This document shows, in pieces, positions 1 through 55,610 of a stretch of 55,610 nucleotides of DNA. Both the position numbers and the translations under genes were made by a program. Source of the DNA: an uncultured archaeon (GTDB taxonomy: Archaea > Asgardarchaeota > Lokiarchaeia > Sigyniarchaeales > SOKP01); contig CAZWEM010000026.1 of NCBI GenBank assembly GCA_964632315.1, positions 1-55,610 of the forward strand. Direction: 5' to 3'. Positions within the stretch are counted from its first letter, which is position 1, and each line of letters starts with the position of its first letter. The notes under the pieces were generated by a model, which had not been told where the DNA came from, did not search any database, and saw only the letters and a program-made list of their open reading frames with translations.

Positions 1-98
1 ACATCGCAGAGGAAGTGGGAAAGCCAGAGGCAGAAATTGAGGTGGTCATCGATGATCTTGATGATTTGGGCCTTTTAAAGTTCATTGATATTAAATAA
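1..98 (+). CDS. 3' end of a CDS running in from the left edge (helix-turn-helix-like C-terminus)
   Basis: Open frame 3..98 reads IAEEVGKPEAEIEVVIDDLDDLGLLKFIDIK*, a winged-HTH-like pattern. Confidence 0.6.
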   Translation, partial: IAEEVGKPEAEIEVVIDDLDDLGLLKFIDIK

Positions 99-206
99 TT
101 TTCTAAATTCATATCAAAGATCTTTCTTTTTCTATAGATGCAAACTTTAAAGTTTTTATCAATTTCAGTGGAAAATGATTAAAAGTAATAGTATCATAAG
201 TTTTTT

Positions 207-443
207 GTGTGTGCTCGCACATTGTCATATACCTGGAGGTGTATGGCAAAAATGACTTGTGGGATAGGAAAAATTTTATCTGGTTCAGACTGGCCAATAT
301 TTACATACATCTTAACACAAGCAGAATGGGTTGAAGGGATCAAAAAATTAAAAATACCTCCTCCTTTGAAACTGATGGGAATTGAAGAATTTTCTGATGA
401 GGAAAAGAATGCAATATTGGAAGGAAATACTGCAGATTATTGA
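207..443 (+). pseudogene. C-terminal remnant of an amidohydrolase_2-family protein
   Basis: KILSGSDWP and EEKNAILEGN match the family C-terminal motifs (fGSDwP, eek..IlggNA); upstream frames are broken by stops. Confidence 0.6.
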
Positions 444-479
444 AATTATAATAAAAAAAATTTTTTGTAACTTAAAGAA

Positions 480-1313
480 TTAGGAGGGATATTTTGTTAA
501 GATCTTACTTTTCTTTTCTTTTACAACCTCTTTAGTTAATCCTAACCGTTCGATAAAATAATTAAAAAGTTTTTTCACATTACCAACAGTTATCACGTGG
601 TCGGGGCAAACTGTTACACAGTGCATGCAAGATATGCAGCACTTTCGATTAGCTTTCCCTAGTTCAGCATCGAACGCACTTACTGGGCATTCTTTTTCAC
701 ACAGATAACACATTCGGCATTCTTCTTGAGTTTTAAACGGATAAAAGTTTGCCCATTCACCCTTATTTTCTTTAGTTTTTTGGGGACGAAAAGAAAATTC
801 TGACAAATCAATTTCAAAATCTGAATCATTTTGAAATCGTGAAATTGATAATAATGCAAATTTCTTAGCAACACCGAGATCTAGCGCATTAGGGCGTTCT
901 TCTGCTAGACTCCAGCCCTTTGCGACGTTGAACGAATGCTTACCGATAAATTCTGCAGACAAGACTACCTTAAAATGCGCTCGAGTCAATAAGAAGTATG
1001 TTGACTGATGAGCCCATTCTAATGCACGCCCCCCATATGTAAAAAACATGGCACATTTTTGATGCTTTCCTTCGAGTTTGGTCAACCATTGTTCAGCAAC
1101 AATAGGGATTTTGCCTCCAAAGACCGGAAATCCGAAGAAAATTCCATCAAATTCTAAAAAGTCAACTTTTTTTTCTCGACTCTTAGGAGTAATTATGCTT
1201 TGAAGGAACACAGTATGTTTTTCATTTTTTAGGGTGTTAGCAATTTGTTTAGAGATAAGCTCAGTGATTCCAGTGGCGGAGAAATAAAAAATTCCGATAT
1301 TCATTAGTTTCAC
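480..1313 (-). CDS. EFR1-type flavodoxin/4Fe-4S ferredoxin fusion
   Basis: N-terminal YFSATGIT flavodoxin loop; two CxxCxxCxxxCP motifs (CRMCYLCEKECP, CISCMHCVTVCP). Confidence 0.85.
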   Translation of the reverse strand: MKLMNIGIFYFSATGITELISKQIANTLKNEKHTVFLQSIITPKSREKKVDFLEFDGIFFGFPVFGGKIPIVAEQWLTKLEGKHQKCAMFFTYGGRALEWAHQSTYFLLTRAHFKVVLSAEFIGKHSFNVAKGWSLAEERPNALDLGVAKKFALLSISRFQNDSDFEIDLSEFSFRPQKTKENKGEWANFYPFKTQEECRMCYLCEKECPVSAFDAELGKANRKCCISCMHCVTVCPDHVITVGNVKKLFNYFIERLGLTKEVVKEKKSKILTKYPS

Positions 1314-1408
1314 CAGAAAGCTAGAGATTTAAGAGTTTTGTTAACAATTTGATTCATTAAAGTTCATCATGAATATTTTTTTAAGTTTTTGAAATTAATA
1401 TTTACATT

Positions 1409-1783
1409 ATGAATAAGGATGATTTTGAGGAATTATTTCAATTTCTTAAAAGTGTTCCATCGATTAAAGAATCTATGGCTAGTGGTATGGATAAAGGTTT
1501 ATGGTGGGTAAAATTTCAGATAAATATAGACCATCCGTTAGCATGGAATGTGGTGCAAGAAATGGGATACATCTTGAATTATCTTTCCTTAGAGGAGCGC
1601 TTACCGACAGTATTCAAACCAGTTTCTCCACCTCCTTACTTAAACGGAGGACCTAAAGAATTTTTATAATGGATCATTCAAGTAGAATCAAGATATTTTT
1701 CTCCTAATGAGGTTAGAGATTGGTTAAAAAGCCATTTACCTGAACCTGTCCAGAAAACTAAGAGTTGGAAAGTTCAGGGTTAA
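1409..1783 (+). pseudogene. Conserved hypothetical protein interrupted by an in-frame TAA at 1667-1669
   Basis: After GGPKEFL* the same frame continues WIIQVESRYFSPNEVRDWLKSHLPEPVQKTKSW to a stop at 1783 with protein-like composition. Confidence 0.65.
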
Positions 1784-1792
1784 AGTTTTACT

Positions 1793-1984
1793 TTAAATAA
1801 ACTTATAATACTTTACGAACTGATTTATGAAAGGGTTATATCGTAATCCGATCTCATATTGATAATTGCATTTAGGACAACGTAATAAGGAGGCATTGAT
1901 TCCAAAGCTTCCCTCGCAATGGTTTTGTAGCATTTCAGTGCCACATTTATCACATAAAATCACTTTCGAATCTGCCATGTTCAT
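1793..1984 (-). CDS. Small zinc-ribbon protein (~63 aa)
   Basis: CDKC...CPKC; likely start at 1984 or 1978, because the longer ORF overlaps rtcB. Confidence 0.6.
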   Translation of the reverse strand: MNMADSKVILCDKCGTEMLQNHCEGSFGINASLLRCPKCNYQYEIGLRYNPFINQFVKYYKFI

Positions 1985-2152
1985 TATTTTAATTTCAATC
2001 ATAAAAAGTCCACATCTTTTTAGAGAAGGAGAAATAACTGAAGTGGGCAAAGGAGAATAAAAAATGTAGAAAAATGAAAATCTTTTTGCAAAGATCCTCA
2101 AATAGATTTTAATCCAAAAATTTATGAAAGTTGACGTACTAATTAGGTTATT

Positions 2153-3625
2153 ATGAATGTCAACAAAATTGCTGACAATATATACGAGATTCAACCAACT
2201 ACGTTAATGTCTCGAGTCAAGGGCTCTATCGAGTCTTTTCAAATGAAAGTTCCAGTTCATATTTATGCGAATGAATATATCATGGAGAGGATTAGACAAG
2301 ATAGAACTTTAGATCAGATCAGTAATGTTGCTTGCTTACCTGGTATTGAGAAACATGCAATAGCTCTTTCAGACGCACATCAAGGTTATGGTTTTTGCAT
2401 TGGAGGGGTTGCAGGAACTAATACCGAAGATGGAATGATCTCACCGGGAGGAGTGGGATATGATATTAACTGTGGAGTGAGATTGCTTAGAACAAATTTA
2501 AGTCTTAATGAGGTAAAACCAAGGGTTCCAAAATTGTTAGATGCCATCTTTCGAAATATACCATCTGGATTAGGTTCAAAAGGGAAATTAAAAATAAATT
2601 ACAAGGATTTAGACAAAGTTTTAAATGAAGGATTAAATTGGGCTTTAAATGAAGGGTATGCACATGAAGAGGATCTTAAGCACTGTGAAGAGAATGGTTT
2701 CTTAAAAGATGCCAATGCGGAACTGGTTTCAGAGAAAGCGAAGCAAAGAGCGATTAAGCAACTTGGTTCACTAGGAAGTGGTAATCATTTCTTAGAGATC
2801 CAAAAAGTAGATAAGATCTATAATAAAGAAGTGGCAAATAAATTAGGGATAATGGATGAAAATCAAGTAACTGTTATGATCCATACTGGATCTAGGGCAT
2901 TAGGGCATCAAGTTTGTACAGATTCTTTGAGAAATGTCGAAAAGGGAATGAGAAAATATGATATTACTGTTCCAGACAGGGAATTAGCTTGCGTACCTGC
3001 AAACACTCCAGAAGCTCAAAATTATTTGAGTCAAATGGCTTGCGCCGCTAATTTTGGATTTAACAACAGACAGTTAATAACACATTGGATTCGTGAGTCT
3101 TTTGAAACTCAATTTAATAAAGATATTGATGAATTAGGATTACATTTAATATATGGAGTCGCTCATAATATTTTAAAACAAGAGGAGCATAATGTCAATG
3201 GGAAACGCATGAGATTAAATGTACACAGAAAAGGAGCAACGCGAGCTTTTCCCCCAGATCATCAAGCGTTACCACAAGATTATAAAAGCATAGGACAACC
3301 CGCATTAATTCCTGGTACAATGGGCTCAGCGTCATATTTATGCGTGGGAAGGCCAAAAGCAATGGATTTATCATTTGGGTCAACTGCTCATGGTTCTGGA
3401 AGGATGATGTCCCGATCAAAAGCTAAACGTAAATTTAGAGCACGAGATATAGAGATGGAATTAGGCAGTCGGGGAATAATGATAAAAGCAGCAAGTACCG
3501 ATGTTATATCGGAAGAAGCCCCTGGTGCGTATAAAGATATCGATCAAGTAGTCCAAGTAAGTCATGATCTAGGTATTGTCGAAAAGGTTGCTAGATTTGT
3601 CCCGATTGGAGTTGTTAAGGGATAA
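2153..3625 (+). CDS. rtcB: RNA-splicing ligase RtcB
   Basis: SDAHQGYG, GVGYDINCGVR, GSLGSGNHFLE, HTGSR, HRKGAT and HGSGR motifs. Confidence 0.97.
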   Translation: MNVNKIADNIYEIQPTTLMSRVKGSIESFQMKVPVHIYANEYIMERIRQDRTLDQISNVACLPGIEKHAIALSDAHQGYGFCIGGVAGTNTEDGMISPGGVGYDINCGVRLLRTNLSLNEVKPRVPKLLDAIFRNIPSGLGSKGKLKINYKDLDKVLNEGLNWALNEGYAHEEDLKHCEENGFLKDANAELVSEKAKQRAIKQLGSLGSGNHFLEIQKVDKIYNKEVANKLGIMDENQVTVMIHTGSRALGHQVCTDSLRNVEKGMRKYDITVPDRELACVPANTPEAQNYLSQMACAANFGFNNRQLITHWIRESFETQFNKDIDELGLHLIYGVAHNILKQEEHNVNGKRMRLNVHRKGATRAFPPDHQALPQDYKSIGQPALIPGTMGSASYLCVGRPKAMDLSFGSTAHGSGRMMSRSKAKRKFRARDIEMELGSRGIMIKAASTDVISEEAPGAYKDIDQVVQVSHDLGIVEKVARFVPIGVVKG

Positions 3626-4072
3626 TCAAATATCAAATACTACATCAATAATAACAAGATCAGATTTTTCTTCAATATTCATATAAGAATAAGTAATTGC
3701 TTTTACTTCTGTACCTATTTCATGTTTAGATTTATCAAATTTCTCTCCCCTCATATTCGCTTCTAAAATGTATCCATTCGCCCCTTTTTTTATTTTATTA
3801 ACAATTACTTTTGAAAAGATCAACCCTTCTACATCAAAAATATACAAAAATTCGCTTAAAAAATCAAATAGTAAGGCTTGCTTATCTTCGGCTTTTACTG
3901 TTATTGATTTGTTCACTATTGTTTTTATTTTTTTTAAGTTTGGTGAAATGGTTGCAATAAGACTATAAACTGCTTGTTCAAAAGCTTTTTCTAGTGTAGG
4001 TCCATAACACCTAGCTTGCACATCTGCAGTGTGATCTTTATATTCATAACCAGATTTCTTCATTTTTTTCAA
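3626..4072 (-). CDS. Archease (RtcB activator)
   Basis: DHTAD N-terminal motif, EVKAITY and C-terminal VFDI; adjacent to rtcB. Confidence 0.95.
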   Translation of the reverse strand: MKKMKKSGYEYKDHTADVQARCYGPTLEKAFEQAVYSLIATISPNLKKIKTIVNKSITVKAEDKQALLFDFLSEFLYIFDVEGLIFSKVIVNKIKKGANGYILEANMRGEKFDKSKHEIGTEVKAITYSYMNIEEKSDLVIIDVVFDI

Positions 4073-4163
4073 TTCGTTAGAGTTTGAGTTTAAGAATATT
4101 AATTAAAACCCATTATTATTTTCATGGGTAGTTTATAATCTTTTTTGAAAAGATAACTAATGT

Positions 4164-4682
4164 ATGTTGGATATAAATTCGGGAATTATAGATGACGATG
4201 ATTCATTTTTTAATCAGCGCTTAAGCATCAAGAAAAGATATACTAATCGTGAAATTTTACTTCATCATTATTTTTATGAAAGGTGCAAACTATATCCGAA
4301 AAATATCATCATAATCAATAATTTTGTATTCTTCTTCATAGAAAATCAACATTATTTTAATGCTAAGGATTTTCTTCCATTAATGAGAAGACAAATGCAA
4401 AATAGGAAATTATTAATTATTCGTGATGAAAATACTCTTATCAGGCTACTTTATAATTTTTTTCCTGATCCGTATGTACATGATATAAGAGTTTATCGAA
4501 ATATTTACGCTGGTAGAATAGATATCGTTGTAGGTTTTCTAAGTTTTGTTGATAGAGGAATTGCAATTGGTTGTAAGGGGAAATATATAAAAGCAGTAAA
4601 TATTTTATTTAAAAAATATGTAATTTTTGATAAGGATGATGGTTTTCGTGTAAATATTAAATGTGAAGTGATCAAACTTTAA
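4164..4682 (+). CDS. Divergent NusA-like KH-domain protein
   Basis: DRGIAIGCKGKYIKAV resembles the archaeal NusA second KH motif (dkg.AIGkgG.nik); the first KH motif is degenerate. Confidence 0.6.
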   Translation: MLDINSGIIDDDDSFFNQRLSIKKRYTNREILLHHYFYERCKLYPKNIIIINNFVFFFIENQHYFNAKDFLPLMRRQMQNRKLLIIRDENTLIRLLYNFFPDPYVHDIRVYRNIYAGRIDIVVGFLSFVDRGIAIGCKGKYIKAVNILFKKYVIFDKDDGFRVNIKCEVIKL

Positions 4683-4683
4683 A

Positions 4684-5451
4684 TTACCATGGCACATCTT
4701 TCCATCCTACAATATAAGCAACTGTGTTTGCTATTATGCTGATAGAGGGAGTAATTATTAACAAGAATATGATGATATTTGGATCAGGTGCATAATATAT
4801 TCCGGGAAAAATGAACGCAGGTATCGAAGCTATAAGAATTGCTCCTAACACAAAATCTAATTGATCAACCCCCCAAAATGGTGCTCCACTTGGATAATTT
4901 AATCTTCGTTTTAAAAAGGATCCCGCTAAATCTCCTAATACTGCTCCATATGAACAAAGTATAATCCTTAATATTAACATAAAAATTCCGATTGGAAAGG
5001 GTCCACCAAGGAAATAGAATTCATAATAGTTTAAATTAGAGTATAAGACAAAAAAACCCTGTTCTGCAGTTTGGATTGGTATTAATCGAATAAATGGCCA
5101 GAGGAGGTAAAATAAAAGAGAAATACCTAAAGAAATAGGTATTCCAACATATAATGGCCCTTTAATTAACCCATTTTTAGTTTTATGGTCTCCTAAAATT
5201 CTTCTACCATCTTTGCAGAATCTTCCACCATCTATTGGTTTGCCTCCACCTACTAATACCATTCCAGCATTAGAAATATATGCCGGTACGATAAATACAA
5301 GACTAAAAACTAATATCGCAATCCAATCAGTCCAGTTAAAAATGAGTGAAATAACAATGAAATTTAAGAAAATCAAGGTTGCACATGTAAGAGCTAAAAT
5401 TAGAGCAATCTGTGTATGTTTTTTTTTCTGTGCTTCGTCAGTTTCATTCAT
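4684..5451 (-). CDS. carS: CDP-archaeol synthase
   Basis: PAYISN, PIDGG..DGRRILGDHKT, GDLAGSFLKRR, DQLDF and C-terminal KDVPW; multiple TM helices. Confidence 0.92.
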   Translation of the reverse strand: MNETDEAQKKKHTQIALILALTCATLIFLNFIVISLIFNWTDWIAILVFSLVFIVPAYISNAGMVLVGGGKPIDGGRFCKDGRRILGDHKTKNGLIKGPLYVGIPISLGISLLFYLLWPFIRLIPIQTAEQGFFVLYSNLNYYEFYFLGGPFPIGIFMLILRIILCSYGAVLGDLAGSFLKRRLNYPSGAPFWGVDQLDFVLGAILIASIPAFIFPGIYYAPDPNIIIFLLIITPSISIIANTVAYIVGWKDVPW

Positions 5452-5706
5452 TAAAATCGATTAACACGTTTTAATGTAATTATATCTAAAAATTACTCAT
5501 CTAAATTAAATTTTAAGATTGCTCATAAGATTATAATAATGCTTTAATAATATTGGTCAACTAATAAGGATCTTTTAAATTTCCGACAATAATATAATTA
5601 TGTATCACTTAGGACGTAGTTAAGAGGCTTTATTAAAGCTTTAACATTAATACATAACTTCCTAATAAATAACTTTATAAGTATTTATTGCATTCGAAAT
5701 AATAAC

Positions 5707-5721
5707 ATTTCGAGTGGAAAT
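5707..5721. promoter_or_regulatory. Mini-ORB-like Orc1/Cdc6 binding site
   Basis: ATTTCGAGTGGAAAT pseudo-palindrome, one mismatch to the ORB core TTCCAGTGGAAA, ~40 bp upstream of cdc6 in an AT-rich intergenic region. Confidence 0.55.
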
Positions 5722-5761
5722 TAGATTGAAATTGGATGAATATATTAAAGGACTGATATGA

Positions 5762-7087
5762 GTGTTGAATAATCCAAAAAACAATGAGAATGGAAATTTT
5801 AGCTTTAATATTGATCGTTTTTATAAGAATTATTTAAAAGGACCAAAAATTTTTAAACAAAGGGAAGCCCTTGAACCGTCTTTTATTCCCGAAGAACTCC
5901 CCCATAGAGATAAAGAAGTGAAAATTATAGCAGGTTTAACAGCTTGCGCCCTAAGAGGAGATGTGCCACCGAATTTTCTGTGTTATGGCATGACAGGAAC
6001 TGGTAAAACCGCCACAATCCGTTATGTAAGCCAAAAAATAGCCCAACATTGTACAACTAATTCTCCTTGGTGGATATATATAAATTGTAATGTAGTGTCA
6101 ACTCCTTATAGAGTTTTAGCTCACATATATAATACTATTTCCAGAAAAGAAAAAATCCCTCCGACAGGTTTACCAAAAGACATAATTTTCAAGAAGTTAT
6201 TAGGTTTGATGGACTTATTTATCAATGAAAACATTTGTTTTTTAGTTCTCGATGAGATTGATATATTAATTGAAAAAAAGGGAGGAAATGAAATATTATA
6301 TGATTTAACTAGATTAAATGAAAATTTAGACACTTGTAGAGTTAGCGTAATAGGTATTTCAAATAAGTTAAAATTTATGAATTACCTCGACCCTCGAGTA
6401 AGATCCAGTTTAGGACAAGAGGAGTTAGTATTTCATCCTTATAATGCTAATGAATTAGCAGATATTCTTGAAGAAAGAGCAAAAGTAGCTTTCCAAGAAG
6501 ATTCTATAGGTAATGGGGTTATTCGATTGTGTGCTGGGTTAGCTGCTAAAGAACATGGAGATGCAAGGAAAGCATTACAACTGTTAAGAAAAGCTGGAGA
6601 AATCACAGAGAGAAATCATCGCAAATCTATATTAGAATCCGATGTACTGAAAGCTCAAACAGACATAGAAAAAGACCATATCACAGAATATATTTTAGGT
6701 ATGCCCCTACAAGCCCAATTGACATTGTTGGCAATCTATCTCATGAGTAAATATTCAAGCGACAATGTGATTACTTCAGGAGATATCTATGAAATACATT
6801 TAGAACTTACTAAAAAGCTAACGGGGGTCAAAGAACTAACCAAAAGAAGGATATCTGATTATATAAACGAACTTGTATTAGCAGGAATTATTACTGCAAA
6901 CACTAGATCAATGGGTCATTATGGAAGGACTAAAATTATTAATCTTGATGTAGATACTAAGTTGATCGAACGTACATTGTCGCAGATTAAACGATTTAGA
7001 ATGAGTGACATTCTAAGGCATAAACCAATTATATTACAAACCCATAAAGTGAAGGTAAGGAATAATGTGTTTAAAAAACTTCTTTAA
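5762..7087 (+). CDS. cdc6: Orc1/Cdc6 replication initiator
   Basis: PEELPHR, Walker A GMTGTGKT, Walker B LDEID, LDPRVRSSLG, GDARKAL and a C-terminal winged helix; GTG start. Confidence 0.95.
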   Translation: MLNNPKNNENGNFSFNIDRFYKNYLKGPKIFKQREALEPSFIPEELPHRDKEVKIIAGLTACALRGDVPPNFLCYGMTGTGKTATIRYVSQKIAQHCTTNSPWWIYINCNVVSTPYRVLAHIYNTISRKEKIPPTGLPKDIIFKKLLGLMDLFINENICFLVLDEIDILIEKKGGNEILYDLTRLNENLDTCRVSVIGISNKLKFMNYLDPRVRSSLGQEELVFHPYNANELADILEERAKVAFQEDSIGNGVIRLCAGLAAKEHGDARKALQLLRKAGEITERNHRKSILESDVLKAQTDIEKDHITEYILGMPLQAQLTLLAIYLMSKYSSDNVITSGDIYEIHLELTKKLTGVKELTKRRISDYINELVLAGIITANTRSMGHYGRTKIINLDVDTKLIERTLSQIKRFRMSDILRHKPIILQTHKVKVRNNVFKKLL

Positions 7088-7761
7088 TCAAAGCTCCATT
7101 CATTAATCTGATTAGCAATTTCATTTAAAAGCATTTTTATATTGGTTTCATCCTCATCTTTTAGCATTAGAAAAATTTTAGCTAAATGTTTACAAAACTT
7201 TTTATTCTTTGATTTACGAGTCTCAAAATCATGACAATCATGCTTGATATATTTGTTTTGTAAATTAATATTAATCAAATAAGGATTTTCTTTAGATCCC
7301 TTTACCCTTGCTTTTATAATTCCGTTATCGAGATCTTTTCTCAAATATTCAATATCTGATTGAAGAATGGAAGCTGTTCGAGTTAAGGTAGCATCATCAA
7401 CAAATATTCTAAATAGAATCGTAAAATCATTTGATTCATTTTTTGAGGCATTTTCAATCCGCTTAACTATTTGGATAGCTTTTAATTTTTCGCTAATTTC
7501 TTCCTCCCTTTTGAGTTGCCATTCCTCTAATTTCGTTTTCAAATTGTTTGAAAGAGATAAAATATTTTGAGTGGTTTTCAATAATAATCCTTTTTCTATT
7601 GCTAATTTAACAAACTCTTTAGCAGAGGTGAAATCATATAGGAAAAGATCAAATGAGAGTATATAAATCAAATCCTCTTGAGATATAGAGGGTAATCCAA
7701 TAATCTTCCAAACATAAAGAACCATTTCTGAAAGATTTTTACGAGGAATTTTAAGATCCAT
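7084..7761 (-). CDS. DUF2240-like N-terminal domain plus SWIM zinc finger
   Basis: LSFDL..AKEFV..AIEKGLL N-terminus; VKGS..PY...HDCHDF...FCKHLA SWIM pattern. Confidence 0.7.
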   Translation of the reverse strand: MDLKIPRKNLSEMVLYVWKIIGLPSISQEDLIYILSFDLFLYDFTSAKEFVKLAIEKGLLLKTTQNILSLSNNLKTKLEEWQLKREEEISEKLKAIQIVKRIENASKNESNDFTILFRIFVDDATLTRTASILQSDIEYLRKDLDNGIIKARVKGSKENPYLININLQNKYIKHDCHDFETRKSKNKKFCKHLAKIFLMLKDEDETNIKMLLNEIANQINEWSFD

Positions 7762-7783
7762 AAGTATTATAAATTAATTGATG

Positions 7784-9532
7784 TTAAATTTGTTTTTTGA
7801 AATCTAATATTTGAGGTTTTAATGTATCCAATTCTACGATTGGAACTATCCCTATTGTCGGTACGATTCCAAAACTTCTCATAAAATCTGTTTGTGCTTG
7901 GAAGCATCCGGAGTTTATGAGACTGACATTGCGATATTTTCCATAACCATTAATATGAACATGTCCAGTATGAAAAATGTCTGGAATACTATCGATTATT
8001 AACCAATCCTTTGACACTGGAGCTAGTTGTGTCTTCTCGCCAAAAACGGGTGCAAGATGTCTTGAAATAAGGAACTCTTTCATTGCTTCTACTGGTTTAT
8101 TTATATCTAAGTTGGGAATAAGCATATTTAAGTCATGCATTCCTTCTCCATGATATATTAGTGTATTGACTCCATGTGTATTGATTAAGGATGGATTACC
8201 TAAACATTGCACATCTATATCGAAAAATTCTTGGCAATATTGTTTGGGTACTGCGGGTCTTGGAATTGCATTTCTCACGGGTTCATGATTCCCAGAAACA
8301 TAAAAGATCTTTATATATTCCGGTATATCTGATAAAAATTCCATGGATTTTGTGTATTGCTGATAAATATCTGGAATTAAGAGATCATCAAACTGATTCG
8401 GGTAGACTCCTATTCCATCAACTAGATCTCCATTTATTATTATGTACTTAATTCTTTCAGCAATAGATCTTATATTCTTATTTCCTACGTTTCCATTTAA
8501 AAATTCAATAAATCTTCTAAACAAAGATTCCTCAAATTCTCTACTGCCAATATGAGTATCCGATATTAATGCTATTGAGATTGGATCTATTGAAGTATTG
8601 GGTTTGAAATCAGTTGGGATATCAATCTTTGTGAAACTATTCACAAAAACAATTCCTTGCTTGCCCTGATCACTAGGTTTATAATTTCCTTCAATATATA
8701 TCATTTGATCACATACAGTTCTTTCAATAGTTTTAAGATCATTTTTGTTTTCAATATCTTTATTAATTAAAACATTTAATTCTCCTGTTAAATCTTCTAA
8801 AACCAAAAGAAAATTATCATTTTTTGTTGTTCGAATACTTTTAATCAATCCCATCGTAGAAACTTCAGCACTGTTAGTTAATCTATTAATCCTTTTAATA
8901 TCCACAGCAGATAACACTTCAGGTCTCTTTTTCATTAAATTCTTCAAAGTATTATATTTGTCTGTCGTCATATCATAAAAATCTTCATAAGCTCCGTTAG
9001 TATATAACTTCCCTGTTGGATCTTTTAAAATTCTATAATCAAAATCATAATCTTTTGCATCTGGTTTGAAGCTTAATGAGCTTTTAGCTGAACTATTAAT
9101 CCTAACATCATTTTTTTTTGCTTCACTATTAATATCGTTAGAATCTGAAGAGCTTAACTTATTTTTTGGAAGTTTTAGACGTTCTCTTACTAATTGTGAC
9201 TTAGATTGACTACTTTTTATTTCGCTATTAAAATCAAGAGAATTCTCTTTTCTGGAGAGATCACGAGATTCATCCAATTTTGGAATTGGATTTAAAACAT
9301 CTCTCTTTAATACCTTTTGAATTTCCTTAACTGAAAGTTTTTTCAGAATGTCTACTGTTAAAGCTCCATTAAAATTTGGTAAAAAATTTATTTCTTTAAC
9401 TATTTTTTCAACAGAAAGTTGAGGAGAGTCAAGAGTTAAAATGAGTTCTAATGTTTTTGGGGTGATATTAATTCCTGCCTCAACTAGGAAATTAATGAGT
9501 TGACTTTTCAATACAGCATTCTTTTGATTCAA
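7784..9532 (-). CDS. polB: DNA polymerase D small subunit DP1
   Basis: OB fold LEDLTG; calcineurin-like motifs SDTHIGS, GDLVDG, GNHE, HG, RHLAP and HTGHVH; QTDFM. Confidence 0.95.
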   Translation of the reverse strand: MNQKNAVLKSQLINFLVEAGINITPKTLELILTLDSPQLSVEKIVKEINFLPNFNGALTVDILKKLSVKEIQKVLKRDVLNPIPKLDESRDLSRKENSLDFNSEIKSSQSKSQLVRERLKLPKNKLSSSDSNDINSEAKKNDVRINSSAKSSLSFKPDAKDYDFDYRILKDPTGKLYTNGAYEDFYDMTTDKYNTLKNLMKKRPEVLSAVDIKRINRLTNSAEVSTMGLIKSIRTTKNDNFLLVLEDLTGELNVLINKDIENKNDLKTIERTVCDQMIYIEGNYKPSDQGKQGIVFVNSFTKIDIPTDFKPNTSIDPISIALISDTHIGSREFEESLFRRFIEFLNGNVGNKNIRSIAERIKYIIINGDLVDGIGVYPNQFDDLLIPDIYQQYTKSMEFLSDIPEYIKIFYVSGNHEPVRNAIPRPAVPKQYCQEFFDIDVQCLGNPSLINTHGVNTLIYHGEGMHDLNMLIPNLDINKPVEAMKEFLISRHLAPVFGEKTQLAPVSKDWLIIDSIPDIFHTGHVHINGYGKYRNVSLINSGCFQAQTDFMRSFGIVPTIGIVPIVELDTLKPQILDFKKQI

Positions 9533-9786
9533 ATTTTAGCCTCTTAAAATGAAATCATTATATTAATTGAATTTTTAAATTATATTATTTTTTATTAAAG
9601 GAAAAACATATTTTCTTATATTGAGAGAGAGAGTATCTTTTTAACTCATTTATTTAAAAATTTGAAAACTCTATCTATTATTAAGCAAACTTTCAATTAT
9701 CCTATTAATAATTCCATTTAATTCTCTAAGATTCTTAAGAGTATCATAAAGCAGCATTCTTCAAACTAAAACCGGTATGTAAAGTT

Positions 9787-12700
9787 ATGAAAGAAATGAG
9801 TGACGAAACAGAGGAGTATTTCTCAACAATACAAAAAAATGTTGATAAGTGTTATAAAATTGCTGACAAAGCTCGCCAAAAAGGATTGGATCCTGAATTA
9901 TCTGTAGAATCTCCTCAAGCTAAAGATTTAGCGGGTAGAGTTGAAAAATTGGTAGGTCCCGATGGTGTTGCCGACCTCATAAGAAATTTGAAATCTATAG
10001 GCAAAAACGATGATGAAATTGTTTTCCATGTAGTATCAGAGATTTTAGATCAAAAACTTGGAAATATCAAATCACTAGAAGAACGTGTAGAACGTGCAAT
10101 AAGGACAGGATTAGCAATTAAGACAATGGGAGTAGTTAGTGCTCCCTTAGAGGGCATCTCTAAAATTTTAATTCGAAATGATAATCAAGGAAATTCTTAT
10201 CTCTCTCTTTATTTTGCAGGACCAATTAGAGCCGCTGGTGGAACTACAGCGGCTTTGTGTGTTCTTGTTGCTGATTATGTGAGAGAAAGGTCAAGCATCC
10301 CTAAATATGAGGCCTCTGAAGCAGAAATTGGGAGGTACGTAGAGGAAGTAAAGCTTTATGACAGAAGAGTTCATCTCCAATATCCTTCATCTAATGATGA
10401 GATTAGATATGCTGTTCGACATTTACCAATTGAAATTAATGGGGATTCAACGGAAAATGAAGAAGTTTCAGCATTCAGAGATTTACCTCGTGTAGAAACT
10501 AACAATATTCGTGGTGGAGCTTGTTTAGTTTTAAATGACGGAATTTTGCTAAAAGCACCTAAATTGTTGAAAATTGCGCGAACCATGAATCTAAAAAGTT
10601 GGGATTGGTTAGCAGATCTAAAGAAAATTGCACAGAAAGAAGAAAAAATACAAAAATCTGAAAAAGTGGAGAGTAAGCAAAAAATTTTACCAAATTCAAA
10701 GTTCGTATCGGATATTATCGCTGGAAGACCCGTTTTTAGCCATCCTTCTAAAGTTGGAGGGCATAGGATTAGATATGGGAGGTCAAGAAACACAGGATTA
10801 GCTGCTGCAGGAATACATCCTGCAACAATGGGCATACTAGATAATTTTATTGCTATTGGAACTCAATTAAGAATTGAAAGACCGGGAAAAAGTGCCAGTA
10901 TTTGTCCAGTTGATTCTATCGAGCCTCCTATAGTAAAATTAAAGAACGGAAATGTGATTAAAATTAAAAGTTTAAAGGAGGCTAATAAAAAATTCAAAGA
11001 AGTGGAAAAGATATTATTTTTAGGAGATATCCTATTTGGATTTGGTGAATTTGCTGAAAATAATCATAAATTAGTACCTTCTGGCTACGTGGAAGAATGG
11101 TGGGCTTTAGAATTAGCTAATACAATAAGTGATTCAGATTATGAACTTTATAAACCTTTTATTGATAATCCCTTTAAGAACTATCCTTCTGCTAAAGAAG
11201 CAATAGAATTGAGCAAAAAGTATGATATTCCGCTTCATCCTCGATTTACTGATCACTGGGGCAACATTTCAGTAAAAGAATTAAAATTCCTAAGAAGTCA
11301 TCTATTAAATGGATATAATCATTCTATTTATTTAAAAAATGACCCGAAAGTAAAAGAACTTCTTGAAAGAGCATTTGTAACCCATAAAGTTGAGGGGGAT
11401 CAAATTAAATTCAGTAAATCTATGGAATTTATCTATCAAGTCCTCTTTAAACTAGAAAACGATGAGGAGGGCTTAATAAATGATAATGATGACCAATTTT
11501 CTTTTTTTAAAAAAATATCAGGTCTGAACGTACGAAATAAAGCACCTTATTATATGGGTACTAGAATGGGACGCCCTGAAAAGTCTGAAAGAAAGAGCAT
11601 GAAAGGAATCCATACATTATTCCCTTTGAGTAGTAAAATTGGAAATACTAGGTTAGTAGAGACGGCTATGAAATTAGAAAAAGTGAGAGTGGATATATGT
11701 AGAAAGAAGTGTCCAGAATGTGGAAAAGTTACAATATTTAATAAATGTGATAAGTGTGGAGCTCACACCGAAATTCAAAAAATTTGTAATAATTGTAAAA
11801 AATTATATCCGAAAAGCGAACAAAAATGTTCTAGATGTGGTGGTGAATTGAATTTCTCTAGTGAAGCATCTATTAATATCAAAAGTCATATAAATACTTC
11901 TTTGAATAAATTGAATACCTCTCTTCCAAATAAAATGAAAGGGATTTTTGGTCTTACTAATAAATTTAAAGTACCAGAGCCAATTGAAAAAGGGATTTTA
12001 AGAGCAAAGAATGGTTTATTAGTCTATAAAACTGCTGAAATTAGATATGATGCCACCGATATACCCCTTACTCATTTTAAACCCAAAGAAGTTAACGTGA
12101 GTATAGAAAAGCTTAAAAGTTTAGGATATCATAAAGATTATCAAGGAAATCCTCTCGTTGATTCCAATCAGATCATAGAACTAAAGGTTCAAGATGTGAT
12201 TTTATCTGAAGATTGCGCAAATTATTTCATAAAACTTACTAATTTTTTGGATGATGAATTGGAATATTTTTATGATTTAGAGAGATTTTACTACGTTCAA
12301 AACAAGACTGATCTTATAGGTCATTTGATCGTTGGTCTTGCTCCTCACACAAGTGCTGGGATTATAGGAAGAATAATTGGTTTCTCAGCAGTTAGGTCCA
12401 TATATGCACATCCATATTGGCATGCTGCTAAGAGGAGAAATTGTGATGGAGATGAGGATGGCTTAATGTTATTATTAGATCCAATCCTAAACTTCTCTAG
12501 ATTTTATTTGCCAAGTAAAATTGGAGGGAGGATGGATGCGACTCTAGTAATATCATCAAGATTAGACCCAAATGAGATAGATGTGGAAGCACATAATATT
12601 GATACTCTCTTTCAGTATCCTTTAGAATTCTATGAATCAACTTTACAATATATCCCTCCAAATCAAATAGAAAAGCAAATGATGCTCGTTAAGAGTAAGC

Positions 12701-13200
12701 TAGGTACTCCTCAGCAGTACCAAAGTATCGGTTTTAATATTCCTACTGAGAATATTAATAATGGTCCCTTAATGACAGCATATAAAACGCATGAAGATAT
12801 GTCTGAAAAAATTGAAGCCCAACTACATCTCGCTAAGATAATAAATGCAGTGGATGCTAAGAAAGTGGCAGAAAAGATATTATCATCACACTTTAATCCG
12901 GATATTCTTGGTAATTTACGTAAGTTTAGTGTTCAAGAATTTAGATGCGTCAAGTGTAATGAAAAGTTTCGCAGGCCTCCAATTTCTAATGGAGGGAAAT
13001 GTTCTAAATGTGGAAATAAAGTTATTCTAACAGTTAATCGGGGAGGTATAGAAAAATATGTTCCGCGTGCTGTTAAGATTTGCCAAGATTTTGAACTAGA
13101 TCATTATACTATGCAAAGAATGGAACTGATTGAACAATACGTGACAAGTTTAACAAACAACCCAAAAGTAAAACAGCAAAAATTAATAGATTTCTTTTAA
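9787..13200 (+). CDS. polC: DNA polymerase D large subunit DP2, intein-free
   Basis: FAGPIRAAGGT, RYGRSRNTG, GLAPHTSAG, HAAKRRNCDGDED, zinc fingers and C-terminal PIP box QQKLIDFF. Confidence 0.97.
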   Translation: MKEMSDETEEYFSTIQKNVDKCYKIADKARQKGLDPELSVESPQAKDLAGRVEKLVGPDGVADLIRNLKSIGKNDDEIVFHVVSEILDQKLGNIKSLEERVERAIRTGLAIKTMGVVSAPLEGISKILIRNDNQGNSYLSLYFAGPIRAAGGTTAALCVLVADYVRERSSIPKYEASEAEIGRYVEEVKLYDRRVHLQYPSSNDEIRYAVRHLPIEINGDSTENEEVSAFRDLPRVETNNIRGGACLVLNDGILLKAPKLLKIARTMNLKSWDWLADLKKIAQKEEKIQKSEKVESKQKILPNSKFVSDIIAGRPVFSHPSKVGGHRIRYGRSRNTGLAAAGIHPATMGILDNFIAIGTQLRIERPGKSASICPVDSIEPPIVKLKNGNVIKIKSLKEANKKFKEVEKILFLGDILFGFGEFAENNHKLVPSGYVEEWWALELANTISDSDYELYKPFIDNPFKNYPSAKEAIELSKKYDIPLHPRFTDHWGNISVKELKFLRSHLLNGYNHSIYLKNDPKVKELLERAFVTHKVEGDQIKFSKSMEFIYQVLFKLENDEEGLINDNDDQFSFFKKISGLNVRNKAPYYMGTRMGRPEKSERKSMKGIHTLFPLSSKIGNTRLVETAMKLEKVRVDICRKKCPECGKVTIFNKCDKCGAHTEIQKICNNCKKLYPKSEQKCSRCGGELNFSSEASINIKSHINTSLNKLNTSLPNKMKGIFGLTNKFKVPEPIEKGILRAKNGLLVYKTAEIRYDATDIPLTHFKPKEVNVSIEKLKSLGYHKDYQGNPLVDSNQIIELKVQDVILSEDCANYFIKLTNFLDDELEYFYDLERFYYVQNKTDLIGHLIVGLAPHTSAGIIGRIIGFSAVRSIYAHPYWHAAKRRNCDGDEDGLMLLLDPILNFSRFYLPSKIGGRMDATLVISSRLDPNEIDVEAHNIDTLFQYPLEFYESTLQYIPPNQIEKQMMLVKSKLGTPQQYQSIGFNIPTENINNGPLMTAYKTHEDMSEKIEAQLHLAKIINAVDAKKVAEKILSSHFNPDILGNLRKFSVQEFRCVKCNEKFRRPPISNGGKCSKCGNKVILTVNRGGIEKYVPRAVKICQDFELDHYTMQRMELIEQYVTSLTNNPKVKQQKLIDFF

Positions 13201-14388
13201 TTATAATTCTGAATCAATTTTGTTTAAAACCTCTACTGAAATATTAAAAGCTCCATCTAAATTTGCTGGATTACATTTATCTGGCGTATCTCTTGGAGAA
13301 TGTATGTATTTAGAATCTTTAGCAGAATGAAAACATGCTACTTGAAATCTAGATTTGGTTTTTCGAGCAAATCTTAAGAATTTTCGATGATCTGTTTTTG
13401 GATTTATAAAATAGTTATGTTTAACGTATTTTATATCTAAATTTTCTGCTGCTTCTTCAATATACATGTTAAGCGATTTGTTTATTTTCTTATTTTTTAA
13501 TATCCCTTTCTCATGAATTAATCCAATATAGCTACCAATCATGTCATAATTTATATTAAATGATTTATCTAAATCATAATTCTTTTGTAATTTTGACCTA
13601 TGCCTTTTTAAGTATCTCTTTGACCCAATTAAACCCCATTCTTCTGCTCCCGTGAAAATAATGATCACGTCCATATTTTTTAACGGGTTTTTTTTCAGAT
13701 ATTTTGTTAATTCAATCAAAATTGATACTCCACTGGCATTATCAATTGCTCCGAGCGACTCTTTTGTGCTATATAGTATTAATCCAATTAAGAAAGTTAT
13801 TAAGAAACTAGAAATTGAGGATAAAAAGATAAGATTTGAGACCTCAATCATAATCACATTGTGAGAATCAAAAAGAAGCCATAAAGATAAGGAGACTGTA
13901 AAACCTAAATAGGGTATGATAATTGTCTTAAATACAAAAAATAAGATCACTTGGATTCTATAAGGAAGATTTGCTGAAAAAGAGTCATAATGAGCGGTTA
14001 ATATTGCTACAGGTTTTTTACCTTCATTTTTGGAGGGAAATTCAACAATTAAATTTTTAGAACTCTCTTTTCCTAAGAGTGTATAGTGTCTTGCTTTTGC
14101 GAAAAGAAATTTAACCGAAAAATATAAAACTAATATTAACAAAAGCCTATAGAAAATTATGTATGAAATTATTATCGCATAAGCCATGCGCATTAGCATT
14201 TTCTTTAATCCTATATATTCAAAATATTCCAGTCTGGAAGATATATTATTTTTATCAAGTATATTTCGTATATATAACATCCCCTGCGTTTCTCCTGTTG
14301 TTCCCGTAGTACGATTAAAAGCTAATCCATTAACATGTTGCATTATTGTTTGAAATTCTTCAACTTTTGGAACTAGAGTTACTGTCAT
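13201..14388 (-). CDS. M28-family metallopeptidase with membrane-spanning inserts
   Basis: AHYDS, GAIDNASG, GAEEWGLIGS, NYDMIG, TDH and IHSPRD; hydrophobic helices inserted within the domain. Confidence 0.85.
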   Translation of the reverse strand: MTVTLVPKVEEFQTIMQHVNGLAFNRTTGTTGETQGMLYIRNILDKNNISSRLEYFEYIGLKKMLMRMAYAIIISYIIFYRLLLILVLYFSVKFLFAKARHYTLLGKESSKNLIVEFPSKNEGKKPVAILTAHYDSFSANLPYRIQVILFFVFKTIIIPYLGFTVSLSLWLLFDSHNVIMIEVSNLIFLSSISSFLITFLIGLILYSTKESLGAIDNASGVSILIELTKYLKKNPLKNMDVIIIFTGAEEWGLIGSKRYLKRHRSKLQKNYDLDKSFNINYDMIGSYIGLIHEKGILKNKKINKSLNMYIEEAAENLDIKYVKHNYFINPKTDHRKFLRFARKTKSRFQVACFHSAKDSKYIHSPRDTPDKCNPANLDGAFNISVEVLNKIDSEL

Positions 14389-14527
14389 TTTGTTGATATA
14401 TTGTACATAATTTTTTAGATTATTAATGTACGAGTAAACTATTAAATCTAACCTTTATCTTTTCTTTAAAAAGTGTCTTTTATACAATATTTTTCACATG
14501 GGATTATTTATAAATACTTTTAGAGAA

Positions 14528-14670
14528 TGCAGGAGGTGGGATTTTCAAACCGTATCGACGTGATACGCGTCTTTGAACCCACGAACTTAGGTCGAGACCT
14601 TAAGGTCCTCGATGACCTATGTCACTAGAGCCTCAGTCTAGCGCCGTAGACCACGCTTGGCTACCCCTGC
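14528..14670 (-). tRNA. tRNA-Leu(GAG) with two introns (14586-14613 in the variable arm; 14542-14571 in the T-loop, 59/60)
   Basis: Hand-folded: acceptor GCAGGGG/CTCCTGC, anticodon arm CTAGA-CTGAGGC-TCTAG. BHB-rule cuts restore variable arm TGACATAGGTCTTC and T-arm GTGGGTTCAAATCCCAC. Confidence 0.92.
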
Positions 14671-15171
14671 AAAAGAAATAGAATCTTAATTTTAGATTTT
14701 TTAATAAATTTTTCAAGAATTACTTTATAAAATTGAGGCATTTTTAAAAAATTTGTTTTTTAGCAATTATTAAAAATTGGATGAATTTTGTGGAAGTTTA
14801 CAAAACTTTAGAATCTCAGATAAGGGAACATGGAAAATTTGCATTAGTTTAATTTAACTTAATCGTGACTTCGGTAGAAAGGCAGTGATCTATGAAATAG
14901 TTAATGAATTATGCCTATGTTTGAATATTTTATTTAATAAGGTTAAGATTGGGTGGCTAATAAATACAAGTAGGCTAAAACTTTACGTTTTGAAGTTAGT
15001 AATGAGAAGTTTAAGACTCTCGGTGATTCAGTGAATTATGTGGGAAGACTGGTTGAAAATAGTCTTCCCTTGTTTAATGTTAAATAAGATATCAATATTA
15101 TACAAAAAAATTTTTATGATGAGTCTTACCTAGTAATATATTCAGATATACAATTCAAAGGAATACAATTA

Positions 15172-16185
15172 GTGTCAGTAGATACAAAAAAATTAGAAGC
15201 ATTACTACAATGGTATGGTCATAGTATTGGCGAAAACTTAATAGCTGCGATAGTTGTGAATAGGGATGGTTTAATAATATATAGTTTAGTGGGGGATTCT
15301 GAAAAATCTTTAGATGAAGAAATCGTTGGGGGTGTTAGTGCTTTAGTAGAACCTGTTTTGACTCGGATAACTGAAGAATTCAGTTCTGGATCATTTGGCA
15401 CTGGTACTTTTGACACAGAAGAATATAGATTGATATTTTGTGAAGCTGGTCCAGAAGCTGTTTTAGTGACTATTTTAGATGCTATAGCAGGTGTTGATCC
15501 AGTCTTTCCCTATGCTTATCTTGCGGCAGAAAAAATCGCGAGGATTTTTGATGGAAGAACAGTTAGTCCCGTGATACCAAAATTAACAGGAAGGACTAGT
15601 ACTGAAAATGTGCAAAAAAAAGTTAACCAATTACAAAAAATAAAAGTAAAATCGGGAGAGTACGCATATAAACTTATACTAGGAGGGGATGGAGCAGTTG
15701 GAAAGACCAGTATGGTACATCGTTTTGTTGAAGGGACTTTTACTAAAGACTACAAATCTACAATAGGTACTTCAATTATGAAAAAAGAATGCCAGTTCGA
15801 TGAGTTAAAAAGTAAAGTTCGATTTATTATCTGGGATCTTGCTGGACAGAGTCAATTTAAGAGAGTAAGGCAGTCCTATTTAGCAAATGCAGAAGCAGGA
15901 ATTTTGGTTTTTGATGTGACAAATCTTAGTTCGTATGAAAACATTGAAAATTGGTATAAAGAGATAATTGTAGCATCTCCTAAAATTTCGCTCATTATGG
16001 TAGGAAATAAAATTGATTTGGAAGATCAAAGAATTGTTGCTTTTGAAGAAGGTGAAAAAATTGCGAAAAAGCTAGGATTAACATATATTGAAACTTCAGC
16101 AAAAACGGGAGAAAATATCAATGATGCATTTAGAATCCTTGCGCTTCAAATCGTAAAGAATTATATCGTAACTGAAGATTTATAG
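15172..16185 (+). CDS. Roadblock/LC7 domain fused to a Rab-like small GTPase
   Basis: AAIVVNRDGLII roadblock start; G1 GDGAVGKT, G2 STIG, G3 WDLAGQ, G4 NKID, G5 ETSAK. Confidence 0.9.
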   Translation: MSVDTKKLEALLQWYGHSIGENLIAAIVVNRDGLIIYSLVGDSEKSLDEEIVGGVSALVEPVLTRITEEFSSGSFGTGTFDTEEYRLIFCEAGPEAVLVTILDAIAGVDPVFPYAYLAAEKIARIFDGRTVSPVIPKLTGRTSTENVQKKVNQLQKIKVKSGEYAYKLILGGDGAVGKTSMVHRFVEGTFTKDYKSTIGTSIMKKECQFDELKSKVRFIIWDLAGQSQFKRVRQSYLANAEAGILVFDVTNLSSYENIENWYKEIIVASPKISLIMVGNKIDLEDQRIVAFEEGEKIAKKLGLTYIETSAKTGENINDAFRILALQIVKNYIVTEDL

Positions 16186-16287
16186 AGCCTCTGGGGGGAA
16201 TTGAACCCCCGACCGATTCATCTGAGTGAATGACCTATTCTCTCATTTGATTACGAATCAATCGCTATACCGCTAAGCCACAGAGGC
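16186..16287 (-). tRNA. tRNA-Thr(CGT) with a 30-nt intron at 42/43 (16217-16246)
   Basis: Acceptor GCCTCTG/CAGAGGC with U73. Removing the intron gives anticodon stem ATTGA/TCAAT, variable loop CGGTC and T-arm GGGGG-TTCAATT-CCCCC. Confidence 0.9.
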
Positions 16288-16334
16288 ACTCATTTATTAT
16301 GAAATATAATAATAATGTATTATAAAATTTTTCT

Positions 16335-17351
16335 ATGTACGTAACTAATAAAGTAAAGGATCTTGGAGAAGTTAAACTCATTGAGTTAATTGATGAGATT
16401 ATTTACCAAAAGAAGGGAACTCATTTATTAAAAGATGATGCCTTTTTCTATCAGATTAGAAAGAAAGGTGACCTGAAAACTATTGTTTTTAATTCAGATA
16501 TGTTTGTTGCTTCTACAGACGCTCCAAGTCAAATGAATTATTTTCAAATGGGTTACAAGTCAATCGTGATGAATATTAGTGATCTTCTAGTTAAGGGAGT
16601 AAAGCCAAAAGCGGTTTTAATTTCATTAGGGATCCCAGAAAATCTATTAATAACTGAATTTAAAAACTTGATATTGGGCATAGTAGATTGTTGTAATAAA
16701 AATCATATTGAATATCTTGGAGGAGATTTGAACGATACTAAAGAAGTAATTATAAGTCCGACTGTGTTTGGATTTAAGCCCCCCGATGAGATTATTCATA
16801 GATATGGAATGAATGTAGGAGATTTTGTATTAATCACAGAAAAATTTGGGTTAACAGGAGTGGGTTTTGAGATATTATTGAATCAAAAATGTAAGATTGA
16901 TGATTTTTCCACCTATGCAAAATCCATAAAAAGTGTTTTAGAACCCTCGGTAATAGGTAATGTAGCATTATTATTATCGAAATCTGGATTAGCAACGGCA
17001 TCCATAGACTCTTCTGATGGATTAGCCAAATCTTTAAAAGATTTAATGTTAGCCAATCCTAATCGAGGTTTTGAAATAAACTTTAATAAAAATCTAATCC
17101 ACGAGGAAGCAAGAAAGTTTTCTGTAAAATATAATGTTCCACTGGAGAAATTGATATTTAATGGAGGAGAAGAATACATTCATATCTTTACTATCAACCG
17201 AGAAAATTACCAAAAAGTAAGTCAACTACTTAAATCATCAACTTACACGTTTTATAATGTTGGGAGCGTAATAAAAGAAGAAAAAGTGTACATAAATAAA
17301 AATGGGCAGAAACAGGAAATTGTTTATAATGGATTTGAACATTTTAGTTAA
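16335..17351 (+). CDS. thiL: Thiamine-monophosphate kinase
   Basis: LGEVKLI, DDA, NISDL, GGDL, DSSDGL, GGEEY and GFEHF. Confidence 0.9.
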   Translation: MYVTNKVKDLGEVKLIELIDEIIYQKKGTHLLKDDAFFYQIRKKGDLKTIVFNSDMFVASTDAPSQMNYFQMGYKSIVMNISDLLVKGVKPKAVLISLGIPENLLITEFKNLILGIVDCCNKNHIEYLGGDLNDTKEVIISPTVFGFKPPDEIIHRYGMNVGDFVLITEKFGLTGVGFEILLNQKCKIDDFSTYAKSIKSVLEPSVIGNVALLLSKSGLATASIDSSDGLAKSLKDLMLANPNRGFEINFNKNLIHEEARKFSVKYNVPLEKLIFNGGEEYIHIFTINRENYQKVSQLLKSSTYTFYNVGSVIKEEKVYINKNGQKQEIVYNGFEHFS

Positions 17352-17497
17352 CTCTTTTTATGAATAAAGCATATTTAATTCATTATAACTTATCCTACAG
17401 AAAAAGTTTTATATAAAGAAGGATTTTTTCTCATAGATTTTCATTTTAATAATGATATAGTCTATAAATAGATGAAATTAAAATTAAGTTTAGTTAT

Positions 17498-17596
17498 GGG
17501 CCATTAGCGCAGGCAGGTAGCGCAGCAGGCTTTTAACCTGAAACTTGTAAATGGATACAAGCAGGAAGGTCGTGGGTTCAATTCCCACATGGCCCG
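17498..17596 (+). tRNA. tRNA-Lys(TTT) with a 25-nt intron at 44/45 (17543-17567)
   Basis: Acceptor GGGCCAT/ATGGCCC; BHB with CCTG/CAGG central helix, AAA and AAG bulges and inner hairpin CTTGTA/TACAAG. Confidence 0.92.
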
Positions 17597-17683
17597 TTCA
17601 TTCTCATTTATTATATTGCTTGATAAATTCGAAAATATTTAATGATTTTGGGTAATGATAGATTTTATTAAAAAAGAAATTTA

Positions 17684-18724
17684 ATGAATTATTTATTCAT
17701 ATTAAAAAGGGACTTTAATAATATGACAAATTCAAAGCTTCCATCAGACGAACCAGAGCAATTATTAGTTAAATCAAACGATGTATCTAATGAGAAGTAT
17801 GGAAAATCACCGGAAAAGAGAAGCATTGAAGAACTCTTGAAATTTGGAGTAATTAACTTGGATAAACCCAGTGGTCCTTCTAGTCATGAAGTAGTTTCTT
17901 GGGTTCGTAAGATTTTGAATATCTCTTTAGCAGGACATGGAGGAACATTAGACCCTAATGTGACCGGGATTTTACCTTGTGCTCTTGGAAAAGCAACTCG
18001 AGTTTTATCCGCTCTACTTTCAGCCGGGAAGGAATATGTTTGTGTGATGTATTTACATTCAATAGAAAACCCAAAAAAGATTGAAAAAGTTATTAACCTA
18101 TTTATAGGCAAGATTTATCAGACGCCTCCTTTAAAATCATCTGTTTTACGCAAATTGAGAATAAGAGAGATATATTATAATGATATTTTGGAGATAAAAA
18201 ATCAACATGTTTTGTTTAGAGTAGGTTGTCAGGCAGGTACCTATATTCGAAAATTGTGCTACGATATAGGAGAAGTATTATGTTCAGGAGCAAATATGCT
18301 AGAACTCAGGAGGACGAGAGTAGGCAATTTTAGAGAAAATAACACATTATTTACTTTACAAAATTTAAAAGATGCTTGGGATATCTATCAAGAAGAATTA
18401 GATGAATCATATTTACGCAAGATCATCTTACCAATGGAAAGAATGGTGTCACATCTCCCCAAAGTATATATCAGAGATACTGCTGTAGATGCAATTTGCC
18501 ATGGTGCTGATTTGGCTGCTTCTGGAATTTGCTTCATTGATGCTAGAATAAAAACTGGGGATCTAGTGGCATTAATGACATTAAAAAAAGAATTAATTGG
18601 ATTTGGACAAAGTGCATTCAATGCGATAAAAATCTATAAAGCTAAAAACGGAATTATGATCAATCTTAAAAAAGTTTTCATGGACAGAGGAACATATCCT
18701 CGTTGGACAGAAAAAAATAATTAA
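17684..18724 (+). CDS. cbf5: H/ACA pseudouridine synthase Cbf5 (likely start 17723)
   Basis: LDKPSGPSSHEV, GHGGTLDP, GTYIRKLC, ELRRTR and a PUA domain. Confidence 0.95.
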   Translation: MNYLFILKRDFNNMTNSKLPSDEPEQLLVKSNDVSNEKYGKSPEKRSIEELLKFGVINLDKPSGPSSHEVVSWVRKILNISLAGHGGTLDPNVTGILPCALGKATRVLSALLSAGKEYVCVMYLHSIENPKKIEKVINLFIGKIYQTPPLKSSVLRKLRIREIYYNDILEIKNQHVLFRVGCQAGTYIRKLCYDIGEVLCSGANMLELRRTRVGNFRENNTLFTLQNLKDAWDIYQEELDESYLRKIILPMERMVSHLPKVYIRDTAVDAICHGADLAASGICFIDARIKTGDLVALMTLKKELIGFGQSAFNAIKIYKAKNGIMINLKKVFMDRGTYPRWTEKNN

Positions 18725-18746
18725 TTAATACTTACAGAGATTTTTT

Positions 18747-19379
18747 ATGAGGAATGAACATCAAGATTATTCAACCGAATTGCCAGAAGTACCACTCAAA
18801 GTATATACTATTCCAGTAAGCTTGAAGAAACATTTATATTTATTTAAAACTGTTAGTGGGATTTTTTCTTACAAGAAATTAGATTTAGGAACGAAAGTAC
18901 TTATCGAAAATATGGTCATTAATAAAAAATCTTCTCAAGTATTAGATTTAGGTTGTGGATATGGAATAATAGGCATAGTTTTAGCTTATGAATCCCCCGA
19001 AAGCAGTGTTTATTTTATAGATATCAATAAACGTGCAATATGGAGCACTAAAGAAAATATTAAGCTTAATATACCATATTTGCAGTCTAACCTTCATGTT
19101 TATACAGGTAACTATTTTTTACCATTGAATAATAAAAATGTCAAATTTGATGCGATCTATATGAATCCCCCCATTAGAAAGGGACGTGAAGAATTTTTAA
19201 ACCTTTTTAAAGAGATAAAATATTATTTAAAATCTAATGGGTCATTTCAATTTGTAATTCGAAAGAAATTGGGGGCGGAATATATCTATAAGTATTTAAT
19301 TGATTTATATTCAGACAAACAAATAAGGATTTTATGCAAGCGGAGTGGTTACTGGGTATTTTATTTTACTCAAATTTAA
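18747..19379 (+). CDS. RsmC-like small SAM methyltransferase
   Basis: GIFS..LD.GT, LDLGCGYG and NPPIRKG. Confidence 0.85.
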   Translation: MRNEHQDYSTELPEVPLKVYTIPVSLKKHLYLFKTVSGIFSYKKLDLGTKVLIENMVINKKSSQVLDLGCGYGIIGIVLAYESPESSVYFIDINKRAIWSTKENIKLNIPYLQSNLHVYTGNYFLPLNNKNVKFDAIYMNPPIRKGREEFLNLFKEIKYYLKSNGSFQFVIRKKLGAEYIYKYLIDLYSDKQIRILCKRSGYWVFYFTQI

Positions 19380-19473
19380 ATTAAGTCCTCAGCTAATTTT
19401 TCAAATCGTAAAATTTTTTAGAAATACATTATTTTTTTTAGTAATACCTACGTGAGTTAAGAGGATTTTCTTT

Positions 19474-19731
19474 TTGACTAAGAAAAAAAAAATTGATGTG
19501 TTACTTCACGAATTAGTGCCTAAACATTATCTTCTGACTAAAGAAGAAAGTATAAATTTGTTAGATACATACAAAATTACTATCACCGATTTGCCCCAAA
19601 TGTTTGAAAAAGATCCTGTAGCTTTAGCTATTGGTGCAAAAGAAGGTGATATCGTTAAGATTGTGAGAGATTCTCACACAACTGTTAGTAAGGTTAATTA
19701 TTACCGGTATGTTAAAAAAGAGAAAGTGTGA
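19474..19731 (+). CDS. rpoH: RNA polymerase subunit Rpo5 (H)
   Basis: HELVPKH, LP...DPV, GDIVKIVR.S.T and YYRYV. Confidence 0.95.
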   Translation: MTKKKKIDVLLHELVPKHYLLTKEESINLLDTYKITITDLPQMFEKDPVALAIGAKEGDIVKIVRDSHTTVSKVNYYRYVKKEKV

Positions 19732-19770
19732 TTTTTTTTTCAAAAATTAAAATTTAATGGGTAAAAAATA

Positions 19771-22700
19771 TTGAGTTCTGAAAATTTAAACAATACTGAT
19801 AAATGGACAGTTTTAAAAAGCTTATTTGATGAAAAAGGTTTAGTTAGACAACATCTTGATTCATATAATAATTTCATTGAATATGAAATGCAATCTATTG
19901 TGGATGAGTCAGGAGAAGTAATACCAGACATTCCAGGATTTAAAATTAAGTTTGGAAAAATAAAGGTAGGAGTTCCAAAAGTTCGTGAAGCAGATGGAGC
20001 AACAATGGAAATTACACCCATTGAGGCACGGATAAGGGAACTAAGCTATGCAGCAGATATAACTTTAGAAATGACTCCAATAACAATTGATGAACGTACC
20101 CAAAGAGAAGAAGCAGAAGAAACTCTAGATATCTATATCGGAAAGATTCCGATTATGTTAAAAAGTTGTAGATGCCCCTTAGAAAGTTTGTCTGAACAAG
20201 AACTTATTAATCGGGGAGAAGACCCACTTGATCCTGGTGGATATTTCATCATCAATGGAACGGAACGAGTTCTCGTTACTCAGGAAGATTTAGCGCCAAA
20301 CAGAATACTGGCCGAGGAAGCAAGTAGAAGTTCCAGTGCAACCCATCAAGCTAAAGTTTTTTCAACACGAAGTGGATTTAGAGCTCCTGTTACTATTGAA
20401 CGTAAGAAAGATGGAAATTTAAGAGTTTCTTTCCCATCTGTACCCGGAAAAATCCCACTCGCAATATTAATGCGAGCTTTGGGTCTACATTCTGATAGAG
20501 AAATATTTGAAGCAATATCTGAAAATGAAGAGATCCAAAAAGAGTTAATTCCTGTGATCGATGTTGCTTCAGAAATTCAAGTATTAAAGGATCCAGAGAA
20601 ATCACAACAAAATGCTTTAGATTATATAGGAAAAAGGGTGGCAATTGGACAAACTAAAGATTATCGTATCAGAAGGGCTCTACAAGTTCTAGATAGGTAT
20701 CTATTACCTCACATCGGGAATGCTGAAGAAGATAGGATTAAAAAGGCTTATTATTTAGGACAAATGGCACAAAAAGTTATGGAACTCGCATTAAATTTAA
20801 GAGAACCAGATGATAAGGACCATTATGCAAATAAAAGGTTGAAACTAGCGGGAGAATTGTTTACGTCTTTATTTAGAGTTGCCTTTCTAAATTTAGTTAA
20901 AGATATTAAATATCAATTAGAAAGAACTGCCGTTCGAGGAAGAGCGCCCAATATCAAAACTGCTGTTCGAGCGGATGTAATAACTGAAAGAATTCGGCAT
21001 GCTTTAGCTACTGGAAATTGGGTAGGTGGTAAAGCAGGAGTTAGCCAACTTTTAAATAGGACAAACCATGTGGGAACTCTCAGTCATTTAAGAAGGGTTA
21101 TATCCCCCTTAAGCCGTAGTCAACCTCATTTTGAAGCTAGAGATTTACATCCAACGCAATGGGGTAAGATTTGCCCTGCTGAGACTCCAGAAGGCCCAAA
21201 TTGTGGGTTAGTTAAGAACTTAGGGTTAGCTTCGATAATTTCAGTCGGAGCAGACGAAAGAATCATTGAAAACATTATAATAGATTTAGGAGTTATTCCT
21301 ATCAATGAGGTTAAAAATGCAAGAGGTAATAAAGCTAAGGTCTTTCTAAACGGAAAACTTGTTGGAGTCCACATGCAATATAATCCCTTTATTCGCCAAC
21401 TTCGTGAAAAAAGAAGAAAGGGAGAAATAGGGCAGCATGTAAATTTAGGATTTTATAATGATTCTAAAGAAATTCAAATAAATTGTGATGCTGGTAGGGC
21501 TACAAGACCATTGTTTGTTATTAAGAACAAAAACTTGTTGATTAAGAAAGAGGATATCGAGAAATTGCGTCAAGAAAAATATGTATGGTCAGATTTAATA
21601 CAAAAAGGAATCATTGAATACCTAGATGCTGAAGAGGAAGAAAATGCTTTCATTGCAATGTTTGAAGAAGATATAACCGCTGAGCATACTCATTTAGAAA
21701 TCTCTCCTGCGGCAATTTTAGGCATATGTGCTTCCATTATTCCTTTTCCGGAACATAATCAATCTCCACGTAATACTTATGAAGCAGGAATGGTTAAACA
21801 AGCACTTGGTTTATTTGCAGCAAACATGCATCTAAGATTAGATACGAGAGGGCATACTTTGCATTATCCCCAACAACCTCTTGTTAAAACAAGCCCTATG
21901 GAGATAATAGGAATTAATAAACGCCCTGCTGGACAGAATTTTATTATCGCAATGATGAGTTTTGAGGGATATAACATTGAGGATGCTATTATAATTAATA
22001 AGGCTTCAATTGAACGGGGTTTAGCAAGAAGTCACTTTTTTAGAACTTATGATGCAGAAGAACGAAAATACCCTGGCGGTGAAGTTGATAAATTTGAGAT
22101 TCCTGAAAGAGGAGTAAGGGGATTCAAGTCAGCCGAGTCTTATCGCTTATTATCAGAAGAAGATGGAATTATAGAACCTGAAACGGTAGTAAATGGAGGA
22201 GATGTATTAATTGGTAGAACATCACCACCAAGATTTATCAAATCTTATGAAGAATTCGAATTGATGCAACCAAATAGGAGAGAGACATCAAAAAATATGA
22301 GGCATAACGAACAAGGAATTGTTGATACTGTGATAATTTCGGAAACTGTAGATGGTAATAAACTTGTGAAAATAAAAGCGAGAGATCTCAGAATACCAGA
22401 ATTAGGGGATAAATTTTCTTCTCGTCATGGTCAAAAAGGAGTTTTAGGGCTGATTCAACCTCAAGAAGACATGCCTTTCACCTCAAAAGGAGTGATCCCT
22501 GACATAATAGTGAATCCCCACGCAATGCCATCAAGAATGACTTTAGGACAACTATTTGAAGGTATCAGCGGTAAAATTGCTTGCACAACTGGAAAACTCG
22601 GTGATGCTACAGCTTTTGAATGGAAAGATATTACTAAACTTCAAGAACAATTAGTCGAAGCAGGTTTCGAATTCAATGGTAGAGAGGTCATGTATAATGG

Positions 22701-23142
22701 AATTACAGGTGAAAAGTATGAGGCAGGGATCTATTGCGCCCCAATTTATTATCAAAAATTATATCATCTAGTAGCGGATAAACTTCACGCGAGGGCGAGG
22801 GGACCAGTACAAATTTTAACCAGACAGCCAACTGAGGGGCGAGCTAGAGAAGGAGGGCTAAGATTTGGTGAAATGGAACGTGATTGTTTGGTAGGTCACG
22901 GTTCTGCTTTACTTTTAAAGGAACGTCTGCTTGATGAATCAGATAGAACAGTAATATTGGTATGCGAGAAATGTGGATTATTAGCAGTTTATGATCGAAA
23001 TAGAGATAAGCGATATTGTCCTGTATGTGGTGAAGGCACAATTATTTCAAAAGTTGTTTGCTCATATGCATTTAAACTTCTTCTACAAGAAATGATGTCT
23101 CTAGGATTAGCTCCTAGACTAAAATTAAAAGAAAAAATCTAA
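19771..23142 (+). CDS. rpoB: RNA polymerase subunit Rpo2 (B), unsplit
   Basis: GGYFIINGTERV, ETPEGPNCGLVKNL, GDKFSSRHGQKG, GGLRFGEMERD and a C-terminal zinc ribbon. Confidence 0.98.
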   Translation: MSSENLNNTDKWTVLKSLFDEKGLVRQHLDSYNNFIEYEMQSIVDESGEVIPDIPGFKIKFGKIKVGVPKVREADGATMEITPIEARIRELSYAADITLEMTPITIDERTQREEAEETLDIYIGKIPIMLKSCRCPLESLSEQELINRGEDPLDPGGYFIINGTERVLVTQEDLAPNRILAEEASRSSSATHQAKVFSTRSGFRAPVTIERKKDGNLRVSFPSVPGKIPLAILMRALGLHSDREIFEAISENEEIQKELIPVIDVASEIQVLKDPEKSQQNALDYIGKRVAIGQTKDYRIRRALQVLDRYLLPHIGNAEEDRIKKAYYLGQMAQKVMELALNLREPDDKDHYANKRLKLAGELFTSLFRVAFLNLVKDIKYQLERTAVRGRAPNIKTAVRADVITERIRHALATGNWVGGKAGVSQLLNRTNHVGTLSHLRRVISPLSRSQPHFEARDLHPTQWGKICPAETPEGPNCGLVKNLGLASIISVGADERIIENIIIDLGVIPINEVKNARGNKAKVFLNGKLVGVHMQYNPFIRQLREKRRKGEIGQHVNLGFYNDSKEIQINCDAGRATRPLFVIKNKNLLIKKEDIEKLRQEKYVWSDLIQKGIIEYLDAEEEENAFIAMFEEDITAEHTHLEISPAAILGICASIIPFPEHNQSPRNTYEAGMVKQALGLFAANMHLRLDTRGHTLHYPQQPLVKTSPMEIIGINKRPAGQNFIIAMMSFEGYNIEDAIIINKASIERGLARSHFFRTYDAEERKYPGGEVDKFEIPERGVRGFKSAESYRLLSEEDGIIEPETVVNGGDVLIGRTSPPRFIKSYEEFELMQPNRRETSKNMRHNEQGIVDTVIISETVDGNKLVKIKARDLRIPELGDKFSSRHGQKGVLGLIQPQEDMPFTSKGVIPDIIVNPHAMPSRMTLGQLFEGISGKIACTTGKLGDATAFEWKDITKLQEQLVEAGFEFNGREVMYNGITGEKYEAGIYCAPIYYQKLYHLVADKLHARARGPVQILTRQPTEGRAREGGLRFGEMERDCLVGHGSALLLKERLLDESDRTVILVCEKCGLLAVYDRNRDKRYCPVCGEGTIISKVVCSYAFKLLLQEMMSLGLAPRLKLKEKI

Positions 23143-23178
23143 TAAATTTTTTATCTCTTATATTAAAATAAAAAAAAA

Positions 23179-23616
23179 TTATCCAAATTGTATAAAGCTA
23201 TACAATTCGGGAATAAGCGAATATATTATATAAAGAATAAATAAAGTCAATAATGAGATCCATAATGCATGCTCCCACGTAACATCAAGTAACCATTTTG
23301 TCAATGCTAAAAGCAATAGAAAAAAAATTATGGGTCCAAACTGTGTTAGAAAATTGACACCACCTCCATCAAGAAGGTCCCTTAACGCTGCCACAGCACC
23401 CCCTATAGCATTAAGAACTAACATGATAGCATTAACCACTATCGGTAAAAGAAAAACAGCTATAAATGCTAAAAGGAGTATCATAATTTTTTTATCTGAG
23501 GCTTTTGTTTTAGATACAACCACTCTAACCGAAATATACATTATAAGGAAAACAACTACAGTTGCTACAATTAGCCATAAAATGAAAAATAATGGATCTC
23601 CTACTTGAAACAACAT
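23179..23616 (-). CDS. Membrane protein (~4 TM)
   Basis: Hydrophobic helices; begins MLFQVG. Confidence 0.75.
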   Translation of the reverse strand: MLFQVGDPLFFILWLIVATVVVFLIMYISVRVVVSKTKASDKKIMILLLAFIAVFLLPIVVNAIMLVLNAIGGAVAALRDLLDGGGVNFLTQFGPIIFFLLLLALTKWLLDVTWEHALWISLLTLFILYIIYSLIPELYSFIQFG

Positions 23617-23713
23617 TTTATATCATTTTTTCAAATATTTTTTGAGATTAATAGGAAATTAGCTTTCTTCTTATATAAAATTAATGACCCAAATTGAAAA
23701 TTAAGAGATCATT

Positions 23714-23941
23714 CTAAATGCCAAAAGTAATTAGAAAGAAATGGATGGAGAATCCAAGAAAAACAGCAGCAAATATGACCGATATTAATGATAGTTTTAT
23801 CGATAATTCTCTTCCGTATTTTGTATAAAGAATTAGAATAACTATTGCCAAGATCCCAATTACTAAAAAAATCCATGCTAAGCTCCAAATAAGGACTGAA
23901 GGAACTTCGAATCCTCCCACTTGAAATAATGTAAGTAACAT
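23714..23941 (-). CDS. Small membrane protein (2 TM)
   Basis: Two hydrophobic helices; begins MLLTLFQVG. Confidence 0.7.
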   Translation of the reverse strand: MLLTLFQVGGFEVPSVLIWSLAWIFLVIGILAIVILILYTKYGRELSIKLSLISVIFAAVFLGFSIHFFLITFGI

Positions 23942-24090
23942 GCTGTCAGTATTTATGTTTAATTAGTTAAGATAGAGTAAATTTTTATTTTTTTTTAAGT
24001 TTTTTAATGATTAAAGTTTAAAGTAATGATAATTTGATAACTATTATAAATAGTTCTTGAAAATCAAAATAAGCGTGACTGGAGAAGCGA

Positions 24091-24873
24091 ATGCATTTCT
24101 TAAAAAAATTGGTTGAACATCCCGGGCTACAAGATCCCGTAAAACAGCATATGGACGTCCATCGCCATTTTTATAGATATTCACGTGGTGAGTTTATTGG
24201 TCCAGCTATTAAAATCAGTTGTTCTTCAACAAAAATCACTTTAAAGGGTTCTCACGAGTATGAGGATTTAATAATTGAATTAGTAGCTAAATCAATTGGG
24301 GATCCAAAACAAGAATTTGAAATAAAAGGTAGGATTATAACAGGAAGTGATATTTCGGAACAGCTTGCAAAATTAGGACTTAATTGGGAATTGAAAGAAT
24401 CTACTGGAAAGACTAAGAATTATAAAGCAGATTTTATTGATAAAATTACTCGAGACAAGTTAATAGAATGTACTTCATCATTCCGCAGTAATAGTTATTT
24501 TCTCGCTAATTTTAATTTAGGGTCAACTTGTAAGGTTTCAACCAAAAAGAACGTCCCTCAACCATCAAAGAAAAAGGTCGAAGATGATGATGCATCCAAA
24601 CGCATTCAATTTTCCACAGGATATTTGAGAAATACTGAAAAGAATTTAGAATTAGTCATTAATAACATAATACCAGACTTTAAAAAGAAAATTCCTAATG
24701 GCTGGAAAAATATCATGGTTTATAATTATTACTTAATAGACGATATTGAGTTACCAAAAAATATAAAAGACACTCGATTGTTGCGAATATTTGCGATTCG
24801 TAAAGGAAAAATTATTAGAACTATTGAAATTGATGGGGAAACGTATGAAAATCAATTTCCATTGTTAGCTTAA
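24091..24873 (+). CDS. Hypothetical protein upstream of tfe
   Basis: 260-aa ORF with typical codon usage; no family recognised. Confidence 0.7.
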   Translation: MHFLKKLVEHPGLQDPVKQHMDVHRHFYRYSRGEFIGPAIKISCSSTKITLKGSHEYEDLIIELVAKSIGDPKQEFEIKGRIITGSDISEQLAKLGLNWELKESTGKTKNYKADFIDKITRDKLIECTSSFRSNSYFLANFNLGSTCKVSTKKNVPQPSKKKVEDDDASKRIQFSTGYLRNTEKNLELVINNIIPDFKKKIPNGWKNIMVYNYYLIDDIELPKNIKDTRLLRIFAIRKGKIIRTIEIDGETYENQFPLLA

Positions 24874-24940
24874 AATAATTCTCGGAATATTTAATTAAAA
24901 ACATAATTTCTAACTAATTTAGATTATAAGGAGATGAAGA

Positions 24941-25531
24941 TTGTTGGAAAATGAATTAAATCCTCTCTTGCGTTCGTTTTTATACATTATTGGTGGAGAG
25001 GTTGCAATTGAGGTGGGTATAGAATTATTAAACTCGGAAGAAGAGGATATAACTGATGAAGACATAACCGAGCGAATTAAAGAGAGAATTGAAACTGAAA
25101 ATCGGGAAGTCGATTTCGAACCTGATGATAATGAAATTCTGAAACTCAACACTGTTCGCAAAACTCTCTATAAACTATACAGTGAAAAACTTGCACAGTT
25201 CAGAAGAATTCGAGATAAGTCTACGGGATGGTTTATATACTATTGGTGGCACGAATTTGATCTCTTAGAAGGGATTTTACTTGAAAAGAAAAAGCTAGTT
25301 GAAAAAAAGCTAAGAGAACGGCTTGCTTTCGAGGAAAGTAATTACTTCTTTATTTGTAAGAATTGCACTGAAAAAAATATTAAATATGTTTTTGACGAGG
25401 CTTTCGAGTATAACTTTAGATGTCCAGACTGTGGGGGTCCTTTAGAAGCGGAAGATAATAAAAAAATCATCGAAGTACTGAAAGAAAAGATAGTGATCAC
25501 GCAAAATATAAAGTTTGGAAGTCTTGAATGA
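24941..25531 (+). CDS. tfe: Transcription factor E (TFIIE alpha homolog)
   Basis: TDEDI, KLNTVRKTLYKL, RDKSTGWFIYYW, and CKNC...FRCPDCG zinc ribbon. Confidence 0.92.
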   Translation: MLENELNPLLRSFLYIIGGEVAIEVGIELLNSEEEDITDEDITERIKERIETENREVDFEPDDNEILKLNTVRKTLYKLYSEKLAQFRRIRDKSTGWFIYYWWHEFDLLEGILLEKKKLVEKKLRERLAFEESNYFFICKNCTEKNIKYVFDEAFEYNFRCPDCGGPLEAEDNKKIIEVLKEKIVITQNIKFGSLE

Positions 25532-25543
25532 GTTTCCAAACCA

Positions 25544-26071
25544 TTATTTTCTTTTTTTGATAAACGCTATATCTCCTAATGAGCTTCCTGTTTTCTTTTT
25601 CATATACCCGTTGAGTTGGGGTGTAGAGTCTACACTTTCATTAGTTTTAATCAAAGATATTTCATAGACCTTTTCTATTTTTCGAGCTAATTTTAGAGTA
25701 GGTTTTGCCTTTCCTGATTCAATTCTTCTTATCAATGACGGTTTTTCATTTAATTTATTCGCAAATTGATCTTGATTTAAATTTAACTTTTGTCTGACTT
25801 TTCTAATACGCTTGTCGTAATCCTCAACAATCTCAAGATCTTCGTTAATTTCTTTTCGATATTTAGGTGAGGAGGAACTAGAGCGTGTTTTTACTTTGGA
25901 TGGTTTGAACTGAGATGGTTGCTTTTTTATTAACTTCTTACCATGTTGTGCACAATTTTGACAGACTGTGATCTTTGCCCCTTCAATTAAAACCTTTACT
26001 CCTTTTCCCCAAATTAGGCTACCACAGATCGGACATTCTCTATCAAGATGGTTTGCTCTTCTACTGTTCAT
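25544..26071 (-). CDS. mbf1: Archaeal multiprotein bridging factor aMBF1
   Basis: CPICG...IEGA..VCQNC zinc ribbon, EIVEDY, Cro-like HTH and SLGDI. Confidence 0.9.
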   Translation of the reverse strand: MNSRRANHLDRECPICGSLIWGKGVKVLIEGAKITVCQNCAQHGKKLIKKQPSQFKPSKVKTRSSSSSPKYRKEINEDLEIVEDYDKRIRKVRQKLNLNQDQFANKLNEKPSLIRRIESGKAKPTLKLARKIEKVYEISLIKTNESVDSTPQLNGYMKKKTGSSLGDIAFIKKRK

Positions 26072-26294
26072 AGAATGACCTCAAATTGCAATAAACAATG
26101 TGTTTAACCTAATTATAAATTTTCTACGAGTACACTTATATTTTACGATTTTACCGGATAAATCATTATAAAATATAACCTATAAATTTTTTAGATGTCT
26201 GTCTTTAAATTGAATTATCTAAGACCTTAAATTTATATGAATAAAAGTTTATTATTAAATTATATTAAAATTTGATATTTGGGTTTAATACTAC

Positions 26295-27503
26295 ATGACT
26301 ACGATTAAAGAGAAGAAGAAGAGAGAAGAAACTAAAGATGGAGAGTATTTAATTACATATACCAGACATTTAGAAAAAAGACTCCGAAATTTAGAAACTG
26401 AAAAACAATTACTTGACGCCGAACGCATGAGATTAGAGCAAGAATTAAACGGGTTAAGAAGTGAAATTGATAGATTAAGAGAGCCTCCCTTAGTTTCGGC
26501 TACTGTTATTGATTTATTAGATGAAACTGGTAAAGTAATTGTTAAAAGTTCCACTGGTCCTAGTTTTGTTGTTAATGCAAGCCGAAAGGTAAAAAATGAA
26601 AAGTTGGCTCCAGGAATGAGGGTCGCCCTAAATCAGAGAACTTTTGCAATAATGGAGGTTCTACCAATGAAGTTAGATCCTTTTGTCAAAGGAATGGAAG
26701 TTATAGACTCGATTCCAGACATTTCCTATGAGGATGTAGGAGGTCTTGAAGAGCAATTACAAGAAGTGAGAGAAACAGTAGAACTCCCTTTAAAAAGACC
26801 AGATTTATTTAAAAAGGTCGGTATTGAACCACCTAAAGGAGTTTTATTATATGGATCTCCAGGTACTGGGAAAACTTTAGTTGCTAAAGCAGTAGCCCAT
26901 GAAACCGAAGCAACATTCATTAGAATAATAGGTTCAGAATTAGTTCAGAAATTTATTGGAGAAGGTGCTCGACTTGTTCGAGAAATTTTTAATCTTGCTA
27001 AACAAAAAGCCCCTACCATCCTATTTATTGATGAATTAGATGCTATAGGATCTCAACGACTTAAAATTGCAACTTCTGGGGATAGAGAGGTTCAGAGAAC
27101 ATTAATGCAGCTCCTAAGTGAATTAGATGGTTTCGAATTAAGGGGAGATGTCAAAATAATTGGGGCTACAAACAGAGTTGATATTTTAGATCCTGCGTTA
27201 TTACGACCAGGAAGATTTGATCGGATGATTGACTTTCCCATACCCGATGAGGTGGCTCGAAAAGCTATATTCCAAATTCATACAAGACCCTTGAATGTTG
27301 TCGAGGACTTGAATATTAAAAAGCTAGTTGATTTAACCGAAGGGTGCACGGGTGCAGATATTAAAGCGATCTGTACTGAGGCGGGAATGTTTGCTATTCG
27401 CAAAGAATCAGAAACAATCAATGAAAACGATTTTATAGATGCAGTTAATAAAGTCATGAGTAAAATAAGAGAAAAGGAAAGTGAATCAAGACTATATTCT
27501 TAG
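26295..27503 (+). CDS. pan: Proteasome-activating nucleotidase
   Basis: Coiled coil-OB-AAA architecture; GSPGTGKT, DELD, GDREVQRT, LLRPGRFDR; C-terminal HbYX motif LYS. Confidence 0.95.
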   Translation: MTTIKEKKKREETKDGEYLITYTRHLEKRLRNLETEKQLLDAERMRLEQELNGLRSEIDRLREPPLVSATVIDLLDETGKVIVKSSTGPSFVVNASRKVKNEKLAPGMRVALNQRTFAIMEVLPMKLDPFVKGMEVIDSIPDISYEDVGGLEEQLQEVRETVELPLKRPDLFKKVGIEPPKGVLLYGSPGTGKTLVAKAVAHETEATFIRIIGSELVQKFIGEGARLVREIFNLAKQKAPTILFIDELDAIGSQRLKIATSGDREVQRTLMQLLSELDGFELRGDVKIIGATNRVDILDPALLRPGRFDRMIDFPIPDEVARKAIFQIHTRPLNVVEDLNIKKLVDLTEGCTGADIKAICTEAGMFAIRKESETINENDFIDAVNKVMSKIREKESESRLYS

Positions 27504-27533
27504 GGTTACCTTTTCTATATAATTTTAATTTAC

Positions 27534-28061
27534 TTGTTAGATTATTCTCTATCAAAATCATCATTTCTTATGAATAATTCAAGTTATAATATTATTCGAA
27601 TCATTAGGGCGATAATTGATTATCAATTTGGTTCTCCTATTTCGGCTGCACTTTTTGAAGAATCTATTATTTCAAACATTGAATATTCAAAGAATACTGG
27701 AAGGATCAAACATGTGTATGTCGATGGAGATTTATATTTGAATTATCGTCCAAATATAGGATTATTCACGTTAAGTTTAAAGGCAGCAAAAAGAATTATA
27801 GAAAAAATTGATCCTCCCACATTAAGAGTTATTGTTTTAAATGAAATAAGCGAATTTATTAAAGAAGGAAGGAATGTTTTTAATAAACATGTGATTGAGA
27901 TAGATAGTAGACTAAGACCCTTAGATGAGGTGATTGTAGTTAATCAGTTGGATGAATTACTTGGAATCGGAAGAGTGAAATTACCAGTTCCTTATGTAAA
28001 ATCATTTAATAACGGAATAGCTGTCATTGTTCGAAAGGGAATTAATAAATCAAAAATATAA
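27534..28061 (+). CDS. PUA-domain protein (archaeosine TGT C-terminal-like; likely start 27570)
   Basis: IDYQFG, SKNTGRIK, GRNVFNKHV, RPLDEVIVV and AVIVRKG. Confidence 0.8.
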   Translation: MLDYSLSKSSFLMNNSSYNIIRIIRAIIDYQFGSPISAALFEESIISNIEYSKNTGRIKHVYVDGDLYLNYRPNIGLFTLSLKAAKRIIEKIDPPTLRVIVLNEISEFIKEGRNVFNKHVIEIDSRLRPLDEVIVVNQLDELLGIGRVKLPVPYVKSFNNGIAVIVRKGINKSKI

Positions 28062-28103
28062 ATCTCGATTAATTTAGAATTATAAGGACAGAATAATAAA
28101 ATT

Positions 28104-28586
28104 GTGAGAAAGATGGTTAAGTTACCTAAGGACATGCAAAAAAAAGAAAAAAACAAACCTAAAAGACCTCAACCGATTAAAAAAAGAGAAGGTTCACAAG
28201 TTGGTTCTCGGCAAATGCGCAGACGAATGCAACAACAAGGAATTGATATGGATCAAATAGATGCTACACGAGTTATCATAGAACGCACAGACGGTTCACT
28301 AATCATTGAACAACCAGAAGTAATCCTTATGAAGCAAATGGGGCAAGAGATCTATCAAATAATAGGAGAAGCCCATGAAGCTTCTATTGGGGAATTTTCA
28401 ATTGAGAAGAGTGAAAATATTCAAGAGAATATTGAAGATAACGAATTAAAGCCATCTATAACTGAAAACGACGTAATGTTAGTAGCATCGCAAGCTAATG
28501 TCGACAAGGAGGAAGCTAAAGTTGTTTTGATTGAATGTGAGGGAGATATTGCAAAAGCAATACTATATTTGAAGAATCGTCTATGA
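28104..28586 (+). CDS. nac: Nascent polypeptide-associated complex protein
   Basis: RQMRRRMQQQGID, YQIIG and UBA-like C-terminus DVMLVASQA...GDIAKAI. Confidence 0.9.
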   Translation: MRKMVKLPKDMQKKEKNKPKRPQPIKKREGSQVGSRQMRRRMQQQGIDMDQIDATRVIIERTDGSLIIEQPEVILMKQMGQEIYQIIGEAHEASIGEFSIEKSENIQENIEDNELKPSITENDVMLVASQANVDKEEAKVVLIECEGDIAKAILYLKNRL

Positions 28587-28663
28587 TCTTAAAGACATTA
28601 AAAAAAAAAGAATTAAGAATTATCAATAATTTAATGAAATATCATTATAAAGGTTGAATTATA

Positions 28664-29014
28664 GTGTCTAAAGTAAAGAAAAAAGAAAGATCTATTGGTA
28701 CACAATTTAAAGAAGATGTGATCTTTGAGAAGATTATAGGATTCACTGGGTGGACCTTTCTTCTCGTATTATTGATCTTTTTAGGGATTTGGTTGATTTT
28801 TGATTATTTCATTGATTTCATTAATTTCGAAATGGGAGCACAAGCATTTTCTTTTATTTTGTTTATGGGAACAAACTCAGGTTTATGTTTCGGACTTGTA
28901 GCAATAATTAAAAATAATAGAGACCAGAAGAAAAAATACTTTTTAGACTGGTTGTTTGGAGAATTTTTACTAAGCATATTTGCAATTTTTTCGATTGCAG
29001 CATATCAATGGTAA
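28664..29014 (+). CDS. Membrane protein (3 TM)
   Basis: Three hydrophobic segments. Confidence 0.7.
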   Translation: MSKVKKKERSIGTQFKEDVIFEKIIGFTGWTFLLVLLIFLGIWLIFDYFIDFINFEMGAQAFSFILFMGTNSGLCFGLVAIIKNNRDQKKKYFLDWLFGEFLLSIFAIFSIAAYQW

Positions 29015-29032
29015 TTCTTATTTCTATAATTC

Positions 29033-29371
29033 TTATTTATAGTCTTCTCTAGATGGATTAAAAATGTCAATGAGTTCAGAATCTTCAAGAAGAATCGCAC
29101 CGTGTTTTTCGTTTGAGCTGAATAAGTAGCTTTCCCCTGCAGTTGCAATGAATTCCTCTGAGTCTGTCTTGAATTTAATCTTTCCTTTTATGACATAACC
29201 TATTTGGTGTTCTTTATGAGTATGCATTGGAACTTCAGCACCTTTTTCTAAGAAAAAATGACATAGCATTAAATTCTCATCGTAGATGAGTGTTCGCCTG
29301 AAAATTCCCTTTAGAGCTTCAACTTTTGGAATCATATTCTTATTAATATGGTTATTAGTCATTTGATCCAA
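29033..29371 (-). CDS. Cupin-domain protein
   Basis: HTHKEHQIGYV..G, NEKHG and DIFNPSREDY. Confidence 0.85.
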   Translation of the reverse strand: MDQMTNNHINKNMIPKVEALKGIFRRTLIYDENLMLCHFFLEKGAEVPMHTHKEHQIGYVIKGKIKFKTDSEEFIATAGESYLFSSNEKHGAILLEDSELIDIFNPSREDYK

Positions 29372-29750
29372 TCCTAATTTTTTTCAATATGAGGTAGCAA
29401 TTAATAGTATTTAAAAAATTAAAAAATCTGGGCTACCGACATTTTTATTTAGCAAAGTAATTTAATTAGAGATTAAAGCTTACGATTGATTTTAAAAAAA
29501 AGGGTAGCCTAATATTAGCGTCGAGGATTACCAAAAAATTAATCTAAGAAGAGAGGTTGATTAAATAACTTTATATTGAAAAAATGAATAATTTTTTATA
29601 TCAAAAAAGGTAGGAGTATAACGATAATATTATTAGACTTGACTTAGTATATACATTACGACGGTCGACAAAAATTCCTTATGGATTTTATTATATTATC
29701 TCATTTTTTTATATAAGAATATATCAAATCAGAAAAGAAGATGAAATAAA

Positions 29751-31880
29751 ATGATACCCATTCCAAATTCAGAAATTTTAGATACAGAAAGCGAAAACAT
29801 AAAAGAAGGTTTATTAAAGAAATTATTGCCACGAGTTTTTAGAACTGAAGGAGATGTCGTCCCATTTGAACCCTTAAAAATCGAAAATAGCATAATATGC
29901 GAGACAGGGTTAGATCGCTCCTCAGCAAATAAAATTACTGAATTAGTAGTAAGACGTATCATTTCATCCGGTATAAAATTTCTTTCAGGTCCCCATATTC
30001 GAGAAATTGTCTGTTCTATATTATCTGAGCAGCATTTTGAGGAAGAGCGCAAGATTTATACTCGTATCGGAATGCCATTGATGGATTATGAAGCAATTTT
30101 AGAAAAAGGGATAAACGAGAATGCCAATCAAGATATGAATCCAGAAAGCATTCATCACTGGGCAGCAAATAGGATTTCAGATGAGTACGCTTTACTCAGA
30201 ATTCTAGATTCAGAAGAAGCACATGCTCATCTCTTTGGAGATATACATATTCATATGCTTAGATATTTTGATCTTCGCCCATTTTGCCAATCATGGGATC
30301 CCAGGATGATTCTAGAGCACGGTCTACCTCCTGTTGATAGTTGGGCTCATTGCAATAAATCTGGTCCAGCTGGTAGTTTAAGAGTGGCTGTAACTCATTT
30401 AGCTAAGTGGTTAGGAATAATACAAGGTGAATTTTCAGGAGGACAAGGATATGATTATATAACCACATTTCTAGCACCTTTTGCAAGAGGATTATCTGAT
30501 CGAGAAATTGAACAATCAATGCAATGTTTAATTTATGAAACGAATCAGATATTCGCAGCACGCGGTGGTCAAGTGCCATTCACTTCAATTTCTTGTACAC
30601 CTACCATACCCGCTGGATTACTTAATATTCAAGCGATTGGTCCCCATGGTAAAATTGTTGGAAAATATAGTGACTATAAGGAAGAATGTTTAAAACTATT
30701 TGATGCTCTTACTGAAGTTTATATTCAAGGAGATCATAATGGTAAGTTATTTGCATTCCCGAAACATGAGATAAAGGTAAAGAAAGAATGGTTGGATGCA
30801 TTTGAAGCCTCTTACCTTAGAGTTATGGAAGAGGTTGCAAAAATGGGCACCCCCTATTTTCTTAATATGTGCCCTGATTGGATGCCCGATGAGATCCATA
30901 GCCAGTGCTGTCGCAAGTTCTTAAGTGGTAATCAAATTATAAAACAATGTAAGCTGAGTTTAGAAGAACGAAAAGTTGAGAATATTTGGGAAAATTATGT
31001 TACTATAGGATCCCTTCAAAGTGTTAGCCTAAATTTACCTAGGTATGCTTATCTATCATCTGATGAGGAGGAGTACATCCATATGTTAGATGAAAAGATG
31101 GAACTTGCTAGCCGAATATTAAGAAAAAAGTGGAATTTAATTGAAAGACGATTAAAGACGGGTCATCTTCCACTATGTAGTGGTAAAATCAATGGAGAAC
31201 CAATATTTAATTTAGAAGATCAAAATTTATCTATTGGGTTTACAGGTTTGAATGAGGCGGTGCAAAGTCTAACGGGATCAGAATTACATGAAAATAGTGA
31301 TGCATATTCTTTAGGAAAGAAAATCCTTGCATATATGACAGCCAAATGCAATACAATGACAGAAAGAGATGGAAAGTCTTATTCATTATGGGAACAACCG
31401 AGTGAATCAAGTTCTGGCAGGTTTGCTCGATTAGATTTAAAGCATTTTCCTGAAAAAGCAATACCTCAATCAAGTGGAAGCTCTGCTTATTATACAAACT
31501 CCGATCATTTCCGATATGATGCAGATATTCCTTTATTCGAAAGAATAATTAAACAAGGAGATTACCATCCCATTGTGAACGGAGGAGTTATAACACATAT
31601 TTGGCTTGGTGAGCAAAAGCCTGATATTCAAGGCTTATGGGAATTGACTAAGAACATTTGTCTCAATACAAACACAGCTTATTTTGCATATACAACTGAC
31701 TTTACCTTTTGTCCACATTGCAGAAAAATGTTTCGAGGGGGAACTTTTTTATGTCCAAAATGTCAGTCAAGCGATGTAAATGTTTATTCAAGAATTACAG
31801 GATATTATGGTGAAGTTAATCGTTATAATCCCGGTAAACGAGCTGAATGGGAAGCACGAAAAAAGAATATCATTTATTAA
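29751..31880 (+). CDS. nrdD: Anaerobic (class III) ribonucleoside-triphosphate reductase with ATP cone
   Basis: N-terminal ATP cone, GDIHIH, SGGQG, SQCCR, SLNLPR, YYTNS, CxxC..CxxC and glycyl-radical motif SRITGY. Confidence 0.95.
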   Translation: MIPIPNSEILDTESENIKEGLLKKLLPRVFRTEGDVVPFEPLKIENSIICETGLDRSSANKITELVVRRIISSGIKFLSGPHIREIVCSILSEQHFEEERKIYTRIGMPLMDYEAILEKGINENANQDMNPESIHHWAANRISDEYALLRILDSEEAHAHLFGDIHIHMLRYFDLRPFCQSWDPRMILEHGLPPVDSWAHCNKSGPAGSLRVAVTHLAKWLGIIQGEFSGGQGYDYITTFLAPFARGLSDREIEQSMQCLIYETNQIFAARGGQVPFTSISCTPTIPAGLLNIQAIGPHGKIVGKYSDYKEECLKLFDALTEVYIQGDHNGKLFAFPKHEIKVKKEWLDAFEASYLRVMEEVAKMGTPYFLNMCPDWMPDEIHSQCCRKFLSGNQIIKQCKLSLEERKVENIWENYVTIGSLQSVSLNLPRYAYLSSDEEEYIHMLDEKMELASRILRKKWNLIERRLKTGHLPLCSGKINGEPIFNLEDQNLSIGFTGLNEAVQSLTGSELHENSDAYSLGKKILAYMTAKCNTMTERDGKSYSLWEQPSESSSGRFARLDLKHFPEKAIPQSSGSSAYYTNSDHFRYDADIPLFERIIKQGDYHPIVNGGVITHIWLGEQKPDIQGLWELTKNICLNTNTAYFAYTTDFTFCPHCRKMFRGGTFLCPKCQSSDVNVYSRITGYYGEVNRYNPGKRAEWEARKKNIIY

Positions 31881-31920
31881 TAAAGTAAAATCTTTATATT
31901 TGGTTAACTTATTCTGAAGT

Positions 31921-32244
31921 ATGATTCCTAAATTTAATTTCAGGGACTTCCAATCAGAAGTAGATAATTGGATAAAATCACACGGAGGATATTGGCCTCC
32001 TCTTTCCATGTTAAGTGCGTTAGTGGAGGAGGTGGGGGAAATAGCAAGAGCTATCAATATTGCGGAAGGATTTAAACCCCCAAAAGAAAATGAAAGACCT
32101 AAGTTAAGTGAAGAGGTCGCAGATACAATTTTTGCCATAATCTGTATTGCTAATTATTATAATATCGATTTAAGTAAAGAATTGGCTAATTCTTTATTAA
32201 AATATTCTAAAAGAGATGCTGATCGTTTCAAATTAAAAAAATAG
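31921..32244 (+). CDS. MazG-like nucleotide pyrophosphohydrolase
   Basis: GGYWPPL, EEVGEIAR, EEVAD and KYSKRD. Confidence 0.88.
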   Translation: MIPKFNFRDFQSEVDNWIKSHGGYWPPLSMLSALVEEVGEIARAINIAEGFKPPKENERPKLSEEVADTIFAIICIANYYNIDLSKELANSLLKYSKRDADRFKLKK

Positions 32245-32422
32245 TCATAAAATATCATTATCCCCGCAATTTAGAAAATAAGATTTATTCTTAACAATTT
32301 AGTAAAAAGTTTTATTCATAAAAATTCCATGAAATTTTATCGATTTAAGATTTATTTATGTAAGATTTTAATTTTCTCGCAGATTTAATTGATTATTGAA
32401 TAGAGAAATCTATTAAAGAAGC

Positions 32423-33601
32423 ATGAGAGAAAATGGTTTAGATAAAGAACAAATTCTCACAATTTTAGACACAAAGTTGAGGGAAGATTTTTCATATCAA
32501 GATGGCTCAATTCTAGGATCTATGTGCACAGAACCTCTTGATATCGCTAAAGAAGTATACATTAAATATATATCAAAAAATCTTGGAGATCCGGGATTAT
32601 TTCCAGGAACTATGTTATTAGAAGCAGAAGTTATCTCTGAGATAGGTGATTTATTTAACGCTCAAGATTTGACTGGTTGTTTCACAACAGGTGGATCAGA
32701 AGCAAATATAATTGCAATGAGAATAGCAAAGAAATTGCGATCAGATATAAAACATCCCGAGGTTGTTCTATCGCGGGCGGCACATATCTCATTTGATAAA
32801 GCGGCTGATATACTTGGAATTAGACTTCGAAAAGTAGATTTGAATGAAGATTTTGAATTAAATTTAGATAAATTTGCAAAATCAATAAATAAGAATACCT
32901 GTGGAGTTGTTGGGGTAGCCGGATCTACTTCTTTGGGACTAGTAGATCCCATTGAAAAAATGGGGGAAATAATTGAAGGAAAGGACATTTTTTTTCATGT
33001 GGATGCGGCTTTTGGAGGATTTGTGTTACCTTTTCTAGAAAAATCAGACAATAAGATACCAAATTGGGATTTTTCAGTAAAGAATGTCAATTCCATCACT
33101 GCAGATCCCCATAAAATGGGTATGGGAGTAATACCTTCTGGTGGTTTTTTCCTGAGAGATAAATCAATAATTAAGAAAGTAGGATTTGAAATACCATATC
33201 TTGCGGGAGGCAATTTTAAGCATCTCCAGTTTGTTGGGACGAGATCAGGATCTAATGTAATTGCATTCTGGGCAATCATGAATTATCTAGGCAAAAATGG
33301 TTTTAAGAAAATAATTTCGGATTGTATGGAAAATACAAAATATCTTGGAAAAAGAGTCAGAGATATTGATGGAATTAGATTGGTAGTTGAACCTGTCATT
33401 AATGTCCTTGGCATTACGACGAATTCAGGCAAATCAATATGCCAAATCGATGAGAAGCTTAGAAAAAATAGATGGATGTTAGGAAAGTTTATAGATTTTA
33501 ACCTTATTAGGGCAGTCATCATGCCCCATGTAAAAAAAGAGCACCTTGATTTATTTTGTGAAGATTTAGAAAAAATTGTAAAGCAATGTAACATTCATTA
33601 A
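32423..33601 (+). CDS. mfnA: PLP-dependent tyrosine/aspartate decarboxylase
   Basis: ILGSMCT.P, NLGDPGLFPG, GGSEAN, HVDAAFGG and DPHKMG. Confidence 0.92.
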   Translation: MRENGLDKEQILTILDTKLREDFSYQDGSILGSMCTEPLDIAKEVYIKYISKNLGDPGLFPGTMLLEAEVISEIGDLFNAQDLTGCFTTGGSEANIIAMRIAKKLRSDIKHPEVVLSRAAHISFDKAADILGIRLRKVDLNEDFELNLDKFAKSINKNTCGVVGVAGSTSLGLVDPIEKMGEIIEGKDIFFHVDAAFGGFVLPFLEKSDNKIPNWDFSVKNVNSITADPHKMGMGVIPSGGFFLRDKSIIKKVGFEIPYLAGGNFKHLQFVGTRSGSNVIAFWAIMNYLGKNGFKKIISDCMENTKYLGKRVRDIDGIRLVVEPVINVLGITTNSGKSICQIDEKLRKNRWMLGKFIDFNLIRAVIMPHVKKEHLDLFCEDLEKIVKQCNIH

Positions 33602-33688
33602 AAAAACCTTAAGAAATATATTTATTTATTAGAAAGTAATTTTATTCGTAAGAAATCTTAAAATACCATTTTAATAATGTTATAAATA

Positions 33689-34408
33689 ATGGCAAGAGAT
33701 AAAAAGAAGTCTTTAGGTATAAAAACCAGTCGATATTACACTAAGACTTGTGTGAAATGCAAATTTGAGTATCCTAACTGGTTTACTAACTGTCCTAAAT
33801 GTGGTTCCGCTTGGGATGAACCACAAGATGAAGAATTAAGTAATGCTTCTGTAAAAACCATTAAAATCGTCGTTAAAATTACTCAAGATGATTTTGATGA
33901 AAAATTAGAGCATGTTAATTTGATTTTTTCTGCAGATAATGGAGAATCATGGTATCAAATGAAAATGGAGGATATGAAAGATTATTTCATAATAGAGCTA
34001 GCAGATGTCCCCAACGGATCAATTATCATTTATTATATTGAAGTGTACTTAAAGAATGGAGAGAAAGTAATTGAAAATAATGAAGGTAAGTTTTATTATT
34101 ATACTGTCGGTTCTTATAATAAAGAAAACGTAAATGCCAAAAGAGATTTAACAGAGTTAAAAAAAGATTCAATCGATGAGCCTTTTTATCAAAACGCTAA
34201 GCCTATAAAAGATCAATATTTTGATCTTCAAGTCCCAGAAAAAATTTCTTCACAAAAAAATTCAGATTATGCAAAAAATCCACACGACATAACTATTTTT
34301 TCAAAACCGATCACTGAGATTGACCCTGAATTAAAATTGTGTTCAAATTGCTCCTCAAAAATAAAGAAAATGTGGAGTATATGTCCTATCTGTGGGAAAC
34401 CTACATAA
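33689..34408 (+). CDS. Double zinc-ribbon protein with a central beta-sandwich-like domain
   Basis: CVKC..CPKC at the N-terminus, CSNC..CPIC at the C-terminus, and W..M...YYIE...NNEG.FY in the middle. Confidence 0.75.
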   Translation: MARDKKKSLGIKTSRYYTKTCVKCKFEYPNWFTNCPKCGSAWDEPQDEELSNASVKTIKIVVKITQDDFDEKLEHVNLIFSADNGESWYQMKMEDMKDYFIIELADVPNGSIIIYYIEVYLKNGEKVIENNEGKFYYYTVGSYNKENVNAKRDLTELKKDSIDEPFYQNAKPIKDQYFDLQVPEKISSQKNSDYAKNPHDITIFSKPITEIDPELKLCSNCSSKIKKMWSICPICGKPT

Positions 34409-34414
34409 GAAAAC

Positions 34415-36055
34415 TTAAGATAATTTATTCCCACATTTATTACAGAATGCATAGTCAGATGATAAAGTCGCTCCACATTGATCACAGATCAAAAAATCTT
34501 TTGGTTTGGATTCTTGCTTTAATTCCTGATCCGGACTTTTTCTAATTACAGTGAATGAACTTGGTTCTGATTCTATATCGGCTACATTTGGAATAATTCG
34601 TAAAGAGGATGATCCTTCTTTCGTTTCTTGTTTATCTGCGGGAGAACTGAATGGCACAAAGGAATCTGATTGAGTTTGTGGAATCTGATCTGTCTTTTGA
34701 GTCAATGTCTGAAACAATGATGTTGATTCTGACGGAACGGTCTTTTCTTTTTTACTTTTGGTCATTTGATCTAGTAATTCTTTTTGTTTCGCTTTTTCTT
34801 CTATTGATTTTTTCTTCTTCTCTTTTTTCTTCTTCTCCTTTTCTAATTTCTTTCTTTCTTTCTTTGATAGGATGGTTTCAGGCATATAATCTGATAAATT
34901 ATTTGATGGTATATTTTGACTTTCTACTTGAGTTTCGGTGTTCGGTTCGGAGGACATAATAACAGGTCTAGATTGTATCGGTTCTTCTTTTTTGGTCACT
35001 CTAAATGGCGTAATTGATTTTTCAGGCTCAGTTGATGTTTGCTTTTCAATAGATTTAAATCCTTCGGGGGCTGGAGCAGGAATAGGAGTATTTGAAGAGA
35101 AGGGTACTGCTTTGGGTATATAACTTTCTTCTTTGGATCGATCTAAAATGCTTGAGACATCATTTTTTATCTTCCCCTCATTTAGAATCTGATCAGGAGT
35201 TTTAAATTCAAATTCTGTGGGTTCTGGAACCGAAATTTTGGGTTCTTGTTCGGGTTCGAATGATGGTATCTTTTCTTTCTTCGTTTCAAGAGAGGGTTCA
35301 GGTACGGGGGGAGCCTCATAATTTATCTGAGGTTCTGGAACAGGGGGGGCAGAAAAATTATCTAAAGTAGTTTCATATGAATTGTTAATTTCTGGTACAG
35401 GTGGTGCTTCATATCCTTGAAGAGGGTCTACATTTGTAGTTGCGGGAATTTGAACAGAATTCGTATCTAAAGCGATTTCTCCAGGACTATAAACCGTTGC
35501 ATTAGCAATAAGTTGTTCAGGTACTCCTTGTCCAATCATAAGGCAAGCAAGAATGTAAAAACAATCCCCTACACCTTCTCCAGTTTTAGCTGAAGTTTCC
35601 ATATAATACAAGTTAAAGTCTCGGGTAAAATTATTAATCTCTTCAAGAGTGACTACTCTCTGATCAAGTAAATCACTTTTATTACCTACTAATAAAAGAG
35701 GTATTTCTGCTTGGATATTCGCTCTTACTTCTTCAATCCATTGAGTTAAATGTTCAAAACTACTAGAATTCGTTAGATCAAAAACTAAAACAGCTCCAAG
35801 TGAACCTCGATAGTACATGGGGCGGATTGAACTAAAGCGCTCTTGGCCTCCAGTATCCCATAATTGTAGTTTTGCCTTGATTGGTCCTTCATCCGTATCT
35901 ATCGTGATTGTTTTTACATGGAAATCTACACCAATAGTCATCTTATAATCTTCTGTAAAAAAGTCTTTCGAGAATCGTAAGGTCAAAGCAGTCTTTCCTA
36001 CTCCACCATCTCCCACGACAATCGATTTAAATAAATAGTCATATTCCTCGGACAT
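34415..36055 (-). CDS. Rab-like GTPase with a long Pro/Glu-rich tail and C-terminal zinc ribbon
   Basis: YDYLFK, GDGGVGKT, TIGVDF, WDTGGQERF, YYRG, NKSD and ETSAK; APPVPE repeats; CDQC..CNKC. Confidence 0.9.
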   Translation of the reverse strand: MSEEYDYLFKSIVVGDGGVGKTALTLRFSKDFFTEDYKMTIGVDFHVKTITIDTDEGPIKAKLQLWDTGGQERFSSIRPMYYRGSLGAVLVFDLTNSSSFEHLTQWIEEVRANIQAEIPLLLVGNKSDLLDQRVVTLEEINNFTRDFNLYYMETSAKTGEGVGDCFYILACLMIGQGVPEQLIANATVYSPGEIALDTNSVQIPATTNVDPLQGYEAPPVPEINNSYETTLDNFSAPPVPEPQINYEAPPVPEPSLETKKEKIPSFEPEQEPKISVPEPTEFEFKTPDQILNEGKIKNDVSSILDRSKEESYIPKAVPFSSNTPIPAPAPEGFKSIEKQTSTEPEKSITPFRVTKKEEPIQSRPVIMSSEPNTETQVESQNIPSNNLSDYMPETILSKKERKKLEKEKKKKEKKKKSIEEKAKQKELLDQMTKSKKEKTVPSESTSLFQTLTQKTDQIPQTQSDSFVPFSSPADKQETKEGSSSLRIIPNVADIESEPSSFTVIRKSPDQELKQESKPKDFLICDQCGATLSSDYAFCNKCGNKLS

Positions 36056-36238
36056 ATTAACTCAGTGATCCCCTTTTGAAAATAATAATATAATTTGATG
36101 TTTAATTACTATTATTAATATAAGTATGATTAATTATATTTTTACTTTTTTAAGTATGATAAGTATATCATTGTATTAATTCTTCAAAATCGATAAAGGA
36201 TTAATTGATAATATCATCTCAGTATCCAAGTAATTAAT

Positions 36239-37138
36239 CTACTTTTCTAACTTTTTTTTTAAAAGATTTGATTCTTTTTCGAGATCAACACTTTCAGCCC
36301 AATCAATAATTTTATTATAATCTTCTCCTTGGTATTCGTAAGAATGATTAAGATCGGGGTAAGAAGAGTCTTCAACTTCCTTTTTGTATAAATCTAAGGC
36401 ATTTGTAATAGATTCACCTAATTTACCAAAATACTTTACAAATTTAGGTTTAATCTCTGTAAAAATTCCTAACATATCATGTAAAACTAAAATTTGACCA
36501 TCACAGTGAGGACCAGCCCCGATCCCAATAGTGGGAATATCAACATTGTCTGTTATTAATTTAGCAATCTGCCATGGAACACTTTCTAAAACAATAGAAA
36601 ATACGCCTTCATTCTGAAGATTTAATGCATCCAGTATTAATCTTTTTGCAGTTTCTAAAGTTTTTCCTTGCACTAAATAACCTCCAAAACGATAGATTTT
36701 TTGTGGAGTCAATCCAATATGTCCCATAACTTCAATATCAGCATCGATTAAAGCTTCGATTGTAGGACATATCTCTGTACCACCTTCAATTTTAACTGCT
36801 TCAGCACCACCTTCTTGAATGAATCTCCCAGCATTTTTTACAGCTTCGATTTTATCAACTTTATATGATAAAAATGGCATATCTCCGACAAGTAATGCAT
36901 TAGATACGCCTCTACTGACAGCTTTAATATGATGTACCATCTCATCCATTGTTACTGACAAAGTATTTTGATATCCCAACATTACCACTGCTAGTGTATC
37001 CCCTACTAAAATTAGATCAAATCCACATTTGTCTACAATCTTTGCAAGTGAATAATCATAAGCGGTGATTGTTACGATTTTTTCTCCTTTTTTCTTTTTC
37101 TCTATAATACTTTTTGTTGTAATTTTAGATAAAGCCAT
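36239..37138 (-). CDS. panB: 3-methyl-2-oxobutanoate hydroxymethyltransferase
   Basis: TAYD, LVGD, GDMPF.SY, VKIEGG, GHIGLTPQ and IGIGAG..CDGQILV. Confidence 0.95.
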   Translation of the reverse strand: MALSKITTKSIIEKKKKGEKIVTITAYDYSLAKIVDKCGFDLILVGDTLAVVMLGYQNTLSVTMDEMVHHIKAVSRGVSNALLVGDMPFLSYKVDKIEAVKNAGRFIQEGGAEAVKIEGGTEICPTIEALIDADIEVMGHIGLTPQKIYRFGGYLVQGKTLETAKRLILDALNLQNEGVFSIVLESVPWQIAKLITDNVDIPTIGIGAGPHCDGQILVLHDMLGIFTEIKPKFVKYFGKLGESITNALDLYKKEVEDSSYPDLNHSYEYQGEDYNKIIDWAESVDLEKESNLLKKKLEK

Positions 37139-37231
37139 AAGATAATCACTAAGATTTGATTTGAGATATGAAATTTTTTACTTATGTCTATCGATATTCG
37201 AGATAATTTAAAAAGATTAGAGATCTTGAAA

Positions 37232-38176
37232 TCAATTAATAAGAGAGTCCAATAATTTTTGAAATTTTTCTATCTCAACTTTAATTTCATTTATCATATT
37301 ATTATTCATACTAACTCCTACGTAGAACAAGATTTTACTTTGACTTAACAATAACGGAATCATTTTGACATATTCAACCTTTCCTTTAGTGATAGTGACC
37401 CGATCGTCAATTTTTAATTGATCGTTTTTTAATCGTTGAAAAAATTCAAGATCATCACTAATTTTACTACTAATTAGTTCTTCAAACTCTCTCGTATCCA
37501 TTGTTTCTTTGTAATAGTCGGCAATAATAATACCAGATTCGGTATACAAAATTGCGTGATTACAATCAAAATTTTCAACTAAATCCTTGATTTCACAACT
37601 AATTTGTTCCAGATTCAAAATTTTGTTTAACGAAAATGAAACAGCTTTTGAGATCGAAGAAATATCGTAATATGATATATGGAAAAACTTAAATTTTATA
37701 TCCTTATTTTTTATCAGGATTAGTTCCTCTAGCATTTTTGAGCGATCTTCAAAATTTTCATCATTTCGGAATTTAGGATCATGCTTGCTGAAACAAATTA
37801 TAATTTCATTCGTATAATTCATATTCCGATATATATCTAATATATCTTGTAAATATGCGATTGAATCATTAAATTTTAATTCATCTTGAATGTCTATGAG
37901 AAAATAAAGATAATCTGTCTCCGCAAAATAAATGGGATTATCGATATAAATCTTGCGGAACTTTTCTTGCCCCCCAAGATCCCATAAGTTTATCTTGAAT
38001 TTTGTCAGAAAGTCAAAAGAACTATATTCAACTCGAATAGTTGGCTTTAAATTTTTCACGCGTTCATAGAAATTATACTTTTGTCTTAAAGCAATAAGGG
38101 CACTAGTTTTTCCTGCATTATCTAATCCTGCAATAACCAGCTTATATTCCCCATAGTTTTCTTTATTATCTGCCAT
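37232..38176 (-). CDS. Arf/Rag-like small GTPase with a C-terminal roadblock-like domain
   Basis: G1 GLDNAGKT, PT, G3 WDLGGQ and G4 SKHD; C-terminal AILYTESGIII. Confidence 0.85.
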   Translation of the reverse strand: MADNKENYGEYKLVIAGLDNAGKTSALIALRQKYNFYERVKNLKPTIRVEYSSFDFLTKFKINLWDLGGQEKFRKIYIDNPIYFAETDYLYFLIDIQDELKFNDSIAYLQDILDIYRNMNYTNEIIICFSKHDPKFRNDENFEDRSKMLEELILIKNKDIKFKFFHISYYDISSISKAVSFSLNKILNLEQISCEIKDLVENFDCNHAILYTESGIIIADYYKETMDTREFEELISSKISDDLEFFQRLKNDQLKIDDRVTITKGKVEYVKMIPLLLSQSKILFYVGVSMNNNMINEIKVEIEKFQKLLDSLIN

Positions 38177-38321
38177 TTTAAGAATGAGTTAAGGTATGAT
38201 AACATTACAAATTTAAATTATACATCTTACTTTTTCTATTTATTTTTAATGATTCGAATTCTTTTTTTCATCAAAAAGATTTTTTAAGAAACAAACCCTT
38301 AAATAATTCTGTAATAATGTT

Positions 38322-39362
38322 TTGGACGTGATAATAATAAACCCAAATGATATTGACTTTTATTCCTTAGGTTTCAATGTTATAGAAACCAAAACTATGT
38401 TTGTAGCTGATTTTAATGATGGTAAATGGAGTGAGGGAAAGTTAATCCCTTATGGAGATTTTAAAATTTCTCCTGCTGCTTGTATATTAAATTATGGACA
38501 AGGAATTTTTGAAGGAATGAAAGCTCTTAGGGCTAAAAATGGTGAGATTACTTTATTTCGCCCCAAGGAGAATGCAAGGAGATTTAACGATAGTGCCGAT
38601 AGGTTATTAATGCCAAACTATGAGGAAAATAAATTTATTGATGCTATAAAGAAAGTTGTTTTAGCAAATGAAGATTATATACCCCCATATGATAGTGGAG
38701 GTGCTCTTTACATTCGCCCTCTAATGATAGGGAGCGGTCCTATATTGGGAGTAAAACCTGCTTTAGAATATAAATTAATAATATTCACTGTTCCCGTAGG
38801 ACCTTATTTTCCCGAAGGTTTTAAAGGGATCGATCTCCAAATTTCGAAAAAGTACACGAGGGCTGCTCCTGGTGGTACTGGAGCTGCAAAAACGTGTTGT
38901 AACTATGCGGGATCAATGCTTCCTGCAAAAGAAGCTAAAGCTAAGGGTTTCTCACAAACAATATACTTAGATGCCGTAAAAAGAGAATTTATTGAAGAAG
39001 TGGGAGCAGCTAATTTTTTTGCTGTGATTAATGGGAATCTAATTACTCCCAAAACTGAAGGAACAATATTACCGGGAATTACGAGGAAGTCAATATTGGA
39101 ATTAGCATCTGAAAAGTTAGGAATTCTTGTAGAAGAGAGAGACATCTCTTATAAGGAAGTGTTTGAGAATAGCTGTTCCGAAGCCTTTTGTTCAGGAACT
39201 GCCGCCGTAATTACTCCAATAAGATCTATTGCATTAGAGGATAAAAAGAGAGTGTTTAGTAAGGGAGAACCTGGTGAAATCACGAGAAAATTATATGAAT
39301 TACTCACTGGGATCCAAAGGCTAGAGATTGATGACGAATTTGACTGGATCGTAAAAGTCTAA
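38322..39362 (+). CDS. ilvE: Branched-chain amino acid aminotransferase
   Basis: YGQGIFEGMKA, LFRP, LYIRP, AK..NYA, EEVGAAN, ILPGITR and GTAAVI. Confidence 0.93.
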   Translation: MDVIIINPNDIDFYSLGFNVIETKTMFVADFNDGKWSEGKLIPYGDFKISPAACILNYGQGIFEGMKALRAKNGEITLFRPKENARRFNDSADRLLMPNYEENKFIDAIKKVVLANEDYIPPYDSGGALYIRPLMIGSGPILGVKPALEYKLIIFTVPVGPYFPEGFKGIDLQISKKYTRAAPGGTGAAKTCCNYAGSMLPAKEAKAKGFSQTIYLDAVKREFIEEVGAANFFAVINGNLITPKTEGTILPGITRKSILELASEKLGILVEERDISYKEVFENSCSEAFCSGTAAVITPIRSIALEDKKRVFSKGEPGEITRKLYELLTGIQRLEIDDEFDWIVKV

Positions 39363-39443
39363 ATAAGTTTGAAGTAATTCTACTATTTATAAAACTCAAA
39401 GGATTAACCAAAATTACTAAGAAAAGATTTAATCCTATATAGT

Positions 39444-39962
39444 CTAAACTTTTAAATTTGTAAGCATATCAATTAAGGAATGAAATACTTCTTTTATGTT
39501 ATATCCCGTTTTTGATGATATCTTCATATATCGTAGAAGGTTGTTTGATTTTATTAAAGAAATTAGATATTGATCCAGATTTGATTCAAGTTTATTTTCA
39601 AGCAAATCATATTTTGTACCTAGAATCATAATTGGCATATTTGATAATTTCTTCAACCTTTCCAGCCAATTTACAACATTCTCTATTGTTGAGGCTCTTG
39701 TTAAGTCAAATAATAAAAAAGCAGCTATTGAACCGTCAACAAATCCATCTAGAAGGCTTTTAAATTGATCTTGACCAGCAAAATCCCACATTACGAAGTT
39801 TATGTCAGTCCCATTAATTTGAATGTTTTTTGAAAAAAAATCTATTCCTTTTGTCAGTTCACTCTTCATATCAAAATTATCATGCACCAATCTGTTAAGA
39901 AATGATGTCTTACCAACACCTCCATCTCCAGCAACTACGATCTTAACTGTTTTTTCTGCCAT
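39444..39962 (-). CDS. Rab-like small GTPase
   Basis: GDGGVGKT, TKGIDF, WDFAGQ, TKYD and SSKTG. Confidence 0.88.
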   Translation of the reverse strand: MAEKTVKIVVAGDGGVGKTSFLNRLVHDNFDMKSELTKGIDFFSKNIQINGTDINFVMWDFAGQDQFKSLLDGFVDGSIAAFLLFDLTRASTIENVVNWLERLKKLSNMPIMILGTKYDLLENKLESNLDQYLISLIKSNNLLRYMKISSKTGYNIKEVFHSLIDMLTNLKV

Positions 39963-40112
39963 AACTTCTTTTAGGACGCTTTTGATTTAAATTTCTATAA
40001 TTTAGGTTTATTTTTGTAATATGAGAACAAAAAAAAATTTTTCTAAAAAAAGCAAATAAATTAAAAAATTAGATAAAATATAAGGATGTATTTTATTCAA
40101 AGAGTTTAAATT

Positions 40113-40616
40113 ATGGTTATTTCTGTAGCTATTGTTGGAGACACTCATGCGTTAAATTTTAACCAAATTCCTTTAAAATTAATTGAAATTGTAGAACAAG
40201 CAGATTGGATAATTCATACTGGAGATTTTATTAATCTTAATGTTCTAGATGGATTTTTGCAGATAAAGAATACAGAGTTCATTGGAGTTTGTGGGAATGC
40301 TGATACGTTAGACGTAGTAAACCAGTTAAATAAAGTCGAAATGATTACGATTCAAGGAACAAAAATAGGAATAACTCATCCTTTTAGAGGAGGTCCAGAT
40401 CATCTTACAAAAAAATACGTTTTCAATATCTTTCGAGGAAAAAAGCTGGACATAATTATACATGGTCATACCCATGAGATATGTGTAGAAAAAATCGGAA
40501 ATAAAATTATAATTAATCCTGGTAAAGCTTATATCGACGATTCTTCAGCTTGGTTGATATTATTATATTTAAACTATAAACCTAAAATTAAGATCTTTGA
40601 ATTTAAGCCTTCTTAA
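40113..40616 (+). CDS. YfcE/Vps29-like metallophosphoesterase
   Basis: GDTH, HTGD, GNAD, HGHTH and NPG. Confidence 0.85.
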   Translation: MVISVAIVGDTHALNFNQIPLKLIEIVEQADWIIHTGDFINLNVLDGFLQIKNTEFIGVCGNADTLDVVNQLNKVEMITIQGTKIGITHPFRGGPDHLTKKYVFNIFRGKKLDIIIHGHTHEICVEKIGNKIIINPGKAYIDDSSAWLILLYLNYKPKIKIFEFKPS

Positions 40617-41037
40617 TTTTACTAAATGATTTTTTGTAATTTTGAGGCGTTCCACCTGATTGTAGATGATTAATGTATACTTTTAGACTTTTTAAGAATA
40701 GATCAGCAGCCATATCAAGAACATCTCTTTGTTCTTCTAATTTAAACTCTGTCCAAATAGTTACTTCCGATCTCTTTTCTTTTGGACTAAAGAGATATCC
40801 AATCTTTTCCATTGGACTTCCTTCCTGTTTAGATGTCATTCTCTCGTAAGGGATGTTTTCAATTTCGATATTCGTTACTTCTCCCACATTAGTGTTCAAG
40901 AAATATTTTTTAGGGCCTAACTGTTCAATTTTATTAACGACGATATTCCAAACTGGAAGGCTCATATAATCATTTAATATATCATATATTTTTTCAATTG
41001 GAGCGTCTAAAATAATTTTTTTTTCTAAACGGGGCAT
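40603..41037 (-). CDS. SRPBCC/START-fold protein
   Basis: I.IDAPIEKIY..L.D...P.W N-terminal pattern. Confidence 0.7.
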   Translation of the reverse strand: MPRLEKKIILDAPIEKIYDILNDYMSLPVWNIVVNKIEQLGPKKYFLNTNVGEVTNIEIENIPYERMTSKQEGSPMEKIGYLFSPKEKRSEVTIWTEFKLEEQRDVLDMAADLFLKSLKVYINHLQSGGTPQNYKKSFSKIKKA

Positions 41038-41083
41038 TCTTCATCATGTAAAGTTATTCTATTTAATAAAATTTTTGATTATC

Positions 41084-42454
41084 TTAAATGATCTCTCGCA
41101 TTTTAAAAATTTTTCGTTTAATTTTTTTGATGCGAGGATCTGGTTCAGCATATATAATGTCATTTTCCATTATTTTAAGAGCTTTTTGATAATGATTAAT
41201 GGCTTTGATAAAATCCTTATTTTTTTCGGCTAATTCTGCGGTTTCCACCGCAAATTCTAATTCTATATTACGTTGCTTCTTTTCTAAATTAAACAACTTT
41301 CGAGCAGATTTTTTATTTTCTTCGTTACAAGAAAATTCACGAGAAAGAATTTGCGCTTTCTCATATTCTTTTTGGGCATCTAGATAATCTAATGAACGTT
41401 CTGCGATTTTTCCTTTTTTGATTAAACCTTTTATGAGCTCTTTTTGTTTATTTTCGTCTAAGATCTCCATTTGAATTCTCAATTCAGAAATATCATCCTC
41501 ACTAACTAACATTGCTGAAATTGGTTTAATTTTATCTGTTCTAATTTGAACTTTTTGATTTTTATCCTCCATATCATTCAATATGTTTTCTATTGGTTTT
41601 GAAATAATGACCTTTTTTTCGTAGAGTCGATAAATTTCAAATAAAAGGGTATTTGGGTCGATTTTTACGATTTTCTTCACCCGATTTAGGAGATTATTTA
41701 TGTAAAAAAACGGTTTCCTACTCAACAATTCTAATGTTAGATCATATATTGCCTTTTGGATTGTATTCTCATTTATTTGATCCATTACTTCTGGGGGGAT
41801 TGCATGAGCCAATGTCATAGGAAAGACTAAATCAATGTTGAAATTAGCAATAACGTGATCATGCATTCCTTTATTGTCAAATAATCCCGTTTCTCGAAGA
41901 GATTGGAATTTTTCTTCAAATTCTCCTTCAAATGATGCTATAAATTGTTCCATATTGTTTCTCATATACATTGAAGCCTTATGGTCCAGAATGATACATA
42001 CTCTAACGTAATCTCCATCTCTTAAAAGGATATTAAAATTCTCATATTGAAATTCAAAAAAAGGTGTTTTTTCTGAGGGATCATTATTTCCAGAAACCTC
42101 GTTTGACTCTGAGAATGTTATATTCGCTTGAATGAAACCACTCAAAAGATCCACATCAATACTAGAAGCAGATACTGGAGAATTTAACAGGACTAATCCA
42201 GTTTCTTTTTCCATTATTATGACATGTTTGATGTTCAAAACATCTAAAAATTTTTGCCAAATAGCTTCCTTTTCAATTTCCACACGTTTTTCATCCGAGA
42301 CTACTCTAAAAATTGTAAGATCTGACGTAGGTTCAAAACCTAAATTCTTTAAAATATTAATTAAGCATTTCTTACATGAAAGTGAATTATTTGGACAATT
42401 GTCTCTTTCATTTTGGCAATTAAAACCAAGACCATTAATAATAAAAAAACCCAT
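41084..42454 (-). CDS. Longin/roadblock-like domain protein with an N-terminal Cys cluster and C-terminal TPR-like helices
   Basis: HVIIMEKETGLVL...DVDLLSGFIQA pattern typical of Asgard longin-like domains; AEKNKDFIKAINHYQKAL TPR-like. Confidence 0.7.
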   Translation of the reverse strand: MGFFIINGLGFNCQNERDNCPNNSLSCKKCLINILKNLGFEPTSDLTIFRVVSDEKRVEIEKEAIWQKFLDVLNIKHVIIMEKETGLVLLNSPVSASSIDVDLLSGFIQANITFSESNEVSGNNDPSEKTPFFEFQYENFNILLRDGDYVRVCIILDHKASMYMRNNMEQFIASFEGEFEEKFQSLRETGLFDNKGMHDHVIANFNIDLVFPMTLAHAIPPEVMDQINENTIQKAIYDLTLELLSRKPFFYINNLLNRVKKIVKIDPNTLLFEIYRLYEKKVIISKPIENILNDMEDKNQKVQIRTDKIKPISAMLVSEDDISELRIQMEILDENKQKELIKGLIKKGKIAERSLDYLDAQKEYEKAQILSREFSCNEENKKSARKLFNLEKKQRNIELEFAVETAELAEKNKDFIKAINHYQKALKIMENDIIYAEPDPRIKKIKRKIFKMREII

Positions 42455-42661
42455 AGAAAACCCTTAAACCCTTGGTAATAGTATAATAAAATTACTGATA
42501 TATTAAATTAACATTTTAAAGCCTTCAATTAATAGAAAATCTAACAAAAAGAAAAGATGAGATTTAAATGCAATTTGAAACATAAATTCGAGTTTTTTAG
42601 AGGATTTTATATAAATTAGTTATAACAATCATATATAATTTTATTAAAATTCAGTAAATTC

Positions 42662-43498
42662 GTGGATATAATGGATGCTAAAAAGAGAAAATTTAAACTA
42701 TATCTATTAAGTACTTCAACATTTTTAACGATATTGTTTCTTATTTTGTATGGTGTATTTTGGGCCCCCATAGAATATGCTTTATTTAATATACAGGACA
42801 TTTGGTTATCAGTTATAGCAAGTGTTATTCGTATAGTAATATTAGCGATAATGAGTATTATCCTTTTTAATAAATGGTTTAAACAAGAAGCAATATTCAC
42901 CTCTGATGCTTATTTCTTGTTTGCACTTTTTTTTATGGTATTAACTGTAGGTAAGGTTTATGATCTATTCTATAATTTGATCTTGATAAGCAATCTATTC
43001 GATGATATTGTTCTTCTGTTTCTGGTTAAAATTAGATTTTTAATTATCACGATCAATATTTTACCAGTACTTTATTTAGGATTACAAGCAACTATAACTC
43101 TTGGTAGTGTATACATCAAAGAATTAACAAAGGAGCAATTTAATAAAATTAGATTATGGATTGTAATTTTATTTTTACTGTTGATTTCGATTATTATCAT
43201 TATCGCTCCTGAAATCACGTTTCTTATTCGAGTATTACCTTATCTAACTTTTGCTATTTTCATCGCTCTTGCGATCATGTTTTTATTCATGTATAAAAAC
43301 AAACATTTATCTCAAGCTAATGGGTTAATTATCGGAATAGCCTTTTTTGCTTTTATTGGAAGTAATATCTTTCGATCAATTGTCTCAGTAGATGCTATGA
43401 ATGAACCTTCTATTCTTTTAGTTATTGAGGGGTTGGATATAATTGTAAATACCATGATGTTCATTGGGTTTATTCGAAAGCCAAAATATGCGAGATGA
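42662..43498 (+). CDS. Polytopic membrane protein
   Basis: About 8 hydrophobic helices. Confidence 0.75.
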   Translation: MDIMDAKKRKFKLYLLSTSTFLTILFLILYGVFWAPIEYALFNIQDIWLSVIASVIRIVILAIMSIILFNKWFKQEAIFTSDAYFLFALFFMVLTVGKVYDLFYNLILISNLFDDIVLLFLVKIRFLIITINILPVLYLGLQATITLGSVYIKELTKEQFNKIRLWIVILFLLLISIIIIIAPEITFLIRVLPYLTFAIFIALAIMFLFMYKNKHLSQANGLIIGIAFFAFIGSNIFRSIVSVDAMNEPSILLVIEGLDIIVNTMMFIGFIRKPKYAR

Positions 43499-43512
43499 TT
43501 TAGGGAGGACTC

Positions 43513-44211
43513 ATGATCGAATTGAAATATTGGCATGGTTTATCGTTTAAATTCTTAATTTTTGGAATGGTTCAATATATCATCTTAACCTCTATTGCAA
43601 TGATCTTCTATTCTGGTGGAACACTTGCCGATCCCCTTAATCAGGGATATCACTTTTGGGGAAACTTATTTAGCGATTTGGGACGAATAATTGCAATTTC
43701 GGGCGAACCTAATACAATATCATTTATTCTCTTCACCATAACAGCACTAATTTTTGCATTCTCATTCATCCCATTCTTATTGGCATTACCTAAATTTTTC
43801 ACAGGTGGAAACTTGCGATATAAATTAATCTTAATTGGAACTGGATTTGGATTGCTATCAATAGCATCTCTCTTAGGAACCATATTAACCCCTTGGGATC
43901 GTTTCCATAATCTCCATTTAATGTTCTCAAACTTGTTTAACATTATGGGTAGTTTAGTAGTATTATTTTATGCTGTGGCCATCCTTTATAATGAGGATTA
44001 TCCTAATCTTTATGCCTATATTTATGTTATAATTTTGATTTTTGGCGTAGTTTATACTTTCACTTTGCTACTTCTACCAAAAGTGGTTTCAGTTGAAGTA
44101 ATAACTGTACAAGCAACGATGCAGAAAATTTCTCAATATTCTTTTATTTCTTGCTTTATAATTCAAGGTTATGGTGCGTTGAGCCTTGAAAAAATTAAAA
44201 GCAAATATTAA
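43513..44211 (+). CDS. DUF998-like membrane protein
   Basis: Y.GGT...GY.FW.N.FSDLG motif plus TM helices. Confidence 0.7.
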   Translation: MIELKYWHGLSFKFLIFGMVQYIILTSIAMIFYSGGTLADPLNQGYHFWGNLFSDLGRIIAISGEPNTISFILFTITALIFAFSFIPFLLALPKFFTGGNLRYKLILIGTGFGLLSIASLLGTILTPWDRFHNLHLMFSNLFNIMGSLVVLFYAVAILYNEDYPNLYAYIYVIILIFGVVYTFTLLLLPKVVSVEVITVQATMQKISQYSFISCFIIQGYGALSLEKIKSKY

Positions 44212-44267
44212 GCTCTTAATAGTGGCATTTTAAAAATCATTATTTTTTATTTTTATTGGAATCTAAC

Positions 44268-44417
44268 ATGGAGTTTTTTCCTATATCTTCTAAAGAAGAT
44301 CTAATAAAGCATTTGGACTTCATTAACAGTTTAGATCTGAAACCAAGCGAAAATGAGTATTTGAAACTATTTAAAGTGGTTGATTATCCAAAACACGACA
44401 ATTTCAAAGATTTTTAA
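44268..44417 (+). CDS. Possible small ORF or gene fragment (49 aa)
   Basis: MEFFPISSKEDLIKHLDF...KDF*; below the ORF-track cutoff and no family recognised. Confidence 0.3.
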   Translation: MEFFPISSKEDLIKHLDFINSLDLKPSENEYLKLFKVVDYPKHDNFKDF

Positions 44418-44636
44418 ATTTTGATATTTTTGAATAGGTAATAATCTAGGAAAAAGATTATAGGTGTTATCGATTCAACTATTTTCTTGTATTGTTAGTA
44501 TCAATATTTCACACATAGATATTATTCATCATCAAATTCCCCATTAATTGATTTATTCAAAAACATTATTAAGCTAATTCTCTATGATAAACTTGTACAA
44601 ATCCAAAAAACATTAATATAAGGTAGGGTTTTTTGC

Positions 44637-45948
44637 TTGAAGAGGCATTATAGAAAGTGCTTAGTATTAACGGTAGCAATATTTAATTTCTTAGTTTTTC
44701 CATCTTGTTGCTTGTCTATTCCTCAAAAGGAGTTGGGACCAAATGATTGGTATCGAGTTTATTCCAGCCCTAAAATTGATCATTGCTCTGATATGATTTT
44801 GGATCCTGCAAATAATTTATATCTTACTGGTTATGCTTTCTTTCCTCGAAATCCTCTAGATTATGATCTTAATTAAGTATGATAATGATACCGATTCATT
44901 CATTTCTAATAACTGGAACTCAAGTAGTTATGATGTTGCTTGTGAAATGGCATTAGATTCTTTAAATAATATCTATTTAGCTGGAGTATCAGGTAATTTT
45001 AATAAGACTGTTTTTACTTTGGTAAAATTTGACAATAATCTAAATTATCGATGGAATACAACATTTGGTCCTTATGTAGATAATCGATGTTATTGTATTG
45101 CAATTGATTCTCAAGATAACATTTACTTAGGCGGTAATATTCAGAAAGAAGATGGAGATTTAGAAATCTGTTTAGTAAAGTATAATTCTTCTGGAATTCT
45201 CCAATGGTATAAATTATGGTCTAACTTTACACACAATTACTGCTTTGCCTTAACAATTGATTCCTCAGATAATGTCTATCTCACCGGACGAACACGTGAT
45301 CTTCATTTTACAAGAGATGATCTCTGCCTGTTAAAATATAATAGTTCTGGTAATTTATTATGGTCGAGGTTACATGATGCTCCAACATATGAAATAGGTT
45401 TAGGAATTGCGATAGATTCTCAAGATGATGTATTTATCGTTGGTCAGACAAATTCTGATGAGCCATCGACGGGTATCGAGACTTTCCTAATTAAATATAG
45501 TAAGGATGGGGTTTTTGAATGGAGAGAAATTTTTAAAGGGGATTTTTATTGTTACTCTACTGATTTAGCAATAGATTCCAAGGATAATATCTATTTAGCT
45601 GGCGAAACTATACTTTCTACTAGTAACGGTCCAAGTATCTCCGTGATTAAATATGACAATAATGGATCCCTCCAATGGCATAGAGACTGGGGGGAACCCC
45701 ATATCGAAGACTGTAGTGCTATAGCAATAGATTCAATGAATAATATTTTTATTGCTGGAGATATTTCAGCTTATGAGTATCACGTTGAAGGAATGTTTAT
45801 CGTGAAAAATCCCCAAACCATTACGAATTCTGTTATCATAGATGCATATCCTGTTTATCTAATTTTAATGTTCATAATAATGGAAATTTTATCAATAATT
45901 TATACGATTTCCAAAAAAATACAACCATCTAATAAAAAGAAGTTCTAA
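44637..45948 (+). pseudogene. SBBP-repeat beta-propeller surface protein with Loki-CTERM-like tail, frameshifted near 44863
   Basis: Repeated IAIDS.DNIYL.G ... LIKY.S.G...W units span two overlapping ORFs; signal-like N-terminus; C-terminal IDAY + TM + KK. Confidence 0.8.
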
Positions 45949-45959
45949 AGCGAATTAAA

Positions 45960-46363
45960 ATGGAAGAATTCCCTCAATATGTAAAAAAAATTTTCCATTC
46001 TTGTTTTCACCTCATCAATTTCGAATAATTAAATCATAATCATCCAATAGTTTTTGTAATGCATTGGTAATTCTCGAAAAAGAAAATTTGTTAATAAGAG
46101 TTGTTAAAGACCGAGATCAGATCTTTATAGATTTTCAATCATTGAGTAAAAAAGGCAAGCTTAATTGGTTTTCGATCGATATTGTCAAGCAAATGATAAC
46201 GGGTAAAATAGAACCTTCTGCAGAAATGAATCCCAGAAACATTGAATTTTTAAAAAATAACCTTGATAAAATTAAACAAATTTTTTCTAAGGAAAATACA
46301 TCAGAAACTATAAAGAAATTAAAAAAATTAGAAAGTGATCGCGCAAAACGATTATTTCCATAA
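45960..46363 (+). pseudogene. Hypothetical protein with a poly-A frameshift and an in-frame TAA (46037-46039)
   Basis: Adding one A to the A8 run joins MEEFPQYVKK to NFPFLFSPHQFRIIKS*SSNSF and into ORF 46064. Confidence 0.55.
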
Positions 46364-46413
46364 TCAATTTGATTTTTTAAAAAAATTAAAATAAAATTTT
46401 TATTAATTAATCT

Positions 46414-46821
46414 TTAACTAGTCTCTACTAAAGCTAATTGATTTGTTTCCATCATATTGGTTTCATTTTGGATTGGCGTAAGCATATTTTTTATATCTCC
46501 ATCACAGGATTGAAACCTACTCTTAAGTTCTAGGAGTACTTCTCTCATTTGACATTTTCTATCATCATTCTCTTGGACTCTCACTTCACTTCTTATCCTC
46601 TTTATTGGTGAGACTTCAGTAGAGATAACTTGATTAACTCTTAATTCATTTAAAAGTTTCTTTAAAGTTTTTATTTCTATCTTTAAAAAATTAACTTCCT
46701 CTTCTAAATTAACATGATTTTCTTGATTCTTAATCTTATTATAACACGTGGGACCATATCCTAATTTGATACTTCTGGTGGCTTTCAAAACTCTCCCACA
46801 TCTTTTACACAAAACTACCAT
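46414..46821 (-). CDS. DUF6011-like zinc-binding protein with coiled coil
   Basis: CKRCGRVL...SIKLGYGPTC. Confidence 0.75.
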   Translation of the reverse strand: MVVLCKRCGRVLKATRSIKLGYGPTCYNKIKNQENHVNLEEEVNFLKIEIKTLKKLLNELRVNQVISTEVSPIKRIRSEVRVQENDDRKCQMREVLLELKSRFQSCDGDIKNMLTPIQNETNMMETNQLALVETS

Positions 46822-47015
46822 TTTTACCTCACTTTTTTATTCAGAGGGTTTTTCTTTTTCCTATTTTAATCATAATGACAATTCACTAATTTAAAATTAA
46901 GGTATTTCTCAAAAAATTTAACTCCGAGGGTAATGATACTTCTCCTTATAATACCCGTTTTTTGAGCGTAAGGATTTTATAAAAAATTTATATGTCAATT
47001 TTCTCTTTTTGAATT

Positions 47016-47552
47016 ATGGACGTTATAGGTATAGTGGGTTCTCCTCGAATAGGAGGTAATACTGATATTTTAGTGGATGAGGTGTTGGCTGGCGCTAAAG
47101 AAGCAGGTGCGTCGGTAGAAAAGGTGATTTTAAATAAGTTAGAGATAAAACCTTGTCAAGCGTGTAATAGTTGTTATAAAATGGGTTTTTGCATGCAAAA
47201 AGATGACATGGAAGATTTAATGAACAAGTTGTTAGAGAACGAGGTTTGGATATTAGGCACTCCTATCTATTGGTGGGGGCCAAGCGCTCAATTTAAAGTG
47301 TTTCTAGATCGATGGTATCAGCCAAAACATCAGGAGTTCAAGAATAAACGGGTAGTTATGGTTATTCCATTAGGAGGAGGCCATATTAGATATGCTCGCC
47401 ATACAGTTGGATTACTTAAGGATATTTTTGATTATTTAAGCATGGAATTAGTTGATATGATTCTTGCTCCAGGATTTAATAAACGTGGTGAAGTACGTAA
47501 TGATACAAGCCTCATAAATAAAGCACATGCGATTGGAAGGAGTATAATTTGA
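47016..47552 (+). CDS. Iron-sulfur flavoprotein (flavodoxin family)
   Basis: GSPR..GNT, CQACNSC....C..KDD, TPIYW and K.F.DR. Confidence 0.9.
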   Translation: MDVIGIVGSPRIGGNTDILVDEVLAGAKEAGASVEKVILNKLEIKPCQACNSCYKMGFCMQKDDMEDLMNKLLENEVWILGTPIYWWGPSAQFKVFLDRWYQPKHQEFKNKRVVMVIPLGGGHIRYARHTVGLLKDIFDYLSMELVDMILAPGFNKRGEVRNDTSLINKAHAIGRSII

Positions 47553-47676
47553 TTTGATTACAACGTAATTCATTTGATGTTGTCTTCCCGGAAATGGATA
47601 AATTTTTAAATTTTTTATCTTAATAGATTTAATCATACGATTTTGCATCTAAAACCGTCATATTCGATGGAGTTTG

Positions 47677-48216
47677 CTATGTTTTTTTAAGGAATTCTAA
47701 TATCGGATTAAAGAAGGTCGTATAAATTTCTACCAACTTTTCTAAGCTTATATTAAATGTTTTTGCAATAATCTCCTTATTAGGTAAGCTCCAAGTACTA
47801 TTAGATTCCACTAAAATTTTATTGGTCATATCTTTAATATGAGCATGAATTATTACATGGTTATCCTCGTATGAACCAACCATCCCTTCTACCATGATAT
47901 CAGTGCCAACGTAGACCGGTTTGAGATAATTTAGACTAAAATTTTGAGTCATTCCAAACTTCTTTGTATTTATCCATATCGTCCATGCGGAGATTTCATC
48001 AAGTAAAGTAGCAATAATTCCCCCATGCCCTAAACCTTCGAATCCACTATATTTTGGAGGAATAATATATGGTGAAAATACGATTCCATCAAGATTCCAA
48101 AACTGGAGTTTCAATCCAGTAGGATTTACGCAAGCGAAACAATTACCAGAATAATGATTTGGAATGGGAGGGTTATTGATGGTAAAATTCTTCAATTCTT
48201 CTGCTGTATGTGTCAT
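47677..48216 (-). CDS. PaaI-family thioesterase
   Basis: CFAC.NP.GL and HGGIIATLLDE. Confidence 0.88.
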   Translation of the reverse strand: MTHTAEELKNFTINNPPIPNHYSGNCFACVNPTGLKLQFWNLDGIVFSPYIIPPKYSGFEGLGHGGIIATLLDEISAWTIWINTKKFGMTQNFSLNYLKPVYVGTDIMVEGMVGSYEDNHVIIHAHIKDMTNKILVESNSTWSLPNKEIIAKTFNISLEKLVEIYTTFFNPILEFLKKT

Positions 48217-48441
48217 AATAACTAAATAATTTTTATAGGAATAAGATAGTAATAATTTTATAAACTCTCTGTCTATAAATTCTCAATTTTTTTCAATTGA
48301 TTGTTAAATATTGAAACGCAGCCGTCAAGATAGCTTCTTTTATGGTTATAACCACAATAATTAAATATTTGGCTTTTTGATATTGTTCATATATTTTTAA
48401 GAATTTAATCATTCTCTTATCAAATTTAATTAAGGGTTCGA

Positions 48442-49290
48442 ATGAAAATGGGTAAAATGAACATTTACAAAGAAGATTTTCCAGCTAACCCTTTAAATAA
48501 ACTAGGATATACTTTAGTCTTTAATGATGAATTTGAGGGACCTAATCTCGATCTTAATAAGTGGATCCCATATTATTTACCTCATTGGAGTTCAAGAGAA
48601 CAATCAAAAGCAAGCTATGTTTTGAAGGATGGAAAGCTGGTGCTACAGATTACAAAAAATCAACAACCATGGTGCCCTGAGTTTGATAGAGAGGTGAGAT
48701 GTTCCTCAATTCAAACCGGAGAATTTGCTGGAGACCTTGGAAGTCGATTAGGACAACATAGATTCAGTAATAATTTAATTGTTAGAGAAATTCAGGAAAA
48801 TACTAGAAAATTTACGCCACAATACGGTTATTTTGAACTTAGAGCAAAAGGACTCAATACAAGCCCAAATCACGTTGCTTTATGGATGATAGGCTACGAA
48901 GATTCCCCTGAAAAATCGTCAGAGATCGCAATCTTTGAACTCGTTGGGTCTCACACAAGTTTAGAATCCTCGGGTGTTCGATATGGTGTACATCCTTGGG
49001 GGGATTCTAATATTCAAGATGAATTCTATGAGGATTTTTTCGACATCTACACTGCTCAGTACCATCTCTATGGATTAGAATGGACTCCAGATCATTTAGA
49101 TTTTTATATCGATAATCAAAAGACTCGTACAATAAATCAATCACCTCAATACCCCATGCAATTTTTGCTTAGTATATTCGAGCATAGATTTGAAGGCGCG
49201 TGGACAGGTAAATATGATCCGAATGCTCCTTATCCAAAAACGTTCACATTAGATTACTTTCGAGCTTATCAACCTATTGAGGGTTATTAG
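48442..49290 (+). CDS. Glycoside hydrolase family 16 protein
   Basis: LVFNDEF.G, YGYFELRAK, ALWM, EIAIFE and YH.YGLEWTP. Confidence 0.85.
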   Translation: MKMGKMNIYKEDFPANPLNKLGYTLVFNDEFEGPNLDLNKWIPYYLPHWSSREQSKASYVLKDGKLVLQITKNQQPWCPEFDREVRCSSIQTGEFAGDLGSRLGQHRFSNNLIVREIQENTRKFTPQYGYFELRAKGLNTSPNHVALWMIGYEDSPEKSSEIAIFELVGSHTSLESSGVRYGVHPWGDSNIQDEFYEDFFDIYTAQYHLYGLEWTPDHLDFYIDNQKTRTINQSPQYPMQFLLSIFEHRFEGAWTGKYDPNAPYPKTFTLDYFRAYQPIEGY

Positions 49291-49343
49291 AAGTAATAAT
49301 ATTGGTATAAGGTTATTTAAAGGTTTGTTAGTATAGCATAAAT

Positions 49344-49943
49344 TTACGTACAAACATAATTAAACCGAATTAATTTCCATTTTTTAAATGCCATTTGATA
49401 TTCAATTTCCATAATGCCACATGTATCTACTTGAAATTCCCATCGTCGATACACCGGAATCTCAAATATGTAACACATTAACAATCGAATTAGTCCATCA
49501 TGGCTAACTATAATTAAATCCTCATTGGATAGTTGCTTATCCTTGAAAAATGACTCGATCCGTTTTCGGGCTTCTTCTCCACTCTCTCCTTCAGGAAATT
49601 GAAAATCACTATCCCTCTCTTGAAAAGCTCTCCAAACTTCAGGATAACGTTGCTGTAATGTTTTTTCTGACATTCCTTCAATTAACCCATTATCAATTTC
49701 GTTTAGACGACTATCAATAATAGGTGATAGCTCCATTTTTTCAGCGATATATTTTATTGTTTGTTCAGTTCGTATGTACTCACTGATATAAATTCGATCA
49801 ATTGACTTATCTGAGAAGTATGAAAATAATTTCCGTGCTCTTAAAAGTCCTTTCTCACTTATTGGTGGATCTTGATGCTTTAACTTAGGGTTATAGAAGT
49901 CCCCTTCCTCTTTATCACTATGCCGAATGATGTACCATTTCAT
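49344..49943 (-). CDS. Histidine phosphatase family protein
   Basis: IIRHS, S.Y.RT.QT, RLNEID.G, PEGES and VSHDG. Confidence 0.88.
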   Translation of the reverse strand: MKWYIIRHSDKEEGDFYNPKLKHQDPPISEKGLLRARKLFSYFSDKSIDRIYISEYIRTEQTIKYIAEKMELSPIIDSRLNEIDNGLIEGMSEKTLQQRYPEVWRAFQERDSDFQFPEGESGEEARKRIESFFKDKQLSNEDLIIVSHDGLIRLLMCYIFEIPVYRRWEFQVDTCGIMEIEYQMAFKKWKLIRFNYVCT

Positions 49944-50161
49944 ATTAAAACCTAATTTTTATTTATTCATCAAGTAATATCCAATAAATTCCTTAAATCT
50001 GTCAAAATATAATTAAACAATCGTTAAGTAATTTTCATGATGAATGATAATGACTTTCACATACATAGAAATTCACATTAAATAAAAAGAAGGAAAATAT
50101 AGTTCTGAAGCGAATCTGGAACAAGGATTAAAATAAATAATTTCTGATAAAAAGGCTAAAA

Positions 50162-51553
50162 TTATTGTAATTCTAAAATCCTCCCCCAGCAAGGGTACAA
50201 CTCAGAAATCCGTAATTGATTGTTTTTAACATGAAATTCTTTCTCTCCTCCTTGTTCTAATAACTCTACAAATTTAAAACCGTCCAAATTTTGATTCCAT
50301 AAGGGGATTATCTTCTCAGTTTGTTCTAGGTTAGTGCTTATTATGATTAATAATGTCTGCTTTGTAGAACGTCTTATAAATGCTAAGAGGTCATTATCAG
50401 CAAAGATAGGTGTGAGATCTCCGTAGATCAACGCATGATTATCTTTTCTCATCTGTATGAACTTTTGGATATTTCTAAAAAGATCACTACCCATTGAAGG
50501 CCACTCGCTAAAGGATTTTGGCATTGGTCCTCGTATTCCATCATCGGAATCCCCCGTTTTAGTTCCCTTGAGACCAATTTCATCGCCGTAATATACTTTA
50601 GGAATACCATTAGTGGTAAAGAGAAATAAAAAGGCAGGAAAGATATACTTATCATCTTTTAAAATGGACCGAATCCTCGTGCAATCATGATTCCCTAAAA
50701 AATTAATTAAGGTGATATTTTTATACAAACCCCATTCTGGATGAAATGATCTCTCTAAAATAGATTTTAGTTCGTACAGATTATTATTATTTATTGCACT
50801 CCAAATTGATTTATAAACTTGGTACCCAGTCCCAGCATCTAATAATTCTGGACCAATCCATTTATCATAAGGTCCATGAATCATTTCTCCAATTAAAAAA
50901 CAATTAGGATTTGCCTTTTTACATACTTGCCTGAATTCTCGCCAGAAACTTGGATCAATAAGATATGCTACATCTAGACGCCAGCCATCTATACCAATTT
51001 CTTCTAACCAATATTTACTAATTGAAAAAAGATATTCCCTAACTTCCTGTTCATTTAAGTTTAATCTTACAAGATCATAATGCCCTTCCCAATTTTGATA
51101 GTCAAAGCCATCATTATAAGGATTATCTCTTGAAAAATCTACAAAATGCCAATGCTTTCGGCTGGATTTTTCTCTATAGGCTTTAATGTCTTTAAAAGAG
51201 GCAAATTCTCTGCTAACATGATTGAAAACACCATCAAGCAATATTCTGATATTCATATCGTGAAGCTCAGACACGATTTGTCTGAACAAATCGTTAGTTC
51301 CTAAACGATGATCTATTTTCATATAATCTATCGTATCATATCCATGAGAGACTGACTCAAATAAAGGACCAAATTGAATCACGTTTATTCCTAACTTTTT
51401 GAAGTGATCATAAAAATTTCTAATTTCTGCTAACCGATTAATCTCACCTTTTTCATCCTTACCACATTTAGGAGCTCCGAAAAAGCCTAAAGGATATACA
51501 TGATATATAATAGAGGTCTTTGCCCAGTTAGGAATATAATTTACTCCTTCCAT
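50162..51553 (-). CDS. GH13 alpha-amylase/cyclomaltodextrinase-like enzyme
   Basis: HGYDT.DY, DGVFNH, DGWRLDVA, GEMIHG, NHD and YYGDE. Confidence 0.92.
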   Translation of the reverse strand: MEGVNYIPNWAKTSIIYHVYPLGFFGAPKCGKDEKGEINRLAEIRNFYDHFKKLGINVIQFGPLFESVSHGYDTIDYMKIDHRLGTNDLFRQIVSELHDMNIRILLDGVFNHVSREFASFKDIKAYREKSSRKHWHFVDFSRDNPYNDGFDYQNWEGHYDLVRLNLNEQEVREYLFSISKYWLEEIGIDGWRLDVAYLIDPSFWREFRQVCKKANPNCFLIGEMIHGPYDKWIGPELLDAGTGYQVYKSIWSAINNNNLYELKSILERSFHPEWGLYKNITLINFLGNHDCTRIRSILKDDKYIFPAFLFLFTTNGIPKVYYGDEIGLKGTKTGDSDDGIRGPMPKSFSEWPSMGSDLFRNIQKFIQMRKDNHALIYGDLTPIFADNDLLAFIRRSTKQTLLIIISTNLEQTEKIIPLWNQNLDGFKFVELLEQGGEKEFHVKNNQLRISELYPCWGRILELQ

Positions 51554-51714
51554 TTCTTAGTTAAATTGTCCTAATTAATCAATTTTAGCAAATTAGATAG
51601 TCGAATTTCTTCTTTTATTTATTCTTGAAATATAAAGCACTACATGAAAAAGCAAAAGCTTTGAAACTAACTCTTAGATAGAGTTGTCCAGGAAAAAAAT
51701 TAATTCCTTCTTTT

Positions 51715-52008
51715 TTAGATTTCATTTAGTAAGTGTCGTACTCGGTTAATGCTTATTTCTCTCTCTTTCAAACTAGGTTTTTAAGTGCTTTCAATGGTTA
51801 AGTTTCCCGAATAATGTATCTCCTTTAATTTTTCAAAAATCGGTATAAATTTATTACAAATTTTTTTGAGTTTCTTTTCGTAGAGACTTATTGGAAAGCT
51901 TAATCCTATGCCAAGTTCTGCATAATCATACCCTAAAGATTTAAAAGTTCGTAATTTGGAGCTTATATTTTGATTAAAATTCAAAGAAGCCCCAATCTTT
52001 GAGTTCAT
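51715..52008 (-). pseudogene. Internally deleted sugar phosphate isomerase/epimerase (AP endonuclease 2 TIM barrel) remnant
   Basis: N-terminal LGYDYAEL joined directly to C-terminal IFEKLKEIHYSGNLTIE; the frame continues past TAA (51781-51783) as KPSLKEREISINRVRHLLNEI*. Confidence 0.6.
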
Positions 52009-52185
52009 ATCTTTTAGAATTATTTTGATATATAAGAAGTTTTCTTAAAGGATTTTTTTTTAACTAGCCTTTTATGGAAAAATAATCTAAAATATTATAT
52101 TCAAATCAACTTGTATTAGGTTATTTTTGAAAATAAGGAAGGAAATTACTTAGCTCAAGTTTTAAGTTTAAAAAAATACAAGAGG

Positions 52186-52263
52186 AAAGTTCTTGGAACA
52201 TACTCCTTTTTAGTCTTTATCTAACTTTTTTCAAACCTCAGGACTATGACCCCTGAATCTTCT
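52186..52263 (-). repeat. Distal copy of the 23S rRNA 3'-trailer repeat
   Basis: aaagttcttggaacatactcctttttagtct...tttcaaacctca...ccctgaatcttct. Confidence 0.9.
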
Positions 52264-52292
52264 AATATTTTCTCAACATTAAAAAGTAAGAT

Positions 52293-53747
52293 TTAGTCAG
52301 GTGTTAAATTTAATTTAAAATAGTGGATATCTGCATTTTTAATCTCTTTAAATGTAATCACTTGGGCAACATCCATAATACTTATATATCTCCTTGAGGG
52401 ACAAATTACCATTCCAAGAAAGGGAAGAAATGTGAATTTCTTTTTTGGACCATATTTAGCCAGTTTATTTATCAAGGAGTCTAAATTTTTAGTTAATTGC
52501 TTAAAATTCATCTCGATCAATTTGTATAGTTCTATATAGGACTTTACACTAAGATGTACAGGTTCTTGACTTATATCTATACCGATTTTAAAATATTGAG
52601 TCTTTATATAATCCTGAATCCATTTATTTAACTTGGAAAAGATTACTGCTCTAAGATTTGCTCTTGAAAGGAGATCCATAATTAATTCAATCTGTTGCTT
52701 TGAAAATAATCCTAGATTCATTCCGAAATGGAATAATTGCTCATTTGGTATTTTTTTTTTAAATCGCTTAAAAAAGTTAAATATTGAAAATGCAAAAGTT
52801 AAATTCTTATGAGTTAGTCTATCTGCCATTGAAAATGTTGGAGCACCAGATTTGGGATGAGAATGGTACCAACCAACTAACTCATATTCTATATTCTTAT
52901 GTCTAGATAATAAATTAATGAAATCTTCACTCGAAATTTGAGCCATCGTTGTTGAACCTTTACCAATGGGGAAATATTCATTGATTTCAATAATTGTTCC
53001 ATCAGATTTTCGCTCACCTATTAAAATTCCAACACATTCTTTTTCTTCAGATTCTCTCACCGTTTCTGAGATTTTTGTGAGTGTAATTCTTCCAATATTT
53101 ATTTCACCTCTACGAGTTACTTCAACTCTTTCTTTTTTATTGGTATAAATATCCATTATGGGAATGCTCTCTAAGTATGAGCAATCTCGTAAATATAAAA
53201 AATGTTTTAGAAGTAGATCCCTAAAACACCCAGAATAATTGATCAACTCATGAAAATTATCTGATCCACCATATTCAATACTTCCAAACCAGAGAGATAA
53301 ATCTTGTATTAATGATTTTCTTGAAAATAACTGAATATTTTCATACAGCTTTTTTCCACAATAATTTTTTTTTAAAAAATCTTTAAACTTTTCATCTTGT
53401 CTCATATCGAGTTGCGATTCAATGACCATTCTCACAGAGTTTTTTATAATTGTTGGATCTAATTCAATCCATCCTGATTCTTCTAAAAAATGAAATTGTT
53501 TAATTTGTAATTGTAATTCGGGAGATTTATCTTGGAAATCATCATATTTAACTGGTAGATCGAAATTTAAAATGTCTGATTCGATATGTTGATAATCACT
53601 TAAATCTAACGACATGCTTCCAAATTCTTTCACCAAATTACATTCATGAACGACTTTATCTAAATGTAACGCACAATAATTCTCAGCACATTCAACGCAA
53701 AGAAATGTTTCACTTACTTCTCTACCACAATGATAACAGACAGGCAA
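52293..53747 (-). CDS. AN1-type zinc finger plus JAB/MPN+ (JAMM) metalloisopeptidase
   Basis: CYHC...CVEC...YCALH...HEC; ECVGILIG and VGWYHSHP...FSMAD. Confidence 0.85.
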   Translation of the reverse strand: MPVCYHCGREVSETFLCVECAENYCALHLDKVVHECNLVKEFGSMSLDLSDYQHIESDILNFDLPVKYDDFQDKSPELQLQIKQFHFLEESGWIELDPTIIKNSVRMVIESQLDMRQDEKFKDFLKKNYCGKKLYENIQLFSRKSLIQDLSLWFGSIEYGGSDNFHELINYSGCFRDLLLKHFLYLRDCSYLESIPIMDIYTNKKERVEVTRRGEINIGRITLTKISETVRESEEKECVGILIGERKSDGTIIEINEYFPIGKGSTTMAQISSEDFINLLSRHKNIEYELVGWYHSHPKSGAPTFSMADRLTHKNLTFAFSIFNFFKRFKKKIPNEQLFHFGMNLGLFSKQQIELIMDLLSRANLRAVIFSKLNKWIQDYIKTQYFKIGIDISQEPVHLSVKSYIELYKLIEMNFKQLTKNLDSLINKLAKYGPKKKFTFLPFLGMVICPSRRYISIMDVAQVITFKEIKNADIHYFKLNLTPD

Positions 53748-53844
53748 TGTTTTTCCACTTAATCATTTCTCTTTTTGATAACATTTTTTTACATCAGTCT
53801 TTTAAAACTTATAGATTTTAAAGAAAGATTAAGAATGAAAAAGT

Positions 53845-53906
53845 AAAGTTCTTGGAACATACTCCTTTTTAGTCTCTCTCGTCATCCAATTTATTTCAAA
53901 CCTCAG
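53845..53906 (-). repeat. Middle copy of the 23S rRNA 3'-trailer repeat
   Basis: aaagttcttggaacatactcctttttagtctctctcgtcatccaatttatttcaaacctca. Confidence 0.9.
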
Positions 53907-53934
53907 TTATATAATTTGAAAAAATTGTAGGATT

Positions 53935-54708
53935 TTAAATAGTTCTTTTCTGAGAATAATCACGTTGTCGAAGAATTTCAAATCCAATTATAATTGCTGC
54001 CGAACTAAGCGGGAGAGATCCAGTAAAGTCTCGCTTATAGGGTATATTACACTGTAAATCTGCGGTCTCTAAAAAAGCATGATCAATTCCTCTTTTTTCA
54101 CCCCCAATTACTACGAATATGGGGGGTTTCAGATTACTGTCAAATATTGATTTCCCTTTATCTTTAGTAGCACAAACAATTGTAAAATTATTAGATTTGA
54201 AAAAACTAGCAGTTGTTTTTAGATCTTCAACTAATGCTATCGACATTAATTCTGAGGTACCTGCGGAAGATTTAATAATTATTGGTTCCACATCAAGCCA
54301 ATTTCTCTGTTTCATGACGATTCCATCTATTCCAGCAGTATATAATGATCGTATTGTGTAACCAAGATTATATGGGTCTTCAATTCCATCTAAAAAGAAA
54401 ATAACACTGAGTTTCGATCTCGGTAATTCATGTATTTCTTGATAGGTTCTTTCACTAACAGTAGCAGCAATACCTCCATGGGTCTTCCCCTTTGCATTTT
54501 TTTCGAACCATTTGTGATCCACTGCTTCAACCTTGATTTCTTTAGAATTTGCTGATTCAAGTATTTTCTTGAGAAATTTTGCTTGTTTAATATCCCTTTT
54601 TCTCTTTAGTTTGGCAACATCATAAAATAAAGTCAGAACCTTGCGATGTTTTGAGTTTAAAACAGCATTTATAGCAATTTTTCCCTCAATTAGAATAGAA
54701 GCTGTCAT
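53935..54708 (-). CDS. TrmH/RlmB-like SPOUT RNA 2'-O-methyltransferase
   Basis: HGGIAA, LDGIEDPYNLG..IRS, SSAG, IGGEKRGI, IPY and SL.LS.A. Confidence 0.88.
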   Translation of the reverse strand: MTASILIEGKIAINAVLNSKHRKVLTLFYDVAKLKRKRDIKQAKFLKKILESANSKEIKVEAVDHKWFEKNAKGKTHGGIAATVSERTYQEIHELPRSKLSVIFFLDGIEDPYNLGYTIRSLYTAGIDGIVMKQRNWLDVEPIIIKSSAGTSELMSIALVEDLKTTASFFKSNNFTIVCATKDKGKSIFDSNLKPPIFVVIGGEKRGIDHAFLETADLQCNIPYKRDFTGSLPLSSAAIIIGFEILRQRDYSQKRTI

Positions 54709-54831
54709 TTTCTTGATTTCCTTAGTCTTAATAACAAAAAATGATTGTTCTACTACTATTTAGTTATTTATATTTTAGAGTGTTTTCCAATCTAAATTGA
54801 AATATTCTCAAATTTTATAAATTAAAAACTA

Positions 54832-54920
54832 AAAGTCTTGGAACATACTCCTTCACGTCTTTCTCGTCATCCAACTTCTTTCAAACCTCAACACTCTGAG
54901 CCTGAACCCTTGAATCCTCT
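54832..54920 (-). repeat. Native 23S rRNA 3' trailer (probable processing-stem strand followed by a T-rich terminator)
   Basis: Lies directly 3' of the 23S gene; shares TCTTGGAACATACTCCTT and TTTCAAACCTCA with the two downstream copies; followed by T-runs on the minus strand. Confidence 0.8.
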
Positions 54921-54925
54921 TTCGT

Positions 54926-55610
<685 letters not shown>

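Follow-up and report, generated by a model that had tools for sequence, protein, structure and literature searches.

In Loki-type archaea (Promethearchaeia), the 23S rRNA gene most likely ends in a hotspot for gene insertion, which related genomes share but fill with other genes. In the window, by which we mean the whole 55,610-nt stretch of DNA analyzed, the 23S 3′ trailer is present in three direct copies that alternate with accessory genes, and relatives carry comparable arrays with other cargo. We lean toward interpreting the locus as part of an additive accessory-gene island, namely its 23S-proximal end; the 23S 3′ end would be the anchor, and homology-driven recombination inside trailer copies would have built and trimmed the island.

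The 23S trailer and its copies

The features of the locus, in window coordinates, are as follows.

54925-55610, minus strand: 3′ part of the 23S rRNA gene (Rfam RF02540 LSU_rRNA_archaea, 363.9 bits, model positions 2565-2987 over 686 nt)
54832-54924, minus strand: copy A, the native 23S 3′ trailer, directly 3′ of the 23S end
54895-54901, minus strand: predicted 3′ half-site of a bulge-helix-bulge (BHB), in copy A only (central 4-bp strand GCTC and 3-nt bulge AGA)
54836-54853, minus strand: 18-nt core of copy A, AAGGAGTATGTTCCAAGA, followed by T4 and T5 runs
53935-54708, minus strand: cassette 1, a 257-aa SpoU-class RNA 2′-O-methyltransferase, RlmB/TrmH-like (Pfam SpoU_methylase, 3.5e-24, and SpoU_sub_bind)
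53845-53914, minus strand: copy B, trailer position +35 to the end, core at 53850-53867, followed by a T5 run
52293-53747, minus strand: cassette 2, a 484-aa AN1-JAB protein (Pfam JAB, 3.2e-11; Prok-JAB, 8.3e-11)
52186-52274, minus strand: copy C, trailer position ~+6 to the end, core at 52191-52208, followed by a T7 run
51781-52008, minus strand: 75-aa open reading frame (ORF) beyond copy C, without a Pfam or PHROGs match
41038-52185: rest of the variable accessory region (Pfam), without recognizable trailer copies
38322-41037: conserved 23S-neighbor block of a 144-aa gene, a Ras-family GTPase and a 346-aa gene (orthologs at 57-76% identity)

The 23S gene is truncated by the end of the contig, which belongs to a 4.45-Mb assembly. 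Its 3′ part includes a variable insert that is probably expansion segment ES39, and the similarity of relatives to this part begins only at ~55070. Copy A is homologous to trailers in 25 relatives. By this homology and by its position it is the 3′ strand of the processing stem that leader and trailer form, and it would be the sole working trailer of the locus. Leader pairing was read from the seven complete 23S loci of relatives, the window genome's own leader being absent from its assembly by BLAST. In these seven loci the trailer pairs with the leader over its full length, and each of them has a predicted canonical BHB at the corresponding position. The GCTC and AGA of copy A are homologous to GCTT and AGN in the BHB of the relatives, and the motif occurs once in the locus. 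The 18-nt core corresponds to the outermost 3′ arm of the processing stem in the same seven loci, where an oligo-T run follows it and the leader holds perfect or near-perfect complements of 9-19 nt. Core and leader covary among relatives: GGAGTATGTTCC pairs with GGAACATACTCC, TTGGAAGAATATATTCCTA is matched by its complement, and GGGGGGTTATTCTT lies opposite AAGAATAACTCCCC. Archaeal pre-rRNA stems with a BHB give rise to circular pre-23S rRNA, as described in extracts of PMC12918454 and of the preprint 10.64898/2026.03.23.713588. Copy A is the 3′ strand of such a stem, whereas copies B and C are additional, orphan 3′ arms without a BHB half-site, and the extracts of these two sources contain no mention of arms of that kind.

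Copies A, B, and C are all in direct orientation, with start-to-start spacings of 986 and 1659 nt, and the distance from stop codon to repeat is 28 and 29 nt. Copies B and C share an exact match of 31 nt (53845-53875 and 52186-52216). An earlier note on this DNA had reported the three direct copies downstream of the 23S gene, and its sequence facts on these copies, including the 31-nt match and the stop gaps, hold. Copies A and B are 88% identical over 56 nt and have TCTCGTCATCCAA in common, the profile match to copy B spanning 53824-53914. The alignment of copy C with copy A starts at ~+6, and copy C therefore reaches to ~10 nt from the 23S end. In the window, TCTTGGAACATACTCCTT has three exact matches against 0.08 expected and TTTCAAACCTCA three against 0.83. 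The core is identical at 18/18 positions in every pair of copies, while the upstream flanks are 64-72% and the downstream flanks 52-60% identical.

The BHB half-site is missing from copy B, which starts at +35, and copy C has a 7-nt deletion across it as well as a 6-nt deletion further on. The earlier note had proposed folding each copy for a BHB processing stem; a canonical BHB is predicted in the seven relatives and its half-site is present in copy A, but this does not extend to copies B and C. Its further suggestion that cargo might be released by the rRNA-processing machinery is unsupported, given the state of the half-site in these two copies.

The repeat is specific to the region downstream of the 23S gene: genome-wide 18-mer, 12-mer, and profile searches gave three sites only. 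The 12-nt core GGAGTATGTTCC matches three times genome-wide against ~0.25 expected, and the 18-mer core with up to two mismatches is found in the 4.45-Mb assembly at the same three sites alone. No fourth trailer copy was found in the whole genome with a profile of the three copies, the next best match having E=1.8. A degenerate candidate at 51642-51675 was rejected as not significant with the same profile (E=6.8), and a C/D-box reading of GGATGACGA was dropped on inspection by eye, there being no D box and the element being missing in copy C.

Accessory genes and arrays in related genomes

The earlier note also raised expression of the cargo by rRNA read-through; an oligo-T run closes each copy, and each cassette gene has its own AT-rich upstream region. 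The best NCBIfam match of the cassette 1 protein is RlmB, at 2.7e-42 and below the curated cut-off. An RlmB-like gene is present in 7 of the 31 genomes of the genus and never adjoins the 23S gene in the others. A claim that this gene had moved from an ancestral locus was softened; because the gene is patchy and has three contexts in the genus, none of these can be called ancestral. The cassette 2 protein combines a Cys/His-rich (AN1-like) N-terminus with a JAB/MPN metalloprotease domain. Searches of the 30 other genomes of the genus gave no homolog (present in 1/31), and only two relatives were found among 5.8 billion proteins, one of which bears zf-AN1. A second contig encodes an identical AN1-JAB protein.

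The 75-aa ORF beyond copy C is possibly a gene remnant, and tblastx gave no paralog of it in the genome. This ORF, without a family match, is all that was found of the decayed epimerase gene that the earlier note had placed after the last repeat. The remainder of the variable region encodes an alpha-amylase, a histidine phosphatase, a GH16 protein, a thioesterase, and an FMN reductase, together with a DUF6011 protein, a beta-propeller protein, and several unknowns. The amylase gene is also patchy (6/31 genomes of the genus), with flanks that differ from those of its relatives; patchy cargo in general, the RlmB-like and AN1-JAB genes included, lies elsewhere with different flanks each time. The conserved neighbor genes of the 23S locus are displaced in the window, where their block lies 13.9 kb past the 23S trailer versus 0.3-1.1 kb in the congeners G047, G001, and G057.

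The relatives compared here are throughout metagenome-assembled genomes (MAGs) or species representatives. Extra trailer copies are present in 8 of 26 loci of the family, the window included. These ~21 extra copies are all direct, all downstream of the 23S gene, and all on the contig that carries it, and G050 has at least seven trailer copies packed into 10.8 kb. The expectation that gene content between trailer copies would vary among relatives was borne out. Different cargo follows the 23S gene in the window genome (G000) and in G050, G046, G011, G054, G014, and G022, the genes encoding leucine-rich repeat (LRR), TPR, TIR, luciferase-like, amine oxidase, amidohydrolase, and unknown proteins as well as pyrF. 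Capture of single genes one at a time, as the earlier note had it, describes the window; the segments between copies in relatives hold one to five genes. Sharing of cargo between genomes was seen only at the level of protein families, as with DUF6011 (56%), luciferase-like (49%), and LRR/TPR proteins, and the array of G054 includes a homolog of the DUF6011 protein. No trailer or 23S end was found among at least 119 metagenome stretches that match a short 16-nt core pattern.

Probable recombination at the 23S 3′ end

The ends of the copies differ in how constant they are. On the left, the end of a copy falls anywhere between -54 and +130, counted from the 23S end, and many copies in relatives take in the last 13-54 nt of the 23S gene, whereas on the right the copies nearly always stop at the core plus T-run. 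Moreover, G046 and G011 have a common flank at 95% identity that starts within copy 2, immediately 5′ of the core. Copy 2 of G046 is chimeric, with 107 nt identical to the genome's own native tip and trailer (-26 to +80) followed by a switch to an older copy at a short shared stretch. Two mechanisms had been offered for the window, att-type site-specific integration and recombination anchored on the 23S gene. Anchoring on the 23S gene and trailer fits better, because left ends vary while right ends are constant and because the G046/G011 recombination joint lies inside a trailer copy.

What is repeated is thus the 3′ strand of the stem formed by the pre-23S leader and trailer, plus its oligo-T terminator. 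The mechanism is inferred from these end patterns and this one genome pair. Copies B and C would be displaced or duplicated older trailers, left behind when gene-carrying DNA entered by recombination at the 23S end; the AN1-JAB gene probably arrived first and the RlmB-like gene second. Segments would be gained or replaced by homology-driven recombination anchored on the conserved 23S tip and the trailer, and lost by recombination between direct trailer copies, with no dedicated integrase involved. Copies B and C would be out of rRNA processing and would probably provide 3′ ends, as oligo-T terminators, for the genes ahead of them. One observation runs against interpreting the copies as recombination relics: copies B and C have an intact core next to flanks with 30-45% divergence, which is beyond simple decay and would be consistent, too, with continuing selection or a site-specific core. 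Neither a circular intermediate nor a site occupied in some members of a population and empty in others was seen.

Site-specific recombination in the manner of integrons or tRNA islands, with the 18-nt core as att site and circular cassettes inserted serially, is in our judgment unlikely. The repeats are strictly direct and their right end is constant, the exact 18-nt core is present in all three, the cassettes are compact with a stop codon shortly before each repeat, and those copies of relatives that include the end of the 23S gene resemble the gene fragments displaced by tRNA islands. The enzyme may be encoded elsewhere and act in trans, for example a single XerA-like tyrosine recombinase or an unrecognized type. 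Against this, neither the 13.9-kb region nor the contigs that carry the arrays in six genomes gave an integrase, transposase, or TnpB, in agreement with the earlier note, which saw neither of the first two. Pfam gave no recombinase domain in ORFs between 38 and 55 kb, and the tyrosine recombinase domain PF00589 occurs in the window genome only as an intact copy on contig C56 and a broken copy on contig C116, so that no tyrosine integrase of the kind expected of a tDNA island was found at the locus. The array contigs of five relatives gave no PF00589 match, and G011, G014, and G054 have one tyrosine recombinase each in the whole genome. A TnpB-type explanation was set aside, with no TnpB above cut-off in the window genome. 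The highly variable left ends also argue against insertion at a fixed site, as does the position of the G046 joint, 10-20 nt upstream of the core and outside it. Read from its sequence, the core has no clear inverted-repeat form of a recombinase site. A search of IMG/VR with two core patterns gave only chance matches and no trailer-bearing virus or mobile element.

It is quite unlikely that the copies are kept for a role at the RNA level. As 3′ untranslated regions (UTRs) complementary over 18 nt to the 23S leader, they would link the mRNAs of the cassettes to pre-rRNA, or else transcripts that read through would form alternative stems with the distal copies. The perfectly kept core of B and C is consistent with such a role, as are the co-orientation of the genes with the 23S gene, their ends just ahead of each copy, and the retention of the half-site (GCTT and AGN) in some extra copies of G046, G050, G025, and G014. 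However, the half-site is gone from both extra copies in the window, and copies A (z=0.74) and B (z=0.03) fold no better than shuffled sequences. Copy C folds somewhat better, if marginally so (z=-2.1, with 3/200 shuffles folding as well). There is no match to a known RNA family in Rfam even at E<=1, and RlmB-like orthologs in at least 13 other genomes are without such an element. Long read-through is disfavored because oligo-T runs end each copy. The conservation of the core can be explained without such a role, the core being the recombination-proximal and most conserved part of every native trailer.

Rather than being scars, the trailer copies might constitute a working capture system that depends on an unrecognized recombination activity on the 18-nt arm or on the RNA-processing machinery, which we regard as a long shot. 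If it were true, the stem that serves rRNA processing would also be where cassettes attach to an archaeal integron-like platform. Were RNA involved, pairing of the leader with read-through pre-23S rRNA or with cassette 3′ UTRs would make cassette expression or mobility depend on rRNA synthesis. Finally, it is very improbable that the repeat is a MITE, a common terminator, or a similar generic element dispersed in the genome, or that it arose in assembly: the dispersed element is refuted by the three copies in 4.45 Mb, all at this locus, and although the MAG has 8.6% estimated contamination and its contig ends inside an rRNA gene, the copies differ from each other and are therefore not collapsed or duplicated reads, and independent assemblies, including ones of ~10 contigs such as G025, repeat the architecture.

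Known systems and significance

The additive, recombination-trimmed island that we favor has close analogs, contrary to the earlier note's view that the layout was without a described counterpart. These are the additive islands at tRNA genes and, beside the 23S gene itself, the hypervariable region HVR2 of SAR11. Integrons are similar in their compact, co-oriented, mostly single-gene cassettes with a repeat after each, downstream of a strong promoter-bearing platform. Their attC sites are imperfect inverted repeats that fold as hairpins. In contrast, the repeats described here duplicate a processing arm of the rRNA and have no hairpin-type symmetry or fold of their own, and every cassette comes with an AT-rich upstream region and an oligo-T stop. 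Integrons also have IntI, whereas no IntI/attI platform was found here.

In the additive flexible genomic islands of Alteromonas at tRNA and tmRNA genes, cassette sets vary by genome and every insertion is followed by a “tell-tale” direct repeat in which part of the RNA gene recurs (Lopez-Perez et al., PMC4898812). The likeness extends to a fixed hotspot beside a stable RNA gene, different cassette sets, and partial repeats of that gene. In the Promethearchaeia, too, varied cassettes occupy the same site with a partial repeat downstream, namely the trailer with or without the 23S tip. The anchor in Alteromonas is a tRNA, whereas here it is the 23S 3′ tip and processing trailer, in an Asgard host and free of integrase. 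The repeats in the window, moreover, are of the non-mature trailer only, unlike the RNA-gene parts repeated in Alteromonas.

Integrase islands in tRNA and tmRNA genes regenerate the target end and leave the displaced fragment at the far end, and repeated events give direct-repeat arrays, according to extracts of the Islander work (PMC4383910). The arrays of direct repeats at an RNA gene end are alike; however, those islands are integrase-mediated, whereas no tyrosine integrase was found in or near the arrays here, whose left ends are variable and some of whose cargo is a single gene. HVR2 of SAR11 is a hypervariable region directly after the 23S rRNA gene across the clade (Grote et al. 2012, PMC3448164, in part), and in this conserved placement it resembles the present locus. 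It differs in comprising ~50 genes bounded by the 5S rRNA gene, and the portion of that paper bearing on HVR2 mentions no copies of the 23S tail between cassettes.

Gene-capture sites were known earlier at tRNA and tmRNA genes; the arrays described here would extend this to the 3′ terminus of an rRNA gene, in particular to the outer arm of the pre-23S closing stem, as a clade-wide site of gene acquisition in Asgard archaea. The conserved core and T-run would serve as a sequence marker for young accessory genes in Promethearchaeia, and trailer arrays may help to explain assembly breaks at rRNA loci. Orphan 23S tips and trailers are relics and should not be annotated as rRNA genes. The locus also offers a system for studying the gain and loss of cassettes without an integrase in the lineage closest to eukaryotes.

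Trailer Copies beside the 23S rRNA Gene

The assembly comprises 4.45 Mb in 119 contigs, the window being the whole of contig C26. Its 23S rRNA gene is truncated by the contig end, and the assembly contains no further piece of this gene and hence no 23S leader. The features of the locus are as follows.

54925-55610, minus strand: 23S rRNA, 3' 686 nt, truncated by the contig end
54832-54924, minus strand: copy A, the native trailer, immediately 3' of the 23S on the same strand
53845-53914, minus strand: copy B, direct repeat on the same strand as the 23S
52186-52274, minus strand: copy C, direct repeat on the same strand as the 23S

Start-to-start spacings are 986 and 1659 nt. The 18-nt core exactly shared by the three copies was observed three times in the window against 0.08 expected, and a genome-wide search allowing up to two mismatches matched this locus only, consistent with the earlier note's view of a repeat tied to the rRNA locus rather than scattered. 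A 12-nt core likewise occurs three times in the whole genome (approximately 0.25 expected), and a genome search with a profile of A, B, and C returned no fourth copy. Pattern counts reproduced the two words reported as common to all copies, and the 31-nt B/C match, the word shared by A and B, and the stop codon-to-repeat gaps of 28 and 29 nt were as described. In B and C the core is perfect (18 nt) amid sequence diverged by 30-45%, which exceeds the expectation of plain decay and may reflect terminator context, the position of the joint, or an unseen site-specific activity.

The 23S 3' domain spans 686 nt over 423 model positions, likeness to relatives breaking at approximately 55070, and window 54925-55610 holds a variable insert near the 23S 3' end. 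We take this insert to be probably a supersized ES39, a feature reportedly described in Asgard archaea by Penev et al. in 2020. Three tRNA matches elsewhere in the window, 99-143 nt each and so far above 71-76 nt, are probably intron-bearing tRNA genes.

14528-14670: tRNA match
16186-16287: tRNA match
17498-17596: tRNA match

The Repeat as an Arm of the Pre-23S Processing Stem

We compared the window with 25 23S-downstream regions from the same family. Their trailers start (CGAAAGAGGA..TTCAGGCTTAGAG) and end (GGAGTATGTTCC, with close variants) in conserved sequence, the middle being hypervariable, and a T-run follows the conserved end. All seven loci whose 23S is complete have a complement of this end at the leader 5' end. 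The complement covaries with the trailer end, GGAGTATGTTCC pairing with GGAACATACTCC and, in genome G015, trailer GGGGGGTTATTCTT with leader AAGAATAACTCCCC; genomes G008 and G019 have a 19-nt perfect leader/trailer pair. Cofolding of leader and trailer ends predicted a canonical bulge-helix-bulge (BHB) motif in the seven complete loci, the trailer contributing a 4-bp strand (GCTT or GCTC) and a 3-nt bulge. Based on the leader complements, their covariation, and the BHB motifs, the repeat unit is the 3' strand of the pre-23S processing stem plus an oligo-T stop, with the 18-nt core as the outermost arm of the stem.

The suggestion that cargo is released by rRNA processing was not supported. The BHB half-site of the window (54895-54901) is retained only in copy A; copy B starts at trailer position +35, counted from the 23S 3' end, and copy C has a 7-nt deletion spanning the half-site, so neither would present a motif to the splicing endonuclease even if paired with the leader. 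Folded on their own, A and B were no better than shuffled sequence and C was somewhat better (z=-2.1), and the trailer-copy region had no family match in Rfam.

Arrays and Cargo in Related Genomes

Within-genome BLAST with each native 23S tip plus trailer as query identified extra copies in G054, G014, G050, G046, G025, and the window's own genome (G000), and motif-level copies were found in G011 and G022, giving extra copies in 8 of the 26 loci compared. All of the approximately 21 extra copies are direct, the sole inverted matches being leader arms, and in G050 a 10.8-kb stretch contains at least seven copies. In five relatives the 23S contig shows a cluster of the core motif, whose frequency elsewhere is similar to that of a reversed control pattern. 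The final 13-54 nt of the mature 23S form part of many copies, and three genomes have orphan tips with no 23S body nearby (locus coordinates, with genome and contig in brackets).

L065:8275-8409 (G001:C95): orphan 23S 3' tip
L060:8206-8285 and 14101-14146 (G028:C69): orphan 23S 3' tips
L039:405-466, 2956-3069, and 4024-4170 (G054:C101): orphan 23S 3' tips

The G054 contig has four tip copies, the fourth (L039:5877-6094) with its own trailer, plus three trailer-only copies.

Gene content between trailer copies is variable, as the earlier note had anticipated, different genomes carrying LRR, TPR, TIR, luciferase-like monooxygenase, amine oxidase, amidohydrolase, pyrF, DUF6011, or unknown proteins. 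Most of these genes have the orientation of the 23S, and in roughly two of every three cases a gene ends no more than approximately 50 nt before the next copy. The window has a SpoU-class, RlmB-like RNA 2'-O-methyltransferase (53935-54708) between A and B, and between B and C an AN1-like/JAB protein (52293-53747) of 484 aa with a Cys-rich N-terminus and a JAB/MPN domain. A 75-aa ORF beyond copy C, previously labelled an epimerase, had no match in our searches, so that label stays putative. A search of the 30 other genus genomes detected no AN1-JAB gene, and among 5.8 billion proteins its product has just two relatives, at 42% and 29% identity; another contig, of 35.6 kb, is on record with an identical copy. 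The RlmB-like gene is present in 7 of 31 genus genomes, elsewhere never adjoining a 23S, and an amylase is present in 6 of 31 with likeness limited to the coding sequence. Approximately 14 Promethearchaeota MAGs encode the RlmB-like protein at 65-80% identity, and the nearest proteins outside these are bacterial (Clostridia, Chloroflexota; 36-41%), a sequence relationship that suggests an old transfer from bacteria. G060, G062, and G066 have the gene at a common site between two conserved genes; the matching site in the window's genome (G000:C10:87870-89203) holds a 410-aa membrane-protein ORF on the opposite strand, by eye presumably a putative MFS transporter.

Three congeners (G047, G001, and G057) have, beginning 0.3-1.1 kb past the trailer, a 144-148-aa gene, a Ras-type GTPase, and a 344-aa gene. 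In the window the orthologues, at 57-76% identity, occupy 38322-41037, a distance of 13.9 kb from the 23S, and the DNA between carries patchy single genes, among them the RlmB-like, amylase, and AN1-JAB genes.

Among described systems, additive flexible genomic islands at tRNA/tmRNA genes come closest, and integrase-made tDNA islands are similar (PMC4383910). The SAR11 region HVR2 is variable clade-wide and begins directly after the 23S (PMC3448164). The Asgard mobile-element papers searched describe integration at tRNA genes, not rRNA (PMC8813620), and a full-text literature search returned no islands at a 23S end.

Proposed Recombination at the 23S Tip

In agreement with the earlier report of no visible integrase or transposase, we found no recombinase domain at 38-55 kb of the window and no tyrosine recombinase on the array contigs of five array-bearing relatives, three of which have a single tyrosine recombinase gene genome-wide. 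Tyrosine recombinases of the window's genome are confined to contigs C56 (one intact) and C116 (broken), and no TnpB scored above cut-off in this genome. The C116 integrase, in two pieces (1596-1721 and 2008-2496) on a 2.6-kb contig unlinked to C26, may be a mobile-element remnant.

Of the two mechanisms proposed earlier, a fixed att-type crossover is disfavored and 23S-anchored recombination is favored. Right ends of the copies are uniform (core plus T-run) and left ends fall anywhere from -54, inside the mature 23S, to +130, as expected if anchored DNA displaces the resident trailer. A flank that is 95% identical between G046 and G011 begins within their second trailer copy, immediately 5' of the core, and the DNA to the left of it differs (5.9 vs 2.8 kb). 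The variable left ends and this joint inside a trailer copy favor recombination driven by homology over a crossover at a fixed att site. The second copy in G046 is chimeric: 107 nt that match the genome's native tip plus trailer exactly give way to the older copy at a short shared stretch, the outcome that recombination between direct trailer copies would produce. The segment bounded by these 107 nt (L048:2828-4655) is the youngest-looking insertion and carries two genes with strong matches to function-unknown families of phage proteins, phrog_10674 (1e-95) and phrog_3136 (1e-43).

We propose that incoming DNA would anchor on the conserved 23S tip plus trailer, the resident trailer being cut at a variable point and pushed outward. 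Copy C would then be the trailer displaced on arrival of the AN1-JAB segment, and copy B that displaced by the RlmB-like segment, a later arrival. Across their middle parts, the three copies are far more alike than any is to the trailers of other species, indicating that all three come from this lineage or very close kin.

Direct repeats also flank the RlmB-like gene in G067 (L070:1394-1464 and 2382-2453, spacing 988 nt) and G070 (L072:602-626 and 1519-1543, spacing 917 nt), against 986 nt in the window; these repeats are 25-70 nt and derive from the promoter and first part of the following gene. Insertion with a long local target duplication may be general in the genus rather than specific to the 23S trailer.
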